From Takakia lepidozioides (lineage: Eukaryota; Plantae; Bryophyta): a stretch of DNA of 64,000 nucleotides. Shown here in pieces: positions 1 to 64,000 of the stretch. The notes beneath the pieces are model-generated. The model was given only the letters and a program-made list of their open reading frames with translations, was not told the origin of the DNA and did not search any database. Numbering within the stretch: the first letter of the stretch is position 1; each line of letters starts with the position of its first letter. The translations under genes and the position numbers were made by a program. The stretch spans positions 47,244,001-47,308,000 of the forward strand of contig CM060734.1 in the NCBI GenBank assembly GCA_030704615.1, given 5' to 3'.

Positions 1-2744
1 CTTACTTGTTCATTGACAAAATCTAAATTAGCAAGTCATACTTTTAGGTTGTTTTCAAGATACAGCAGTAATGCATGCTCATCATTACTAGAAGGATGAG
101 AGCACCAGAGAACTCCTCTGAGATGGTTGTCTGGAAGACACCACAGGAAGGTCAAACACATTGCACTTCAGCAGTGAAAGGAAACCTATTATAAAATTGT
201 TTGGCTGCACCATTCTTCTTTTGAAGTGTAGTGCTGTTAGGTTTAGTGAATATCTCCCAGTGGTTTGAGACATTCACAAAACAGACGATTCAGCCTAAGC
301 ATTTCAAAGTTTTTTTGAAGAAGAGTTAGCAATTCTGCATGCTAGAGTGTCTAACATAAAAATTGTGGGCCTCATGCAGTTGGCCACGGACCGATGTATA
401 ATGTGCTTTCTGTTTCTTATTGTTGGTGGTGTAATTGCGATTATTGTTGTCAAGGTTAAGCATCCTACAGTTCCTGTTCATGCATTTCTGGATATATGTG
501 TTCGAACCTGACTGGTAATAATAGTGATAAGCTACTGATAGGGCACCACCATACTATGTTGGGTTTTATGTGTACTTCTGCAACTACTTGGTGAGGTTTA
601 ATTTGCCTGCTAACATGCTCAAGGTCATTTGACATCAGTATATTTTGCACTGGTCATAACCCCCCAACTCATCTACATATTCATTTGAGTTTGCCCCATT
701 GTAAATATGAGGAGGTTGTGGGTGCAGATTGTTCATCCAAAGAACAAGAGCATCCAGCTTCCCGGTCTGACACCGCCTGCCAGCAACCGCAGGCTGTTGT
801 TGTCATTGTTGGACTTGGAGCAAGCACTGTGAGCCACAAGCTCAATGTGTGCCAACCTTATAGGCTACCTTGATCTTATGTTTCTTGTTTTCAGTTTGTT
901 TGGTTTCTTACCTGTAAAGGACATCACAGTTGATTTCCCTTTGGGTGTACTTCACTTCAAGAGCGGAGAAAAGTAAGGGGTAGGCAGTTTGTGGCTGACT
1001 GTTTGTGGTCCGAGCTGGTTTGATCTGTAATCTTTGTTGACTTCCATATACTGAGACGTTGTAACTTCAGAGTTGGAAGTGGGTGCCCTTGTCAGCATGT
1101 ATTTGCAAGTGGTGACCCATACTCCAGTAAGTTTTCTTGCCAGAAGTTTTAGTTGGGAGACCTCTAGTGATTGTCTATTGAGCTCTATGTGGGGCATGGC
1201 ATTCAGGTATGTCTCTAGAAAGTCTTGACGGCACCTTATTTTGGTGCATCAAAAGTGTGTTCTCTTTCACTTTTCGTGAATGTTTCTGGAAAGTATTTCC
1301 ACCAATCCATTCCTGTTCTTATGGTGATTGGATTGGATTCTTATGGCTTTCTTGCTTCTTGTCATCAAGGTGGTTTCCAATATTACTGAGCCCACAGGAA
1401 GGGAAATGTAGAGGTTTTATCAGGTGTTTTAAGGCTTACTGTTTGTCTAGCACACTGCAACCTTGAGCTGGTAATTTGATTATTTTCTGTTGTGCAGTGG
1501 TTTGAAATGCAGTGATGCTTACTCTGAGCACATGCACTGGAAATCCCATCATGGAAATGTGTTCCAGTAAAAGGCCACACACAGGCCTCATAGTGGTCCC
1601 AGATCTGAGCCATGGCAGGAAATTTTATCGCATTGGACCAGATATCAAATTTCTCAGCAACAATAGAATAATCCTGGGATGGCTAAGAACATTCTGTGGC
1701 ACATCCCTTGAGTAAGTTCTGGTCAAATCTAAACTCAGTGGTACTAATGGGTGGTGGAAACATTTTTCATCGGAGGTGCAGGATGCCTTCTGGATGCAGT
1801 TGCTTCCAACTCGTTTGCTTAAATCTCAATAGGAGTGAAACTTGATTCCCTAATTTGTTTACTATGGATGGGAACTATCCTAATGACAAGGAAAGATTTA
1901 GTTTGGCGCGGCCGACCATTGGGACAATGCCTGGGCTAGTGCCCAGATGTTGTAGAAACCGGGACCCTCTTCTTTGAACTGCACCATCTTCATTACTTAC
2001 ATCATTCTTTCAACAGCTGCAGTGGAGTAGAGAAGCTTATATACATGGTTGATTTCGTGCATTCAGGATACGTGCACTATGGATTGAAAATAATACAGTT
2101 AATCACCATTAATTTTCTTTTTGGGGGGCAAGGTGGCAACCACAATGCCCTAGTCCTCGCCTTGTCCTCATTCCAAATGGTAGCTCCTACAGGTGAAGTT
2201 TGTTTGTTGAACGTCCAGCAATTACTGCTCAACACAAAGCCCATTGAGGGGACAATAGGGGGTTGAAGGCATACATTGAACCCCTCATCATTCACCTGCT
2301 CAAGTGCAATGTTATCTACCAAGACTTCAAAAAAGATCCCAAGTGGCACGTTGCAAATAAACCGAACAGAGCTGAGTGAATAACTGTTAATGGCAATACA
2401 TAACAGATCATAAGCTAGCCAGCCAAGTTCCTCATGGGGACACTTTTACGCCTTTGTACGGTCACCTTGGGTCTTTTTATAAAACTATGTGGATATTAAA
2501 GTTATCCGTTAAGTCCCCTCTTTGACCCTCTGATCGATCCCCACATGCGGCTTTGGTGGGTAGTTTGAGCCTATCCGTCAAGTCGAATAAATTGGGCAGG
2601 ACTCAAGTAATCTGGGCACGAGAGAGGAACAAAGTGGCCTTGCTTTGTGCCCCTTGGAAGGTCAACATGATGGGAGCATGGGCCAGCGTCAGGCTCATCC
2701 ATGTGTCTCAGCGCGGGGCGTCGCGGAGGAAGATGGGATCAAAC

Positions 2745-2910
2745 CAATGTTGTGCAGGTACCCGCTTAGGCGGGTTGGAACCGGCGGCCCAGGCACCAGA
2801 ACCGGAACTGGGGAAGCAGGGACGAGCCGGTTCCAGAACCGGAACCGACGGGTGCGGGTTTTTCCAGGAACTGGGGGGCTAGTGGCAGTTCCAGATCCGG
2901 TTCCCACACT
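2745..2910. mobile_element. Possible small hAT-like MITE rich in GGAACCGG/GGTTCC motifs
   Basis: Starts CAATGTTG and ends CCCACACTA (loosely inverted, hAT-like). Many internal (G)GAACCGG repeats. No TSD found. Confidence 0.3.
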
Positions 2911-2984
2911 AGGGTTTTTTTTTTTTTTTTTTTCGAGATCTGTCGTCTCTCACGCGCGATCTGCTGCAGTAGCGCGATTTTAGC

Positions 2985-3152
2985 CCGGGTGAGGGAGCAA
3001 CGCGGGAGAAAGGATCAGATCAGCGCACAAGCGCGTGGGGGAGGGAGCAGCACATAGCAGCGCGAGAGGAGGGATTAGATCAGCGCACCAGCGCGTGGGG
3101 GAGGGAGCAGCGCCTCAGCGCGTGAGGGAGGGAGCAGCGTAGCAGCGCGGGG
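2985..3152. repeat. GC-rich ~60-bp tandem repeat (GATCAGCGCACxAGCGCGTGGGGGAGGGAGCAGC)
   Basis: Two near-identical units about 60 bp apart plus partial copies. Confidence 0.7.
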
Positions 3153-4196
3153 GCGATGTAGCAGCATTTTATTTATTTATTTATTTATTTTGTTTGGTTT
3201 TCCTGCTTCTGTGGTCTCACACCTCCACCTGCGGGATGTGCTGGAAGCTTGCCCTACGTTTGGAGGAGCTAGTTCTTGGTGCCTAGTTCTTGGTTTTGCT
3301 CCGACATTCTATGAGAAAGAGAGAGAGAGAGCGGGTGGTGAGGGGGCGGGGTGTAAAGGAGATTCTTCCTTGTCCAGAGACCTGAACTATTTATATCTTG
3401 GTATTATCTAGAGCAATTTGCAAAGATTTGATGGAGGAACAGAAGAACATAAGTGTGAATGAAAGGAATGAGCGTTGTGACATGAGTGTGCCATGTGGAG
3501 CTGAATGTGGATGCACAAGTTTTGCAACAGAAGGGAGTAGGTTCTCTAGGTTAATTGCCTTTGGCCAACTTAAGAAAGCAAATTTGGATGATTTCTGCGT
3601 AGGAAGGGCTATTGTGGCGCAAGGTCACACCACGTACAGGTCAATACCTCTGTATATCCTGATGTCTCTTGTAAGGTGCTTTGTTTTTCAGTAATGTATT
3701 TGAAGGGTTGAGCTAATGTCAAGTACTTGATAACATGATGTTGTGTTGTAGTATTGATGAGGATCTGATGAGGGCAGTAACACCTGTAGCTCCTTCAAGA
3801 TCAGGGAGGGCAGCTGGAGTGTTGATCTGATAAGGCTCAGTGTGCAACGGCGCCCTTAATGATGAATCAATAAGATCTACAGTAGAGAGGTTTTACACTA
3901 CGTTGTTTGTCAACTATGTTTGTCTTATGAATTTGGTCTCCATCTTCTCTCTAGTATGTCTCCTGACTTTGAGACTATTCTAGGAGATTCTTTGGAATAT
4001 CTAAGATTGGTGACTGATGAATATCAGCATACCAGCTCTATTAAAGAATGTAGCTAGCATGTTTGTTAGTATGTGCTAGAGCCAAATTCCATATTTGGCA
4101 TATTCTCTCGGGGATGTTCTAGAACTATGGGGTATGGACAGATCAAATAACAATTTAGGTAGTGGTTACCTATGTGAAAATTTGTGACTGCTGCAG

Positions 4197-4932
4197 GAAG
4201 ATTTGTGACTACTGCATTTCTACGAACGCTTGACAAGGGGAGAGTAGAAGGACAGAGACATTGAAGAAATTGCATGTAGAATTTGCAGTGTGACCAATGA
4301 GTTGCAAGTCACTACGTTGAATAACGAAGTCACCAAGAGCTACGAAGATTTGTGACTACTGCATTTCTACGATATCTCTGTCCTTCCGCTTTCCCCTTGC
4401 AAGCGTTCCTGATGCTGCAAGGGGAGAGCAGAAGGACAGAGACATTGACGAAATTGCATGTAGAAATTGCAGTGTGACCAGTGAGTTAAACGTTACTGCA
4501 AGTCACTACGTTGAACCACGAAGTCACCAAGAGCTACGAAGATTTGTGACTACTGCATTTCTATGATGTCTCTGTCCTTCCACTTTCCCCTTGTCAAGCG
4601 TTCCTGATGCTGCAAGGGGAGAGCGGAAGCACAGAGACATTGAAGAAATTGCATGTAGAATTTGCAGTGTGACCAGTGAGTTACTGCAAGTCACTACGTT
4701 GAACCACGAAGTCACCAAGAGCTACCAACGTATCTTGATTTACAAAGTCACCAAGAGCTACGAAGGTATCTTGATCTACGAAGTCACCAAGAGCTACGAA
4801 AGGATCTTGATCTACAAAGTCACCAAGACCAACGAAGTACGAGCTACTAAAGGATCTTGATCTAGTACGAGCTACGAAGAGATCTTGATCTACGAAGCAA
4901 CCAAGAGCGATGAGCTACGAGTCACTACGTTG
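4197..4932. repeat. Compound tandem repeat: three ~194-bp hairpin-containing units followed by ~36-bp units
   Basis: GAAGATTTGTGACTACTGC recurs at 4197, 4344 and 4538 (first unit internally deleted). Then ACGAAGTCACCAAGAGCTACGAAGGTATCTTGATCT-type units run to ~4930. Confidence 0.9.
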
Positions 4933-5499
4933 AATTGTAGCACTCCTCATACTAGTGTCACGTCACCATTGTCTTCCGGCTTCTAATAGGTGTTTGCAAC
5001 TGTGAAGTCACTTTCAGGAGATTGACGTGGCACTTCTCATATGACTGTCATGCTCCTATTGCTTCCCTGCTTCGAATAGGTGTTATATACATGTAGCATT
5101 GATCTCTACGCTATTCACAAGGGCCTGTAAATGTTCCCTCATTATAGTATGAGTGGGGTTGGCTGGGGGGGGGGGGTGCTAAGGTCCTTGCTTTTAGCTT
5201 AGTTAGTTGGAGACATGCTAGTCATAAGAAAAGTAAAGGTACTTATTGAGACTTTAGTCAGGTTGCTTAAGACGTATCATTATATAAGTACTCATAGGAG
5301 AGCCCATATGCGTAATCAGCTCTATCAATTGGTCTAAGGCAATTTTGCCAGGTATAATTTTCGAGTACAAGTAAAGGCAGCTACTTCCTCTGCTTCTGAT
5401 GATTCAATTTACAGGTGAACCTAAGTGGGATTGAGATGATTTTTGTGCCAGCAATATAAGGCTCATCACATTGCAAAATAGTTTAGGAGGGAAGGAGGG

Positions 5500-7260
5500 G
5501 CAGCTGTATAATGGAAAATTCCCGAGAAGTTGTTCTCCACTATTTCAAGGAATCCTCCTTCAGCAAAACTGTCCTAATCCTCTGACAGATAAGCAAGATC
5601 TTCCCAATTTAATATCCACTGACAACCAAACCATCACCATGTTAAGCTTGAACATGAATTCAAGGTCGCAAATTTTAACTACAATTGTCAGCTGCTACTC
5701 AGGCCAATGTCCTCAGGTTGAGAGGTCCATGCAAAACCCCATGTTATCTCCTGACCTTCTTTTCTACCACCTGCATCCAGCAATCGGTGGTTGGCCATCT
5801 CTTTTTCTGCAGCGCTGTCAAAGTCCCTCCACATTGCCACATTCAAAATGATTAAAAAGGGACAGAGATAACATTCCACTGAAATTCAGACTGACTGACT
5901 CCAAATTATCTTATGCTGCTGAAGAGTGGAAGCACCAAAACACTCAGCACCAGTCGCGGTCCACAGGAAACCCACTGTGTAAGGAACCTTTATAACCTGC
6001 CCACACATGCCTTAAAAGTAACACATGAGACTTTGCATGAGGGCAGCTCACCCAAGGAGGGTAATTAGATCAATTCTCAATCCAAAGGGCCTCCTTCAAC
6101 TGCTTAAGTCTGCAGTCTGGTGATCTTGGACTTTTCTGTTAGAGCCTCCCGTGGGCAGCTAAGCAGCCATTGAAGGGAATGGCCTCAATGGCTGCTCACA
6201 ACCTCGCACAACCACCAATGCTCAAAGTCTCTTGCAGCTACCAGGGCAGAACCTTAAGCAATCTACCTGCATGCCCTGCTAATATAGAAGGAAGAAAAAC
6301 CTATTGTTGGTGATAGCACAGTGCGAAAGCCAATTTGCTTGGATGCAGAGAAAAATCAATCAAGTAAAGCACATAGATACAAGGATACACCCTGTACCCA
6401 CAGTGCACACCTTCATTTCTTCAATACATAATGAACAAAAACAGCTCCTCAACTACATAGGAATGTCCCATCATCCTCTACAAGTGGGGCATCTACCACT
6501 CCTCGAGACTATGAAGACAAAGACATTACACAATAAAGACAAAGAATACCTCACCTTCTGAAGGCGTCTCGGGGCATCAATTCGAGTGGAACACTGAGGG
6601 CATGGAAACATGTAGTGTTGTCTCTCAACATCCCAATGTTGAAGTAGCTCATCGCACCTAGCTGCACAACATTGCTACATCTTGCCATGTGTGCCTCTCC
6701 TCCTCTTGCAAGGCTCTTGCCATTGCATCTCTCTCCTCTAGAGAATCCTCCAGAAAATCCTTCCCTCTATAGCACAGTGAACTCCTTGTCTCGGGCTAGG
6801 AGACTGCCCCCCTGTTAATTTGATGCCAGCAATAACAAAATTCAGTCTTAAGGCATAGCAAGAGAGGCTAGAGCTTGAAATTGACCTGCTAAACCATTAG
6901 GCAAATATCTAACAACTCTTCCATATCCTGCAACACACCAAATTTGAAGGGTGGAGATATTACTCACCTTTCATACTTCACAGATCCATTGAGATTCAAC
7001 AAAGACATTGCCCCAGCAAGGGCCCGGTAATTACATGTCTTGCCACCCCTGTGGGTCTCACAACAAGGTTGTCTCATACAGCTGGATAATCTGGTCAATA
7101 ACAATTCCAACCTGCCCATATTTGAGACAGAAAAATGGAATACCAGACTTCATCATTTTAAAACCATCCTCCCTGTCACAAAGTGAACAGCCAGTGCCAC
7201 AAAGAATAGACAACTAGGGGGCTGGCAGTTCAGCAGTAAAGAGCCCCACCCATAGGGTCT
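5500..7260 (-). pseudogene. Highly degenerate CACTA/EnSpm-type transposase relic (copy C)
   Basis: Minus strand ~6660-6556 reads RCDELLQHWDVERQHYMFPCPQCSTRIDAPRRLQK|GT, matching copy B KCAELSENWDHHRGLYSFPCPECATLIESPKLYHK|GT including the donor site. ~7200-7120 reads CGTGCSLCDREDGFKMMKSGIPFFCL vs copy B CGGWCQTCAKCGKMRKDVLAFEYL. Boundaries approximate. Confidence 0.6.
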
Positions 7261-9141
7261 AGAGCAAGGCATTGACTGAGAACAGATGTTCTTCTGTTTA
7301 AAAGAGGCAGCAATGGATTTTGTCACCTTCCAGCCTTCTTTTATCATTTAATATTGTGGTTACCATGGGCTCCTGATTCCTGAGAAAAGCCAAAGCAACC
7401 GAGAAAATCTGGACATAGTTGTCACTCTGAGTTTGAGAATCCATACTCTTGTGCAAACAACAAGCAGCAAGCAGGGCAGGTCTTGACCTTGGGTTCCAGC
7501 CATCCGCTCGTTGTTGGTGTTATGCACACCCCTCTTTACCCCGATTTTCACGACTTCGCTTTTCTCCCACAACTTCACAACCACAGTAGCCAGCCCATTG
7601 AGTCCTCTGTTCCTCCCTGCTTGTCACACCATGCCAATGCTCAGATATTACCCAGGGCCATCTATGCACAAACCTTGCCCCAACATATCTGGACTCAGAA
7701 AATGCCTCGTTTGAATGTGCTTACAAACTGTTGGATGGATGGTCGAGCTGAGTTAATTAGGCCGTTATGAACCCATCTTCCTGCTCGCCGTTGCTGGCAC
7801 TTGGCCGGGTGTAGGGTCTGTGCATTTAACTTTGCACTTCCTACAGAGGTCCCCGGTTTCTTCATAATGCTTACTTATTATGCCATTGCCATCAGAATCT
7901 AGCTCCAATTCCCTCACATTGCGGCTTATAAGTTGGCTTTGTCATTTTTGGAGCTGTGCTTATCATGAACACTTGGTTCAAGGGTGTCCCCATTCATCTT
8001 TGATGAGAACTCCAGTGTGGATCTCAAGTAAGGTTTAGGGTTCTGAGATTGAAACTACCTATGTGGACAATTCTTGACTGCATCTTCTTCTGGTTTTGGC
8101 TGGTTAGGAGTGTATTGTGGAAAGCTTTGTCGCGCAAAATAGTGGTACTGGTCACTCATCAGTTCGATTCAGGTGAGCATACACACATTTCCTCCAATAT
8201 TGTCTCTATTTACAAGAAGAGGGAAGAATTTTTACTGGGAACCTGCAGATACAGCGGAGAGAAGAATTGAACACTTGGCTGGATTCAGGTTGATTGGACT
8301 GAAGATGCAACAAAGCTGACCACATAACTACATGCTCAATCACATATGCTGACATACATAGCCAACAGTATGAGTCACCATACATGGTACTATCCTTCAC
8401 CAGTACCTCATATCGCACCCCCAACAGGAGAATCCCACCGGATGGATGGATGGATGGACTTTGGAGAGTCCCACTGGATGCATGTGGAGAATTTACTCCA
8501 GATTAGATGGATGGATGAAACATGGACATTTGGTGTGGCGCGTGCGTCTACGTACGGTTTCTGCTGAAATCCTCTCTTCTACGGTGTGTCTACGGTGCGT
8601 CTACGGTGCCTTCTTTTGCGCGTTACCTCCTCATTCACTCTCCTGCAGCTCGTCGAGAGCGTTGGTGAGCATTATTTCTCCCGGGATGATCTCTGAGATA
8701 AGCCTTAGACATATTTCTTAGCTGGATGATTGTAGAGGTGCATTTAGCAACAATGTGACGTGTAACCCTATTCTTGCCGAATCAGGGAGCTGTTGATGTG
8801 ATAATTGTAAGACATGTTGTTTCACATGCAATGCCCCTTGGATACCTATTTCGAATTGACCAATCCAAGTCGTGACTGGTGAGCCTATAGATATCTGATT
8901 TTCTGTTCACTCACTTGAGCCGAATTAGTACCGCACTATATTCCAATTGTAGCTGTGCAGACTTCAAGTTTCAAGTTTCGCTAAAAGGTTGCAATTTATA
9001 ATGAATTATATTCTTACGCTAGAAGGCAGTAGCCCTTGTGGTGGAGTGACACCATAAATTACGCTCCCTTGGGGAGGCGTCATTATTATATTCTTATTTA
9101 ATCTCTATGACTGACGTTGTTGTTATGATCTGTGTCGACAG

Positions 9142-9672
9142 GAGAAGAGAAGAAGTGTCTGAACATATGGGACAAGGAAGGTACTAATGTTGGCCTTCAC
9201 TTCACTGAGTTAGTAGACTACTCTCTTACATCATACAGTGTGCAATGAGGAGCGATAGTAACCTTTAGTTTGTTTTCATACCCCCTTCATGTAGACTTCA
9301 TCCTCCTTCTTTCTTAAATGGGAATGTTCATCAAAGAAACATGTCCAGTGTTTGAAGCAGATGGAGTCCATTTACCTCCAAGATGGGTATGATTCTTGAC
9401 AAGTTCTGGGCACCCTCTCTTTAATTGTAGTTACGGTATGTCTGCTTCAACTATGGTATGGTACATCTGAGTTATTTTTCTTAAACACTTTGTGTTTGTC
9501 CAGATACAAGGGAAAGATCCAGCCAGTGGCGTGGCATATTTTTACAATGAAACAACAGGGCACAGCCAGTGGGAACATCCAGCTTCAACACTGGCGCCTT
9601 CTCTGCCGCCTCCTCCACCTGCTTTGCCATGCTTACCCCCAGATTGGCGAGAGACTTTGGATGAGGCCTCAG
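9142..9672 (+). pseudogene. Three-exon fragment of a plant PQBP1-like tandem WW-domain gene (exons 9142-9180, 9295-9386, 9504-9672)
   Basis: GT-AG splicing gives LPPRW|IQGKDPASGVAYFYNETTGHSQWEHP (WW1), a poly-Pro linker and LPPDWRETLDEASG (start of WW2). Needs a 1-nt frameshift near 9352. No upstream or downstream exons recognised. Confidence 0.75.
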
Positions 9673-9952
9673 GTATGCAACATGTAATCATTTCACCACA
9701 TTTCCTTTTGTATTCTTGCTTGAATGTACTCATGTAAGACTTGTTTGTCGTAGCCATTGACCCCGCGCCCAGTTGGAGCGGAACACAAAGGGACAGAAAC
9801 TACCTTTGTCCGGTACTGGCAGTATGACTTACCATCAAAAAGACAATTGCCTCGAAATTTCCAGACATCCTCTAAAAATTACTTAGAGTGAAAATATGAT
9901 CCACACAAGCCCCCTGTTTCTCCGGAAACCAGCTTGACCGTCATGGAAACAA

Positions 9953-10183
9953 CGAGTGTTGGACTGGTATCATGGTTTTTTGATACCACTAGGGTAAACG
10001 TATTGGGGTACAGTTGAATTATTGAAACCAGTATGGTACTGGTATCAAATGATGTGTAAATTTAATAGCCTGGTATGGTATACGGTATGGTATCAAAGTG
10101 AAAATCTGACTAGTATGGTATTAAACAAACTTTTAAAAGTCATACCAGCCTGGTATATGCCAGGTCTGGTACCAGCTACACTA
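9953..10183. mobile_element. Possible MITE with GGTAT/ATACC repeats
   Basis: Ends GAGTGTTGGACTGGTATC and GGTACCAGCTACACTA are imperfect inverted repeats. Many internal GGTAT copies. No TSD. Confidence 0.4.
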
Positions 10184-11699
10184 GTGCAACTGTTCTAACT
10201 CTTAAAAATAAATAAAAATAAAAATAAAAATGAAAATGGACGGAGGCCCTTTAAATCATATTACGATTTCAGCTATTCAAATGGCCATTTCAATAACTGT
10301 TCAAATGGCCATTTGAAAATATCCCAAATGGCCCCTAACTCTTTTCTATCACTCTTTAAGAGCATAAACTAACAAATTGCATTTCATCTACTCCTTTTCA
10401 AACACTTTAGCATCTTGTAACTCATCCTCATTGAAGTGCCCTCTTGAAAACGCTATATGTAGTTAGTATCCCTAACCTCAAACTACCCTAGACCCTACCC
10501 CTGCATCATGTCCCTCAACCGACGCATGCATGGTATTGGAGTGGTAGCGCAAGGAAGAAGACCCGACTGGTATGTTTTGCGCCAGGGTTTTAGAAGTCCA
10601 TGTATCCTACCCCACCAGGGTATTGCCGGATTTTGCCCATGTAGGTACCTGCATGGTATGATCCTTCATACCATTACCCTTACCCTAGTTGATGCCCATC
10701 CAAGACCTATATACCGGTCCAACACTAGAAATAACCTCTAGACTCCAGATCAACCTAAGACGAGTACTTGTAACTTTGCAAAATATCTTGCCAACAGCAT
10801 TGAGATTGAGTAATTTCTGCAATTTCAAGGGTCCACCACAAGTCTTGAAGGTATGTGACTGCCCCGATATCGTCCATTCTCGTCTATTCTTCATATTCGA
10901 TGTCTATTCCAAATTGCAACATATTCATTGACTACATCTTGTAATATTGGATGCTACATTGTAATGAACGATTGCCTTTGGAAAAGGTCATCTATGTTAA
11001 GAATTCCAGCACCCTCTAATCGCTTGGAAATAATCCTTAATAAAAACCACGACTCGTTCTTGGATGTGTCACCACCAATGCTCAATACGCTAAGAACATA
11101 GAAACAAATGCCACATGAGAAAACTACCACCACAAAATGACAATTCATTGACATAACATTCATTATTATAGGTTTTAAAACCAAATTTCACTATACAAAG
11201 AAATAGGTGGACCACCTAATTCGTTGACGATCCAGTCAAGAAAGGATTACGTGTGTCTATCTGCACATTCTCAATGTGCTCTTTGATCAAAACATGCTTC
11301 GCAACAAAATCCTAAGGAATCCGAATAGAGGGTCCAAAAACATCAACCGCCTCCTTGTACTATCCTTTGAGAATTGATTCCTGTTTTTTTTCCAACGCTA
11401 CTTTGGCCCACAACACATAATGTGATGCAGCGTCTATGCCAACATGTACATGAAAACCGTACATCACAAACTTGTCATATGTTGCACAAACAAGAAGTTT
11501 TACATTACATGTAATCTTTAAAATTCCTTTAGATGTTTTGAGAAAGATTTTCTATACATAATGTCTTGAGCTATATATCTGTTAGCTGCTGACCTATTTG
11601 CACTAGTAAGTCATATTTCCAAAATTGATGTACTTATTTGAGGTGTGCAGGGGTATGGAGCAAGGAATATGTAGCAATGTGGAGGAGGGAGCTTCATCA

Positions 11700-14640
11700 A
11701 GTTCCACATGCTTAATGTAATGTTTTTGCACAATTTGTCGGGGTTCAAAATGGTTGTCTAAAAGTACAGTGTACAGACATTTGGGTGCGCAAGTTGTAGA
11801 CAACTCCTTACACGAACCCACCATCCCACAACTATTACATCGCAATGTGGATGTTGCTCTGGACTCACATACGCAAGTGGTAGTCTTTCCTAGATCCTCT
11901 AATCTTTTAGAAGAGGCACCCAGTCAACCAACCATTCTTGCATCTATTGATGACAATGCACTAACATCAAGTGCACCCCAAGTATTGACCTTGCAAGAGG
12001 CAATTACATGTCATATAGTGGAGCTTCAAAAGATGTGGGATGATGCTCACGTTCCTATAGGATGGCAAGACCATATGTTACCAGTTATTTGAATATCTAC
12101 AAGAAGAGCCTAAAACCCTTGAACGCGGGAGCATTGATCAAAGTCAATTGTTTTTTGGTGGACTGCTTACACTTGTTGGCCCTGAATGGAAAGGAGAACT
12201 AGAAGGAGGATATGTTGCACCTAACTCATGGAAACAGTTACAGAAATATTATAAAACCCTTGGATTGGTAGAAGCCCAACGGTGGAGATTGTGCACGAGA
12301 TCAAAGGAAGTGTCACATTCACCTCAACTTATACCACCAAGTCTGTTTAAGGTTATGATATGGTGCATTGTGAATGCAGCCCTGGTGCAAGGACAGGTAC
12401 AAACGGGATTGATCGGTGTGCTGCGACAAGTGTCATACTTTAGCCTTTGAATACATGCTGATTGGCCTCTTGCTAGCAAGCTTGTATAAAGCAGGTCCAT
12501 CTATCATAATTTGTTGACAACCTGGAGAAATAAAGACAGGTGGTGAGGAAAAAACTCGTGTGTGTTGCCCGACAAGATTGATGAACACTTTGATGGGAGT
12601 AAATTTCGGGAACTTCAAGCATCTTGGGACCTTGAAACAGAGTGAAAGAGTCATGTTATCTACCCCAACACAAGATGTTCGCATGCATTCAGAGCTTTCC
12701 CTACGAAGTGTCATGAACTGCTTCATTCTTGGGATAGTGAAACCCAACGTTATTCCTTTGCCTACACCGAATGCTCCGCTCGAATTCATTCTTCCAGGCA
12801 TATGGAAAAAACAAACATCTCATGGCCCCTTTCGACTTACATACCGACATTCAGTTTTAGACCCCCAAATCAAGCTGTCTATTAGTCCATCTGATAGGTG
12901 GGACATCTTGAAGAATGCAAGTTATTCTAAAGCATGTTCAAATCTCAGTATATTAATAGACTTTCATTCATATTCAGGGTGATCCAAGAAAGTTTGCTTT
13001 GTCGATGTTACATTGGGACGGGTTCTCAACGGCTAACCAAGCGTTAAAGGTTGTTGGGCAGTGGACTTAGTTGTTTTGAATGTAGCGTGTTGACTGCATT
13101 TTTGCAGTCACTTGTAACAAACCTGGAAGCCGCCTTCGTCAAAGGATTTTCAGTAGCCTATGCATACCCTGTAGATGCCATCAGTGACAAACTCCATGTC
13201 ATCTCCATCACTGAACAAATCACTTTACGTGCCATGGTGACAATCTAGATCGGAGATCACCCAACACAGTGCAAGGTTGGGGGGTTAAAGGTGGGTGGGT
13301 ATTTATGTTGTAGACACCGCATAATTGCATCGAGATGGCAAGGCAGGAGCACCAATAGCAACAACGGTTTAGTGGAAACAATATGATAACAGGAAACAAC
13401 ATCGATATCCAGCAAAACACAACGGAATTGTTGGCATAATGGCGTGAATTGTCAGATGGAATGCAGAAGGATGCAGTAGGCTGTGAAGCAAGTATCTCGG
13501 GCTACTCTATTTTATGGAGACTACATAATCTTTATGGTTTTGACATTTTGAGGGACCTTGTTTATGATGTGATGCACATCCTACCATTATGCATATTCAA
13601 AAAATATATGCATATCCTAGTGCAGTAGAAAAATGGTTAGAGTAGGGACATCGACCAGGCATTGGATATTATGAAGAAGCTGCGACCCCTTGGACTTGGG
13701 GCAAGATGACCCCGGAAGTTATCTTCCTTGGATTACTACTAGGCTGAGGAATTTTCAGATTTGGATCATGTGGTATGTTGCCACATGTTCTGGATTGCTT
13801 GAATATTGGACCAGATTCTGTTTTAGATTTTACATGAATACTCCTCACAGAAATTGGACATATTTTTTTTAGTCATAGTAGAAAGTATGGGTGGACACGG
13901 AAGGGAATGCAAAATGCGAGACAACTCCTAGCAGCATGGCGCATCAGAATGGAAGAGAGTGCTAGTCCCGATTCCTCTCCACTTGAACATGTAACAGATA
14001 ATGCATAATTTTCTTAAGTAGTATGTTTTGTATATTTGTAATATTTGTCATAATTCTTGTAAATTTTGAAGTACTTGTTGTAATTTATAATTTTGGAAAG
14101 TAATTTTAAATTGTGAGGTCTTTGTGCAGGGAGTGAAGAGTCTTAGATGATGTCATAAGGCACGGGTGTCATGATGTTTTCTGGTGCTACCTATTCGAGA
14201 GGAAGGTGTCAAATGTTGTGAATATTCCATCAAATCAGATCATCAGCGAAGTCACATTTAGTGAGTATTTTTTAAGACACTGGTTCACAACAATAGACGA
14301 GGCTGTGCAAGTAGATCGTGATGGATTTTATCTTACATGTATGGTAGTTGCCAAAATTCGCAAGTACCTTCACACACCGAGTAATGCCCAACGCATTCAA
14401 CTACTGAGCTCAATCACAGAGCAGTAACATGAGTTTTGTGTCATTGTTGTATCTTCTTAAGATGTTGTACGAGCCATTGGAAAGCTTATACCTACAATGC
14501 GGCCATCTTTCTGCAAGGATCTTATCAGGGAAAATGGCATCGTAGCTTCATCTTAGTTGTCGGTCGCAAGAAGGGCGTGGAAACCGCAATTCCAAAGACT
14601 ACAAGATTGTATTTGCAAAGGTATTGGAGTCTTCATGGTT
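11700..14640 (+). pseudogene. CACTA/EnSpm-type transposase pseudogene (copy A), many stops and frameshifts
   Basis: N-terminal CFCTICRGSKWLSKSTVYRHL. GDHPTQCKVGGLK at ~13252, DLVYDVMHILPLCIFKKY at ~13555, RHGCHDVFWCYLFERKV at ~14158. These are the D-x-P-A, DxMH and FW-x-Y-x-FER blocks of CACTA-superfamily transposases, collinear with copy B. Confidence 0.85.
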
Positions 14641-14874
14641 TAAATGATGACCTTTGGCATTTTTTAGTACATCAATGTAAGTTTTCTCACAAGGAGCCTA
14701 TCACGATTTCCCATCAATGAAAAGAAAGTACATCCCCTTGTAGATTCCCCATCAATTACATTTACGTAGGAATCACTGCCACAGACAGAATGTTGGCACC
14801 GTCCCTTATAGGTTATGGGGTAATTTTTAAGCCTATGAACAAATACACTTATACGGCAAACTTTTCAATTTTTT

Positions 14875-15335
14875 GCATGGCAATGTGTTTAAATATTTGT
14901 TCATGTTGTATGTGGTAATTATTCCTCGTGATGGATGTGACAATGTTTTTACATATTTCCTCATGCTCGATGTGGCAATTCATTTAAATATTTGTTCATG
15001 TTGTATGTGGTAATTATTCCTCATGATGGATGTGACAATGCTTTTACATATTTCATCATGCTAGATGTAGCAATGTATGTAAATTATTCCTTGGGATGGT
15101 TGTGGCAATGCGTATACATATTTTCTCATGTTGTATGCGACAATGTATTTAGATTATTCCTCGGGATGAATGTGGCAATGCGTTTACATTTTTCCTAATG
15201 TTGTCTACGGCAATGTATTTAAATTATTCCTTGCGATGGATATGACAATGCGTTTACATATTCCTCATCCTGGAGGTGGCAATGTATTGAAATTGTTCCT
15301 TGTGATGGATATGCAGCAATGCATTTACATATTTC
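14875..15335. repeat. Degenerate minisatellite, ~32/64-bp units with TGTGGCAATG core
   Basis: About 14 repeats of (A)TGTG(G/A)CAATG...TTTA(C/A)AT(A/T)TT. Confidence 0.85.
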
Positions 15336-18312
15336 TGTCATGGACTGCACCATCTAACATCAGTATGTTCATTGCAGACAGACAAAGAACAATTGACAAA
15401 AGGCCCTCACCAAGAAGCCGGTGAACAGTAAGAAGAGAATAAAGAATATATTTCAGACAAAGAAGTTGGAGAGAAACATAAACAGTTAGAACACTCTCTC
15501 AGGCCAAGATGTCAATCTTCATTAGGCCCCAACGAAGAGATATTGATGCTCTCCTTACCTACTTAAGGCTTTTCCATAAGAGTAGACAACATCTAGTTAT
15601 CCCAAATCTGAAGGAAGAGTTTTGTGCAGGTACCATCTTTGTCCTCCTGCCACTCCACCATATCCTGCAGAATGTTCCAATTTAATTATTTTCTCGACCT
15701 TCCTTCCTTGAAATATCTACTTTAAGTAATACATGCATTAAAACCTTCACCTTGTTGGAGGTCTGCAGGAAACTAACCCACATAAGCAATGAATTTTCTT
15801 AACACAAACATGTATGTACCTTGTCATTCATTTGAGGCAAGAAAGATTGCATTGACATGAAAAGCAAGGTGCCATGAGCCGCCATCCCTGCCATTACCAC
15901 CAACATCCTACTCACAGTTCTCAGTAAAATAGGTCAACTGATGTTTTGTTCATTTGCTCGATATACAAATTCGCATCAAAAGCCTTCATTCGGGCCATCT
16001 CCTTTGGAAAACTCACAGAGTTCGTGCATGGCAAGAATGTGAAACCGGTCAGAAAGCTGTTGCTTAACTTGGTGCCACCCTCTGTGATGTCCACATCAGA
16101 TAGCCCATTCTCTAACAAACGCACCAAGTTCTCGAAATATAGAATGACTGCCACTGCCACACTCAGGAAAAATAGGGACATCTGTCATGATCCTGCACTT
16201 CACGAATTTGATCACTTCCTAAGTCATGGGAAAAGTCAATGTACCTTCTTCCTGCTGTTCTGCAAGCTCCTATGCACTTATACATAGTCCACATTAGATC
16301 TCTTGAGCCCTCAAGTTGTCATATAACAGTATTCGTTGTGTATACACCCAATGACAATTCCAAGTACTAAACCCCCTCAAAGGCAGTTATTCTCATCTGT
16401 CATCAACAATATCTCATTATTTTAGGGAGTACGAGCGTCTTCACCAGTATGTTCCACTGTTTTTGGTTTTGTTTTGCTTGACAATATTGCACTTGTTCAA
16501 TCACTTTGCAAAGTTGTGCTGTAAATATTGTATTGAATGGCACTTTAATAGTTCTTATTTATAGCGTAAGGAAGGTTGGATAAACCGCAACCTCTTGTGA
16601 CGGCCTCAAGTTGTAGCTCGAGGGAACCAATGCCCCCTCGTGATGCCCATACGTCCCAAAAAACAACGCCTCCCTGGCGACGGGCGGGGGTCGCAAAAAG
16701 AGGGCGCACCAACGCCTAGTCTGCAACACCCTGGGTCGCAAACAGAACGACACATATTCTGCGATGCCCCTGCATCGTAAGATGCAAATGAATGTATCAT
16801 CACATTGATATGCAGATATTCATAACTATTGAAACCACTAGTAAACACTTACAATGTATGTGCCACAAGGCCATCGAAAATTGTAACTTGATATTGTAAC
16901 CTTTGCAATTGTCGTGCCCTTTGCTTTTGCTCACAGTGATAGCCAAAAATTATCTGCAAGGCAGCAACCACCTATCGGGTTGGCACTCGTAAATGTCGCA
17001 TGCCACATGCAATTCTCACTTGCTTGATCCCCCAATTAACCCCATTCTTATGGCTGGGGAGAGACTCATGTATAGTATGGCATATTTCATCCATGCTCGA
17101 GTGGTGAAAAACTTTGACGTTGAACCCTAATGCCTTGGTCATTAAATGGTTCAAGCGTCGTGGATCACTGATACCTAACGCTTGACAATGTTTTTAAGTG
17201 GCATTCCATTTTGCAACATGCTTTGAATATCATCAACTAAATCCGTCGTCTCATTGGTATTGCCGCGTAGGAGTTCCATGACCATCTTCATAAGCCTGAG
17301 ACACCACACACAAAAGAAACCCCTAATTAAAAATGGATAGAAAAGTAAAGTATATGAATCACTAACCTACTAACAATGAAGACAGTTAAAAAATAAATTA
17401 AGATATTAATTTGAATAGTGAAAATTAATGAATATTGTCTAGTGAAAAACATGAAAGTCATTTTTTCGTCGATCCAAATAATTTTTAATATTCATCTATC
17501 AGAATGAAATCAAGAACTCCCAAGAACTCATCCAAAAACTTCATCCAAATTTCATCCACATCTTCACAACACACCACGTTTTCTACTCTCTTCTTTCTTC
17601 TCACTATCCGATTTTCTCTCAAACCTTCTCATTCAATTCGTCTTCTTCATTTATTTATTTATTTTTTTCCCCTCTTATTGTTCTACATTAGCAATGCAGA
17701 TCAGTTACAAGAATTAGCACATGTGCAATGTTCGTCACAGTCATGAAGAACCATTTTACCATTTTTAGGCTTTTTGGCATTCTTTATTGATTCATTGTTG
17801 AACCAAGCCAAAACAGGATAAAATTTTACCAACGAGCCAAAATAGGGTAAATTTTACCAACGATAAAACATTACCCAAGCCAAAACAACGAATTTTACCA
17901 TGTCCTCGTCGATGGCCTTTTTGGAATTCCCTACCTAAGGCCTAGTTATCGACAAATGACCTCAAAGCCTGATGATCTTAGGCCCAAGCCGAATTGCCTC
18001 AAGTTTTACGATCTCAAGCCTTATGTCCTAATTTGGCCTACAAACTTTTACTTAAAGCTGACCGATGAGGAAAATGCCAATAAAATATCAATATAGGAAG
18101 CTGCAATATAGTTTGTTTGTTTGTTTTGTTTTGTTTTGCTTTGTAGCAAAATAGCAACTTTTCGTGGATCAATGATTGGCACTTCATTTGTCTTTTGTGC
18201 ACGTGGACGTAAATGTAAATTGGGTTTTTTTTAAATATTGGCGTTCACAATATCGTTTGTAGTGTCGTTGAGATCCAGGCCCGATACCGCGGGGCCTTTG
18301 GCCACAATTTCA

Positions 18313-18665
18313 GTACTGTTGGGAAGCCCTCGCTAGGTAGGGGTGCACCGACTTGGTTTCACAAAATTTGGACCTAGTATGGGCAGAGACTTATGGAATT
18401 ATAAACAATTTTGGTTGCTGGAAATTCAACTAAATTACAAAATCAAGTGTTGGAAGGACTCTGGAGGTTGCACTTCGGCTTATATATAGCCCATGATGTT
18501 GGTACCGTTGGAAGTCTTGGATGAGTAGGGGTGCACTGACTTTGTTTCACAAAATTTGGACCTATGGGCCGAGAATTATAGAAATATGAACAATTTTGGT
18601 TGCTGAAAATTCAACTAAATCACAAAATTAAGTGTTGGGATGACACTAGAGGTCGCACTTGGGCC
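18313..18665. repeat. Tandem duplication of a ~189-bp dispersed-repeat unit
   Basis: Units start at 18313 and 18502 and share GTAGGGGTGCAC, GTTTCACAAAATTTGGACCTA and AACAATTTTGGTTGCTG.AAATTCAACTAAAT. Confidence 0.85.
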
Positions 18666-20660
18666 TCTACATTGGAGAAGCACTTGGATACATAGGAGAT
18701 TGCACTTGGGCTTAGGTGGGCCTTAACCCCTAAAGGACGTCGAAATTTCAAATAGATGAAAAATGTCAATGAAATTGGATGAAATCGAGCCCTGAATGAA
18801 AAATGTAGCTCATTAAGTTCTGCACCCCCCTCTGCAGTGATGGCATCCTAAAAGACCTAAAGGACTGCCATCAGGAATTTTTGGAGTGCCCAAGGGTACC
18901 CAAATTTCGATGGTTTGGGGCCCTCGAGCAGGGTTGATTTACCACGTGGCAGGCAGATGGGGCTGGGTCTCCGCATTTGATGGCAACGCGTGTCAGTGGG
19001 GGCCCATAAATAACGGGCTCACACAAAACAGCCCCCGTGAGTTCATCGGTTTTGATGACGTGGGCCCTTTTTTTCTTTTGCCGGAATTCTATACACCTAA
19101 GCTGGGATTCAAGTAGAAATTCACATAAAATGAAATCTCTGCAATTGGTTAGAATGATGAAATTCTTTTTGGAGGTAGTAGGAAATCATTTAAGGAACAA
19201 TTCCACCATAGCAATTGTGGTTCCATTGCAAATTTGGACACCCTAAGGCTGAATTACAGGTCAATTCTTCTTTATGGTGTTTTTGACCCCCCTGTTTTTC
19301 CATACTATGCAATTTTGGAATTATGTTCTGAAATTTTGGGGCAACATGCTTTAAGTGCCTCATAATTGGAATGTGGGTGGGATTTAGCAAGGAAAAATCA
19401 TTTTGGTGCCAAAAATTCCTGGTCAAACCATTTTTTCACTCTCAAATTGGAGTATACTACACATTTTGGGCTTGGAATTTTGTTATAATCTTCCTAATGA
19501 CACAGTCAAATGATCTGCAATTTTTACAGCAAGTGGATGAAGTAGGTAGCATGCCTTTCATACGGTTCATCCCTGTGGATGTTTGTTTGCTGAGAGATAT
19601 ACCCTCATCCATGAGGGTATGTTCTATTTTGGAGTGGGCCCACCAAAAACAGCCTCCTCCATTGACACACTTGGATACATAGGAAATTGCACTTGGGCTT
19701 AATTTCAATTTTTCACACATGGGCCAACGGCAGTGGCTACCCTAGTATGTATTAAAATTGCTTTAAAAGACTTTGTTGGAAGGTATTACATATATGTATT
19801 TTGACCTGAGGTTGAAAGTTAAGCCAAGAGAATCTTGTCTCAAGAATAAAAGAATCTTGTCTTGAGGATGAAAGAGATTCTCTTTATAGTGTCACTAAAA
19901 AGGAATCTTCTTGATATTAAAGAATATTTGTTCGAGTCCTATGGTTTTTGGCATCTTGTCTTAAGGTCCACACTATTTTGGAATCTTTTCCAGAATGGCT
20001 CCTTTGGGCGCCTTGATTTTGGTAGAGGCATGGATAGCTGAAGGAGCAGGGATAGAGTGTAGGTCCAGATTCATCGAAGAGGGCCGGACTTCAAGCTCCT
20101 ATGATTCCTTGTGGATCAATAGCTATTAGCAACCTGCATGGATAGATGGTCAACCGGAAGCTGCAGCAGTAGCGGTGGAATTGATAAATCAGGCACTGCT
20201 AATGAAGACACCTTCTTCAACACATTTCACCCTGTTTTTCCTTCTTATCAGAATCGACCCTAAGTTTCCATGTTGAATTTTGCATGTTAGCTGGTCGAGT
20301 GAACCTTTGATAGTTTGGAGTGACTTTGACATGATACTGCCAATTTGACAATAGGAAAGTATCCAGAAACAGGTAACAGAGATGAGGAGAAGCTGTGGAA
20401 TGAATACTTTTCTTACCCAGTCAATGGTGGGACAATCGAGGCAAGAAGGTGAATGTATGTTTGATTATAGAGAGTAGCAGATGCAATTGAGCATATGAAC
20501 TAGTGTGATAAGTTGAGTTGGGTGTTTCCTAGAACAAATCTAGGCTGTCATCGTCAGCTGCTAGTAGCAAGGCAAGGATGTATGCATGATTTGTGCATAG
20601 GCATGGATAGCTGAAGGAGCAGAGATAGAGTGTGGGTCCAGATTCATCCAAGAGGGCCAG

Positions 20661-21062
20661 AAAGAAGTCCATGGTGACATTGTCAAAGCTGGAATTGTAC
20701 CGGATGTCATTCTGAACACTGCCCTGGTGGACATGTATGCCAAATGTGGGTGCATTAAGGATGCGAAGGGAGTTTTCAACACTATGGCTGAACGAGATGT
20801 GGTGTCGTGGAATGCGATGCTTGCAGGGTATGCACAGCAGGCCGGACGTGGTATGGAGGCTTTGGAGACCTATGATCAAACAATGGGGGAATGGGTGAAG
20901 CCCGACCACATCACGTTTTTGTGCATTTGCAATGCATGTGCAAGCCTGGCAGCTCTGGAAAAGGGCACAGAAGTCCATGGCAACATTGTCAGAGCTGGAA
21001 TTTTATCAAATGTCATTCTGAACAATACCATCGTGGACATGTGCATGCAAAATGTGGGTGCA
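20661..21062 (+). pseudogene. PLS-class PPR gene fragment (about one L-S-P-L run)
   Basis: KEVHGDIVKAGIVPDVILNTALVDMYAKCGCIKDAKGVFNTMAERDVVSWNAMLAGYAQ...VKPDHITFLCICNACASLAALEKGTEVHGNIVRAG. Truncated at both ends, frameshift at ~21045. Confidence 0.9.
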
Positions 21063-21788
21063 CCCTATCCTGCTGATTTGTTGTTGTGCTGGAACAGTAG
21101 CAAACGTAGAAAGACATACGCATTTTACATCTGTTGCTATCTTCAGTGCATATGTAGTGTCACAAAATCCAGGAACATGTTTGCTGTTTAAAAAGGGGCA
21201 GCAGCCTTTAGGGCTTAATGAAACTCCAACCCGACCCACAAATTATTGCACTTGTCCATGACCTTTTCCACCTCAACTATGAGTACGTGAAAGGACCCGC
21301 AAGGCTGCATGCAACTGCCAACCACCCCATCAACCCACTCTCGGGTCCTACCACACATCGTAGAGGTGCATGCATTCATACAGCATTTGATTGGTTTCGA
21401 GCTTGTTGTGAAGCCAAAGATTGCTAGATTATCAGATTGGTTCGGTGGTTATCCTAAAAGCAAACCTTCAAACATCGTCGAAGAATCGCTTCGATGTAAA
21501 GTCTGCGATCCACTTTTTCATGTGATGGCAGCTTTTCTGAAAATGTGAGGAAGCTGCTGAGGCTTTTGGGGGGAGGTTCTGATTTGCATCATGAAAATCT
21601 CTTTTGAACAGGAATGAATGAGTGCATAGAGCGCGAGTATTAGATGCATGTGCAGGCCTGCGACACAGTACTTGTCATTGTCCGAGCGACTGGCGTCAGC
21701 AGTGTGTACGTAACGATAAAAGTGACCACCCACAAAGGGCCAGACCGGTGATTGCACTGCAATAAAAGATCCACCATCATTCTCCTTG

Positions 21789-21795
21789 TATAAAA
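21789..21795 (+). promoter_or_regulatory. TATA box of the nsLTP gene
   Basis: TATAAAA starting 91 bp upstream of the ATG at 21880. Confidence 0.65.
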
Positions 21796-21879
21796 CAGCA
21801 CACCACCTACACTACGATCACAGCAGTTTCCTCCTTCCCAACTTTTGGCATTGCTGTGTGTGTACGCCGGAGATTGAAA

Positions 21880-22318
21880 ATGAAGGCTTCTGTGGTGCTT
21901 TTGGTCGTCCTCGCCGTGGGGGCCATGGCTTATAGTGCTGAGGCTGCCTGTGTGGGCAGCGTGACTGACCTGCTCCCCTGTGTGGCGGCCGCCAAGGATG
22001 CAACTGTAGCACCGGGCGGAGATTGCTGCGGGAAAATCTCGTACCTGTCTCTGGGTGGAACAGAGGAGGGAGTCGGTTGTGTGTGCAGTTATATGCACAG
22101 TCCGGAGGCTGTTGTCAGCGGCGTCATTCCTGATATTGCGATTGGCATTCCAAAGAGATGTAATTTACCGGTTCCCGTGGGCGCCGAATGCGAAGGTATA
22201 TAAGCTTCTTCTCTCTTTGCTCCGGTTTCTGAGAATGCTTGTCCCATTTGCTCCCCAAAACCGCTTGTGGCCCTAAAACCTGTTGCTAATGCTTGCAGGT
22301 GTAATCGTTCCTCGCTAG
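21880..22318 (+). CDS. Non-specific lipid transfer protein, type D-like, 111 aa; exons 21880-22195 and 22299-22318
   Basis: Signal peptide MKASVVLLVVLAVGAMAYSAEA and 8-Cys motif (C,C,CC,CxC,C,C). GT-AG intron 4 nt after the last Cys codon with a GCTAAT branch site. Spliced end ECEGVIVPR*. No GPI tail. Confidence 0.93.
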
Positions 22319-24982
22319 ACGATTGCCGCTATGAGGCCGTCCTTTTCAAGACGCGGGGAAGCTGCTGGCTGCTGCACGTCTCTCCAGTTAGCCTCGGTTC
22401 CTGGAGGCTTATAGAGTAGATATTCTGGCATAAGGAATGCTGGTAGCTGTAAGCTCGATAGTACTCTCGGCAACATGATAATGTCCTGCGCAAGACCTTG
22501 ATCTGACATGCAGTTGATCAATATACTATTTCAGTGCTTTTGCCTTTTAGACTCTCCCTGCTGGAGAATTGTTGTCTTTGTCGCTTGTCGGCGGTTGCAT
22601 ACACTTCTGCTGTGTCACAAATTCGACGTAGGGACAATCCAAGTCATGGGAAAGTGCCTAGAGCTGCCAATCAGTTTGCCAAATTCAAATTTCCGAGAAA
22701 GTATCAGTCTTTGGAAATTGTGCATGCGAAGCTAGGTTGCAATGTGAATTTCAAGTGTGGTATGCGACATTAGGACTGTTCAAAATCTCTTCAATCCCGT
22801 CGCTCTACACATGAGCATTTCTCCGCTCCCTCTTGGTCTTAGCACCTGGAGGTCATCATGATCAGAAGGTGGTGGATCGGATTCAGTCACTATTCTAGAA
22901 ACCAAAACAAACAATCCTCTTTACAAACACATACAGAACTGCGTTAACATTTGAGATTTGGAAACTTGTTTGAAAGTGACGCACACAGATCCTCTAATTC
23001 ATGTTTTGATGGGAAAATTCATATACTTGAAAAACCGCCTAGGAATTCCCTTTGTTCCTTCTCAAGCCTGAAGTTTCATCTTGACATGAGGACGTACCTT
23101 ACGCCAGGCATAAGACACATCTTACGAAATTCGATTTTCGGTGGGGCCATGTGTGATGCTCGAAATTAGATTCCCGTAGATATTAGGAGCTCGCACTGGC
23201 ACGGACTGATATGGCAGCCGATCGGCCCACCGCAATGCTGATCGAGAATGGAAGTGCGAAATGTCCCCATCCTCGACGGGACCGTCGAAATGTCCTCCGT
23301 GTGGTATAGTTCGATCTCTCTCTTTCTGGCAATGTATCCTGTTGGCAGATTTGGGGGACTGGTTGACCTGTTGTTTTTTGACAAGGTTGGTGGCGTCCCC
23401 ACATTTCTTTTTCTATCTTCTTCTCTGTTCTCATGTGTTCCATAATCTTGCGCTAAATTGGCTCCGAAGACATTATAAAGTTTTTTTCGTTCTCTCTCTA
23501 TATGTTATTTGGTACCAGCTGCAGGTACGCGCCGCTAAACAATTCAGGTCCTCATCTGTAAACGCCCAAGGAGACAACTTAAAGAGAATGTAGTCCCAGA
23601 GAAAGAAATGAAAAGAAACAGGCTTTATAAAGTCCATGGGGACCCTGATGCCCAATATGATAGGCTTGATACCTATGATGAAAATGAAATTTAACCCTTT
23701 TGTCTTTTTAAAGAATGTATTCTGTATGTATGTGCTTCAGGGTGGCCTGGCAACTCTAAAAAGAGACCAATACATAGAAGAGTCGGCGCAAAGCCTGCCA
23801 GACAGGGTGTAAAAGTGTAAACTGACTCAGATTGAATAATATGTTGAATAGAAGGAAGGACTGTTGGTCGTTCCCTGGAAGGAAGATGTATGGTGCTTGT
23901 TCATTGGCTGGCCTGCAAGAGATGGACGGAATGAGTTTCCGCACTTTGAGGGACAGAGATGGGCTTTTCTGCAGAGAAGACGACGCTTACATGGATCTCT
24001 GGCAGACTTAGAGACAATAAAGCAAGGGATACATAACTTACTGATGAAGACCACCTCCTTCGCAGCGAATGAGCGATGAAGACTGCAGAGGCGGCTCTTG
24101 AGGGCAAGGGGGAATGCTGTCGCTTAATTGAGGCAGATGGCCCCATCTATTCACGCACATACTTCATTCTTACAGTTTCATCCAGTCCATCTACACAGCA
24201 TCCATCCAAATGATACGACGACATCCATCTGAAGTCTATCTACTTTCGTTGAAGCCATTCAAGTGTTTCCCGCGCTCGCTGTTGGTTCCCGGGAAAAAAC
24301 AGGCAACAGCCTGTCGAGTGTGGCCAGATGACTGGCTAATGCCGGTGGTAGGAAGGGTTCCTTGATAGGAAGGGTTGCGTTGCCCGTGTGCCCGCCCTAA
24401 TCCCAGCAGAAGACTGAGCATTTTGCTTTAGGAAACAAAGGTGTCTAGCTCCAATTTGGCTACGATGGAGGGCACCCTGAAGGTTAGTATGTGCGCACGA
24501 GGTTACCACAAACAATGCTGATTCTCTGACTGGTGAATGTCTATGGGGATGATGTCATGGAGTATACCATTTTCCATGACCGGAGACATCAGCAGAAAAG
24601 TCATGCTTTGAGGGGAGGCCTGCATGCATGGACATGAAATGATCTTTGTTTTGAGATACCTTGCTTTCTGAAGTTCCAACACCTAATTTCTTGTACTTTT
24701 TCAATGACTATCAACAAAATTCAAGTTCTTAAGCACCAAGTAAGGAAAATCATTATAGCACGACGATCGAAGGACCCTTCTAAGTGGGTAGCACCACTCT
24801 CTCTGCTCATCATGCCCCACATCCAGGACTTGCATCGGTTCCGGCCGCCGTCCACCAATGTCACTCACCCACCTCTTATGCACAAGCAATCATCGACTGC
24901 TCAGTCCCTGGTTGTCAATCCTTTCTCAATATCATGCCTCGTAACAACAATACCACCAAGACCTAATTCATGCAGGTCCTAG

Positions 24983-25160
<178 letters not shown>

Positions 25161-28100
25161 TGGGTTCAAAAATGGTGACAATATCAACGAAGTGGCTAGG
25201 GAATGCAACAGTGCATGCAGAGTACATGGACCGTCCTCGAGCTCATGTAGTCATCCACCGAGATAATCCAAACTCGGCCCTTTCCCGGTCTCTCCCACAT
25301 GCAATCGACTAGAGTCTAGGACGGCCCTGAAACCAAACACGACGTGCATTGCTTCATCCTGGCACTGCTCTTCAACCTCAATAGCAATATCCCCATTCTT
25401 GGGCTTATGCCATTCTTTGGGCAGCTGCTAGGTGTGCTGACAACCATGCCATTTTATGGCGAACCACCACGAACACCCTCGACTCCCGGTGATGAGTCGC
25501 AGTGAGTCTTGGCCCACCCACCACGGCCCCTATGGACCGTGATGAGTCCCAAGACTCCCCACGACTCCCACCACGACAGAGACGGTCGCCACAAGGCATA
25601 CTTGATAATATGAGGTTTGGAGCCTGGACAAATACTTATTGGAGGCATACCATGCAGACCAGGGAGATAGTGAGTTGACATTGTTATGAACGATGATGAT
25701 CACAAACTTGGCACCCTCTCTCACCCCTCATGAAATCTCGCCTGAAATAACACTCTCCTGTTTCTAACACCGTATGGAACTTGTCTGCAAGCGAAGTCAC
25801 TGATCATGTAATATATCTAGTTGCCAAGCACAGCCTAGATGCCTTGGAACTAGCTTAGATATAATTTGACAACGACAATAAAGTCACAGATCAACACAAG
25901 GAGCTTTCGGAATGTTCCCTGTGTAGCAACAGGGAACGATGTACGTTTGTCTTGTGTGGGAAGAGTTGTAAAAGGAGATTTTTCTTTTCCCTGTGACCTT
26001 TCCTCTGACATCTGAACAACATGGGAAAGTAACATGTAAACTAGAGTGTTTGCCCCATGAGCTCCATTTACCTTAACAAACAAGGAAAAGAACAGGGAAA
26101 ACTGGTGTGTTATCCCATGTAGCTCCACATGGGATAACAGGATTAAGTATCAGAATTAAGTATCAGGATCACAATGCCAAGTTTATCAGGGCCATCAGGG
26201 CCAAGTTTAGCCTGCAAATTTGGCAAAGTAGTCTGCTTGTGCTGAATGCTCAGAGAATAGGCCTCCATCAGAGAGAGTGCAATTGAATACAGATTCTGAC
26301 GCAGTAGCATCTGCATTTCCTGCTCAGGCATATGCCCCCTATAGGCTGTGGGGTATGATGAAAAAGCCTTGCTATGGAGTGGCGAAAATAGCTCTCGAAT
26401 TCAATCCTTAGTTTACAGCATAAGGGCAGATAACCCCTCTGCTTATTTCTCCAAAAGTGTTGCATAGATGCAAGTATGCACTACATTAAACTAATCCGAG
26501 TGGTTGTGGACAGGTTCTTGCATTTGATGCACAGGAGCTTCTTGGAGAGGGTATCCTATAGGTATGTGGTCTCAGTTGTACCCCTCACTCAACATACTTT
26601 AGTTTTTATTTCTGTTGTGCCAAATAGTGAGAGGATTTAAGTGACATGTTGAAGAGAAATGGGTTCATAGGTTTATGTGGTATAAAAAGTACATTGTATA
26701 TAGAAGTCAGGGAAGAAACACTGCCCTCACAACCTGCCATAGATTGCCTTAAACTTCATGGGCTGAACAAGGTCTGGCCCACAAGACATTACTCAGTCAT
26801 GGCTGATAACATTGCACTTGACAATGAAAAACACATTGTATGCATGGAACAATCAGAATCTCAGGGACAACTCACTTGTATAAAAATATAGTGAAATGCT
26901 TTCTTACATCTCCATACTTCTAATCACAATTATTACCAAGTCTCTTGATATGATACCAGTGGGATATGTCAGCCACAGACATTCGTGTTCTTGCAAGTTT
27001 TGCTGCAAAGTGCTCTAGAGCCTAGTTCCACCTTGCCACGGACATGAGGATCAACCAACACTCAGCCCCTTCCATGTGAAGGGAGGAATTCTCCCCATAC
27101 ACAAGACCACATCACTGCCCCAAATGTACACTTCGTCCAATAACTCGGAGTGGGCAATCAACTTGCATTTGGTGGGCCAGGACACTCACACATATGCCAA
27201 ACTCGTAGTGGCAGCACCAGCAAGCCAATGACCGAGAGCTGAACATTCCCAAGAGAAAAAATGGAAGGCAAAGGTCCGCTCTAAGTTTCTTAATTTCGAC
27301 GCACGCATGAATCGCAAAATACAAAGATGTCTGTTGAGAGGAGGAAAAAAAGACACTGTCCATATTGTAGCAGCAATGTCCATCTCTCCCCAATCCTCCA
27401 CCACAACGCCCAAGGTGAAAAAATGCTCCTAGTGGGATAACAATGCAACTAAGGAACCTACTTGCTGGGCTAACCTCCCTCTAGTCTCTAGTAGGAAAAA
27501 GAGATACCGACTGTTTCTGTCATGACATCTATAGATCTGCAGATAGAATCCCTCAATGCAAAAGGAAAGCTTTGAATCAAGCAACTGGAGGCCTGAGAAC
27601 ATGGTCTTGTGAAGTATCCACCGCAGCAGGTGGCATCCATTGCCACATTGCCATGCCTGGATACCCTGCCACGTGTGGTGCCTTGTTTGACGGTCAAAAA
27701 GTGTGGTGCAAAAGTCTTGTACCTTGTAGACAGGCAACCCAAGACCTCCTTTCTAACAATCATGCCCCTGTGCAAACACTATCTCAATTCACTGGAAAGA
27801 GTACCCTCTGTTTCTAGCTTCTCGTTTATGTCCTTGGCTGGAATTGTACTGTCCAGGCCTACAGTTGCGGGTTCACTTCACTTAGACTTGCAAGTTGATC
27901 CACACGCTCATTCAATGTCGCTGAAAGAAGCACATGTTGCTTTTCCTTCTCCCCCATGTCTAGATTGGCCTTGTTGGAGGACTGCCTGTTGAGGTTTAGC
28001 TCCTCCGCCATTCCACAGGTGTACGAATTAGGAACTTAGTTGGTTTGAAATTGGACATAAGTTTTACCAATTTGTGCCACGAGCAAGTATGTTGTACCTC

Positions 28101-30810
28101 AGTCGACGCAGTAAATCTGTGAGAGCGAGGCCCCACCTGATGCACAAAGCTAAGGTCCACTGTGCCAACCAAACGTTCATGCTCTGCTTAAGCTCCTTCA
28201 GCGCCCATATGAATCCCTTTCGAAGGACGTCGGTGGACTGCTCGAACAACAGCATACAAGAAAGATTCTCCTTCCTCCCAATCCTGTCCCTTCATAAGCA
28301 TAACATCTCCAACCTCAGGATAAGGTGGACAACACCCTGGTTGACCCACCTGGAGCAAATGGTTCCTGGGACCAATATCCTCCAACTCATAGGCAACCAC
28401 AAACTGGCTTGGCGACTGGTAGATAGGTAGTGCCATGAATTGGTACATTAGTTGTTGAACGGGCCTTACAGATATTTCCCTCGGTCAAGAACTCAAAATT
28501 TGCATGCCAGTAAGGTCATGTGTCAAGGGCATTGCCGATTCCGGGGTTGCCATGTGTTGCTCGAAGAACTTAGCTTTGAAGAAGACTTTCATAACCCCTT
28601 CAAATTCATGTATGAAAAATCCCAAAACATTCGCTTTCCAAGCCCATGGGTGCTCTTCGTTTAAAGAGTCTAGCCTCACCACAACCAAGTCTCCCACTCT
28701 ATACTCTCTGCCACCAAGCAACAAGAACCGCAAGACCAAGATCTCTTCATTGAAACTTTGCAAGTTCAGATTTGTCAATATACCTTGGTCTCTCCAATAC
28801 TTCTTAAGATACAAATTGATGTCTTGGCCCATTTTTTGAACATTAGGACGTTTCAAACCCACCAATGTACCTTTTTCTTCTATCATTGCACGACATTCAC
28901 AAGAACCCACAATAGGCAAAAGCTTTGACAACTGCCTAGCCATGTCTTGCGAGTGTGTTATGATAGCACAGCTGCCATGCCACTCCTCACACTCCAAGGG
29001 ATTTCTGATTGGAGGCCGGTAAAAGTCTGTTGGTGGCCGAAGGTACACATGGAGCTCCTTCAATGCCCGTTTGGGTGGCAAAAACCCATCATTGTCCGCT
29101 TGGATACACGAAAAGATGTGTGTGAAGCAATGACGCTCAAAGTACTGGATGTACGAAACCTCATTTGATTTCTGGTTGGTTGGGATGGCCATGTAGGTTG
29201 AAACTTGCCACTCAAACGGGTAACACCAAAAATTGTCATGGCATCCGTGCCTGAGTACGTCATCTAAGAGCTCCCCGCTTCCTGAATAGCATAATAAACA
29301 AAATCCAAGGATAACATTCACACTTGACCATGTCCATGCTTGTGCTCATGAGAGCTTTGCAGGATGTCCCTCTATTACTGGCACACAATTCCACCCAAAT
29401 TATGTTTGTGTTTTTTATTGACCCTAGTGTTTCAAATGCATTACTAGGTTGTCTTGCTTTCCAGATATGCTATGCTTGTACAGTCATGCTAAACAGCTTT
29501 CCAACTTTTTCCCTAATCTTCAATGAGCTGAGGTCTATTGTTACTCCCTATACCCACTCAAATTGGCCACCAACCTTTCATTCTATCTTGTGAGCATACC
29601 ATCTCAGGGAGGGGACTGAGTGGTACAAGATGGAGTACCCCGATATACCACCTCTCCTCCTTTCCGCCACTCTCTCCTTCCCCATGGGCAATTCTCGCCA
29701 TTCTGTCATAGCAGTGAAAAGGCTTTCACTAGTTCGGACAGGAAGCGGATGTCGTGCTTCCTTTCGAGTATTCTCATATTTCAAGGTGTTTCTAGAGCTT
29801 GATCCTCTTGGTTCCAACTCCAAGTGAATATCGTGCCATCTACAGCCTGAATAGCCTCCCCCTTTCAGGCCCCCCACTTTACACTGGGCAGGATGGTCTC
29901 CTGTATAAAGCATCAAAATAGCACGCAGAGTGATGGGTTCCTCAGGAGACTTCAAAGGTAAGTACTTGCTGATTAAGTACTCTGGGTACGCATATGTGAA
30001 AGTCATGCCATCCACAAACGATGCTTCTAGTTCCCGAATAAGGGGTTCCAAGAATGCAGAGAGGACGTTTGTATCTGTCTGCTTTACTACTTTGTCAGAA
30101 CTGGTTGGAATAAACAACACAGGGAGGGGATCCAATGGAGATGTTTTGCCACCATTAAGAATCACAATCTCTAAAGTTCAACAATCACGTTGTCTTGTTT
30201 GCCCACTCATCCCAATGGGCCATCAATGCAAAGTTCCTCGGATCCCCCTGTGATGTCCATCATGGTCAAAATGCCAATTAGCAATTGGAATAACAAACAA
30301 ACCTTGTAATTTAAATCGTTTGTGGAAATTAGAGCCTGACATGCACTTTGACAATAGTAAATATATGCAAGTAAACCATCCAGGAATGTTCCTGCAATAC
30401 TCTTCCTTGTAAGACTTGAATTTGCAACAAAGTTATATGCACTGATGGGAATAAACCAAAAGAAGCAATAAAAAGAATTTGAATGAGCACCTTGTGATAT
30501 AGTTTGGGACTTTCAATGAGAGTGGCACACTCAGGGCAAGGAAAAGAATAGAGCCCACGGTGGTGATCCCAATTTTCACTCAATTCTGCACATTTTACAG
30601 ATGAAGGAAAGGCACGGAAGCTTCGTCTACATCCAGAATTTGGGCAAACAATGGGGGAGGTTTACTATTTCATGAGCGCATGAGCCCATGAGCCCATGAG
30701 CTCATGAGCGGACATCCGCGGAATTGGAATTTTCCTGCCTTTATTGACGGTGTTATGTCCTCTTACCTCGGTAATAGGGTCTGTTTCTCCTGGTCCAGGA
30801 TGCGGAATGA

Positions 30811-31095
30811 GGTATTTCGGCGCCGTTATTCCCAAGAGCAGTGTGCTAAAATGGTGTTTTGAAGACATCCACCGGGGTATTTCGGCACCGAAATTACCTC
30901 TTAAAATGTGATATAGTGCGGTATTTAATGGCGCAGAACGGGCTATTTGGGCGCCGAAATACCCAAGTGGAATGTGCTGAAGTGCCTTGTGCTGAAGGCT
31001 TCCATCGCGATATTTTGGTACAGAAATTCATCCGCGGAATTTTTGAGGCCCATATAACGAAGGCGCGCATTGGGCTATTTCGGCGCCAAATTTCC
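30811..31095. repeat. Left subterminal array of GGCGCC-core motifs with unique spacers
   Basis: Cores at 30819, 30884, 30950, 31017 (degenerate) and 31082; spacing 65-67 bp. Confidence 0.8.
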
Positions 31096-31348
31096 CAATA
31101 GGAATGTTAGAAACGGCAGGGTCTTCATGGCTTCAAGTTCTCGGCTCGATGGTGTGCATAAATTACTTGTAGGGTTCTTCACTGAAGTTTGCGTCTCTTC
31201 TGCTTTTATTATACATTTTGGTTGGCGGAAGAACAACCAAAATGTAGGGAATCGGACAAGCAGTCTGAACACAATGATTTTTCAAATCGTTAATATTTTC
31301 ATTAAGTGTTTCAGAACTGTACAACAAAAGGATCCAAATGAGACTTTG

Positions 31349-32971
31349 CTATGGTGAGGATCCGCTATCACTGTCCGATGCATCCCCGGCCTCATGCAAA
31401 GATGGCTGCCTTCCACCTGCCTCCGAGCCTGCACTGTCGCTACCGCTGTTACTTTGAGAAGCCCTCCCCTCAAAAATACCATCCTCACCAGCCGGAACTG
31501 TCCACCTGGGTGCGGAAGTGTCCTCAACATTCCCCTCGCTCTCGGACGCGGATTCTATTACGAACTTCCCTACTCTGCCTTTCACAATTCTATGTTTGGC
31601 CTCACGCCTCATTATAATTCTCTGCTCATTCCCGTATGTCAATTGCTCTAACCGAGTAGGCCTATCCTCCCTCTGGCAGCCGTGTCTGCATAGGCTGGTA
31701 GAAAAAAAGGCTTCTGGGGACTCGCGAGAAACGATTTTCTGGCAAAGAATGGCCGATGCGATTCTGTCTCCTCCTCTGCAACAGGGTCCGATTCGGGCAA
31801 GTCTCCCAGCTTCTCCTCGTCGGACGACTCTGCAAGGCTGAGTGTACGCACAAACATAGAATGAAGTACATTAGAGAATTCAAACAGGGAATCATCGGCA
31901 GGTTGCATGGTCCCTACAACCGAAACCAATACACTTACTATGGTGCAACTCACTCGAAGACAGGCATTGGGGGAAGCGGCTTCGGGCGCCCCTGCATCGA
32001 ACGAATTTCCTGGACTTCCTCCTCTTCATCTTCCTCCTCCCCTTCCACGTCATCTTCTGCGTTTTTGGGATCCTCAGTCGGAGGCAAACGCTGAAGGCCC
32101 GCCAAATTGTAATCGTACAAGGCCGTATCTCCCTCAAATGAGAACACAAATCGGTTCGACATCCTTCCCGCCCACATACAGGCACCTGCAAATTCATACG
32201 ACACAACCACAACCAAACTCAAGAATGAGTCGCTTCCTCGCACAAGCAAACATACACAAACGGAAAATGGTGTCAATTTTGGTGCCGCATTCAATTAACG
32301 TTCTCACCTGTATTTGCAGTGATGTCGAGGACCCTGCCTTCAACATCCGTACATGTTTCCATGAGCGTCTGGGATGAATGCAGGACTCTTGGTCCTGCCA
32401 TACCTCCATGGCTTGCCCGACAAATCACAAAGAATGTCCTTCTCTCCCACATGGTTGAACAGGACGTTATACTCCAGTGGATCAACTGTGGAATCAACAA
32501 GTCTTCCTGTTTCACGTAATTTGAATTTCTAATGTTTCTTCACGAAGCAAAATGCCTGAAAGATAAGAGTCTGCAGAGAAGGAAATGTCCTGGAGGTTTT
32601 GCTTCTCTGCAAGCTCCAGCAGGTTTTGATCGTCGCCAAGTCGTACCACGTTGTCGTCCTCTCCTTCTGTCAGCTCAATGGGCCGCCCTTCTGCAGATCC
32701 AACTCCCACATCTCCAGCGGCCTCCACCGCATTCGTAACCCAATATCTCCGCTTCCAGTCTCCCTAGGGGTTTTACTGGCGAAGCCATGGGCTCCTTCTG
32801 CTTCCTCGACTTCCGAACTCTAGGTGGGCTTTTCTGAGGCGATATCTGAGGTGTTGAATGAGGACTCGCCTGCCTCGATGCACTTCCACCTTGCGAGCGC
32901 AGCACCCGGGCAGGAGTATCCAAAGTTGACTGTGTTGCTTCGCCCCCCTGCGATCCCTCCCCAGCTCCCAT
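31349..32971 (-). pseudogene. Beta-class N6A/N4C DNA methyltransferase-like gene, copy 1 (motif IV exon deleted)
   Basis: Exons 32570-32308, 32185-31954 and 31837-31349 with GT-AG introns, plus a low-complexity N-terminal part from the ATG at 32971. Spliced protein reads KPWRYGRTKSPAFIQTLMETCTDVEGRVLDITANTG|ACMWAGRMSNRFVFSFEGDTALY, matching motifs X-I-II of N6_N4_Mtase. One stop and several frameshifts. Confidence 0.8.
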
Positions 32972-33637
32972 GTCAAACAAACAGGAAAACATGAGACACT
33001 GCACGCAAAAAAAAAGGTGTAAAAGGAATATTGCGTATGGAGTGCTTCATATCCGCAAAGCACGAATCTCTCACTGGTGGGCGATCCGAGTCTCCGGATA
33101 ACGAGGTCTGCATTTCATGCATGAGACGGAGCTTAAGTCGTGTCGTCGGCGGCTTCCCAAAATCTCGCGTCCTCCTTCTCTTTGCCGGAGTTGCCTGACC
33201 TTCCACAAACTCTATGCTACCACTATGCCGCATAAGGAGAGGAAACGCAGGAGAATGTCACTGCAGAAGGGCAAGGAGCGAGAGAGCGAAGCGGTGGAAC
33301 ATGCAACCACTATGCACGAGCAGATGTGTAAGCAGCCACGTCTCCCGAAGCGTTGCCACCGTCCACCACTTTCTGCCGTATGAGTGATGAAGAGATTGTG
33401 ACCCCTGACACGTTCGCACGGATGAAGTCGACTGGAACACGACGCGTGCCAGTTCCAGCCACCAGTACAAGACGGTTTATCCGAATTGCGGCACTGAAAT
33501 ACCTTCCGTTCACCGGATGCTGTTCCCGGAGCAGCCGACATTGAATGAAATATCTGCACATCATGAAACCCAACCGCCATGAAAATCCCCTGCCTATGAC
33601 ATTCAACAGTCAGGTCGGTACGTTTCATCAGCGGACG

Positions 33638-34996
33638 GATGAATTTCGGCGCCAAAATTCATCCTATTGAAGTGCTTTCGTACACAAACTTACAAATTTC
33701 GGCGCCGCAATTCATCGCTTCCCAAGTCCTCATTCGTCATGAGCAAACCTGTCAGTGGGATATCGGAGCCGGAATTAATTCCGGGACAGTGGAAACGGCT
33801 GCACTTGGGCACATTTCATCCATATTTCGGCGCCGAAATTCATTACGAATATCTCCGTCCGCGCGTAGACGAGGTGAAATCATCCATATTTCGGCGCCGA
33901 AATTCATCCAGAGCGAAGACTAAATCGGCACCATGCTATGCTTTGCCGCCATCATTGCCCCTGACGGATGCTGTCCATGCCTGTTGGACTTGCCATTTCT
34001 GGACATTTAACTATAATTTCGGCGCCGAAATTATACTTTATGTGCGGCAACGTCCCGTGCGAAAAAGACCACTTAATGGATACTGTCGGTTTCAAAGGAA
34101 AAAAACGGCTAAAATGCAATTAATTTTGACAGAAGGGGTTCAATATGCCGATTTCTCCATTAAATGCAGAATATTCCTGTTATCTTCGTCGGAACGGGGT
34201 ATTTCCAACGATTTACCGAAAATTATATCATCTAGAAGCAAATAATAAGTGTCGGGTTTGGACGAATTTCGGCGCCAAAATTCATCCGTCGCATAGAAAA
34301 TGTAATATTAGAGTTACTCATTGCGGACAGTAAGGATGAATTTCGGCGCCGAAATTCATCCATTTCAAAGAAAAAAAAATATTGGAGGGAGGGCATTGGA
34401 TGAATTTCGGCGCCGAAATCCGGCGCTCAAACCCTGAAAAGAATTTGGAGGGATGGAGTCGGTTGAATTTCGGCGCCGAAATTCATTGCTCGCGAAGAAA
34501 AAAAAAAAATTCGGGAGGACTTCGGATGAATTTCGGCGCCGAAATTCATTGCTCCCGAAGAAAAAAAAAAAATCGGGAGGACTTCGGATGAATTTCGGCG
34601 CCGAAATTCATTGCTCCCGAAGAAAAAAAAAAAATCCGGAAGGACTTCGGATGAATTTCGGCGCCGAAATTCATTGCTCCCGAAGAAAAAAAAAATTTCG
34701 GGAGGACTTCGGATGAATTTCGGCGCCGAAATTCATTGCTCGCGAAGAAAAAAAAAATTTCGGGAGGACTTCGGATGAATTTCGGCGCCGAAATTCATTG
34801 CTCGCGAAGAAAAAAAAAATTCGGGAGGACTTCGGATGAATGTCGGCGCCGAAATTCATTGCTCGCGAAGAAAAAAAAAATTCGGAAGGACTTCGGATGA
34901 ATTTCGGCGCCGAAATTCATTGCTCGCGAAGAAAAAGGAAAATTAGAAGGGAGTACTTGGATGAGATTCGGCGCCGAAGTTCATCTGTCGCAAAGG

Positions 34997-35030
<34 letters not shown>

Positions 35031-35490
35031 TCAGATGAATTTGGCACTGAAATCCATCCGCAGGGCAGCAGAATTAGGGTCGGAAAAGGAGATGAAGAAT
35101 GAATTTCGGGGCCGAAATACATCCATTCTGCCGATTCAGGATTACTGTCATTCGGATGTCAGCACCGATATCCGGACACGTGGTGAATCACGACTGTAAT
35201 CAGGAACACATTCATCCGTATTTTGGCATCCAAATTCAACCCTCATGTGCAGAAACAATTTGATGAAGAAGATGTTCATCCGAATTTCGGCACCGAAATC
35301 CATCCGTTGGGTGCTTGGTTAGTTTCATGAGGTGAACAAATTACTATTTCTGTCGCCGGAATTCATCCCCTGGCTTCCAAAGTTGTTACATGACAGAGAT
35401 GTTCATCCAGATTTCGGTGCCGAAATTCATGGGAAGGCCTGATTTATTGTAGCCCAAGTGGTTGTACATTACAATTCAGGCACCAAATAT
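33638..35490. repeat. Central array of the 24-bp palindrome ATGAATTTCGGCGCCGAAATTCAT at ~63-bp period
   Basis: About 26 cores. A homogeneous block of 8 near-identical units (cores 34472-34906) is flanked by units with unique spacers but the same period. Confidence 0.97.
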
Positions 35491-35639
35491 CCGATGTGAA
35501 CTTGCTGTTGTCGTCCGTTTTTGTAACGTACGTTACATACCTTCATCTTTACGTGCACCGATCACCCATCCTGTTGGATGCGGAATCCTCCAGAAAATCA
35601 TTTGTGTTATTAGGTAGGACACACTCTTCTCACTGCAGG

Positions 35640-36223
35640 ACTTCGCTGCGGAGCGTACCGAGAGGTCCCGTCTTCAACATGGACTCCCGTGTTTGGGTAA
35701 ACGTGTACTTCCATCCTGATTCTCTGAAAGCTAAAATACGTTCCACGAAATCCAATTCCCAGTCGTCATCCTCCTCCCACGAGAAGCTCTTCGCCCCGCA
35801 TACCGGTGGGTGACCCCGCAGCTTGGCCCACCCATCGGTGGGGGAAACTGAAAAGACGTCGGCCACCAACAAAGGCGAACGACACCAGGATGGCCAACGC
35901 TCTTGCAATGCCCTGCATAGTGCAAGGTTGCAGGGATGTTCCTCACCCCAGGATGGGGCGCATATTTCAGTTGTCAACAGCCGGGTCTGCTGCGCGCAGT
36001 GTCGTGTATACAATCACGGTTCACAGTACCCAGCTTGCAACTGTGAGGACTTCCTTGTTATGGAATCGAAGAATGCAGCATACGTCCCTGCAAACACCTT
36101 TATTACATTTTTCTGAAGCGCATGAGTTGCATATCCGCAGTGGACGTCTTCATCCATGCTCCAACACTGAGTTTCAACGAGCTGCACAAGGCCCTACGGC
36201 AGGACACTGGTCGGACTGCTTGA
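35640..36223 (+). pseudogene. SWIM zinc-finger gene (ZSWIM2/MEKK1-like context), frameshifted
   Basis: Across two frameshifts: RIFQLSTAGSAARSVVYTITV/SQYPACNCEDFLVMESKNAAYVP/CKHLYYIFLKRMSCISAVDVFIHAPTLSFNELHKAL, i.e. CxC-xn-CxH. 5' limit uncertain. Confidence 0.8.
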
Positions 36224-36906
36224 CATTCCACATTCGGGAAGGAGAAAGTGGCAATTATATTACATTCATCTTCTTGCACCCTATTTTTTTGTGAGGAATT
36301 ATACACTTGGTGGTGCCGCATCGCCATGGCTACATGTGAATTTCGGTGCCGCAATACATGAGAATGTGGTTTTTGGCCATGAATGGCATGCGCATGTTTT
36401 TTTTATTTTGGTTGTCTACAAATGGATCCGAGTAAAGCATACATTGTGTGGAGATTAACGGGCATTGAGGCCTATTTCAGCGCCGTTTATGGTCTATGTA
36501 CTGCATAGTGCTTCCTTGTTACTGCTCTTCATTCAATTTGTAGTGATTTCGCAGCCCATCCTGGCGTTTTCGTCCACCTTTATGAGAAGACTCCAATTTG
36601 CTACAAATACATTGTTACTGTTCTGCAAATGTGATGCCTTTACAAGATTGCTAGTTCTGTGTCCCAGTGGGAAGGGTCCTACTGCACATTCCAGCATTTG
36701 CATACTGCACCTTGTGCAAACAGCAATCCATACGACAAAGGACACGTCCCAGCATACTGGCAGTGAATTGCAAAAAACCTTAACAGAAGATTATCCAAGC
36801 ATGTATATTCCCCATATGGCACAGGGAAGCTGCTTGATTTCTGAATGAAAATGTATGTGCCATGAGTGTCGGCGAGTCGAAACATGTCTACTCTAGCATG
36901 CAAGAC

Positions 36907-37457
36907 CTATGGTCCCCTCGCCCAAGAAGAAGGAACTCTAACTGGCCTCTCAAGGACCTCCTGAGTGACCGGGTGCCTATATTTGAACAAAATGTCAGTG
37001 GTTTCTGTCGCCCGGTTGAAACTAACGAGGATGTCGTGTTTATCGATAGCGCCCCCTTGGTAGAAGGACATTTTCACATGGGCCCTGTGTTCCCCTCCTC
37101 CTCATCCTCATAACTGAAGAGAATGTCCCCACTTTCCGAGCCAGTCCGTCCACGCGTAAAGTTTTCACCTATGCACTCATCATACGTCCACTCGCAACAA
37201 TTCCAGCGATACAGCAACGCTGTGCGTGATCTGTTCGGCTCCCACTCATGCGGAAAGTCCAGGTCCATGATGCGTAGGAACCACCTGCTCCCCAGCCGGG
37301 GTCCAGGAGAATCGTGCAATCCTGGAAAAAACTCCATTGCTCTCAGCTGGACAAGTCGAGGATCGTCCCTGTAAACATCCAGGAAAACAATGATGTCGTG
37401 TGCTTTCGGGAAAATGACTCCCGTCTGGCGTCGATAGATGTGATTCGGGCACGACAT
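36907..37457 (-). pseudogene. Orphan ORF3 of transposon copy 1 (~183 codons, one frameshift)
   Basis: ATG at 37457. After a frameshift at ~37095 it continues EHRAHVKMSFYQGGAIDKHDILVSFNRATETTDILFKYRHP...GP*. An internal repeat (FTRGRTGSESGDILFSY / FNRATETTDILFKY) supports a coding origin. Confidence 0.5.
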
Positions 37458-37574
37458 GGCCTCACGACATAGCACAAACTCAAAGCAGGGAGGAGATGGG
37501 CACAACAGAGAAGAGTGAAGAGCAAAATGAGAGCAAGGCCTCCCTTACCGTAAGGCGGGTATTTGCTCTCCGGA

Positions 37575-38032
37575 GCCCAATTTTGGCGCCGTTATTGGAT
37601 GGAGTGCGGAAGCTTCAGCCGAGAATTTTGTTTCCGCAGGTCAATTTCGGCGCCGTTATTGGTTGCAATCCCTAGCCTTCAGCCGGGTATTTGGTTTCTG
37701 GACCCAATTTCGGCGCCGTTATCGGCTGCACTCCGGTGGCTTCAACCGAGTATTTGGTTTTCGGGGTCCATTTCGGCGCCGTTATCGCCTGCACTCCGGG
37801 TATTTGGTTGGTGGAGCCCAATTACTTTCACCGTTGTTGGCTTCACTCCCGAGCCTTCAGCCGGCTATTTCTTTTCCTGTGCCCAATTACGGCGCCGTTA
37901 TACCCAACCATCATGCACTTTTGCAACAGTACTATCCACGGTTATAGGTCGCCATTGCGTTTTCGGAGTCTGCAAACCCGGATCCTAATTCCGCTTGCGT
38001 CTCTGCCTCTGGGATAATTTCGGTGCCGTTAT
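37575..38032. repeat. Right subterminal array of AATTTCGGCGCCGTTAT motifs
   Basis: Cores at 37585, 37649, 37712, 37775, ~37827 (degenerate), 37891 and 38022. Confidence 0.88.
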
Positions 38033-41000
38033 TGCCCAGAATTCAGTTTTTCTATGACCTGGCCTAGCGGTCCATGAGCCTGGGCTCCAAGTCATGAGCG
38101 TACACTGGTACTCATGAGCGGAGTGCTTCCAGCATGAGCGCGGAAATCTTCGATTTTTGATTATTTTATAGTTTTGGGCCTGAAAAAAATCTGCCGAAAT
38201 TCGAAGTGTGTTACTTTGCGGCTCATGGGTGAGCCATGCCCGCTCATGAGCTCATGGAATAGCAACCCCCAACAATGGGGGCCTCCCATTCACAGTCTGG
38301 GTCCCAGAAAGCTTGATAATCCCGTAGCTTTGCACCATCCCAAAACTCTTGAATGCTCTCTGGCGTTTCATCACCAAGTTTACCTTTCCATTTATCCTTG
38401 GTCCTCCATAACGCCAAAAAGTGGTGGCAAAGCGTCCGACTTTTACAAAAAGATTCCAACAAGACACCAAATGGCAGATATTCAAACGCCAAGACGTCCT
38501 TCCTCATTTTCCCACATTTTGCACAAGTCTGACACCACCCACCACAATCCCTCCAGTTCTTTGCTATCGTCTTGGGTTGGCACATGCACTCTAACTTCAA
38601 GTCAAGATTATCTTCTATATGGGGTTCCATCAAATATGGAGCATGGGCTGCTTTTTTGGTCCCTGTACACAATCGCCACTTCTGAGCTTCTACCATGCCA
38701 AGACCCTTGTAAGTGGCCATAACCTGTTTCCATGAGGTGGGGTCCAATCTGACCCTGCAATCGTTAACAAGCGCCCCAAGTGCAAAGCTCGATAGTCCAA
38801 AACTCCTGCACTTAGCAATTGAGGTTGTTCGCCCAAGGATCCAAACAAAGTCTTCATGACCTCACCCTGAGCATGGACCGGCATGTGGCAATCATCCATA
38901 AGCTTTTGTAGCCCCATGATTCGTGCCATGAGAGCAATGTTCAAGTCTTGTGGTTGGAAAATGGGTTCCTCCCTGCCAATAATTGAAGAGCTTGTTGACA
39001 TCATACCTACTTCGACATGTGTTGCCTCTTCATCCACTGTGTGAGGGCTCAAAGAGCTTGCAGTCGCATTACTTCCTATCTCCACATCCACCATTGGATC
39101 AGAACTAGGTCTTACAGGAGGAGGGATGGACATCAATTGATTCCGCAGTATATCGTAACCACGGTGTGTGTTCACGGTTTGTTGGGACTACATAGGCATG
39201 CCATTGCATAAATGACAAAAGCATGGTATCCGCCGAGTCTCTTGAACAACGTCCGCAACTCTTCTGGATGAGGAAGGCTCATGTGGTGCAGGAAATGGCC
39301 TTAAGACGGGTCTTCTCACACTAGGATGGATTTTCCCTTCCACGGATTTCTTCTCATGGTTGTACCAAAGTCCTTCTCTGCAACCAGGAATAACCTGGAG
39401 AAATGTGCTGACACTTGTATGAACAAGTACACCGAAGCATTCATTGGTCTTCCATCACATCTGAAGCACTTCATATATAGCAGTTAGTTGAAGCACTTCA
39501 TAGTACAATTGGGCTGCACATCACTTTTTGGGATGAAGTCAGATTGGCAGCTAAACAGGAGACAAAGTTAGTCACAGGCTGACCACAGCCGTTGATGTGA
39601 TGTACTGGAAAACACCCTCACATATAACCCCAGAAGACTTCACTGGTCACATTCAAAGCTCTTTGGCATAAACTCAAGTCTGCTAAAATCTGGATCAAGA
39701 TCCAGCAACAAGACCAGAACTATGTGAGAGTGCAGAAGCAGAGGAGGGTTTACCATACCAATTAGTGCTACAAGCAGAGCTTGCGTGAATCACACGTATT
39801 GTCAGCTGCTCCTGACCAACCCAAGAATCGTTTGCAGATTCTGTGGAGGGGTTAAGATTGCATCACTCAGCAGCTTTCATGGAAACAGCGTTGGCCTCAT
39901 GGGTCTGGGTCACCAGAAATCCCTGGGGCGTGTAGGCATTATGGAGATACCGGAGTGCGTTGAGCTTGTGAGGATTGAAGCGACAAGCTTTCTCTAGCTT
40001 TGACACTGCATCTACATATGGCAGCTCCAGAAGGTCCTCACCCCATCTTGCCAAATTCTGTCCTCCCAGCCATGCCCTTAAAACGTAACCGGTTCAAAGA
40101 TCTCAGGCAACCCTCAGCAGCTTCATTTCAACAACTCTAACCATACTGAACTCGACTCTTACATGACCAAACGTGACAGTAAAGTAAGCAATTGAAGACA
40201 CAATCCAAACTAGCTTCAATCACATCCTCGACACACTCTATAATGTCATACTGGAGATAGCCTCACATTATTTTTCCAACCTGTTGTCCAACCATGGTGA
40301 AGAATCAGGGATGGATTTCTGCCAGGGCCATTCTATGACTCTTGAATACAGTAGGCAATTGGAAGGTGGCAGTGCTCTCATGTTTTTCCAGTTCTTGCAT
40401 GTAGGCCAAGCAACAGATTGATGTCCAAGGTTTCATTGGGGAACTAGGGGTTGAAAATCGTGGGTTTTGTTTGTTATATTTTCTTTCCGGGCCCTGTTTT
40501 TGTTCACCAAATCAGACAGGTTGAAGAATCAAACTTGAGAGGCTCTGTTGTCTTGGTGGGTTGGCATATGAAATGAGAAGTAACTTTGGCTGAGATCACA
40601 AAGTAATACCTGCATTCATCGTCCTGTCAAACAAAAGTGCTATCATAGCAAGCATCTTTTGGCCAACTTGAAGAAGAAAACGTCTCTCCAACTAGTGTCC
40701 ATTTATAGATTAATAATTGACATACATATATATGATACATTCACATTTTTTACAAGCGAACTTACCACCAATTGCCTTCAAGCACCATGGAAGCCTCAGA
40801 AAAAATTGATCTGAATTGTTGGGTAGAGAAGAGATGGAAAATTTCGTACCTTGGTGTAGCAAACTTGAGGCCCAATGCATGCAAAGGAATAGACAGAACC
40901 CCAAGTTGGGCCACAGTCTCAACCGGCTCCCCCACAGCCGTTTCAGCTTTCTCCACAGCTTTCTCCAAGGACAACCATGAATCAAGCACTCCTTGCCATT

Positions 41001-42320
41001 GAAGTTCTCAACATGAATGTAGACCAATATCTGTGGGGCACATTCATACAATTGATAGTAGCAGACATATTAGAGTGGATAAGAAGTTTCTGGTGAACAG
41101 ATCTGTTCACTTGCCCAAAGCTCCAGTCCAGGAATATGCACACCCTTCTTCAGCATGATTAGCTCTGGCTAAGCACGGTGTTTTAGGACTTAGTGCGAGA
41201 GAGAAGGTGTACGTTGGATGAAAGTACAGAGCGAATCAGGATGAAATTTCTAGATATGGATGAAATCTAATGACGGACGGACGGATGAAGTTGATTTACT
41301 GAGTGAGTTACTGGTGCGAGTTAGCAGAGTTTTAAGAGTTTTAAGAGTTAGCAGAGCACAGCACAGAGGCCTGGCATATCAGCTGTCGACTATCATATCA
41401 GCTGTCGGCATTGCTGAGAGAGGATCGGTTGGTCGTTGGCATACCTTTAGATAACAGGTAACGGTTTACTTGGAAGTACCATGAGCATCTCCAAGTCTAG
41501 TCTGTGAGTCTTTATTACCTCCAGGGAGGCTTCTTCATGCCTAGTCCCAGGGTGACTTCTGACATACTGCAGTTTAAGTCTCTTAGAGTTATGTAGTACA
41601 TGCATGTTTCATCTACTCAGATTATCTGGAAAAACAAGCACCAACTCATGATGCTTAATAACAAAGTTGGTGTGTCTAAAGTGCTCCTCTAATTAAGGTC
41701 GAATTGTATGCCTGGTATGTCTGGCTGTTTCAATGAACCATTTAGTACAAGTAAGAGCACCGGTCAATGCAGAGATTCATGAGACACCTCAGGGATACAT
41801 AAAACTCAGAATCTGGAGAAGGCTTTTGCCAACATAGACCTTAGTTGAGCGAAAGGATATATCACCTGGTATGCTTGGAGAGACTGGTCAGCAGCTTCTT
41901 TTCTCTCATTTGCTATCTTGAACTCTGCCAAATAGCGGTAATAATCACCCTTCTTGGAAAAACAAGGAAAATATTTTGAAGTGAAAGCAAAAGAACATAA
42001 GTGACTGTCAGACTACAGGTGCAAATCAATCAATAATGCTTTGATGTGCGAAGTCTCAGCTCTTTGGTCTTGGACTTATGATTTGTACCTATGTTTATTT
42101 GCATAGGCCCAACACAGGGTCCTCATGCCTGCACATGGTTTTTTTGTTTTTCTCAGGGAGAATCATAATAGACAGTGTTCATCAATTTTAGTTACTCAGT
42201 AATATCTGGCTTGGACTTGAAATAAGGTCTTATGAACATATGTTGATTTTTCAGTTGAGCTATTCGAATGGAAGTAGGATAGACATAGTGAACCTGTTTC
42301 TCTAGATTGGAATTAGGAAG

Positions 42321-42588
42321 CACTACTACGTTTGGGGGGGGTTAGCGATGCCCCAGCGACCTCCAACCGCCGCAATTAGCAATGGAAATACTCTACGGGG
42401 CCCGGGGTGCGCCGGGGGCATTTTGCGACGTCGGGAAGTCGCAGAGACGTCGTCGGGGAATCGCAAACCCCCTGGCCGCGGCGCCGGCGCGACTTGCGAT
42501 GTCCGGGCATCGCGGAAAAAAAAAAAAAAAAAACGTCACATTAGGGACGTCCGGGGGTCGTAAATGTGACCCCCAGATGTCATAGTAG
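42321..42588. mobile_element. CpG-rich CACTA-like mini-element
   Basis: Starts CACTACTACGTTTGGGGGGGGTTAGCGA, has GCGAC/GTCGC repeats and an A tract, ends CATAGTAG. Same start as the element at 45211. Confidence 0.55.
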
Positions 42589-43258
42589 GGGGGTACATTT
42601 GAATTTAGGTGGGAAAATTTGAATCTGAATTTAAATTTGAATTTAAAAAACTAGTTGACCATTGACTCGGCGTTGACCATGCTAGACCAGTAAGCTGACT
42701 CATAAACTAAGTTAACAGGGGCTTCAAACTAAGATAACAAGGGCTTCATGATGATTAGGGCATTACCAGGGGTAGCCTCAATGCTGGCTTCATGATCAAG
42801 AGATTGGCATTGTTTGTCAAGCCTGAAATGTTGCAGGCGCCGCAAGCACAAGGTTTGTATTTCGAAACTCCAAACAACAAAAACTTTTGGATAATTACAA
42901 ACTGTCAAGTTGTTGTAAGGACATCTGGGTGCCAGAAAACATCCGTAAGACTGAGTAATATCCTCCTAAGTGTCCATTTCCAAGGGTATGTCTATTTACC
43001 TTCAATGCACGAGGATTTGCACCTGTGATGGTCTTAGGCTTCTCCCCCATATGGTTGGTCACCTGAACATGTTGTTGGGTCGATTGCCGTTCAACTTCCT
43101 TCTGGAAATTCCCACCAGTGCTTGTTCCCAACAAACCTTGAGATCCTTCCCATATGCAAGCAAGCAAATCTGGTCAGATCTCAACCATATATACATGTTG
43201 GCCAGCGCCATTGGTACTTTACGATACTGGAAGCTAGACCAATAAGCTGACTCAGAAA

Positions 43259-44060
43259 CTAAGTTAACAGGGGCTTCAAGATGATTAGGGCATTACCAAG
43301 GGTAGCCTCAATGTTGGCTTCATGATCAAGAGACTGGCATTGTTTGTCAAGCCTGAAACGCTTGGCCAGGGCCCCTACTGATTCAGTTTTTTTGTTCTCC
43401 GAGTGTTTATACTCCTTGAATTTCTCATAGAGATCTTCAGTTTTCCAGCGCATGTGAATTGTTGTGCCCTCATGCTCAAACAACAAGGCAACGAGGGTCA
43501 TTTCGCGTTCCTTGATGAACTTTTTGATTTCTTTCTGATGGGTGTCATTATGTCGCATGTTCATTGTGAAAAGAGTCTTGACCAGGGGGTCTTCCCTGTT
43601 ACTAAATCAATCTCTGAAATGCCTCATGTTCATGTTGTAGATCCGCCACTGTCGAGGGTAAAATTTCCTTAAAAACGCTCGTCCACAGAGGACATTTGCA
43701 TCCTTAGGGGCATTTGGGGGTCATTTTTCAAATACCCTCTCGTAGGTGGGCGTAGGAACCTCTACTTCATAATTCACAGCCAACTGCTTACCTCCTCTGT
43801 GCCCAAGTGTAGGCTCCTGTAGATTCAAGAAGGGCTCTTCTCCATGATAGCTTGCATCAACCGCTTCCCCTTCTTGCGCTTCTTGCGCATGAGCTTCTTT
43901 GTGCCCGTTTCTCTTGGCTACACATGAGCCACAAAACCTGTCTCCCTTGAACTGGAAATGCCTACCGCAGTTGGTGCAGAATGCAGGGGATAGTTCTTCT
44001 TTAATCTGACTTTGACCATCATCATCGATGTCGTCGTCTTTCTCCTCCAGGCCACCCTCT
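43259..44060 (-). pseudogene. Degenerate gene with a zinc-ribbon motif, probably a TE accessory gene
   Basis: Acidic stretch then FCTNCGRHFQFKGDRFCGSCVAKR (~43980-43910); downstream ORF 43259-43564. Confidence 0.5.
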
Positions 44061-45210
44061 TTGCAAAATCACAAACGAAACAAGTCACAACACCCCACTT
44101 TATACCTATTAGACAATATTTCAGGCTCTAAATGTATGGCGAAGTGTTTGAGTTCATCCATATCCACCTATCCTTCATGTTCTTTAAATGGACTGGGCCA
44201 GTAGAGCCATGCAGGCAACTAGAAACATTTTGACTTTGCCTCCTAGGGACAGTGAACCAGTAAGCTTTTCAAGGGCCCGGGTCATGGCGGTTGATATAAT
44301 TTTCTTCGAAGTTTTACATCTGTATTTTCCATGTCACAGAAAACTTCTGCAAAAACAAGAGAACCTAATGATCCACTGCAGAGATATCACAGTTGTATAG
44401 CCCATGACTACGATCCTTAGTGGCTCAGATACATGTGTCCACTTCACATAGGTGCCGGAAATATAAATTACATAACGGTGCAGGCAATTCTTGCTTCACA
44501 ATGCATGAGGCAATGGTACAAGTTGCATCTCAACACACAACAAGAGTTTGAACCATTGGCACCTACCTTGACAGCATCACCATGTTCGAGACATTTACCA
44601 CAGTAGCGCTAGCTGCAACATTGGCCACTGGATCAGGAGCTTTGCTTGTTTGCTGCAACAACAAAGCAAAAGAATGTTACAGTTAAGTAATCACCTACAT
44701 AAACATACATAGCCAAGAAGGCCTCTTACAACAAAGGTTGTACAACTTTTGCCCCAACACCCGGTTAGTCAGTGCGCTTCCCCAAGAATAGAACCAATTG
44801 GACGTTTCTCAACCAATGTACACAAGGGAGCTACTGCAGATGACTTGCCTGGCTCAGCTGAGGGCTCCCTTTCAGAGTAGCTTTCTCCTCTGTTGAAACC
44901 TAGAATTCGATGATAGAAAGTTGAGAAAAGACAGAATTACAAAAACCCATACATTCTAGCAAATTCTAATTCTAGCAAACGACATAGTGAGGGAAAAGAG
45001 CAGAGTAATGTAAACCATTTACAGAATTAGAGTAAATGTCTTTGGGCAGTCTCTAGCTGCCGTTTTGCATCCGCCTTAAATTCCCATCTTTTTGTATATA
45101 TATATATCTTATTCAATCCTGCACCTCTCCCGTACCTGCACCATTGCCAACACATTTCACCTCCAATCTGATAATTTGTTCCTTCAAGTCCTACATTAAG
45201 TAACATGCTT

Positions 45211-45532
45211 CACTACTACGTTTAGGGGGGGTTAGCGACGCCAGGACCCCGGGCGCATTAGACGCGCCGACCCCTCTGCGACTGCAGCGTCGCACAGGCG
45301 CCCGGCTCGGGACTTGCGACGTCGGGGCGTCGTAACGCCGGCACTCGGACGACGTTGTGGCATCTTGCGATGCCATGTCGTCGCCGGAAACGGGCCTGAC
45401 CCCATTCCCCTGCCAACGCATTGGGGGGGTTGCGACGACCTGACATCGCAACAATTTGCTGCGACGCCAGGGAATCGCAATGAGACGTTGCAACGCCGCA
45501 GCCCAGCGACGGCGGGGAATCGCAATGCCCCG

Positions 45533-45575
<43 letters not shown>

Positions 45576-45669
45576 CGATTCCCCGCCGTCGCAAATGCGT
45601 CACTGGGGCTGCGGCGCTGCGATTCCCCGGCGTCCTGGGGGCGTCGCGGAAAATTGATTCTGGGAGTAG
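45211..45669. mobile_element. CpG-rich CACTA-like mini-element, second copy
   Basis: Starts CACTACTACGTTTAGGGGGGGTTAGCGACGCCAGGACCCCGGG. The right end carries the inverted GCGACGCC..CAGGAC.CCGGG block and ends GGAGTAG. Confidence 0.55.
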
Positions 45670-48600
45670 ATTGTAGAGCATAATGGGCTTGGCATCTTCA
45701 GACTATAGCCATTTCTTGAAGAACTCTGGGAACAAGTCTCGGTGCAAGTTTCAGTTGTGCGAGCTCCTATAGAGTACGCATAATCTGCAACACAATGATA
45801 GGATTGAGATAGTGGTAGTCACTAGGAGCTAACTCTTGATATGTATATATATACTTGGATTGTTTTTGTGATACATAGATATATTGTAGATTTGTTGGTT
45901 AGTGTGCAGTGTCTTAGAAATATTATAATGTGGAGGTCCCAGGTTCAAATATGCATTGCCGAATATATGTAGAACAATGCATGAACTGCCATTGGAAAAA
46001 CCGGAGTCAATCCAGTATCGTAAAGTATCAATGGCGCTGGCCAACATGTATATATATCTATGTATATATGGTTGAGATCTGACCAGATTTGCTTGCTTTC
46101 ATGTGGAAAGGATCTCAAGGTTTGTTGGGAACAAGCACTGGTGGGAATTTCCAGAAGGAAGTTGAACGGCAATCGACCCAACAACATGTTCAGGTGACCA
46201 ACCATATGGGGGAGAAGCCTAAGACCATCACAGGTGCAAATCCTCGTGCATTGAAGGTAAATAGACATACCCTTGGAAATGGACACTTAGGAGGATATTA
46301 CTCAGTCTTACGGATGTTTTCTAGCACCCAGATGTCCTTACAACAACCTGACAGTTTGTAATTATCCAAAAGTTTTTGTTGTTTGGAGTTTCGAAATACA
46401 AACCTTGTGCTTGCGGCGCCTGCAGCATTTCAGGCTTGACAAACAATGCCAATCTCTTGATCATGAAGCCAGCATTGAGGCTACCCCTGGTAATGCCCTA
46501 ATCATCATGAAGCCCCTGTTAACTTAGTTTCTGAGTCAGCTTACTGGTCTAGCTTCCAGTATCGTAAAGTACCAATGGCGCTGGCCAACATGTATATATA
46601 TCTATGTATATATGGTTGAGATCTGACCAGATTTGCTTGCTTTCATGTGGGAAGGATCTCAAGGTTTGTTGGGAACAAGCACTAGTGGGAAAAATAGACA
46701 TACCCTTGGAAATGGATACTTAGGAGGATATTATCTTACGGATGTTTTCTGGCACCCAGATGTCCTTACCACATCTGAAAGCCTCATTGGTATGGTGTTT
46801 GAAGCTGAAAACTGAACCCTAGTTTAGTTTGGTTTAGAGTAGTTTAGTTCTCAATGTGCTTTAGTTTATGTCAGATTAAAACAACAATACAGTCTCATTT
46901 GTCACACACGTATATATGGAAGTCTTTAGAGGAAGACTTAGCGTTGTGCAATTTTTTATTAAATTATGGATTTCGTTGGTTTGTCTCGCGCAAGGCCATC
47001 TGCCTCACCTGGAAATCCATATGCCTCACCTGGAAATCCATATGTTGGTCAGTGTCTTTGCCCAAGACCTTTTTGATCTATGATTCTATGGAACTACAGT
47101 ATACTCTCCTTGCTCACGGATAGCGGGAAATTTGTAGAGAAGCCTTACTATTTTGGACCTATGTGAACAAGTAACTGATGGTTTGTCTGTTGCAGGGCCA
47201 TCTGCTGCACCTGAAAATCCGTACATTGGTTAGTATTTTGGCTCACGACATTTCCAGCCTATGGCTCTAGTCTATTCTAGTGGGTTCAAGTAGTATGATG
47301 GTTTTTGGTATAATGAAGTCATTACTAAACCCGCTGGGAAGCAGTTGGCTCGTCCAAAGAAGGCGATGACAAGCTTGCCCAAGGCAGTTGATAAAGTTGT
47401 TCAAACGAAGAGGGTGTATGCCTCTAAGGTACAGGTACACAAATTCTAAATTCTTCATTCTAAAAAAACCATTGCAAAGCATGTCATGGGGTTACAATTT
47501 CTACACGAGGTGCTTCAAGGGGTATCAACATTCGCTCCACAACTACCTACCTTCTCAAAGGCAAAGGTGAAAGGGATGTCCATGAAGCTTCGAAAGCTGG
47601 AAGAGTTGGACATAGTCGTGGCGTGGGCGTTGGGGAACAGAGTAAGACTTATCAACGTCAATCTGGATGCGGACGGATAGCTCAAACTTGCTGCATCAAA
47701 TATTGAGGACATTTGAAGAGGTACCCCACTTTGTTTCCTTCATTTCCCCCGCATTGTTTATGCCACCCTGTTTAGTCCAGAAAAGTACAATTTTTTGCAC
47801 ATGCCTGCTATACCACATGGGAGTTGGTAGACCCATATACAATAGGACCTACTATCTATATTGATGCCGAATCTCCTCTAGCAGAAAGGGTTCAGAAACT
47901 ACCTTGCCAAAAGAACTGGCAACTGTCGTTGCAACAAGGCCCATCTCCGTGTAATCACCCCCTGGATACCTCATTCCCACACAAATACTTTGTAAGGCAC
48001 TTGTCACATAGGTTTAACTGGAACAAAGTACCCAGACAACTACCAGTACCAACATGAATTTTGGGTGTGGTTGTCAGAATTGCTCTCATGATCACTTAGA
48101 TAATCAATAACCTTGCAGTCTTGCATGTGATGCAACTTACAATGAAGTCTGAGGTCGGACCTCTAGGTGTAGCAGGAGTGCTTATGATGATGTCAAACTC
48201 AAAATCTTGGTAGCATCTTCAAACCTATAAGTAGGGTAAAGGTTGCTTTAGTTACCATAGATATCCCCAACAAGCATATCAATTTGGGTGGAATCTCCCT
48301 GTATTGCCAATCCGATTGCCTGCTCAAAACTGCAGCAGGACAAAGAGAACCATTTAGTAATGTCGTCTTGATTGCATAAAAAGTTATCCACAGATCCAGA
48401 CAAGACTGGCCCTAAAACCTTCTACTCTAGGCATGCAACCATAGAAGGCGTAACACAAACACTTTCCTACCCACATCAAAGTGAGGATGCACAGCATAAA
48501 TCCTTGCCAATAGGCTCTTTGGTACAACTCACCTGGTGCAGCCTGTGAGAGCTGATGCCAACCCAAGGAAAGTGTTGCAGCACACAAGTTCTCTTAGTAG

Positions 48601-49057
48601 CATTTAAAACTAGGCCTTCATAAAGTGAGCTGCTAGGTGGACGTCCACCTTTTTTTTGGCAAATGGTACAATACCACAAGAGAAGTTCCACTCAACAGCC
48701 TAGTAACTGCAGCAAGGCTATTGATTCTTAGTTTTATAACCCTCCATCCATCATAGAAATGAAAAGGGAACCTCTTCGCATGTAGCGCACATGAATTCAA
48801 GTAATCAGATTCAAAACCCTCTTGGTGGGCAAGCAATTCCAAATCACCCAATAGAGGTACCTGAGTAACCCAGTTGTGGCAAGCCAAGTTGCCCCTCCGC
48901 CTCCAAGTCATCTTTGTCATTGTCATCCCCAAATTCCCAATCCTCCTCCATGTCGTCTTTGTCGCTGCCATCCCCCCGCTTACCTTCAGGCACACACATG
49001 GCAAGCAAAATGTAAGCAACTGTATTGAACAAATTGACATGAAGGATTACCAGAAAT

Positions 49058-50001
49058 TTACAATGTCTTATCCTCTTGTGGAGTTTTCAGAAGCGCCTTT
49101 CTCCTTGTCCGCATCATCTCCTTGGCAGTGGCATACGCATAATCCAAGGACCACCTGTAAGAACACAAACTACCAAAACGCAAGGCACTCAACTCCAAAA
49201 GGCGTTCCTTCACAACACTCTTCAATTTTGCTTGAGCTCTTTTGTCCTCCCGGAGATTGGGTGCATCCTCCATGAGATGGAGCTCTGTCAACCAACCTTT
49301 CACAATTTTCCTGTTCATCATGTGTGCTCGATACTGCAAATGCCAATGCTTCCTCAATGCCTCTTTCCCGTAACACTTGCCTAGCTCCCGATCTCTAACT
49401 TTTGGTGGGTAGAAGATCTCAGCAAACGTAGGTGGTCCAACTGTTGGTAGCTTCTCCACATCTAATTCTGTTAAGATAATGTCAAGGTACAGTCAGGTCG
49501 GCAACATCAAGATTATAGTGTAGTAAAAATCCTAACATGAAGATTAGCCAAGACAACTGTTGAAATACTCTAAACAAGGGTTCAAATGTTCAATGTTGCA
49601 ACTAGTGCACTAAACTTACCAGTACAAACCTTCTGCAAGGTTGAAGGATCCAGAATTTGGGGATTCGATGTGCTGTCGCAACCGTGAAAGCTCGAAGTGC
49701 CTATACCACCAAACATTATATTGGCATTAATAAGATATAATGTACTATGGGCCGAGGACCACAAGGAAAAGATATGACAACAAAGAGAGGGAAGCCAGAA
49801 AGAATGCTATCTCATAACTAGGGGAGTCAATCCAAAAGAACAAGGCAAATGAGAACCCTTACTTGCAACAGCAGCACCACAATTGCTACAAAATTTTGCA
49901 GTCTTGGGGATGAAGACACTACCACAATCATGACAATAGTTTCTTCCCACTACCTCATCCTCATAGTTCTCTTTGTCCTCAAGCACTCTCTTGTTCCTCA
50001 T
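49058..50001 (-). pseudogene. Degenerate multi-exon gene with a zinc-ribbon motif, probably a TE accessory gene
   Basis: NYCHDCGSVFIPKTAKFCSNCGAAV in ORF 49807-50001; basic helical ORF 49058-49459 on the same strand. Confidence 0.45.
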
Positions 50002-51157
50002 CTCACAAGATTTCTGAAGGAAAGGCTTTGATAAGACAAACTATCACTACAAATCACTCCTCAAACCTCATTTCTCATGGCAAGAGAGACTCTGCAAAAG
50101 AGGAGAGACCAAGGAAGTAGTAGATGTAACTCATTCTCATCCAAGTTCTTCATCCTATGTGTCATCCATAGTACTGACTCTTGTTTTTTATATGGCTTTT
50201 ATAGGGCTTAGAGGCATTGTCCTCAGTAGTTGCACCACTGTACCAGATGTTTCCTTTACAGCTCACACTCGTTAAATGCAAAATGAATTAGGTCATAAAA
50301 GTTCTCACCTCCAGTCAGGTATCAAACTACTGGCATGTACAGCTGGCCTGCATGGAAGACCCTTCATCCTGCACCTCAGCGGACCTTGCTCAATCGTTAG
50401 TCTCCCAGCCCTAGCTACACCCCCGGTGGTGATAAACAAGTGTCATTTCATCTCTCTCTTCTATACTGTATGAAGTTCCTTTCATAGAGGTTATAATGCC
50501 CCTTTGTTTCTTCTTTTGTTTCAGGTGTGAGTAGAGTGACAGAGCAGGCATAGCATAATAAACATCTACGTCACTCTGCTGGACAACCTCCATCACTTAC
50601 AAACATTGGAACATAAACTTCATCTCTGACTGGAAGAAAAGACCTTACTTGGAGCCGAAACCAAGGGTCCAATAGAGTCATGTCTTGGGAGAGCTGCGTA
50701 GAAATACAAAAATCATTATATCGGGAGCGTAGAAATACAAAAATCCCACTGACAATAGAAAGACCTGAATACACAACTATCAATACAATATCACTTGTGA
50801 TGGCATCAGAAACACGAGTGGCCATCCAATAGTTGGCTGCTCACCCATGCCTTCCACCCCTGCTCCAGCCTACCACCAAAATCACACTCATAGCAATCAG
50901 CTTACAAATACCCAGCCCACAGATATTTGGACAAACTAAAACAACCAGATTCTGATAGACGACCATCAAAAAACATGTCAAGTCCATATACCCCAAAATT
51001 GCCCAAGGTTCATGCTGCTCACCCCTAACTCTCTTACTCAGGGGCACAAACTGCTGCACACATGTATTTATACTTTATCTGAGAGATGCAACAACATCTT
51101 TGAAGACATGCTATTGATTGCAGTCCATAAGAAAGATCACAGATAGATCCCAGGTAT

Positions 51158-51160
<3 letters not shown>

Positions 51161-51193
<33 letters not shown>
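51161..51193. repeat. (GA)n microsatellite
   Basis: 16 GA units. Confidence 0.98.
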
Positions 51194-51195
<2 letters not shown>

Positions 51196-51490
51196 TCATT
51201 GCAGAATAGTCATCCAACTTCAGGCCTTTTGAAAACCTCCAATCTTCCTTCTGTTTCAAGCTTGCTTGCCTTGAAGTTGAAACTGGGGCTGTCGTCGACA
51301 ACTGTCGTCCTATCCCCTCCATCCTCACCAACAACTTCTGAATCTCCTTAAAGGCCTGCATTATCAATAAGGATACAAGACTTCTTAGCTAGTAGAGAAT
51401 GTTGGAAAGGCACATGCATATCACATAGGCTACTAGGCTGTACACCACAGAAGGTCCAAGCAACAACCATTCAATAATTGCAGAAATCCT

Positions 51491-52385
51491 TGTTACATTT
51501 CAGGTTGTCGCGCGGCTTTTGCTCACCCATCCCTTCGCTATCCGAGGCGGAAACTCCAAGATAGAAGAGTTGGAAATCTCTAAGCACTCAGCCCGCTCAG
51601 AACAATCAGTCATGACCTACAGCTAGTGTATCATGGGGGTGTTTCCTATTTGTTTTCCTTCCCGCATTCATGTTAGCTAGTTACCTTATTGTTGGTAATT
51701 AAGTATCAGTTTGCTTCAGCAATCTATCGGATTCCATCAACTCATCCATTCATTCCACAGCTTCACTCAGATCTCTCTACACAGTGTGAGTATGAAGTAT
51801 GTATCAGATTAATATCTATCAAGTATCAGGGTAAAGCCATGGAGTCTCTAATCTGCTCTACATTACAACTCTACTGCTTGCATTCATCAAGCATCAACAG
51901 ATCGTCCTCCTCCTACTCTGTGCTCTCCCTCCTTTCGCTCAGAGATGCGCTCTCTGCCTCCTTTCCTCCCCAGTGATGTCCGAAGTCTCCCCCCAAGAAG
52001 TGATCCCCCCAGAATTGATTCTTTTCCAGTCCTCGCTCCTGGCTTTATCTTCCTACCCGTTGTTCTAACCGTTTCCCTCACTAACCGTCATCCGTGAACT
52101 AACATGTTCCATTCGCAGATGTTGTTCCCCACAGTCGTTCCCTGTCCTGCTATCCGTTCCCTATGGTCGTGACAGTTGTGTCAAGCTGTGACTGGCTGTG
52201 TGAAACTGTGACGGGCTGTGACCGACTGTGTCGGGCTGTGACTGGCTGTGCGACTGTGTTGGGCTGTGATTGGCTGTGTGGCTGTGACGGGCTGTGTTGA
52301 CTGTGACTGGCTGTGTTGGCTGTGTCGGGCTGTGTCGGTTGTGCGAAGCTGTGACGGGCTGTGATGGACTGTGTTGGGCTGTGTA
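51491..52385 (-). mobile_element. Putative 3' LTR of the Gypsy element (~895 bp), starting with a 10-bp-period GCTGTG array (52165-52383)
   Basis: Begins right after the PPT (TA instead of TG) and ends ...GTAACA at 51491. The partner LTR is not in the window, so the left end is inferred. Confidence 0.6.
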
Positions 52386-52396
52386 TCTCCCCCCCT
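52386..52396 (-). promoter_or_regulatory. Polypurine tract AGGGGGGGAGA
   Basis: Purine run on the coding strand between the last ORF and the putative LTR. Confidence 0.7.
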
Positions 52397-52545
52397 AAAG
52401 CGCGATGCTGTCACCCCTAAGGCTTATGTTGGTCTCAGTCTGTGCAAAAATTAAGGGTACCCCACAGATCCCGTAAAAGCGTCTAAGTCCCAAGCAGTCC
52501 TCTAACATTATCCCTTCCCCTCTCAAAAAGCCGTGTCCTCACGGT

Positions 52546-55500
52546 TTACTGTTTGGGATTTGTAAACCTTTGTGAGCAAGCACCCTTGTGACGTTGAGAG
52601 TCTCGTGAGGGACTCCGTGTGCGAGCCCGTGTTCTGTCACTGGTTGAGGGAGATGATTGAACACTACTTGGATATGTCAGTCCCTTTGGAGGCTGATATC
52701 GAGGTAATCTTTCAGGCATAGGAGACCCCCGTCGCTTCTTATCTGCCATCTGCATTGCATAGTCCTCTGCCATGTCAAAAGAGTCCGCTGAAGAAACAGT
52801 TGTATCAGAATCCTCGTCCCCCTTGAGGTGTTTTAACTGTCGAACTTTAACTGGAATTCTCTGGGGCATACAATGTTGTCCCACCATGTCTGGAAGTTTA
52901 AATTGTAAAACTTGTTGTAAGTGCTGAATTGCAAAATTGGTGAAGACCCTGAGCTCCTTGTCTGTCCAGGTGAGTGGTGTACCAATGACTTGTGAATTGT
53001 GCAAATATTTCCATGCTTCATGTCCCTTAAAGAAAATATCGTCAGGCCCGAATTTCTGTGTTGACAAATTGTTCCAGGCCGCATGAAACCATGAACGAAT
53101 CTGAGAATCCTTTTGCATCATAACTTTTGCCTCATATAGGTACATATGAAGTGGCACTGAAGGTAAGACCCAATGATCCCCAGTGGAATAACTCAGAAAG
53201 CGCGTTTGCATCTTCTGTTGCTCAATGTGATAACGTACCAGAAAACAAGCAGCGTAGTATAACCCGCAGCCCATGACAATACTTGCTACCTCTTTGGTCT
53301 TGGTATAAATGAATCCATATAGAACTTGGAAGACAATTAATTCTTTCAACATGGTATTTGCCTCATGCCAGTACTGTGCAAAGTGATGATCCTCAATTGG
53401 TCGATTGTTCGGAAGAACTTTAGTCCTAGTGGCCACTGGCAGCCAAATGCGCATGATTTGATAGTAATGTGCCAAGGACTGCGGAGGACTAAATTCTTTC
53501 CAAGCCAAATCCAACACAATGGGAATTTGGTTGAAGGGCATAATCATAGCCCTACTGTACTCCCGTGCAGCTGGAGTTCTAGGTGGGTTAAAAGCAGCAT
53601 TCCCCCATACCTCAAGCTGTGGTGGCTGTGGTGTGGCTGTAGTAACAACAGGGTCAGCTACTGGCACAGTGAGTTGTTGTGGTGTTGGTGGCACTGGCTC
53701 TTGTACCATTGGCATCTTCTGCACCCCCTACGAAGAAGACTGAAAAGCCAAGGTTCTCGCTTGTAAATAAGAAGCCATTAGCTGTTCCTCAGGTACACAG
53801 ACTCTATTGTCAATATTTGAAGTGAGGTCCTCCACTTGAGTCTGCAGGCCGTCTACATCCTCCTGTAACTCCGCTATCCTACTATAGACATTGTCTATAG
53901 TAGTTGTGGCAATGTTCTGCACTTGCAGTCTGAGCTCATTCATCTCGCTTTGGGTGAGCTTTCGTGGTGCTTTGCCCTCCACTGGCCCTTGTGCTAATCA
54001 GACCTGCATAAGGTGGTTATCGACCAAGTTGCTTGTGGCACCCTTGAGAGTCTGCTCCTCTGTGAGTCTGTACACATCTATCTGCTGCTTTAAAGCCTCC
54101 ATGCGCTTTGCATGAGGTTCAACCAAACTCGCATAGGCAGCAGCCAGATTATTGGCTTCCTTCCAAGCCTTGTTAGCCACAGAGAGTTCATTTCTATTGG
54201 ACATGAGTGTTTGTTGCAACTCAAGGATGTACCTCTCTTGGTCAGCTTCAACCTGCCTGTATTGCTTGAAAGTACTCTCATTGCGACAGATTGTATTCTT
54301 CATATCGACAATGAGTTTCACTTGCTCAACATTCTCTGCCTCTGCCTTCGTACATCTTTCCGCTTGACTGTTTATTTCTATTGTACTTTGGTCAAGCATA
54401 GTTGTGAGTGTAGCACATTGTATGGCCATCCTGTCATGCACTGTCTGCAACTCCGTATGTAGTGCATTCACTTCTTGTAACTTGCTTTCATGCTTCACCT
54501 GCATTTGGTATAGCTGTTGCTTATGTGCTTCGTGCAACTGGTCTTGCGCGAGGCCTGCCTCAATCAATTGTTCCTTGGCCAATTGCAAAGCCGCTTCTGT
54601 ACTCTCTAAGTCTTGCTGCATCTTGAGAGTGACCTCTTCATCGACCTTGTTTGCACACTCAGTGGCAAGTCGAGCCTCAAACTCCTTCCTGAGTTCCTCT
54701 CTCAAAGCTGCCAATTGGGAAGTTGGAACATGGGATTTGACATAAGTGCCCAACAAATTAAGTGTCCTGCTTATGGAACTCATAAGCATGGCCTGTTGAG
54801 GGTCATCATGGTGAGCTTGCTGTTGTTCTCCCTGATCCTCAACAGTGTGATGCCTCACGAACCACTCAGGCCATTGCCCCACCAGATTTTCTTCCTGAAC
54901 CACTTCATCCGTCACCGGTGCTGCAGTGTCTTGACATTCTACCTGTGGTACCTCCGTCACAGGTGTGTGTATTATATGCACCGCAGGGTTTCCCCTGGAC
55001 AACCGCTGCACCTCTGGAATCGATGTTTCCCTGACCAGACCAGAATATTCATAGAGAAGGTCCCCCTTCTCAATTTCTGCCACCACATGTTCTGTAGTGG
55101 GAATATCTAACCCTTCTTTCTCCAAATCAATTATTTATGGTGGAACTGCATGGACAACTTGTGGTAACTCTGTGACAAGCCGATCATCTGGCTGTGATGG
55201 CTGTGATACTGAAGTAACTTCCTATTCCCTCTCTGAAGGTCCCGCTTCCAATAATAGCAGTTCTCTGTGCTGTTGTGCCCCTTCCTGCACAAGAGCTTGG
55301 GAAACATTATCATGCGGTTTCCATGAAGCCAGTGGATCCGCCACTACAGTCTTTCCCCGCCTCGGTCTCTTAGTCTGGGGTTGTCCTGCCAGTCCACCCT
55401 CACTGTGTGAAGAGTCTTGCTCTTCCATTGCAGTGGTTTCAATCTCAAACACTCCCATCTCCTTTCTTTCTCGAGCATCAAGTATGCCAGAATCAAGAAT

Positions 55501-56319
55501 TATTTGAGCAATGATTGGGCCAGACACTATGATAGGAGATTTTGCGGCAGTGCCCTGTAATCTTTTCATCTCCTCTACCAGTGCGTTGTACATTATGTCC
55601 GCCCATTCTACCTCTTCTCCTCTCAGGGCTTTGAGTATTTCCTCTGTGAAGGATCTGCTCAAATACTGTTGGTTCTGTTTCATGGCAAACAGAACGTTCA
55701 ATACCTGGCCTACCTCCCTTAGCCCTGGGTACACGGCCTTGGTACAAGCATAACCCTGAGTTTTAAAGAAACTCCCTTCTTGGAATAAGTCCCCTATTTG
55801 CAGTCTTGCCCTGTGCTCCTCCACATGCACCTGACCTGCTGGCAATCGAAACAATTGCTGTAGGTATAGGGGAGTAATTTCTAATTCAACTCCCTTCACC
55901 GTTGTTGCTCCTGTCCTAGGCTCAAAGTTCTGCAAGAATTGTAACATGTACTGTCTATGGTGCAATGTCCAATCTTTGCTTTGCAATCCTTCCAATCGCA
56001 GCTCCTTCAGTAACTTTACCGCCTGTGGAGTAGCAATCGTTTGTTTCTGCAGGATTGTGGTGCTCTTCACCCTGATTTCTTCCATTCCTCTCACTCTCTT
56101 CATTCTAGACCCACAGAAATGTTTTGGCTGTAACAATTGAAGAAATGCCTGCAGGGCACAAAGCATAAACATATGGTTGCCACAAAAAGCTATGGGTAAT
56201 TTCTTGTAAGCCTGCGGGGCTTGCAAGCATCGATCAAGAGAAAAGATCCACTCTGTTCTTTCGTCCCTATGCCACTGCGTAAGTAATATTGCGAGCATAT
56301 AGTCTGTTAGTTCCTCCAT
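52546..56319 (-). pseudogene. Extra 3' ORF of the Gypsy element (~1257 aa ancestral): Transposase_32-like domain, long coiled coil and unknown C-terminal domain
   Basis: The ORFs ending at 55222, 53998, 53728 and 52546 share one frame and are separated only by TAG/TAA/TGA/TAG codons. MLQFLQNFEPRTGATTVKGVELEITPLYLQQLFRLP and LRGEEVEWADIM...PIIAQII resemble the putative plant transposon protein domain. Confidence 0.75.
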
Positions 56320-56814
56320 AGCTTCAAAGCTATAGCATTGATGGTTTGTCCCGTCGAGACGCCCGTTACTTAAAACGACGCCGACTCTTGCGCTTAAATT
56401 CCCTCCAATTTCTTGATCCCTTTTCTGGCTTTCGATTGGCTGTAATCGCTGTGACTGGATTTTAGATTTAATTTTCTTTAGTGGACTTTCCCTGCTAGAC
56501 TGTCCACTAGGATCACACATGTGACAAGAATTCCGCTTTTCTGTACTTGCTGTTTGTTCTGTTGCCCTTTTTCCGTATTCATTAATGGGCCCGCCATTCA
56601 TCCGAATTGACGTGTTAAGTAGGTACTTTGACGGCCATTCTTGTCCTCTTTCTTGATGACACATGTTCTTGCACTTCCTTCTCAGCTGTGTGTCGCGCCC
56701 TGACTTCCACGTGTCCATTTCTAAACTGGCTTCCGTCCTTTCTTCCGCCGGCCATTTCCCTGAAGTTATCATGCGTCCACCTGTCACTGATTCTATGGAT
56801 TGCGTAACCCTAGT

Positions 56815-57145
56815 AGGCTGTGTTGAGCTGTGACAGGCTGTGTCATACTGTGGTACGCTGTGGTAGGCTGTGATGCACTGTGGTAAGCTGTGATAGGCTG
56901 TGACACGCTGTGGTAGGTTGTGATAGGCTGTGTTGCGCCGTGCTAGGCTGTGATAGGTTGTGTCGCGCCTTGATGGGCTGTGATAGGCTGTGTCGCGCCT
57001 TGATGGGCTGTGATAGGTTGTGTCGCACCTTGATAAGCTGTGATAGGCTGTGTTGCACTGTGGTAAGTTGTGATAGGCTGTGACTGGCTGTATTAGGCTG
57101 TGATAGGCTGTATTGCGCCATGCTGGGCTGTGATAGGCTGTGTCG
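56815..57145. repeat. 30-bp tandem repeat (10-bp sub-period, GCTGTG core) between pol and the extra ORF
   Basis: About 11 units of GGCTGTGATAGG(C/T)TGTG..., translating as TAYHS repeats. Confidence 0.95.
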
Positions 57146-57289
57146 CTCTTGTTCTGCCCGCCCTGGTCATATATGCTCGGCTTAGCGACAAGTGCTCCAT
57201 ACTCCGTTGGTATCACTGGCGCAGCCCGTGACTGCTTTTGCGTTTCAACATGCAAATCATGCTGCAATGGTTTGTCATGGATACCACTG

Positions 57290-60116
57290 TACCCCTTCAA
57301 CTTTATGGTTTGTAACATGGTGGTGTTGTTATCATACATCTTCTGTATGACGTAAGGTCCTTTCCATGGTGATTTAAGCTTATAAGTTTTAATCTTTCCC
57401 TTCTTCTGCAACCAGAGAACCAAATCTCCCGTCTTAAAAGTCTTTAACTTGCCTTCATCAAACTGTTCCTTCCTCTTCATCTGAATTCTGGTCATATTAT
57501 CAGCTGCATCAGCACGTACTTCTTCCACATGGTATAATTCATGTTTCTTGACCTTAATTGAATCTTGCAATTCCATTCTCTTTCCCCATTCCGTTCTCAT
57601 GGTAGGTAACAGGAATTCCACTGGAAGTAAAGCTTCCATACCATAAACTAATTGGAATGGTGTATACTTAGTGGTGACTTTATATGAAGTCCTGTATGAC
57701 CACAAAGCTGTCAGCAGCTTTGTATCCCAATCCGTTCTGTTTGCATTGACTATCTTAGCCAAGATAGTACATAGTATTTTGTTGGTAGCCTCTGCCTGTC
57801 CATTACCATGTGGGTAATATGTTGTACTCTTCTTATGCACAATCATGAACTCTTTAGTCAATAATTCAATGGTCTCATTAATGAAGTGACTTCCCTGATC
57901 ACTGATAAATTCCAAGGGACAGCCAAATCGTGTAAGTATGTTCTCATACAGGAACCTTGCTGTGGACTTGGCTGTGTTGTCCCTCAAAGCTTTAGCTTCC
58001 ACCCACTTCGTAGTATAATCAGTGGCTGTAATTATGTACCTATTCTGTGTATTCTTGGCTGGTGGGTTAATTGGTCCAACAAAGTCTAGTCCCCATTTCT
58101 GAAATGGTTCCGTAGGCATTGTAGGATGCAAAGCCATCTTCCCAGATCTCTGCAAAGGTCCTAGCCTCTGACATTCATCACAACTCTGACAATACTTGTG
58201 TACATCTTTGAACAAAGTAGGCCACCAGTAACCTGCATGTAGTATCTTCCTACTGGTAGTCTCTTCTCCAAAATGACCTCCTGCCACTCCTTTATGAACT
58301 TCCTCCAAAACTTTATTAACTTCATGGTGGTATAAGCATCGCTTCAGCACTCCATCTGGTCCTAGCTTATACATTCTGCTCCCTACCATAGTGTAAGGTA
58401 GAGCCTTGATAGCAATTCTCTTTCTCTGCTCCTTTCCATAACTTGGTGGGCACTGACCATGAGCAAGGTAGTATCTGATTGGCCACTGCCAATCTAACCA
58501 GTCATCTGCACTTCCTTGCACCTCCACTGCAAATAGACTCGCATCTGGTAATTGATCATCTACTCCCGTGGCTGGTTCTCCTGTTGATAACCGTGACAAG
58601 TGATCCGCCACAAGATGCAGCCTCTCAGGCTTGTAAACAACCTCGAACTCAAACTCGTGCAAGATTATCAACCATCTTGCTATTCTTCCGCTTATCAGAG
58701 GTTTGTTTACCAGGTATATCAGAGCCTTGTGATCCACATAGAACATAAACTTCTTGCCCAACAGGTAATGCCTGAATTTCTTCACTGCATAGATCATTGC
58801 CAGTGCTTCTCTTTCAGTTGTGCTATAGTTCCTTTCAGCACTGTTCATCAACCTGCTAGCATAGTACACATGTGAATCTATATTTCCTGTAATATTCTGG
58901 GCTAACACCGCTCCCAACGCTTCTCTTGAGGCATCACAGTGAACATGAAATACTACATGCCAGTGAGGGTTAATCAGCACAGGTGTAGTTGTTACTGACA
59001 ATGTAAGTTCCTCAAAAGCCTGTTGACATTCAGCTGTCCATGCAAACACTGCATCTTTCTTCAGAAGCTTGCTCAATGGTGCTGCTAGTTGTGCATACCT
59101 TTTGACAAATCTTCTGTAATAACTGGTTTGCCCAAGGAATCTCCTTAGACTCTTAACATTTGTTGGTGGTGGAGAGGCTTTAATGGCCTCTGTCTTCCTG
59201 GGATCCACAAGAAGTCCCCTCTTACACACAATGTGTCCCAGAAGCACGCCTGAGTTCACACAGAAAGTACATTTCTCTGGATTCAGGCCCAGACCTCTCA
59301 TCCTGCATCTGGCCAGACATAACTCCAATTTATGCAAGTGCTCATTCTTAGAGCTGTACACACTGAAATCATCCAAGAACACCTGCATGAAATCATCCAG
59401 ATACTCATGAAAAGATTCACTTATCACTCTCTGAAAGGTTGCTGGTGCATTACAAAGTCCAAAGGGCATGACTTTGTATGCATAAGCACCCCAGTCTGTG
59501 ATGAAAGCTGTCTTTCCTTGGTCTTCTTCTGCCACTTGCACTTGATTATAACCACTGAAGCCATCCATGAATGAGTACATCTCATGGCCTGCCACAGTGT
59601 CCAATACTGCTTCTGTGAATGGCAAAGGGAAAGGATCTTTCTTCGTACAAGCATTCAACTTCTTGTAGTTCACACAAACTCTTAGTTTACCATTCTTCTT
59701 GGGAACTATTACAATGGGTGACAACCAAGTTGTATACTCTATTGGGTATATAAACTTAGCCTCAACCAACTTCTTGATCTCTTCTCCAACCTTCTGTGCG
59801 TAGTTGGGATTCATTCTGTACCTTGCCTGCTTGATTGGTACTGACCCTGGTTCCAGTTCAATCTTATGCTGACAGATTTCAGGTGGTATCCCTTTTAGAT
59901 CCTCATAGCTCCAAGCAAATACATCTCCTGTATTTGATGAACAAACTCTTAGCTTCTTCAAAGAATTATGGCTCCAAATCAGCTCCTACCTTCACCATCC
60001 TCGGTTCCTCTTTAGTTCCCACATTCACTTCCCTCACTTGCTCATCAGCTGTGATTGTCCAACCAGTCACCACTTCATCCTGTAAACTCACAGCGGCTGG
60101 TTCCTCTAGGATTTCC
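57290..60116 (-). mobile_element. pol: Ty3/Gypsy pol (RT-RNaseH-IN), non-chromovirus type
   Basis: DVFAWSYEDLKGI, FMDGFSGYNQ, YKVMPFGLCNAPATFQR, FLDDF, HCDAS, ERNYSTTEREALA, HHCC, WGLDFVGP, SDQGSHF, NGQAEATNK, WKGPY. No chromodomain or second RNase H seen. A stop and frameshift lie near 59965-59925, and CVDY reads CVNY. Confidence 0.97.
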
Positions 60117-61241
60117 ATTTTTTTTTTTTTTTTTCATAGAAATGTGATGGGTAACTGCTGGTTTCCTCTTCAATTGGTGTTGCTGACACTACATCACAGC
60201 AGATACCTCTTAAACAACTTAGGCTTTCCAGCCGCATCTCTACAACTTGCTCCCACTCTGGGTGTGCAACAAACAGGGTAGCTTCCTGCTCCTCATCCAG
60301 TCCTCCTCTCCAGTCATACTCTCTGACTCCTCGAGGTCTTCTCGTAGTCTGTAATCTACTAGATTTCTTTGTGGTAATTTGTATCTCGTGTATCCCATTA
60401 TGCACGGTTAGTAAGTGAGAATTCCAGTCATGGAATACCCTGGCCTGTTTCAGCCACGGACGTCCCAATAATAAGGAGTAAGCCTCCATGACTTCATCCA
60501 TCTTCAACACAGTTACTGTGATCATAAAGATCATCTTCTGTATCTGTATCTTAACTCCTCTTATTAATTCTAATGGCTGTACACTTCTTTGATCTGCCAT
60601 TGTTACTGTAAATGGGGCTGGTTTCATGTTACTTAGACCAAGCTTCTTCCTTAATTGGTCTGTCATGATATTTACTCCGGAGCCTCCATCTATCAGTACA
60701 TCAGTTAGTTCTGTGCTTCCAATTCTCAATTGGATTACTAGCGTAGAATCATCAAAGTCCATGACTGTTTCTCGCCCTTCCGGCTTCACATTATAACTGG
60801 TCACCTTGCTGTTCAGGTCTGTGTTTCCTGTCTCCTGGGCAATTCGATTGATTGCTTGATACAGCCTGTGTCTACAATAAGGTGCCACAGCCAATAGCTG
60901 TCCAATGGTAATCTTTGCTTTGGTCTGGCATATCACTTCAGCCAAAGTCCCTTCATTACTTTGCATGTCTGCATCTTCTTTCTTCCTTTCATCCTCACTC
61001 ACTTCTTCTTCTCCATCAGAATCAGAGGAATCTGCCACAGGAATATCAATACTCTTCTGCATTTCCCTTATGGTATCTGCCACTTCCTTATGCAGTTCCT
61101 TCTCATCTCTCCAAGCCTCATCATCTTCAGGCATATCACTGCCACTTTCATTATCATCATCTTCCTCAACTACTGGAGGTATTAGTTTGGCTTTGCTTCT
61201 TGTTACTATCATTGTACTTACTTCTGGTACAACACATGGCC
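60106..61241 (-). mobile_element. Gypsy gag C-terminus and aspartic protease
   Basis: VLIDGGSGVNIM and YSLLLGRPWLKQ protease motifs; IVTRSK and ITIGQLLAVAP gag-PR linker; joined to pol through an A tract at ~60117-60135. Confidence 0.92.
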
Positions 61242-61243
61242 TC

Positions 61244-62120
61244 ACATGTGGCACGGGTAAGCCTTCACGTGCTCAGTTTGTCCCCTGGCCCGATTGCAAT
61301 TGCATGCCGCAAGCTATTAACCGCCCGCTTTGTTCCTCAGGTGCTTCAATGTGGGCAGGGACGTTGTCCGACAGGCATGTGTTCGCCTTCGAGCCAGATA
61401 CTGCCCTCCACAACTCGGAACTTGCAGCGGCTGAACGTCTGCCGAAAGAGGAAGAGGCATCCTCGGAGGATGAGGAAAAATCCAAGAAGGAGCAGGGGGA
61501 GGAAGTTGGGATCGAGGCCGAGGAGCCCCCGGTTTACGAGTGAGTGGTGGCATTATAAGTTGCCTCCAGATTTCGTGAGGCACCTCCCTCCGCTCTCTTA
61601 TTTCATTGAAAACCCTTTCTGGTTGTGCTGGTATTGACATTCTTGAAGTGGATTTGTTCTTACTGTAGGATGCCAAGTACTGCCGGAGGGACGTCTACAC
61701 CGGAGTTCATGGGCAGGAGGAACGTGCCTTTTTTTGCCAGGGGGGATTTCATGCCTAGTCCAGAAAGGGAGTACATCCTTCCTACTTATGCTGCCCGGCT
61801 TGCTTTGGTGTCCATTAGGAGGTGTTCCGAACGTAGTCGTGTACAACAGATTTTAGACGAGGCAAGCCTCAAAAAATGAAGATGAGGGAGGAGGCAGCAG
61901 CTATTAGAGCCCGTCGGGCTTGTAGATTTGTCTTGGATTCTACTGAGGAAAGTGGGGGAGAAGACGCAGAAGATTCCCAGGAGGTGAGGTGAACAGTCCC
62001 CCAAGGAGAGGACGGGATTTTTTAGAGGCATAGTGGAACTGATGCATCACAGAGCTCGGAGGATGAGGGGGATGAGGGGGATGAGGAAGAAGGTGGGGCA
62101 AGTTCCTTGGAGGGTGTAGG
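61244..62120 (+). pseudogene. MTase copy 2, 3' half in the inverted segment: exons 61244-61256, 61341-61539, 61669-~62120
   Basis: TCGTG|ASMWAGTLSDRHVFAFEPDTALHN...PVYE|MPST...PFFARGDFMPSP...R*TVPQGEDGIF; introns at the same positions and phases as copy 1. Confidence 0.85.
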
Positions 62121-62348
62121 AGAGTAGTGCCCATTCTGGCTATGACAGTTAGAACACACTTGTATAGACGTGGCTTGCCACAAAATTTGCAATAAAATGT
62201 TGCATTTCAAGTCCACTGGTGCCACATTCCAACTTCACATGACCCTATTTCCGTGCCTCCTAACCCTATTTCCGTGGACTCACAATGGTCTGCTCATGCT
62301 TTTTTTTTTTCCGCTCATGCTCATGCCGCTCATGAAATAGCAGCCCCC

Positions 62349-62400
62349 AGGGCGAGGACCCAATGGTGAAGAACTATGTTACTATTGTAATCAGCCAGGG
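62349..62400 (+). other. Inverted 52-bp piece of Gypsy gag, first half of the zinc knuckle
   Basis: Reads GRGPNGEELCYYCNQPG; joins GHVLYQ on the minus strand at 61240. Confidence 0.8.
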
Positions 62401-63862
62401 GATGTCCAGAATCCGCCCTTGGACATCCGAGCACGTCTCCATGAGGGTTTGGATGAAAGCAGGGCTCCGGGTCCGGCTGTACCGCCACGGTTTGCCTGTC
62501 TTTGTGTCCTTCGGCATACTGGAGTGGGGCACATAGTTGTAGAGGACATCGTAGGTTACAGGGTCCACAACGGCATCAACAAGACGACCGTCGTTGCGGA
62601 ATTTGAACGTAGACCCTCTCTTCACAAAGCAATATGCCTCAAACACCAATGTCTGCACATCCAACAAAGAAGGGATCAACTCCAGGGTCTACTTAACATA
62701 CACCACAATATGAAGTGAATGCAATAGATTGATAACTTACACTTTGGCCCTCTGTTCGCAACCCCTGTGTACTGATGCAGAACCATTTTCTGAGGAGGAC
62801 CGGGGTGACACTTTTCGGTGTCCACCTTGCCACCGCATTCTCTGTGGTCTTCCCTCTCGTGGCAAGGACAACCACACATCCACCGTCATCCAGAAGCATC
62901 CCCGCCAGCCCAAACCCGGCTTTCCAGTAGTCCTCAGTAAACCTGTTCCAGGTGGGCACACCATCCAGGCCCTCCAGCAGCTCCCCATCTGGAATGTCGA
63001 GGAGAATCATGTTGCAAGCTCTCTCCACCTCAACCCCCCTCCCCCCCCCCCCCCGAGTGCTCTTGCAATTCGTGCTCACAGCCGTGAAGAATTCCATCAT
63101 GGCTTCAAAACCAGGGGTGTCTTTAGGCTCTGTACCGCCAGCCCTCTTCTTGGCTTTCCCCTTCTGCTCCGCCAGAGACTTGCTGTGTGCCACCTTCTTC
63201 ACAGCGAGAGCGTCAAGGAAGCTCTCATTGACGCATTGGATGATGGTTGGAGGTTCTAGCTTTGGCCTATGCGTAAACGTCACCGCCGTGTAGGCTCGCC
63301 CTCAAATGCCAACTTCTTGGCAGAGCCAGTCCCACTCCGAACTGACTTGGGAACCCGGACGACCGGTGACTGGGTAGGAGCAATAGCAGTCGCAGGACCT
63401 TGAACAAAGTCGTCGTCCGAGTCACTCTCTTGGGTCCCCTCCTGCGCCTCCTCCGATGCCCCGATGGTTTTCTTCTTTTTGGGTGTTACTGCACTCACCT
63501 GTTTCCTTGTCCTTTTCCTTTGGCCTTTACTCTTCTCATGCAATTTCTCCTGAATTCCTGCCTGAGCAAGCTCTGCCGCTTTCCTGGAGTTCACAAGCGC
63601 TTTTGCCTCTTTTGCACCCAACGGAGGCAGCGGAGCCCGGTTTCGTCGGAATTCAGCATCCAGCTTCAATTGAAACTCGGATGGGTCGAGCGAGCTGGGC
63701 GGAAGGTCCACATACCAAGGGCAATCACGCGAATGTTCCAGATGCCACTCCTTCACAATATCGTCAGTGTACATGGAGTCAGCCCCAGGGTTCCTCCATG
63801 CCAGGAAGAATGGTGGCTCGAAAGACAGATGACCTTTCTCCAAAATGGAGAACTTGCAGTAC
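62401..63862 (-). pseudogene. MTase copy 2, 5' half: exons 63862-62741 (frameshift ~63283) and 62652-62401
   Basis: ACNMILLDIPDG (motif IV, 62987-62998) ... TWN ... YWKAGFGLAGMLLDDGGCVVV ... RKWF ... S|TLVFEAYCFVKRG ... KPWRYSRTRSPAFIQTLMETCSDVQGRILDI. GTAAGT...CAG intron at 62740-62653. Confidence 0.85.
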
Positions 63863-64000
63863 CTGCATTCATGAAAAACACAATGAGGTCCCTGAAATGC
63901 ATATTCGGCACCATTTTCCCAGGTTGGGGCGGATGTGAGTGGGCCTAGAAATGGAAAAATGGCGCCGAATTTCGGTTTTCGGTGACTGCCACCCTAGGGA

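Follow-up and report, generated by a model that had tools for sequence, protein, structure and literature searches.

The window, the 64,000-nucleotide stretch of Takakia lepidozioides DNA analysed here, contains PPR repeats, a Ty3/gypsy pol, Tnp2-like genes and a high-copy DNA transposon with two broken genes and three arrays of short sites (Table 1). The Ty3/gypsy element (52185-61254) has a 1,579-aa pol frame followed by frames of 375 and 392 aa without Pfam matches, with 10-bp repeats inside pol (56814-57146) and downstream of it (52185-52384). Just downstream of an uninterrupted Tnp2-like transposase is an array of 35-bp period (14880-15335; also 60- and 95-bp steps), possibly the subterminal repeats of the Tnp2-like element at 11.7-14.6 kb. 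Long inverted repeats at 42681-46776, separated by 2.9 kb (471 bp at 98%, including rearranged sub-blocks), are likely another young foldback-type element. The open frame at 21766-22200 resembles, by eye, a plant lipid-transfer protein (signal peptide, cysteine pattern), and nested 194-, 72- and 36-bp tandem repeats with internal inverted repeats lie at 4176-4927.

Table 1. Features of the transposon, its insertion site and the sister element
Feature	Position	Strand	Basis or remark
High-copy, internally deleted DNA transposon, 7,615 bp; holds all arrays	30656..38270	-	Contig depth, ends, empty site
Decayed Tnp2/EnSpm-like transposase gene (host element), split by the insertion	28488..39223	-	Flanking pieces match one contiguous paralogue
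Target-site duplication, left, 9 bp	30647..30655	.	Same 9-mer at 30647 and 38271
Left terminal inverted repeat, ~22 bp, 7-8-bp CATGAGC subrepeats	30656..30710	+	
Left subterminal array, 5 sites, steps 65, 66, 67, 65	30814..31092	.	
Gene B, broken amino-methyltransferase-like gene, deleted and frameshifted	31382..33046	-	5' extent guessed from open frame
Gene B predicted GT-AG intron	32307-32186	-	Splice sites read from sequence only; next exon from 32185
Single degenerate site	32276..32291	.	Inside predicted intron of gene B; weight-matrix match at 32283
Gene B predicted exon, motif X-I region; one stop, frameshift at 32371	32570-32308	-	Sequence
Central array, 27 sites, modal step 64 bp	33479..35495	.	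Between gene A and gene B, upstream of gene B
Homogenised block, 8 units, A-tract spacers, steps 61-64	34461..34958	.	Recent
Gene A, broken reading frames; second deletion point at 35738	35613..37544	-	
Single site in gene A region	36340..36355	.	Weight matrix and strict pattern
Right subterminal array, 7 sites, steps 64, 63, 63, 52, 64, 131; right-arm variant	37574..38038	.	Upstream of gene A
Right terminal inverted repeat and scattered CATGAGC subrepeats	38075..38270	-	
Target-site duplication, right, 9 bp	38271..38279	.	Same 9-mer as left copy
Sister element, same terminal repeat (62348); holds motif-IV exon (DIPD)	61337..64000	-	3' part inverted

The transposon interrupts an older element: the pieces flanking the insertion match the uninterrupted paralogue at 11.7-14.6 kb, and this host element matches Pfam Transposase_21 at E 0.009, below the Pfam cut-off. 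Five public sequencing runs from two studies contain at least half of the sequence words, the best of these possibly being the source sample. The element ends are confirmed by other copies, which depart from the window sequence exactly at 30656, by a contig that ends at 38270, and by the empty-site joint (30647>38272) in run X2. In that run, summed contig depth, which is not a copy number, is several hundred-fold higher inside the element (24,000-107,000) than outside (70-300). Because the element starts at 30656, the length of the target-site duplication is 9 bp; this length, a feature of the Mutator-like (MULE) family, points to a Mutator-like element. The terminal inverted repeats are short (~22 bp) and imperfect, long classical Mu terminal repeats were not found at the element, and no match to a MuDR-type DDE transposase was obtained in the window copy, which is deleted at 35738.

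Longer copies have extra sequence at both 32587 and 35738, and the window copy is a derivative. Loose ends of at least 255 nt occur at 32587 in run X5, and loose ends at 35738/9 occur in runs X1, X5, X7, and X10 (~836 nt in X10); a transposase may have been lost at the latter deletion. Several single-base indels also set the window copy apart from much of the family. The sister element carries one related site (63963), and its visible end lacks an array. On the minus strand, its methylase-like gene extends to ~62400, followed by the terminal repeat and then by the 3' exons in opposite orientation, an inversion that looks as if the element end had inserted into its own gene.

Gene A has no family match in Pfam, PHROGs or NCBIfam, and in the Atlas it retrieves only unnamed fungal clusters with low recognition. 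For gene B, the motif-IV exon is missing at the 32587 deletion, and the family was traced through the sister copy (54% identity, E 1e-22). An index-free search of 1.8 billion protein representatives with the upstream exon of the sister copy gave 12 matches, at least one of which (P0011) is a low-complexity false match; the cluster member P0014 covers both exons and has a direct match to the array-bearing element (tblastn E 1.7e-14). Among the ten proteins retrieved by a profile search, six are named Adiantum (fern). Word-indexed protein searches with the sister-copy exons among longer proteins found nothing, none of the 275 pattern matches in a protein-pattern scan of metagenome contigs was confirmed, and PDB sequence searches gave nothing significant. 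The Atlas match to N6_N4_Mtase (0.88-0.89) is a lead only, and no joint in the small runs corresponds to the intron predicted for gene B, a result with no bearing on expression.

A beta-class amino-methyltransferase fold is predicted for the gene B family from the modelled domain of the fern relative P0025 (27-row alignment, pLDDT 76, pTM 0.76). In Foldseek this domain matches M1.HpyAVI (E 3e-10) and CcrM (1e-9), and comparison with M.MboII, M.BceJIV, CcrM, M1.HpyAVI, M.RsrI, M.PvuII, and N4CMT gives Z 14.7-17.6 over ~195-213 residues, the best being 17.6 (M.MboII) and unrelated folds reaching at most 7. The array element's own split pieces match the family profile at only E 0.2 and 1.2, and the fold of whole P0018 (pLDDT 47) has no significant structural match. 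A motif-I-like loop is kept. An aromatic residue in motif IV (DLPF or DLPY) is present in four of the 25 relatives in which this motif is readable, of 30 examined and with many near-duplicates among them; the other 21 lack it, and the sister copy reads DIPD in place of the catalytic (D/S/N)PP(Y/F) of active beta-class N4C/N6A methyltransferases. Because motif IV usually lacks the aromatic residue, the cargo protein would more likely be a binder than an enzyme.

Two fern relatives, P0026 and P0024, have an N-terminal GNHR-like motif that, judged by eye, resembles that of ParB, in a region that is absent from the window copies. The putative ParB-like domain of the fern relatives found no match in Pfam, PHROGs, NCBIfam, or PDB sequence searches. 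The stretch just upstream of the 32587 deletion, considered by eye as a ParB helix, was dropped, as it has no match of any kind.

Between the two genes lies the central array, described in an earlier note as 26 cores of a 24-bp palindrome. The 24-mer is a perfect palindrome, with seven exact copies and 15 copies with up to three mismatches in 33639-35122 (0 of 100 shuffles give any), and all 26 core positions agree with an independent unit list (each coordinate marks where the central GGCGCC begins). Seeded on 15 sites, a symmetric weight matrix recovers 25 of these cores, that at 35479 being seen by eye only; the null expectation is 0.84 matches per 64 kb, at a threshold lower than that used. 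A 27th site lies at 33492, 158 bp upstream of the first listed core. Comparison across arrays reduces the common site from the proposed 24 bp to the 16-bp ATWWCGGCGCCGWWAT, which in the central array is extended rightward by TCATCC. Public contigs show that the core at 35110 is intact in the family majority. The exact 24-mer has no match in metagenome contigs, and two-site patterns have none in viral and none in prokaryotic contigs. The array unit folds into a strong hairpin (z -7). A protein-coding origin for the array was rejected, since steps of 61, 62, and 64 break any reading frame. The outer units of the central array (33811-35432) form subtypes, in one of which TTCATCC precedes the core in direct orientation and may be a second recognition word.

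Sites of this kind are confined to the element. All 33 window matches to a strict site pattern lie within 30656-38270 (12% of the window; shuffle mean 0.5), and the 56 kb of the window outside the element has none. The 33 matches comprise the three arrays (30.8-31.1, 33.5-35.5, and 37.6-38.0 kb) and a single site at 36347. Sites therefore occur at both element ends, between the genes, and, including the degenerate site, in the predicted intron of gene B, with none in the homology-defined exons of that gene. The right-arm variant of the right array is non-palindromic.

Near-identical spacers (z 7-12) bear out the earlier observation that the eight central units are freshly homogenised. Summed contig depth across this block is below that of neighbouring bins in all three deep runs, which hints that many family copies carry fewer units there. 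The outer spacers, described in the note as unrelated, are not entirely so: of all 253 pairs compared, some six that lie outside the block score z 3.0-3.9, and this faint kinship among a few outer spacers is consistent with an old tandem origin. Divergence of motif and spacer is uneven: across the 21 pairs formed by seven outer units with 64-bp steps, 70% of the 18-bp core is shared vs. 30% of the spacer. The motif thus outlasts the spacer, and the 64-bp step is kept in other copies, several of which have new spacers. These results support selection on motif and spacing, and the note's proposal of new sites made by tandem amplification.

From 33492, the steps of the central array are 158, 53, 64, 64, 64, 128, 250, 74, 64, 63, 63, 62, 63, 62, 62, 61, 61, 64, 73, 65, 53, 64, 64, 63, 64, and 63 bp. 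Of the period of 61-65 bp originally proposed, 64 stands as the mode outside the A-tract block, and the values of 61-63 inside the block follow A-tract length; public contigs show three additional A at 34809 in part of the family. In other family copies the step is exactly 64 bp in nine of ten computable joints and 33 bp in the remaining one, and six of the nine joints implying 64 bp insert 18-31 new letters. Ten of the 12 joints displayed with inserted letters have a site on both sides, a further 26 joints being outside this count; contig joints are biased to short distances, yet favour no single value. The fixed period of the array is thus well supported.

Rotational phase, also claimed for the array, is suggestive. 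The short exceptions (52, 53, 53, 73, and 74) all lie 9-12 bp from 64, near one helical turn; under simple indel and uniform nulls this gives, as a rough and post hoc estimate, p ~0.0005 when all five count as independent and ~0.01 when only three do. The 52 step of the right array is a 13-bp deletion, other copies having 13 more bases at 37795 (giving 65), one 73 step arises from A-run expansion, and the two 53 steps may share one origin. Other distances do not fit the claim: the left-array steps of 65-67 accord poorly with six turns, the 250 gap misses a whole number of 10.6-bp turns by half a turn, and one diverged contig has lost 6 bp at 35271, which would leave a step of 58 if the neighbouring site is kept.

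The element also differs from its surroundings in CpG content. CpG observed/expected is 0.98 for the element (0.80 with the sites and the recent block masked) and 0.79 and 0.75 for its two genes, compared with 0.36 for gypsy pol, 0.39-0.50 for Tnp2-like genes, and 0.42-0.52 for bulk DNA of the window; the sister copy is at 0.61. The contrast is that of one window, in which single 2-kb bins outside the element reach 0.74-0.80. This pattern suggests a long-term, partial escape of the element from CG methylation. Among core substitutions, 28 of 38 are of the CpG deamination type; thus, the sites would have been 5mC-methylated at times, and the protection would be incomplete.

We propose that the array is a one-face binding platform for an accessory anti-silencing protein encoded by the element, which helps it to resist host CG methylation, an account we consider somewhat likelier to be right than wrong. 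Because the window copy lacks the motif-IV exon, the full accessory protein would be supplied in trans by longer or intact copies. A dimer of this protein would read the symmetric 16-bp site, and six-turn spacing would set neighbouring dimers on one face of the DNA, allowing cooperation; indels of a whole turn would therefore be tolerated and others purged. Occupancy would keep both ends of the element and the region upstream of gene B under-methylated, and unequal exchange or slippage would add new units, such as the eight-unit block. A more specific version is possible but doubtful: a land-plant transposon family would have co-opted a bacterial-type amino-methylase as its anti-silencing factor. 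The protein, probably without catalytic activity and probably fused to ParB, would act cooperatively on a six-turn lattice of 16-bp palindromes, with selection keeping the lattice while the spacers are replaced.

Alternatively, the sites could be bound by the element's transposase (or a transposase-derived regulator), which would activate transcription and pair the ends, the methylase-like gene being unrelated cargo. Arrays near both ends would suit this function, a transposase may have been lost at 35738, and the transposases of AtMu1 and Spm TnpA are described as sequence-specific activators (bioRxiv 10.64898/2026.08.24.746577). However, 27 of the ~41 sites lie upstream of gene B, at a distance of at least 2.8 kb from both ends, and the CATGAGC subrepeats at the ends themselves are more natural transposase sites. 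We therefore regard this explanation as unlikely, though of some weight.

It is distinctly unlikely that the palindromes are the substrate of an active N4-cytosine or N6-adenine methylase encoded by the cargo gene, such that self-marking would block host 5mC. This function has been proposed for algal cargo (PMC12477816), and it accords with the complete beta-class fold predicted for the fern relative, with the retained motif-I-like loop, and with the DLPF or DLPY of four of the 25 relatives. The absence of the aromatic residue from the other 21 (again with many near-duplicates among the 25), the DIPD of the sister copy, and the loss of the exon from the window copy argue against catalysis, and a substrate alone would require no fixed period.

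The arrays might instead be an old minisatellite in neutral decay, its palindromes kept by hairpin-templated repair and its period merely inherited. The stable hairpin of the unit, the kinship of some outer spacers, and evident tandem turnover are in keeping with such a history. Inheritance nevertheless fails to explain exact 64-bp steps between spacers at 30% identity, or three arrays with different spacers, one common site, and similar periods together with single sites in an intron; nor would self-repair hold the non-palindromic right-arm variant. On this evidence neutral decay is quite improbable.

Recruitment of a host factor, or the positioning or exclusion of nucleosomes, is very unlikely. 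CG-rich sites and A-tracts upstream of a gene might serve either role, and three steps of 64 bp give 192 bp, which would be about one nucleosome repeat, with A-tracts disfavouring wrapping. Against this, the site has no match in the 56 kb outside the element, and most A-tracts lie in the recent block or next to it. A CRISPR-like array of palindromic repeats and acquired spacers has a similar geometry (~28-bp repeat and ~36-bp spacer) but is scarcely credible, given that the central spacers are tandem duplicates, the repeats decay at both ends, the sole spacer match elsewhere in the window is 12 bp long (E 0.08), no cas-like gene was found within the window, and the two-site pattern is absent from viral and prokaryotic contigs.

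The favoured reading, of a platform for an element-encoded accessory protein, has parallels among transposons with accessory genes. Like these, the element holds a gene for an amino-methyltransferase fold (broken, and assigned through a chain of homology) and an adjacent inverted-repeat array. Red-algal Plavaka elements are described as carrying methylase (PAG2) and ParB-like (PAG3) genes, with tandem inverted-repeat arrays adjoining the ParB cargo; self-binding is proposed but not tested by the authors, who also mention Mutator elements of Chondrus with such genes (bioRxiv 10.1101/2025.02.11.637652). The cassettes are alike in that a DNA transposon combines amino-methylase cargo with inverted-repeat arrays beside an accessory gene. 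The present element differs in its land-plant host, in its 9-bp target duplication, in that no SET or 2OG-oxygenase domain was seen, and in its 64-bp step, the main-text passages on Plavaka stating no spacing rule (bioRxiv 10.1101/2025.02.11.637652). In Ectocarpus, Sola1-1_Ec32 has an accessory ParB-methylase gene proposed to modify the element itself (PMC12477816). It too places a prokaryote-type N4C/N6A methylase domain on a eukaryotic DNA transposon, in another superfamily and host. Its ParB fusion is documented, while that of the present element is no more than suspected, and the main text of the paper never uses the word "palindrom" (PMC12477816).

Beta-class amino-methyltransferases (M.MboII, CcrM, and M.PvuII; N4CMT and MpDN4MT1) share fold and motif order with the model of the fern relative. 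N4CMT and MpDN4MT1 are described as active host genes with SPPY (PMC8885841, bioRxiv 10.1101/2021.02.12.428880), whereas the gene B family rides on transposons and mostly has D-L/I-P followed by a non-aromatic residue. In Arabidopsis VANDAL elements, VANC motifs accumulate by tandem repeat formation in non-coding DNA, including introns and upstream regions (PMC5735166, PMC10398659). The arrays described here likewise present an element-specific motif accumulated through tandem repeats in non-coding DNA, with units evolving together, and by analogy the element may work like VANDAL/VANC. It does not belong to that family: VANC motifs are non-palindromic words of 8-9 bp that are recognised by an unrelated protein, the terms "spacing" and "palindrom" are absent from the text of PMC5735166, and the VANC domains DUF1985 and DUF287 have no Pfam match in the scanned frames of this internally deleted element.

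Open-access main texts gave no account of phased palindrome arrays or of a fixed period in such plant elements. With its defined 16-bp site, its CpG footprint and a 64-bp rule kept even where spacers differ, the element makes self-recognition directly testable. If the proposal is correct, the protein and its site would form a portable pair for local protection from silencing in plants. Under the more specific version, plants would possess a second anti-silencing system, arisen separately from VANC, whose spacing rule can be measured and whose long-term trace is retained CpG. Array-carrying transposons with ParB and methylase genes are already published for algae; the strict spacing is the new part.
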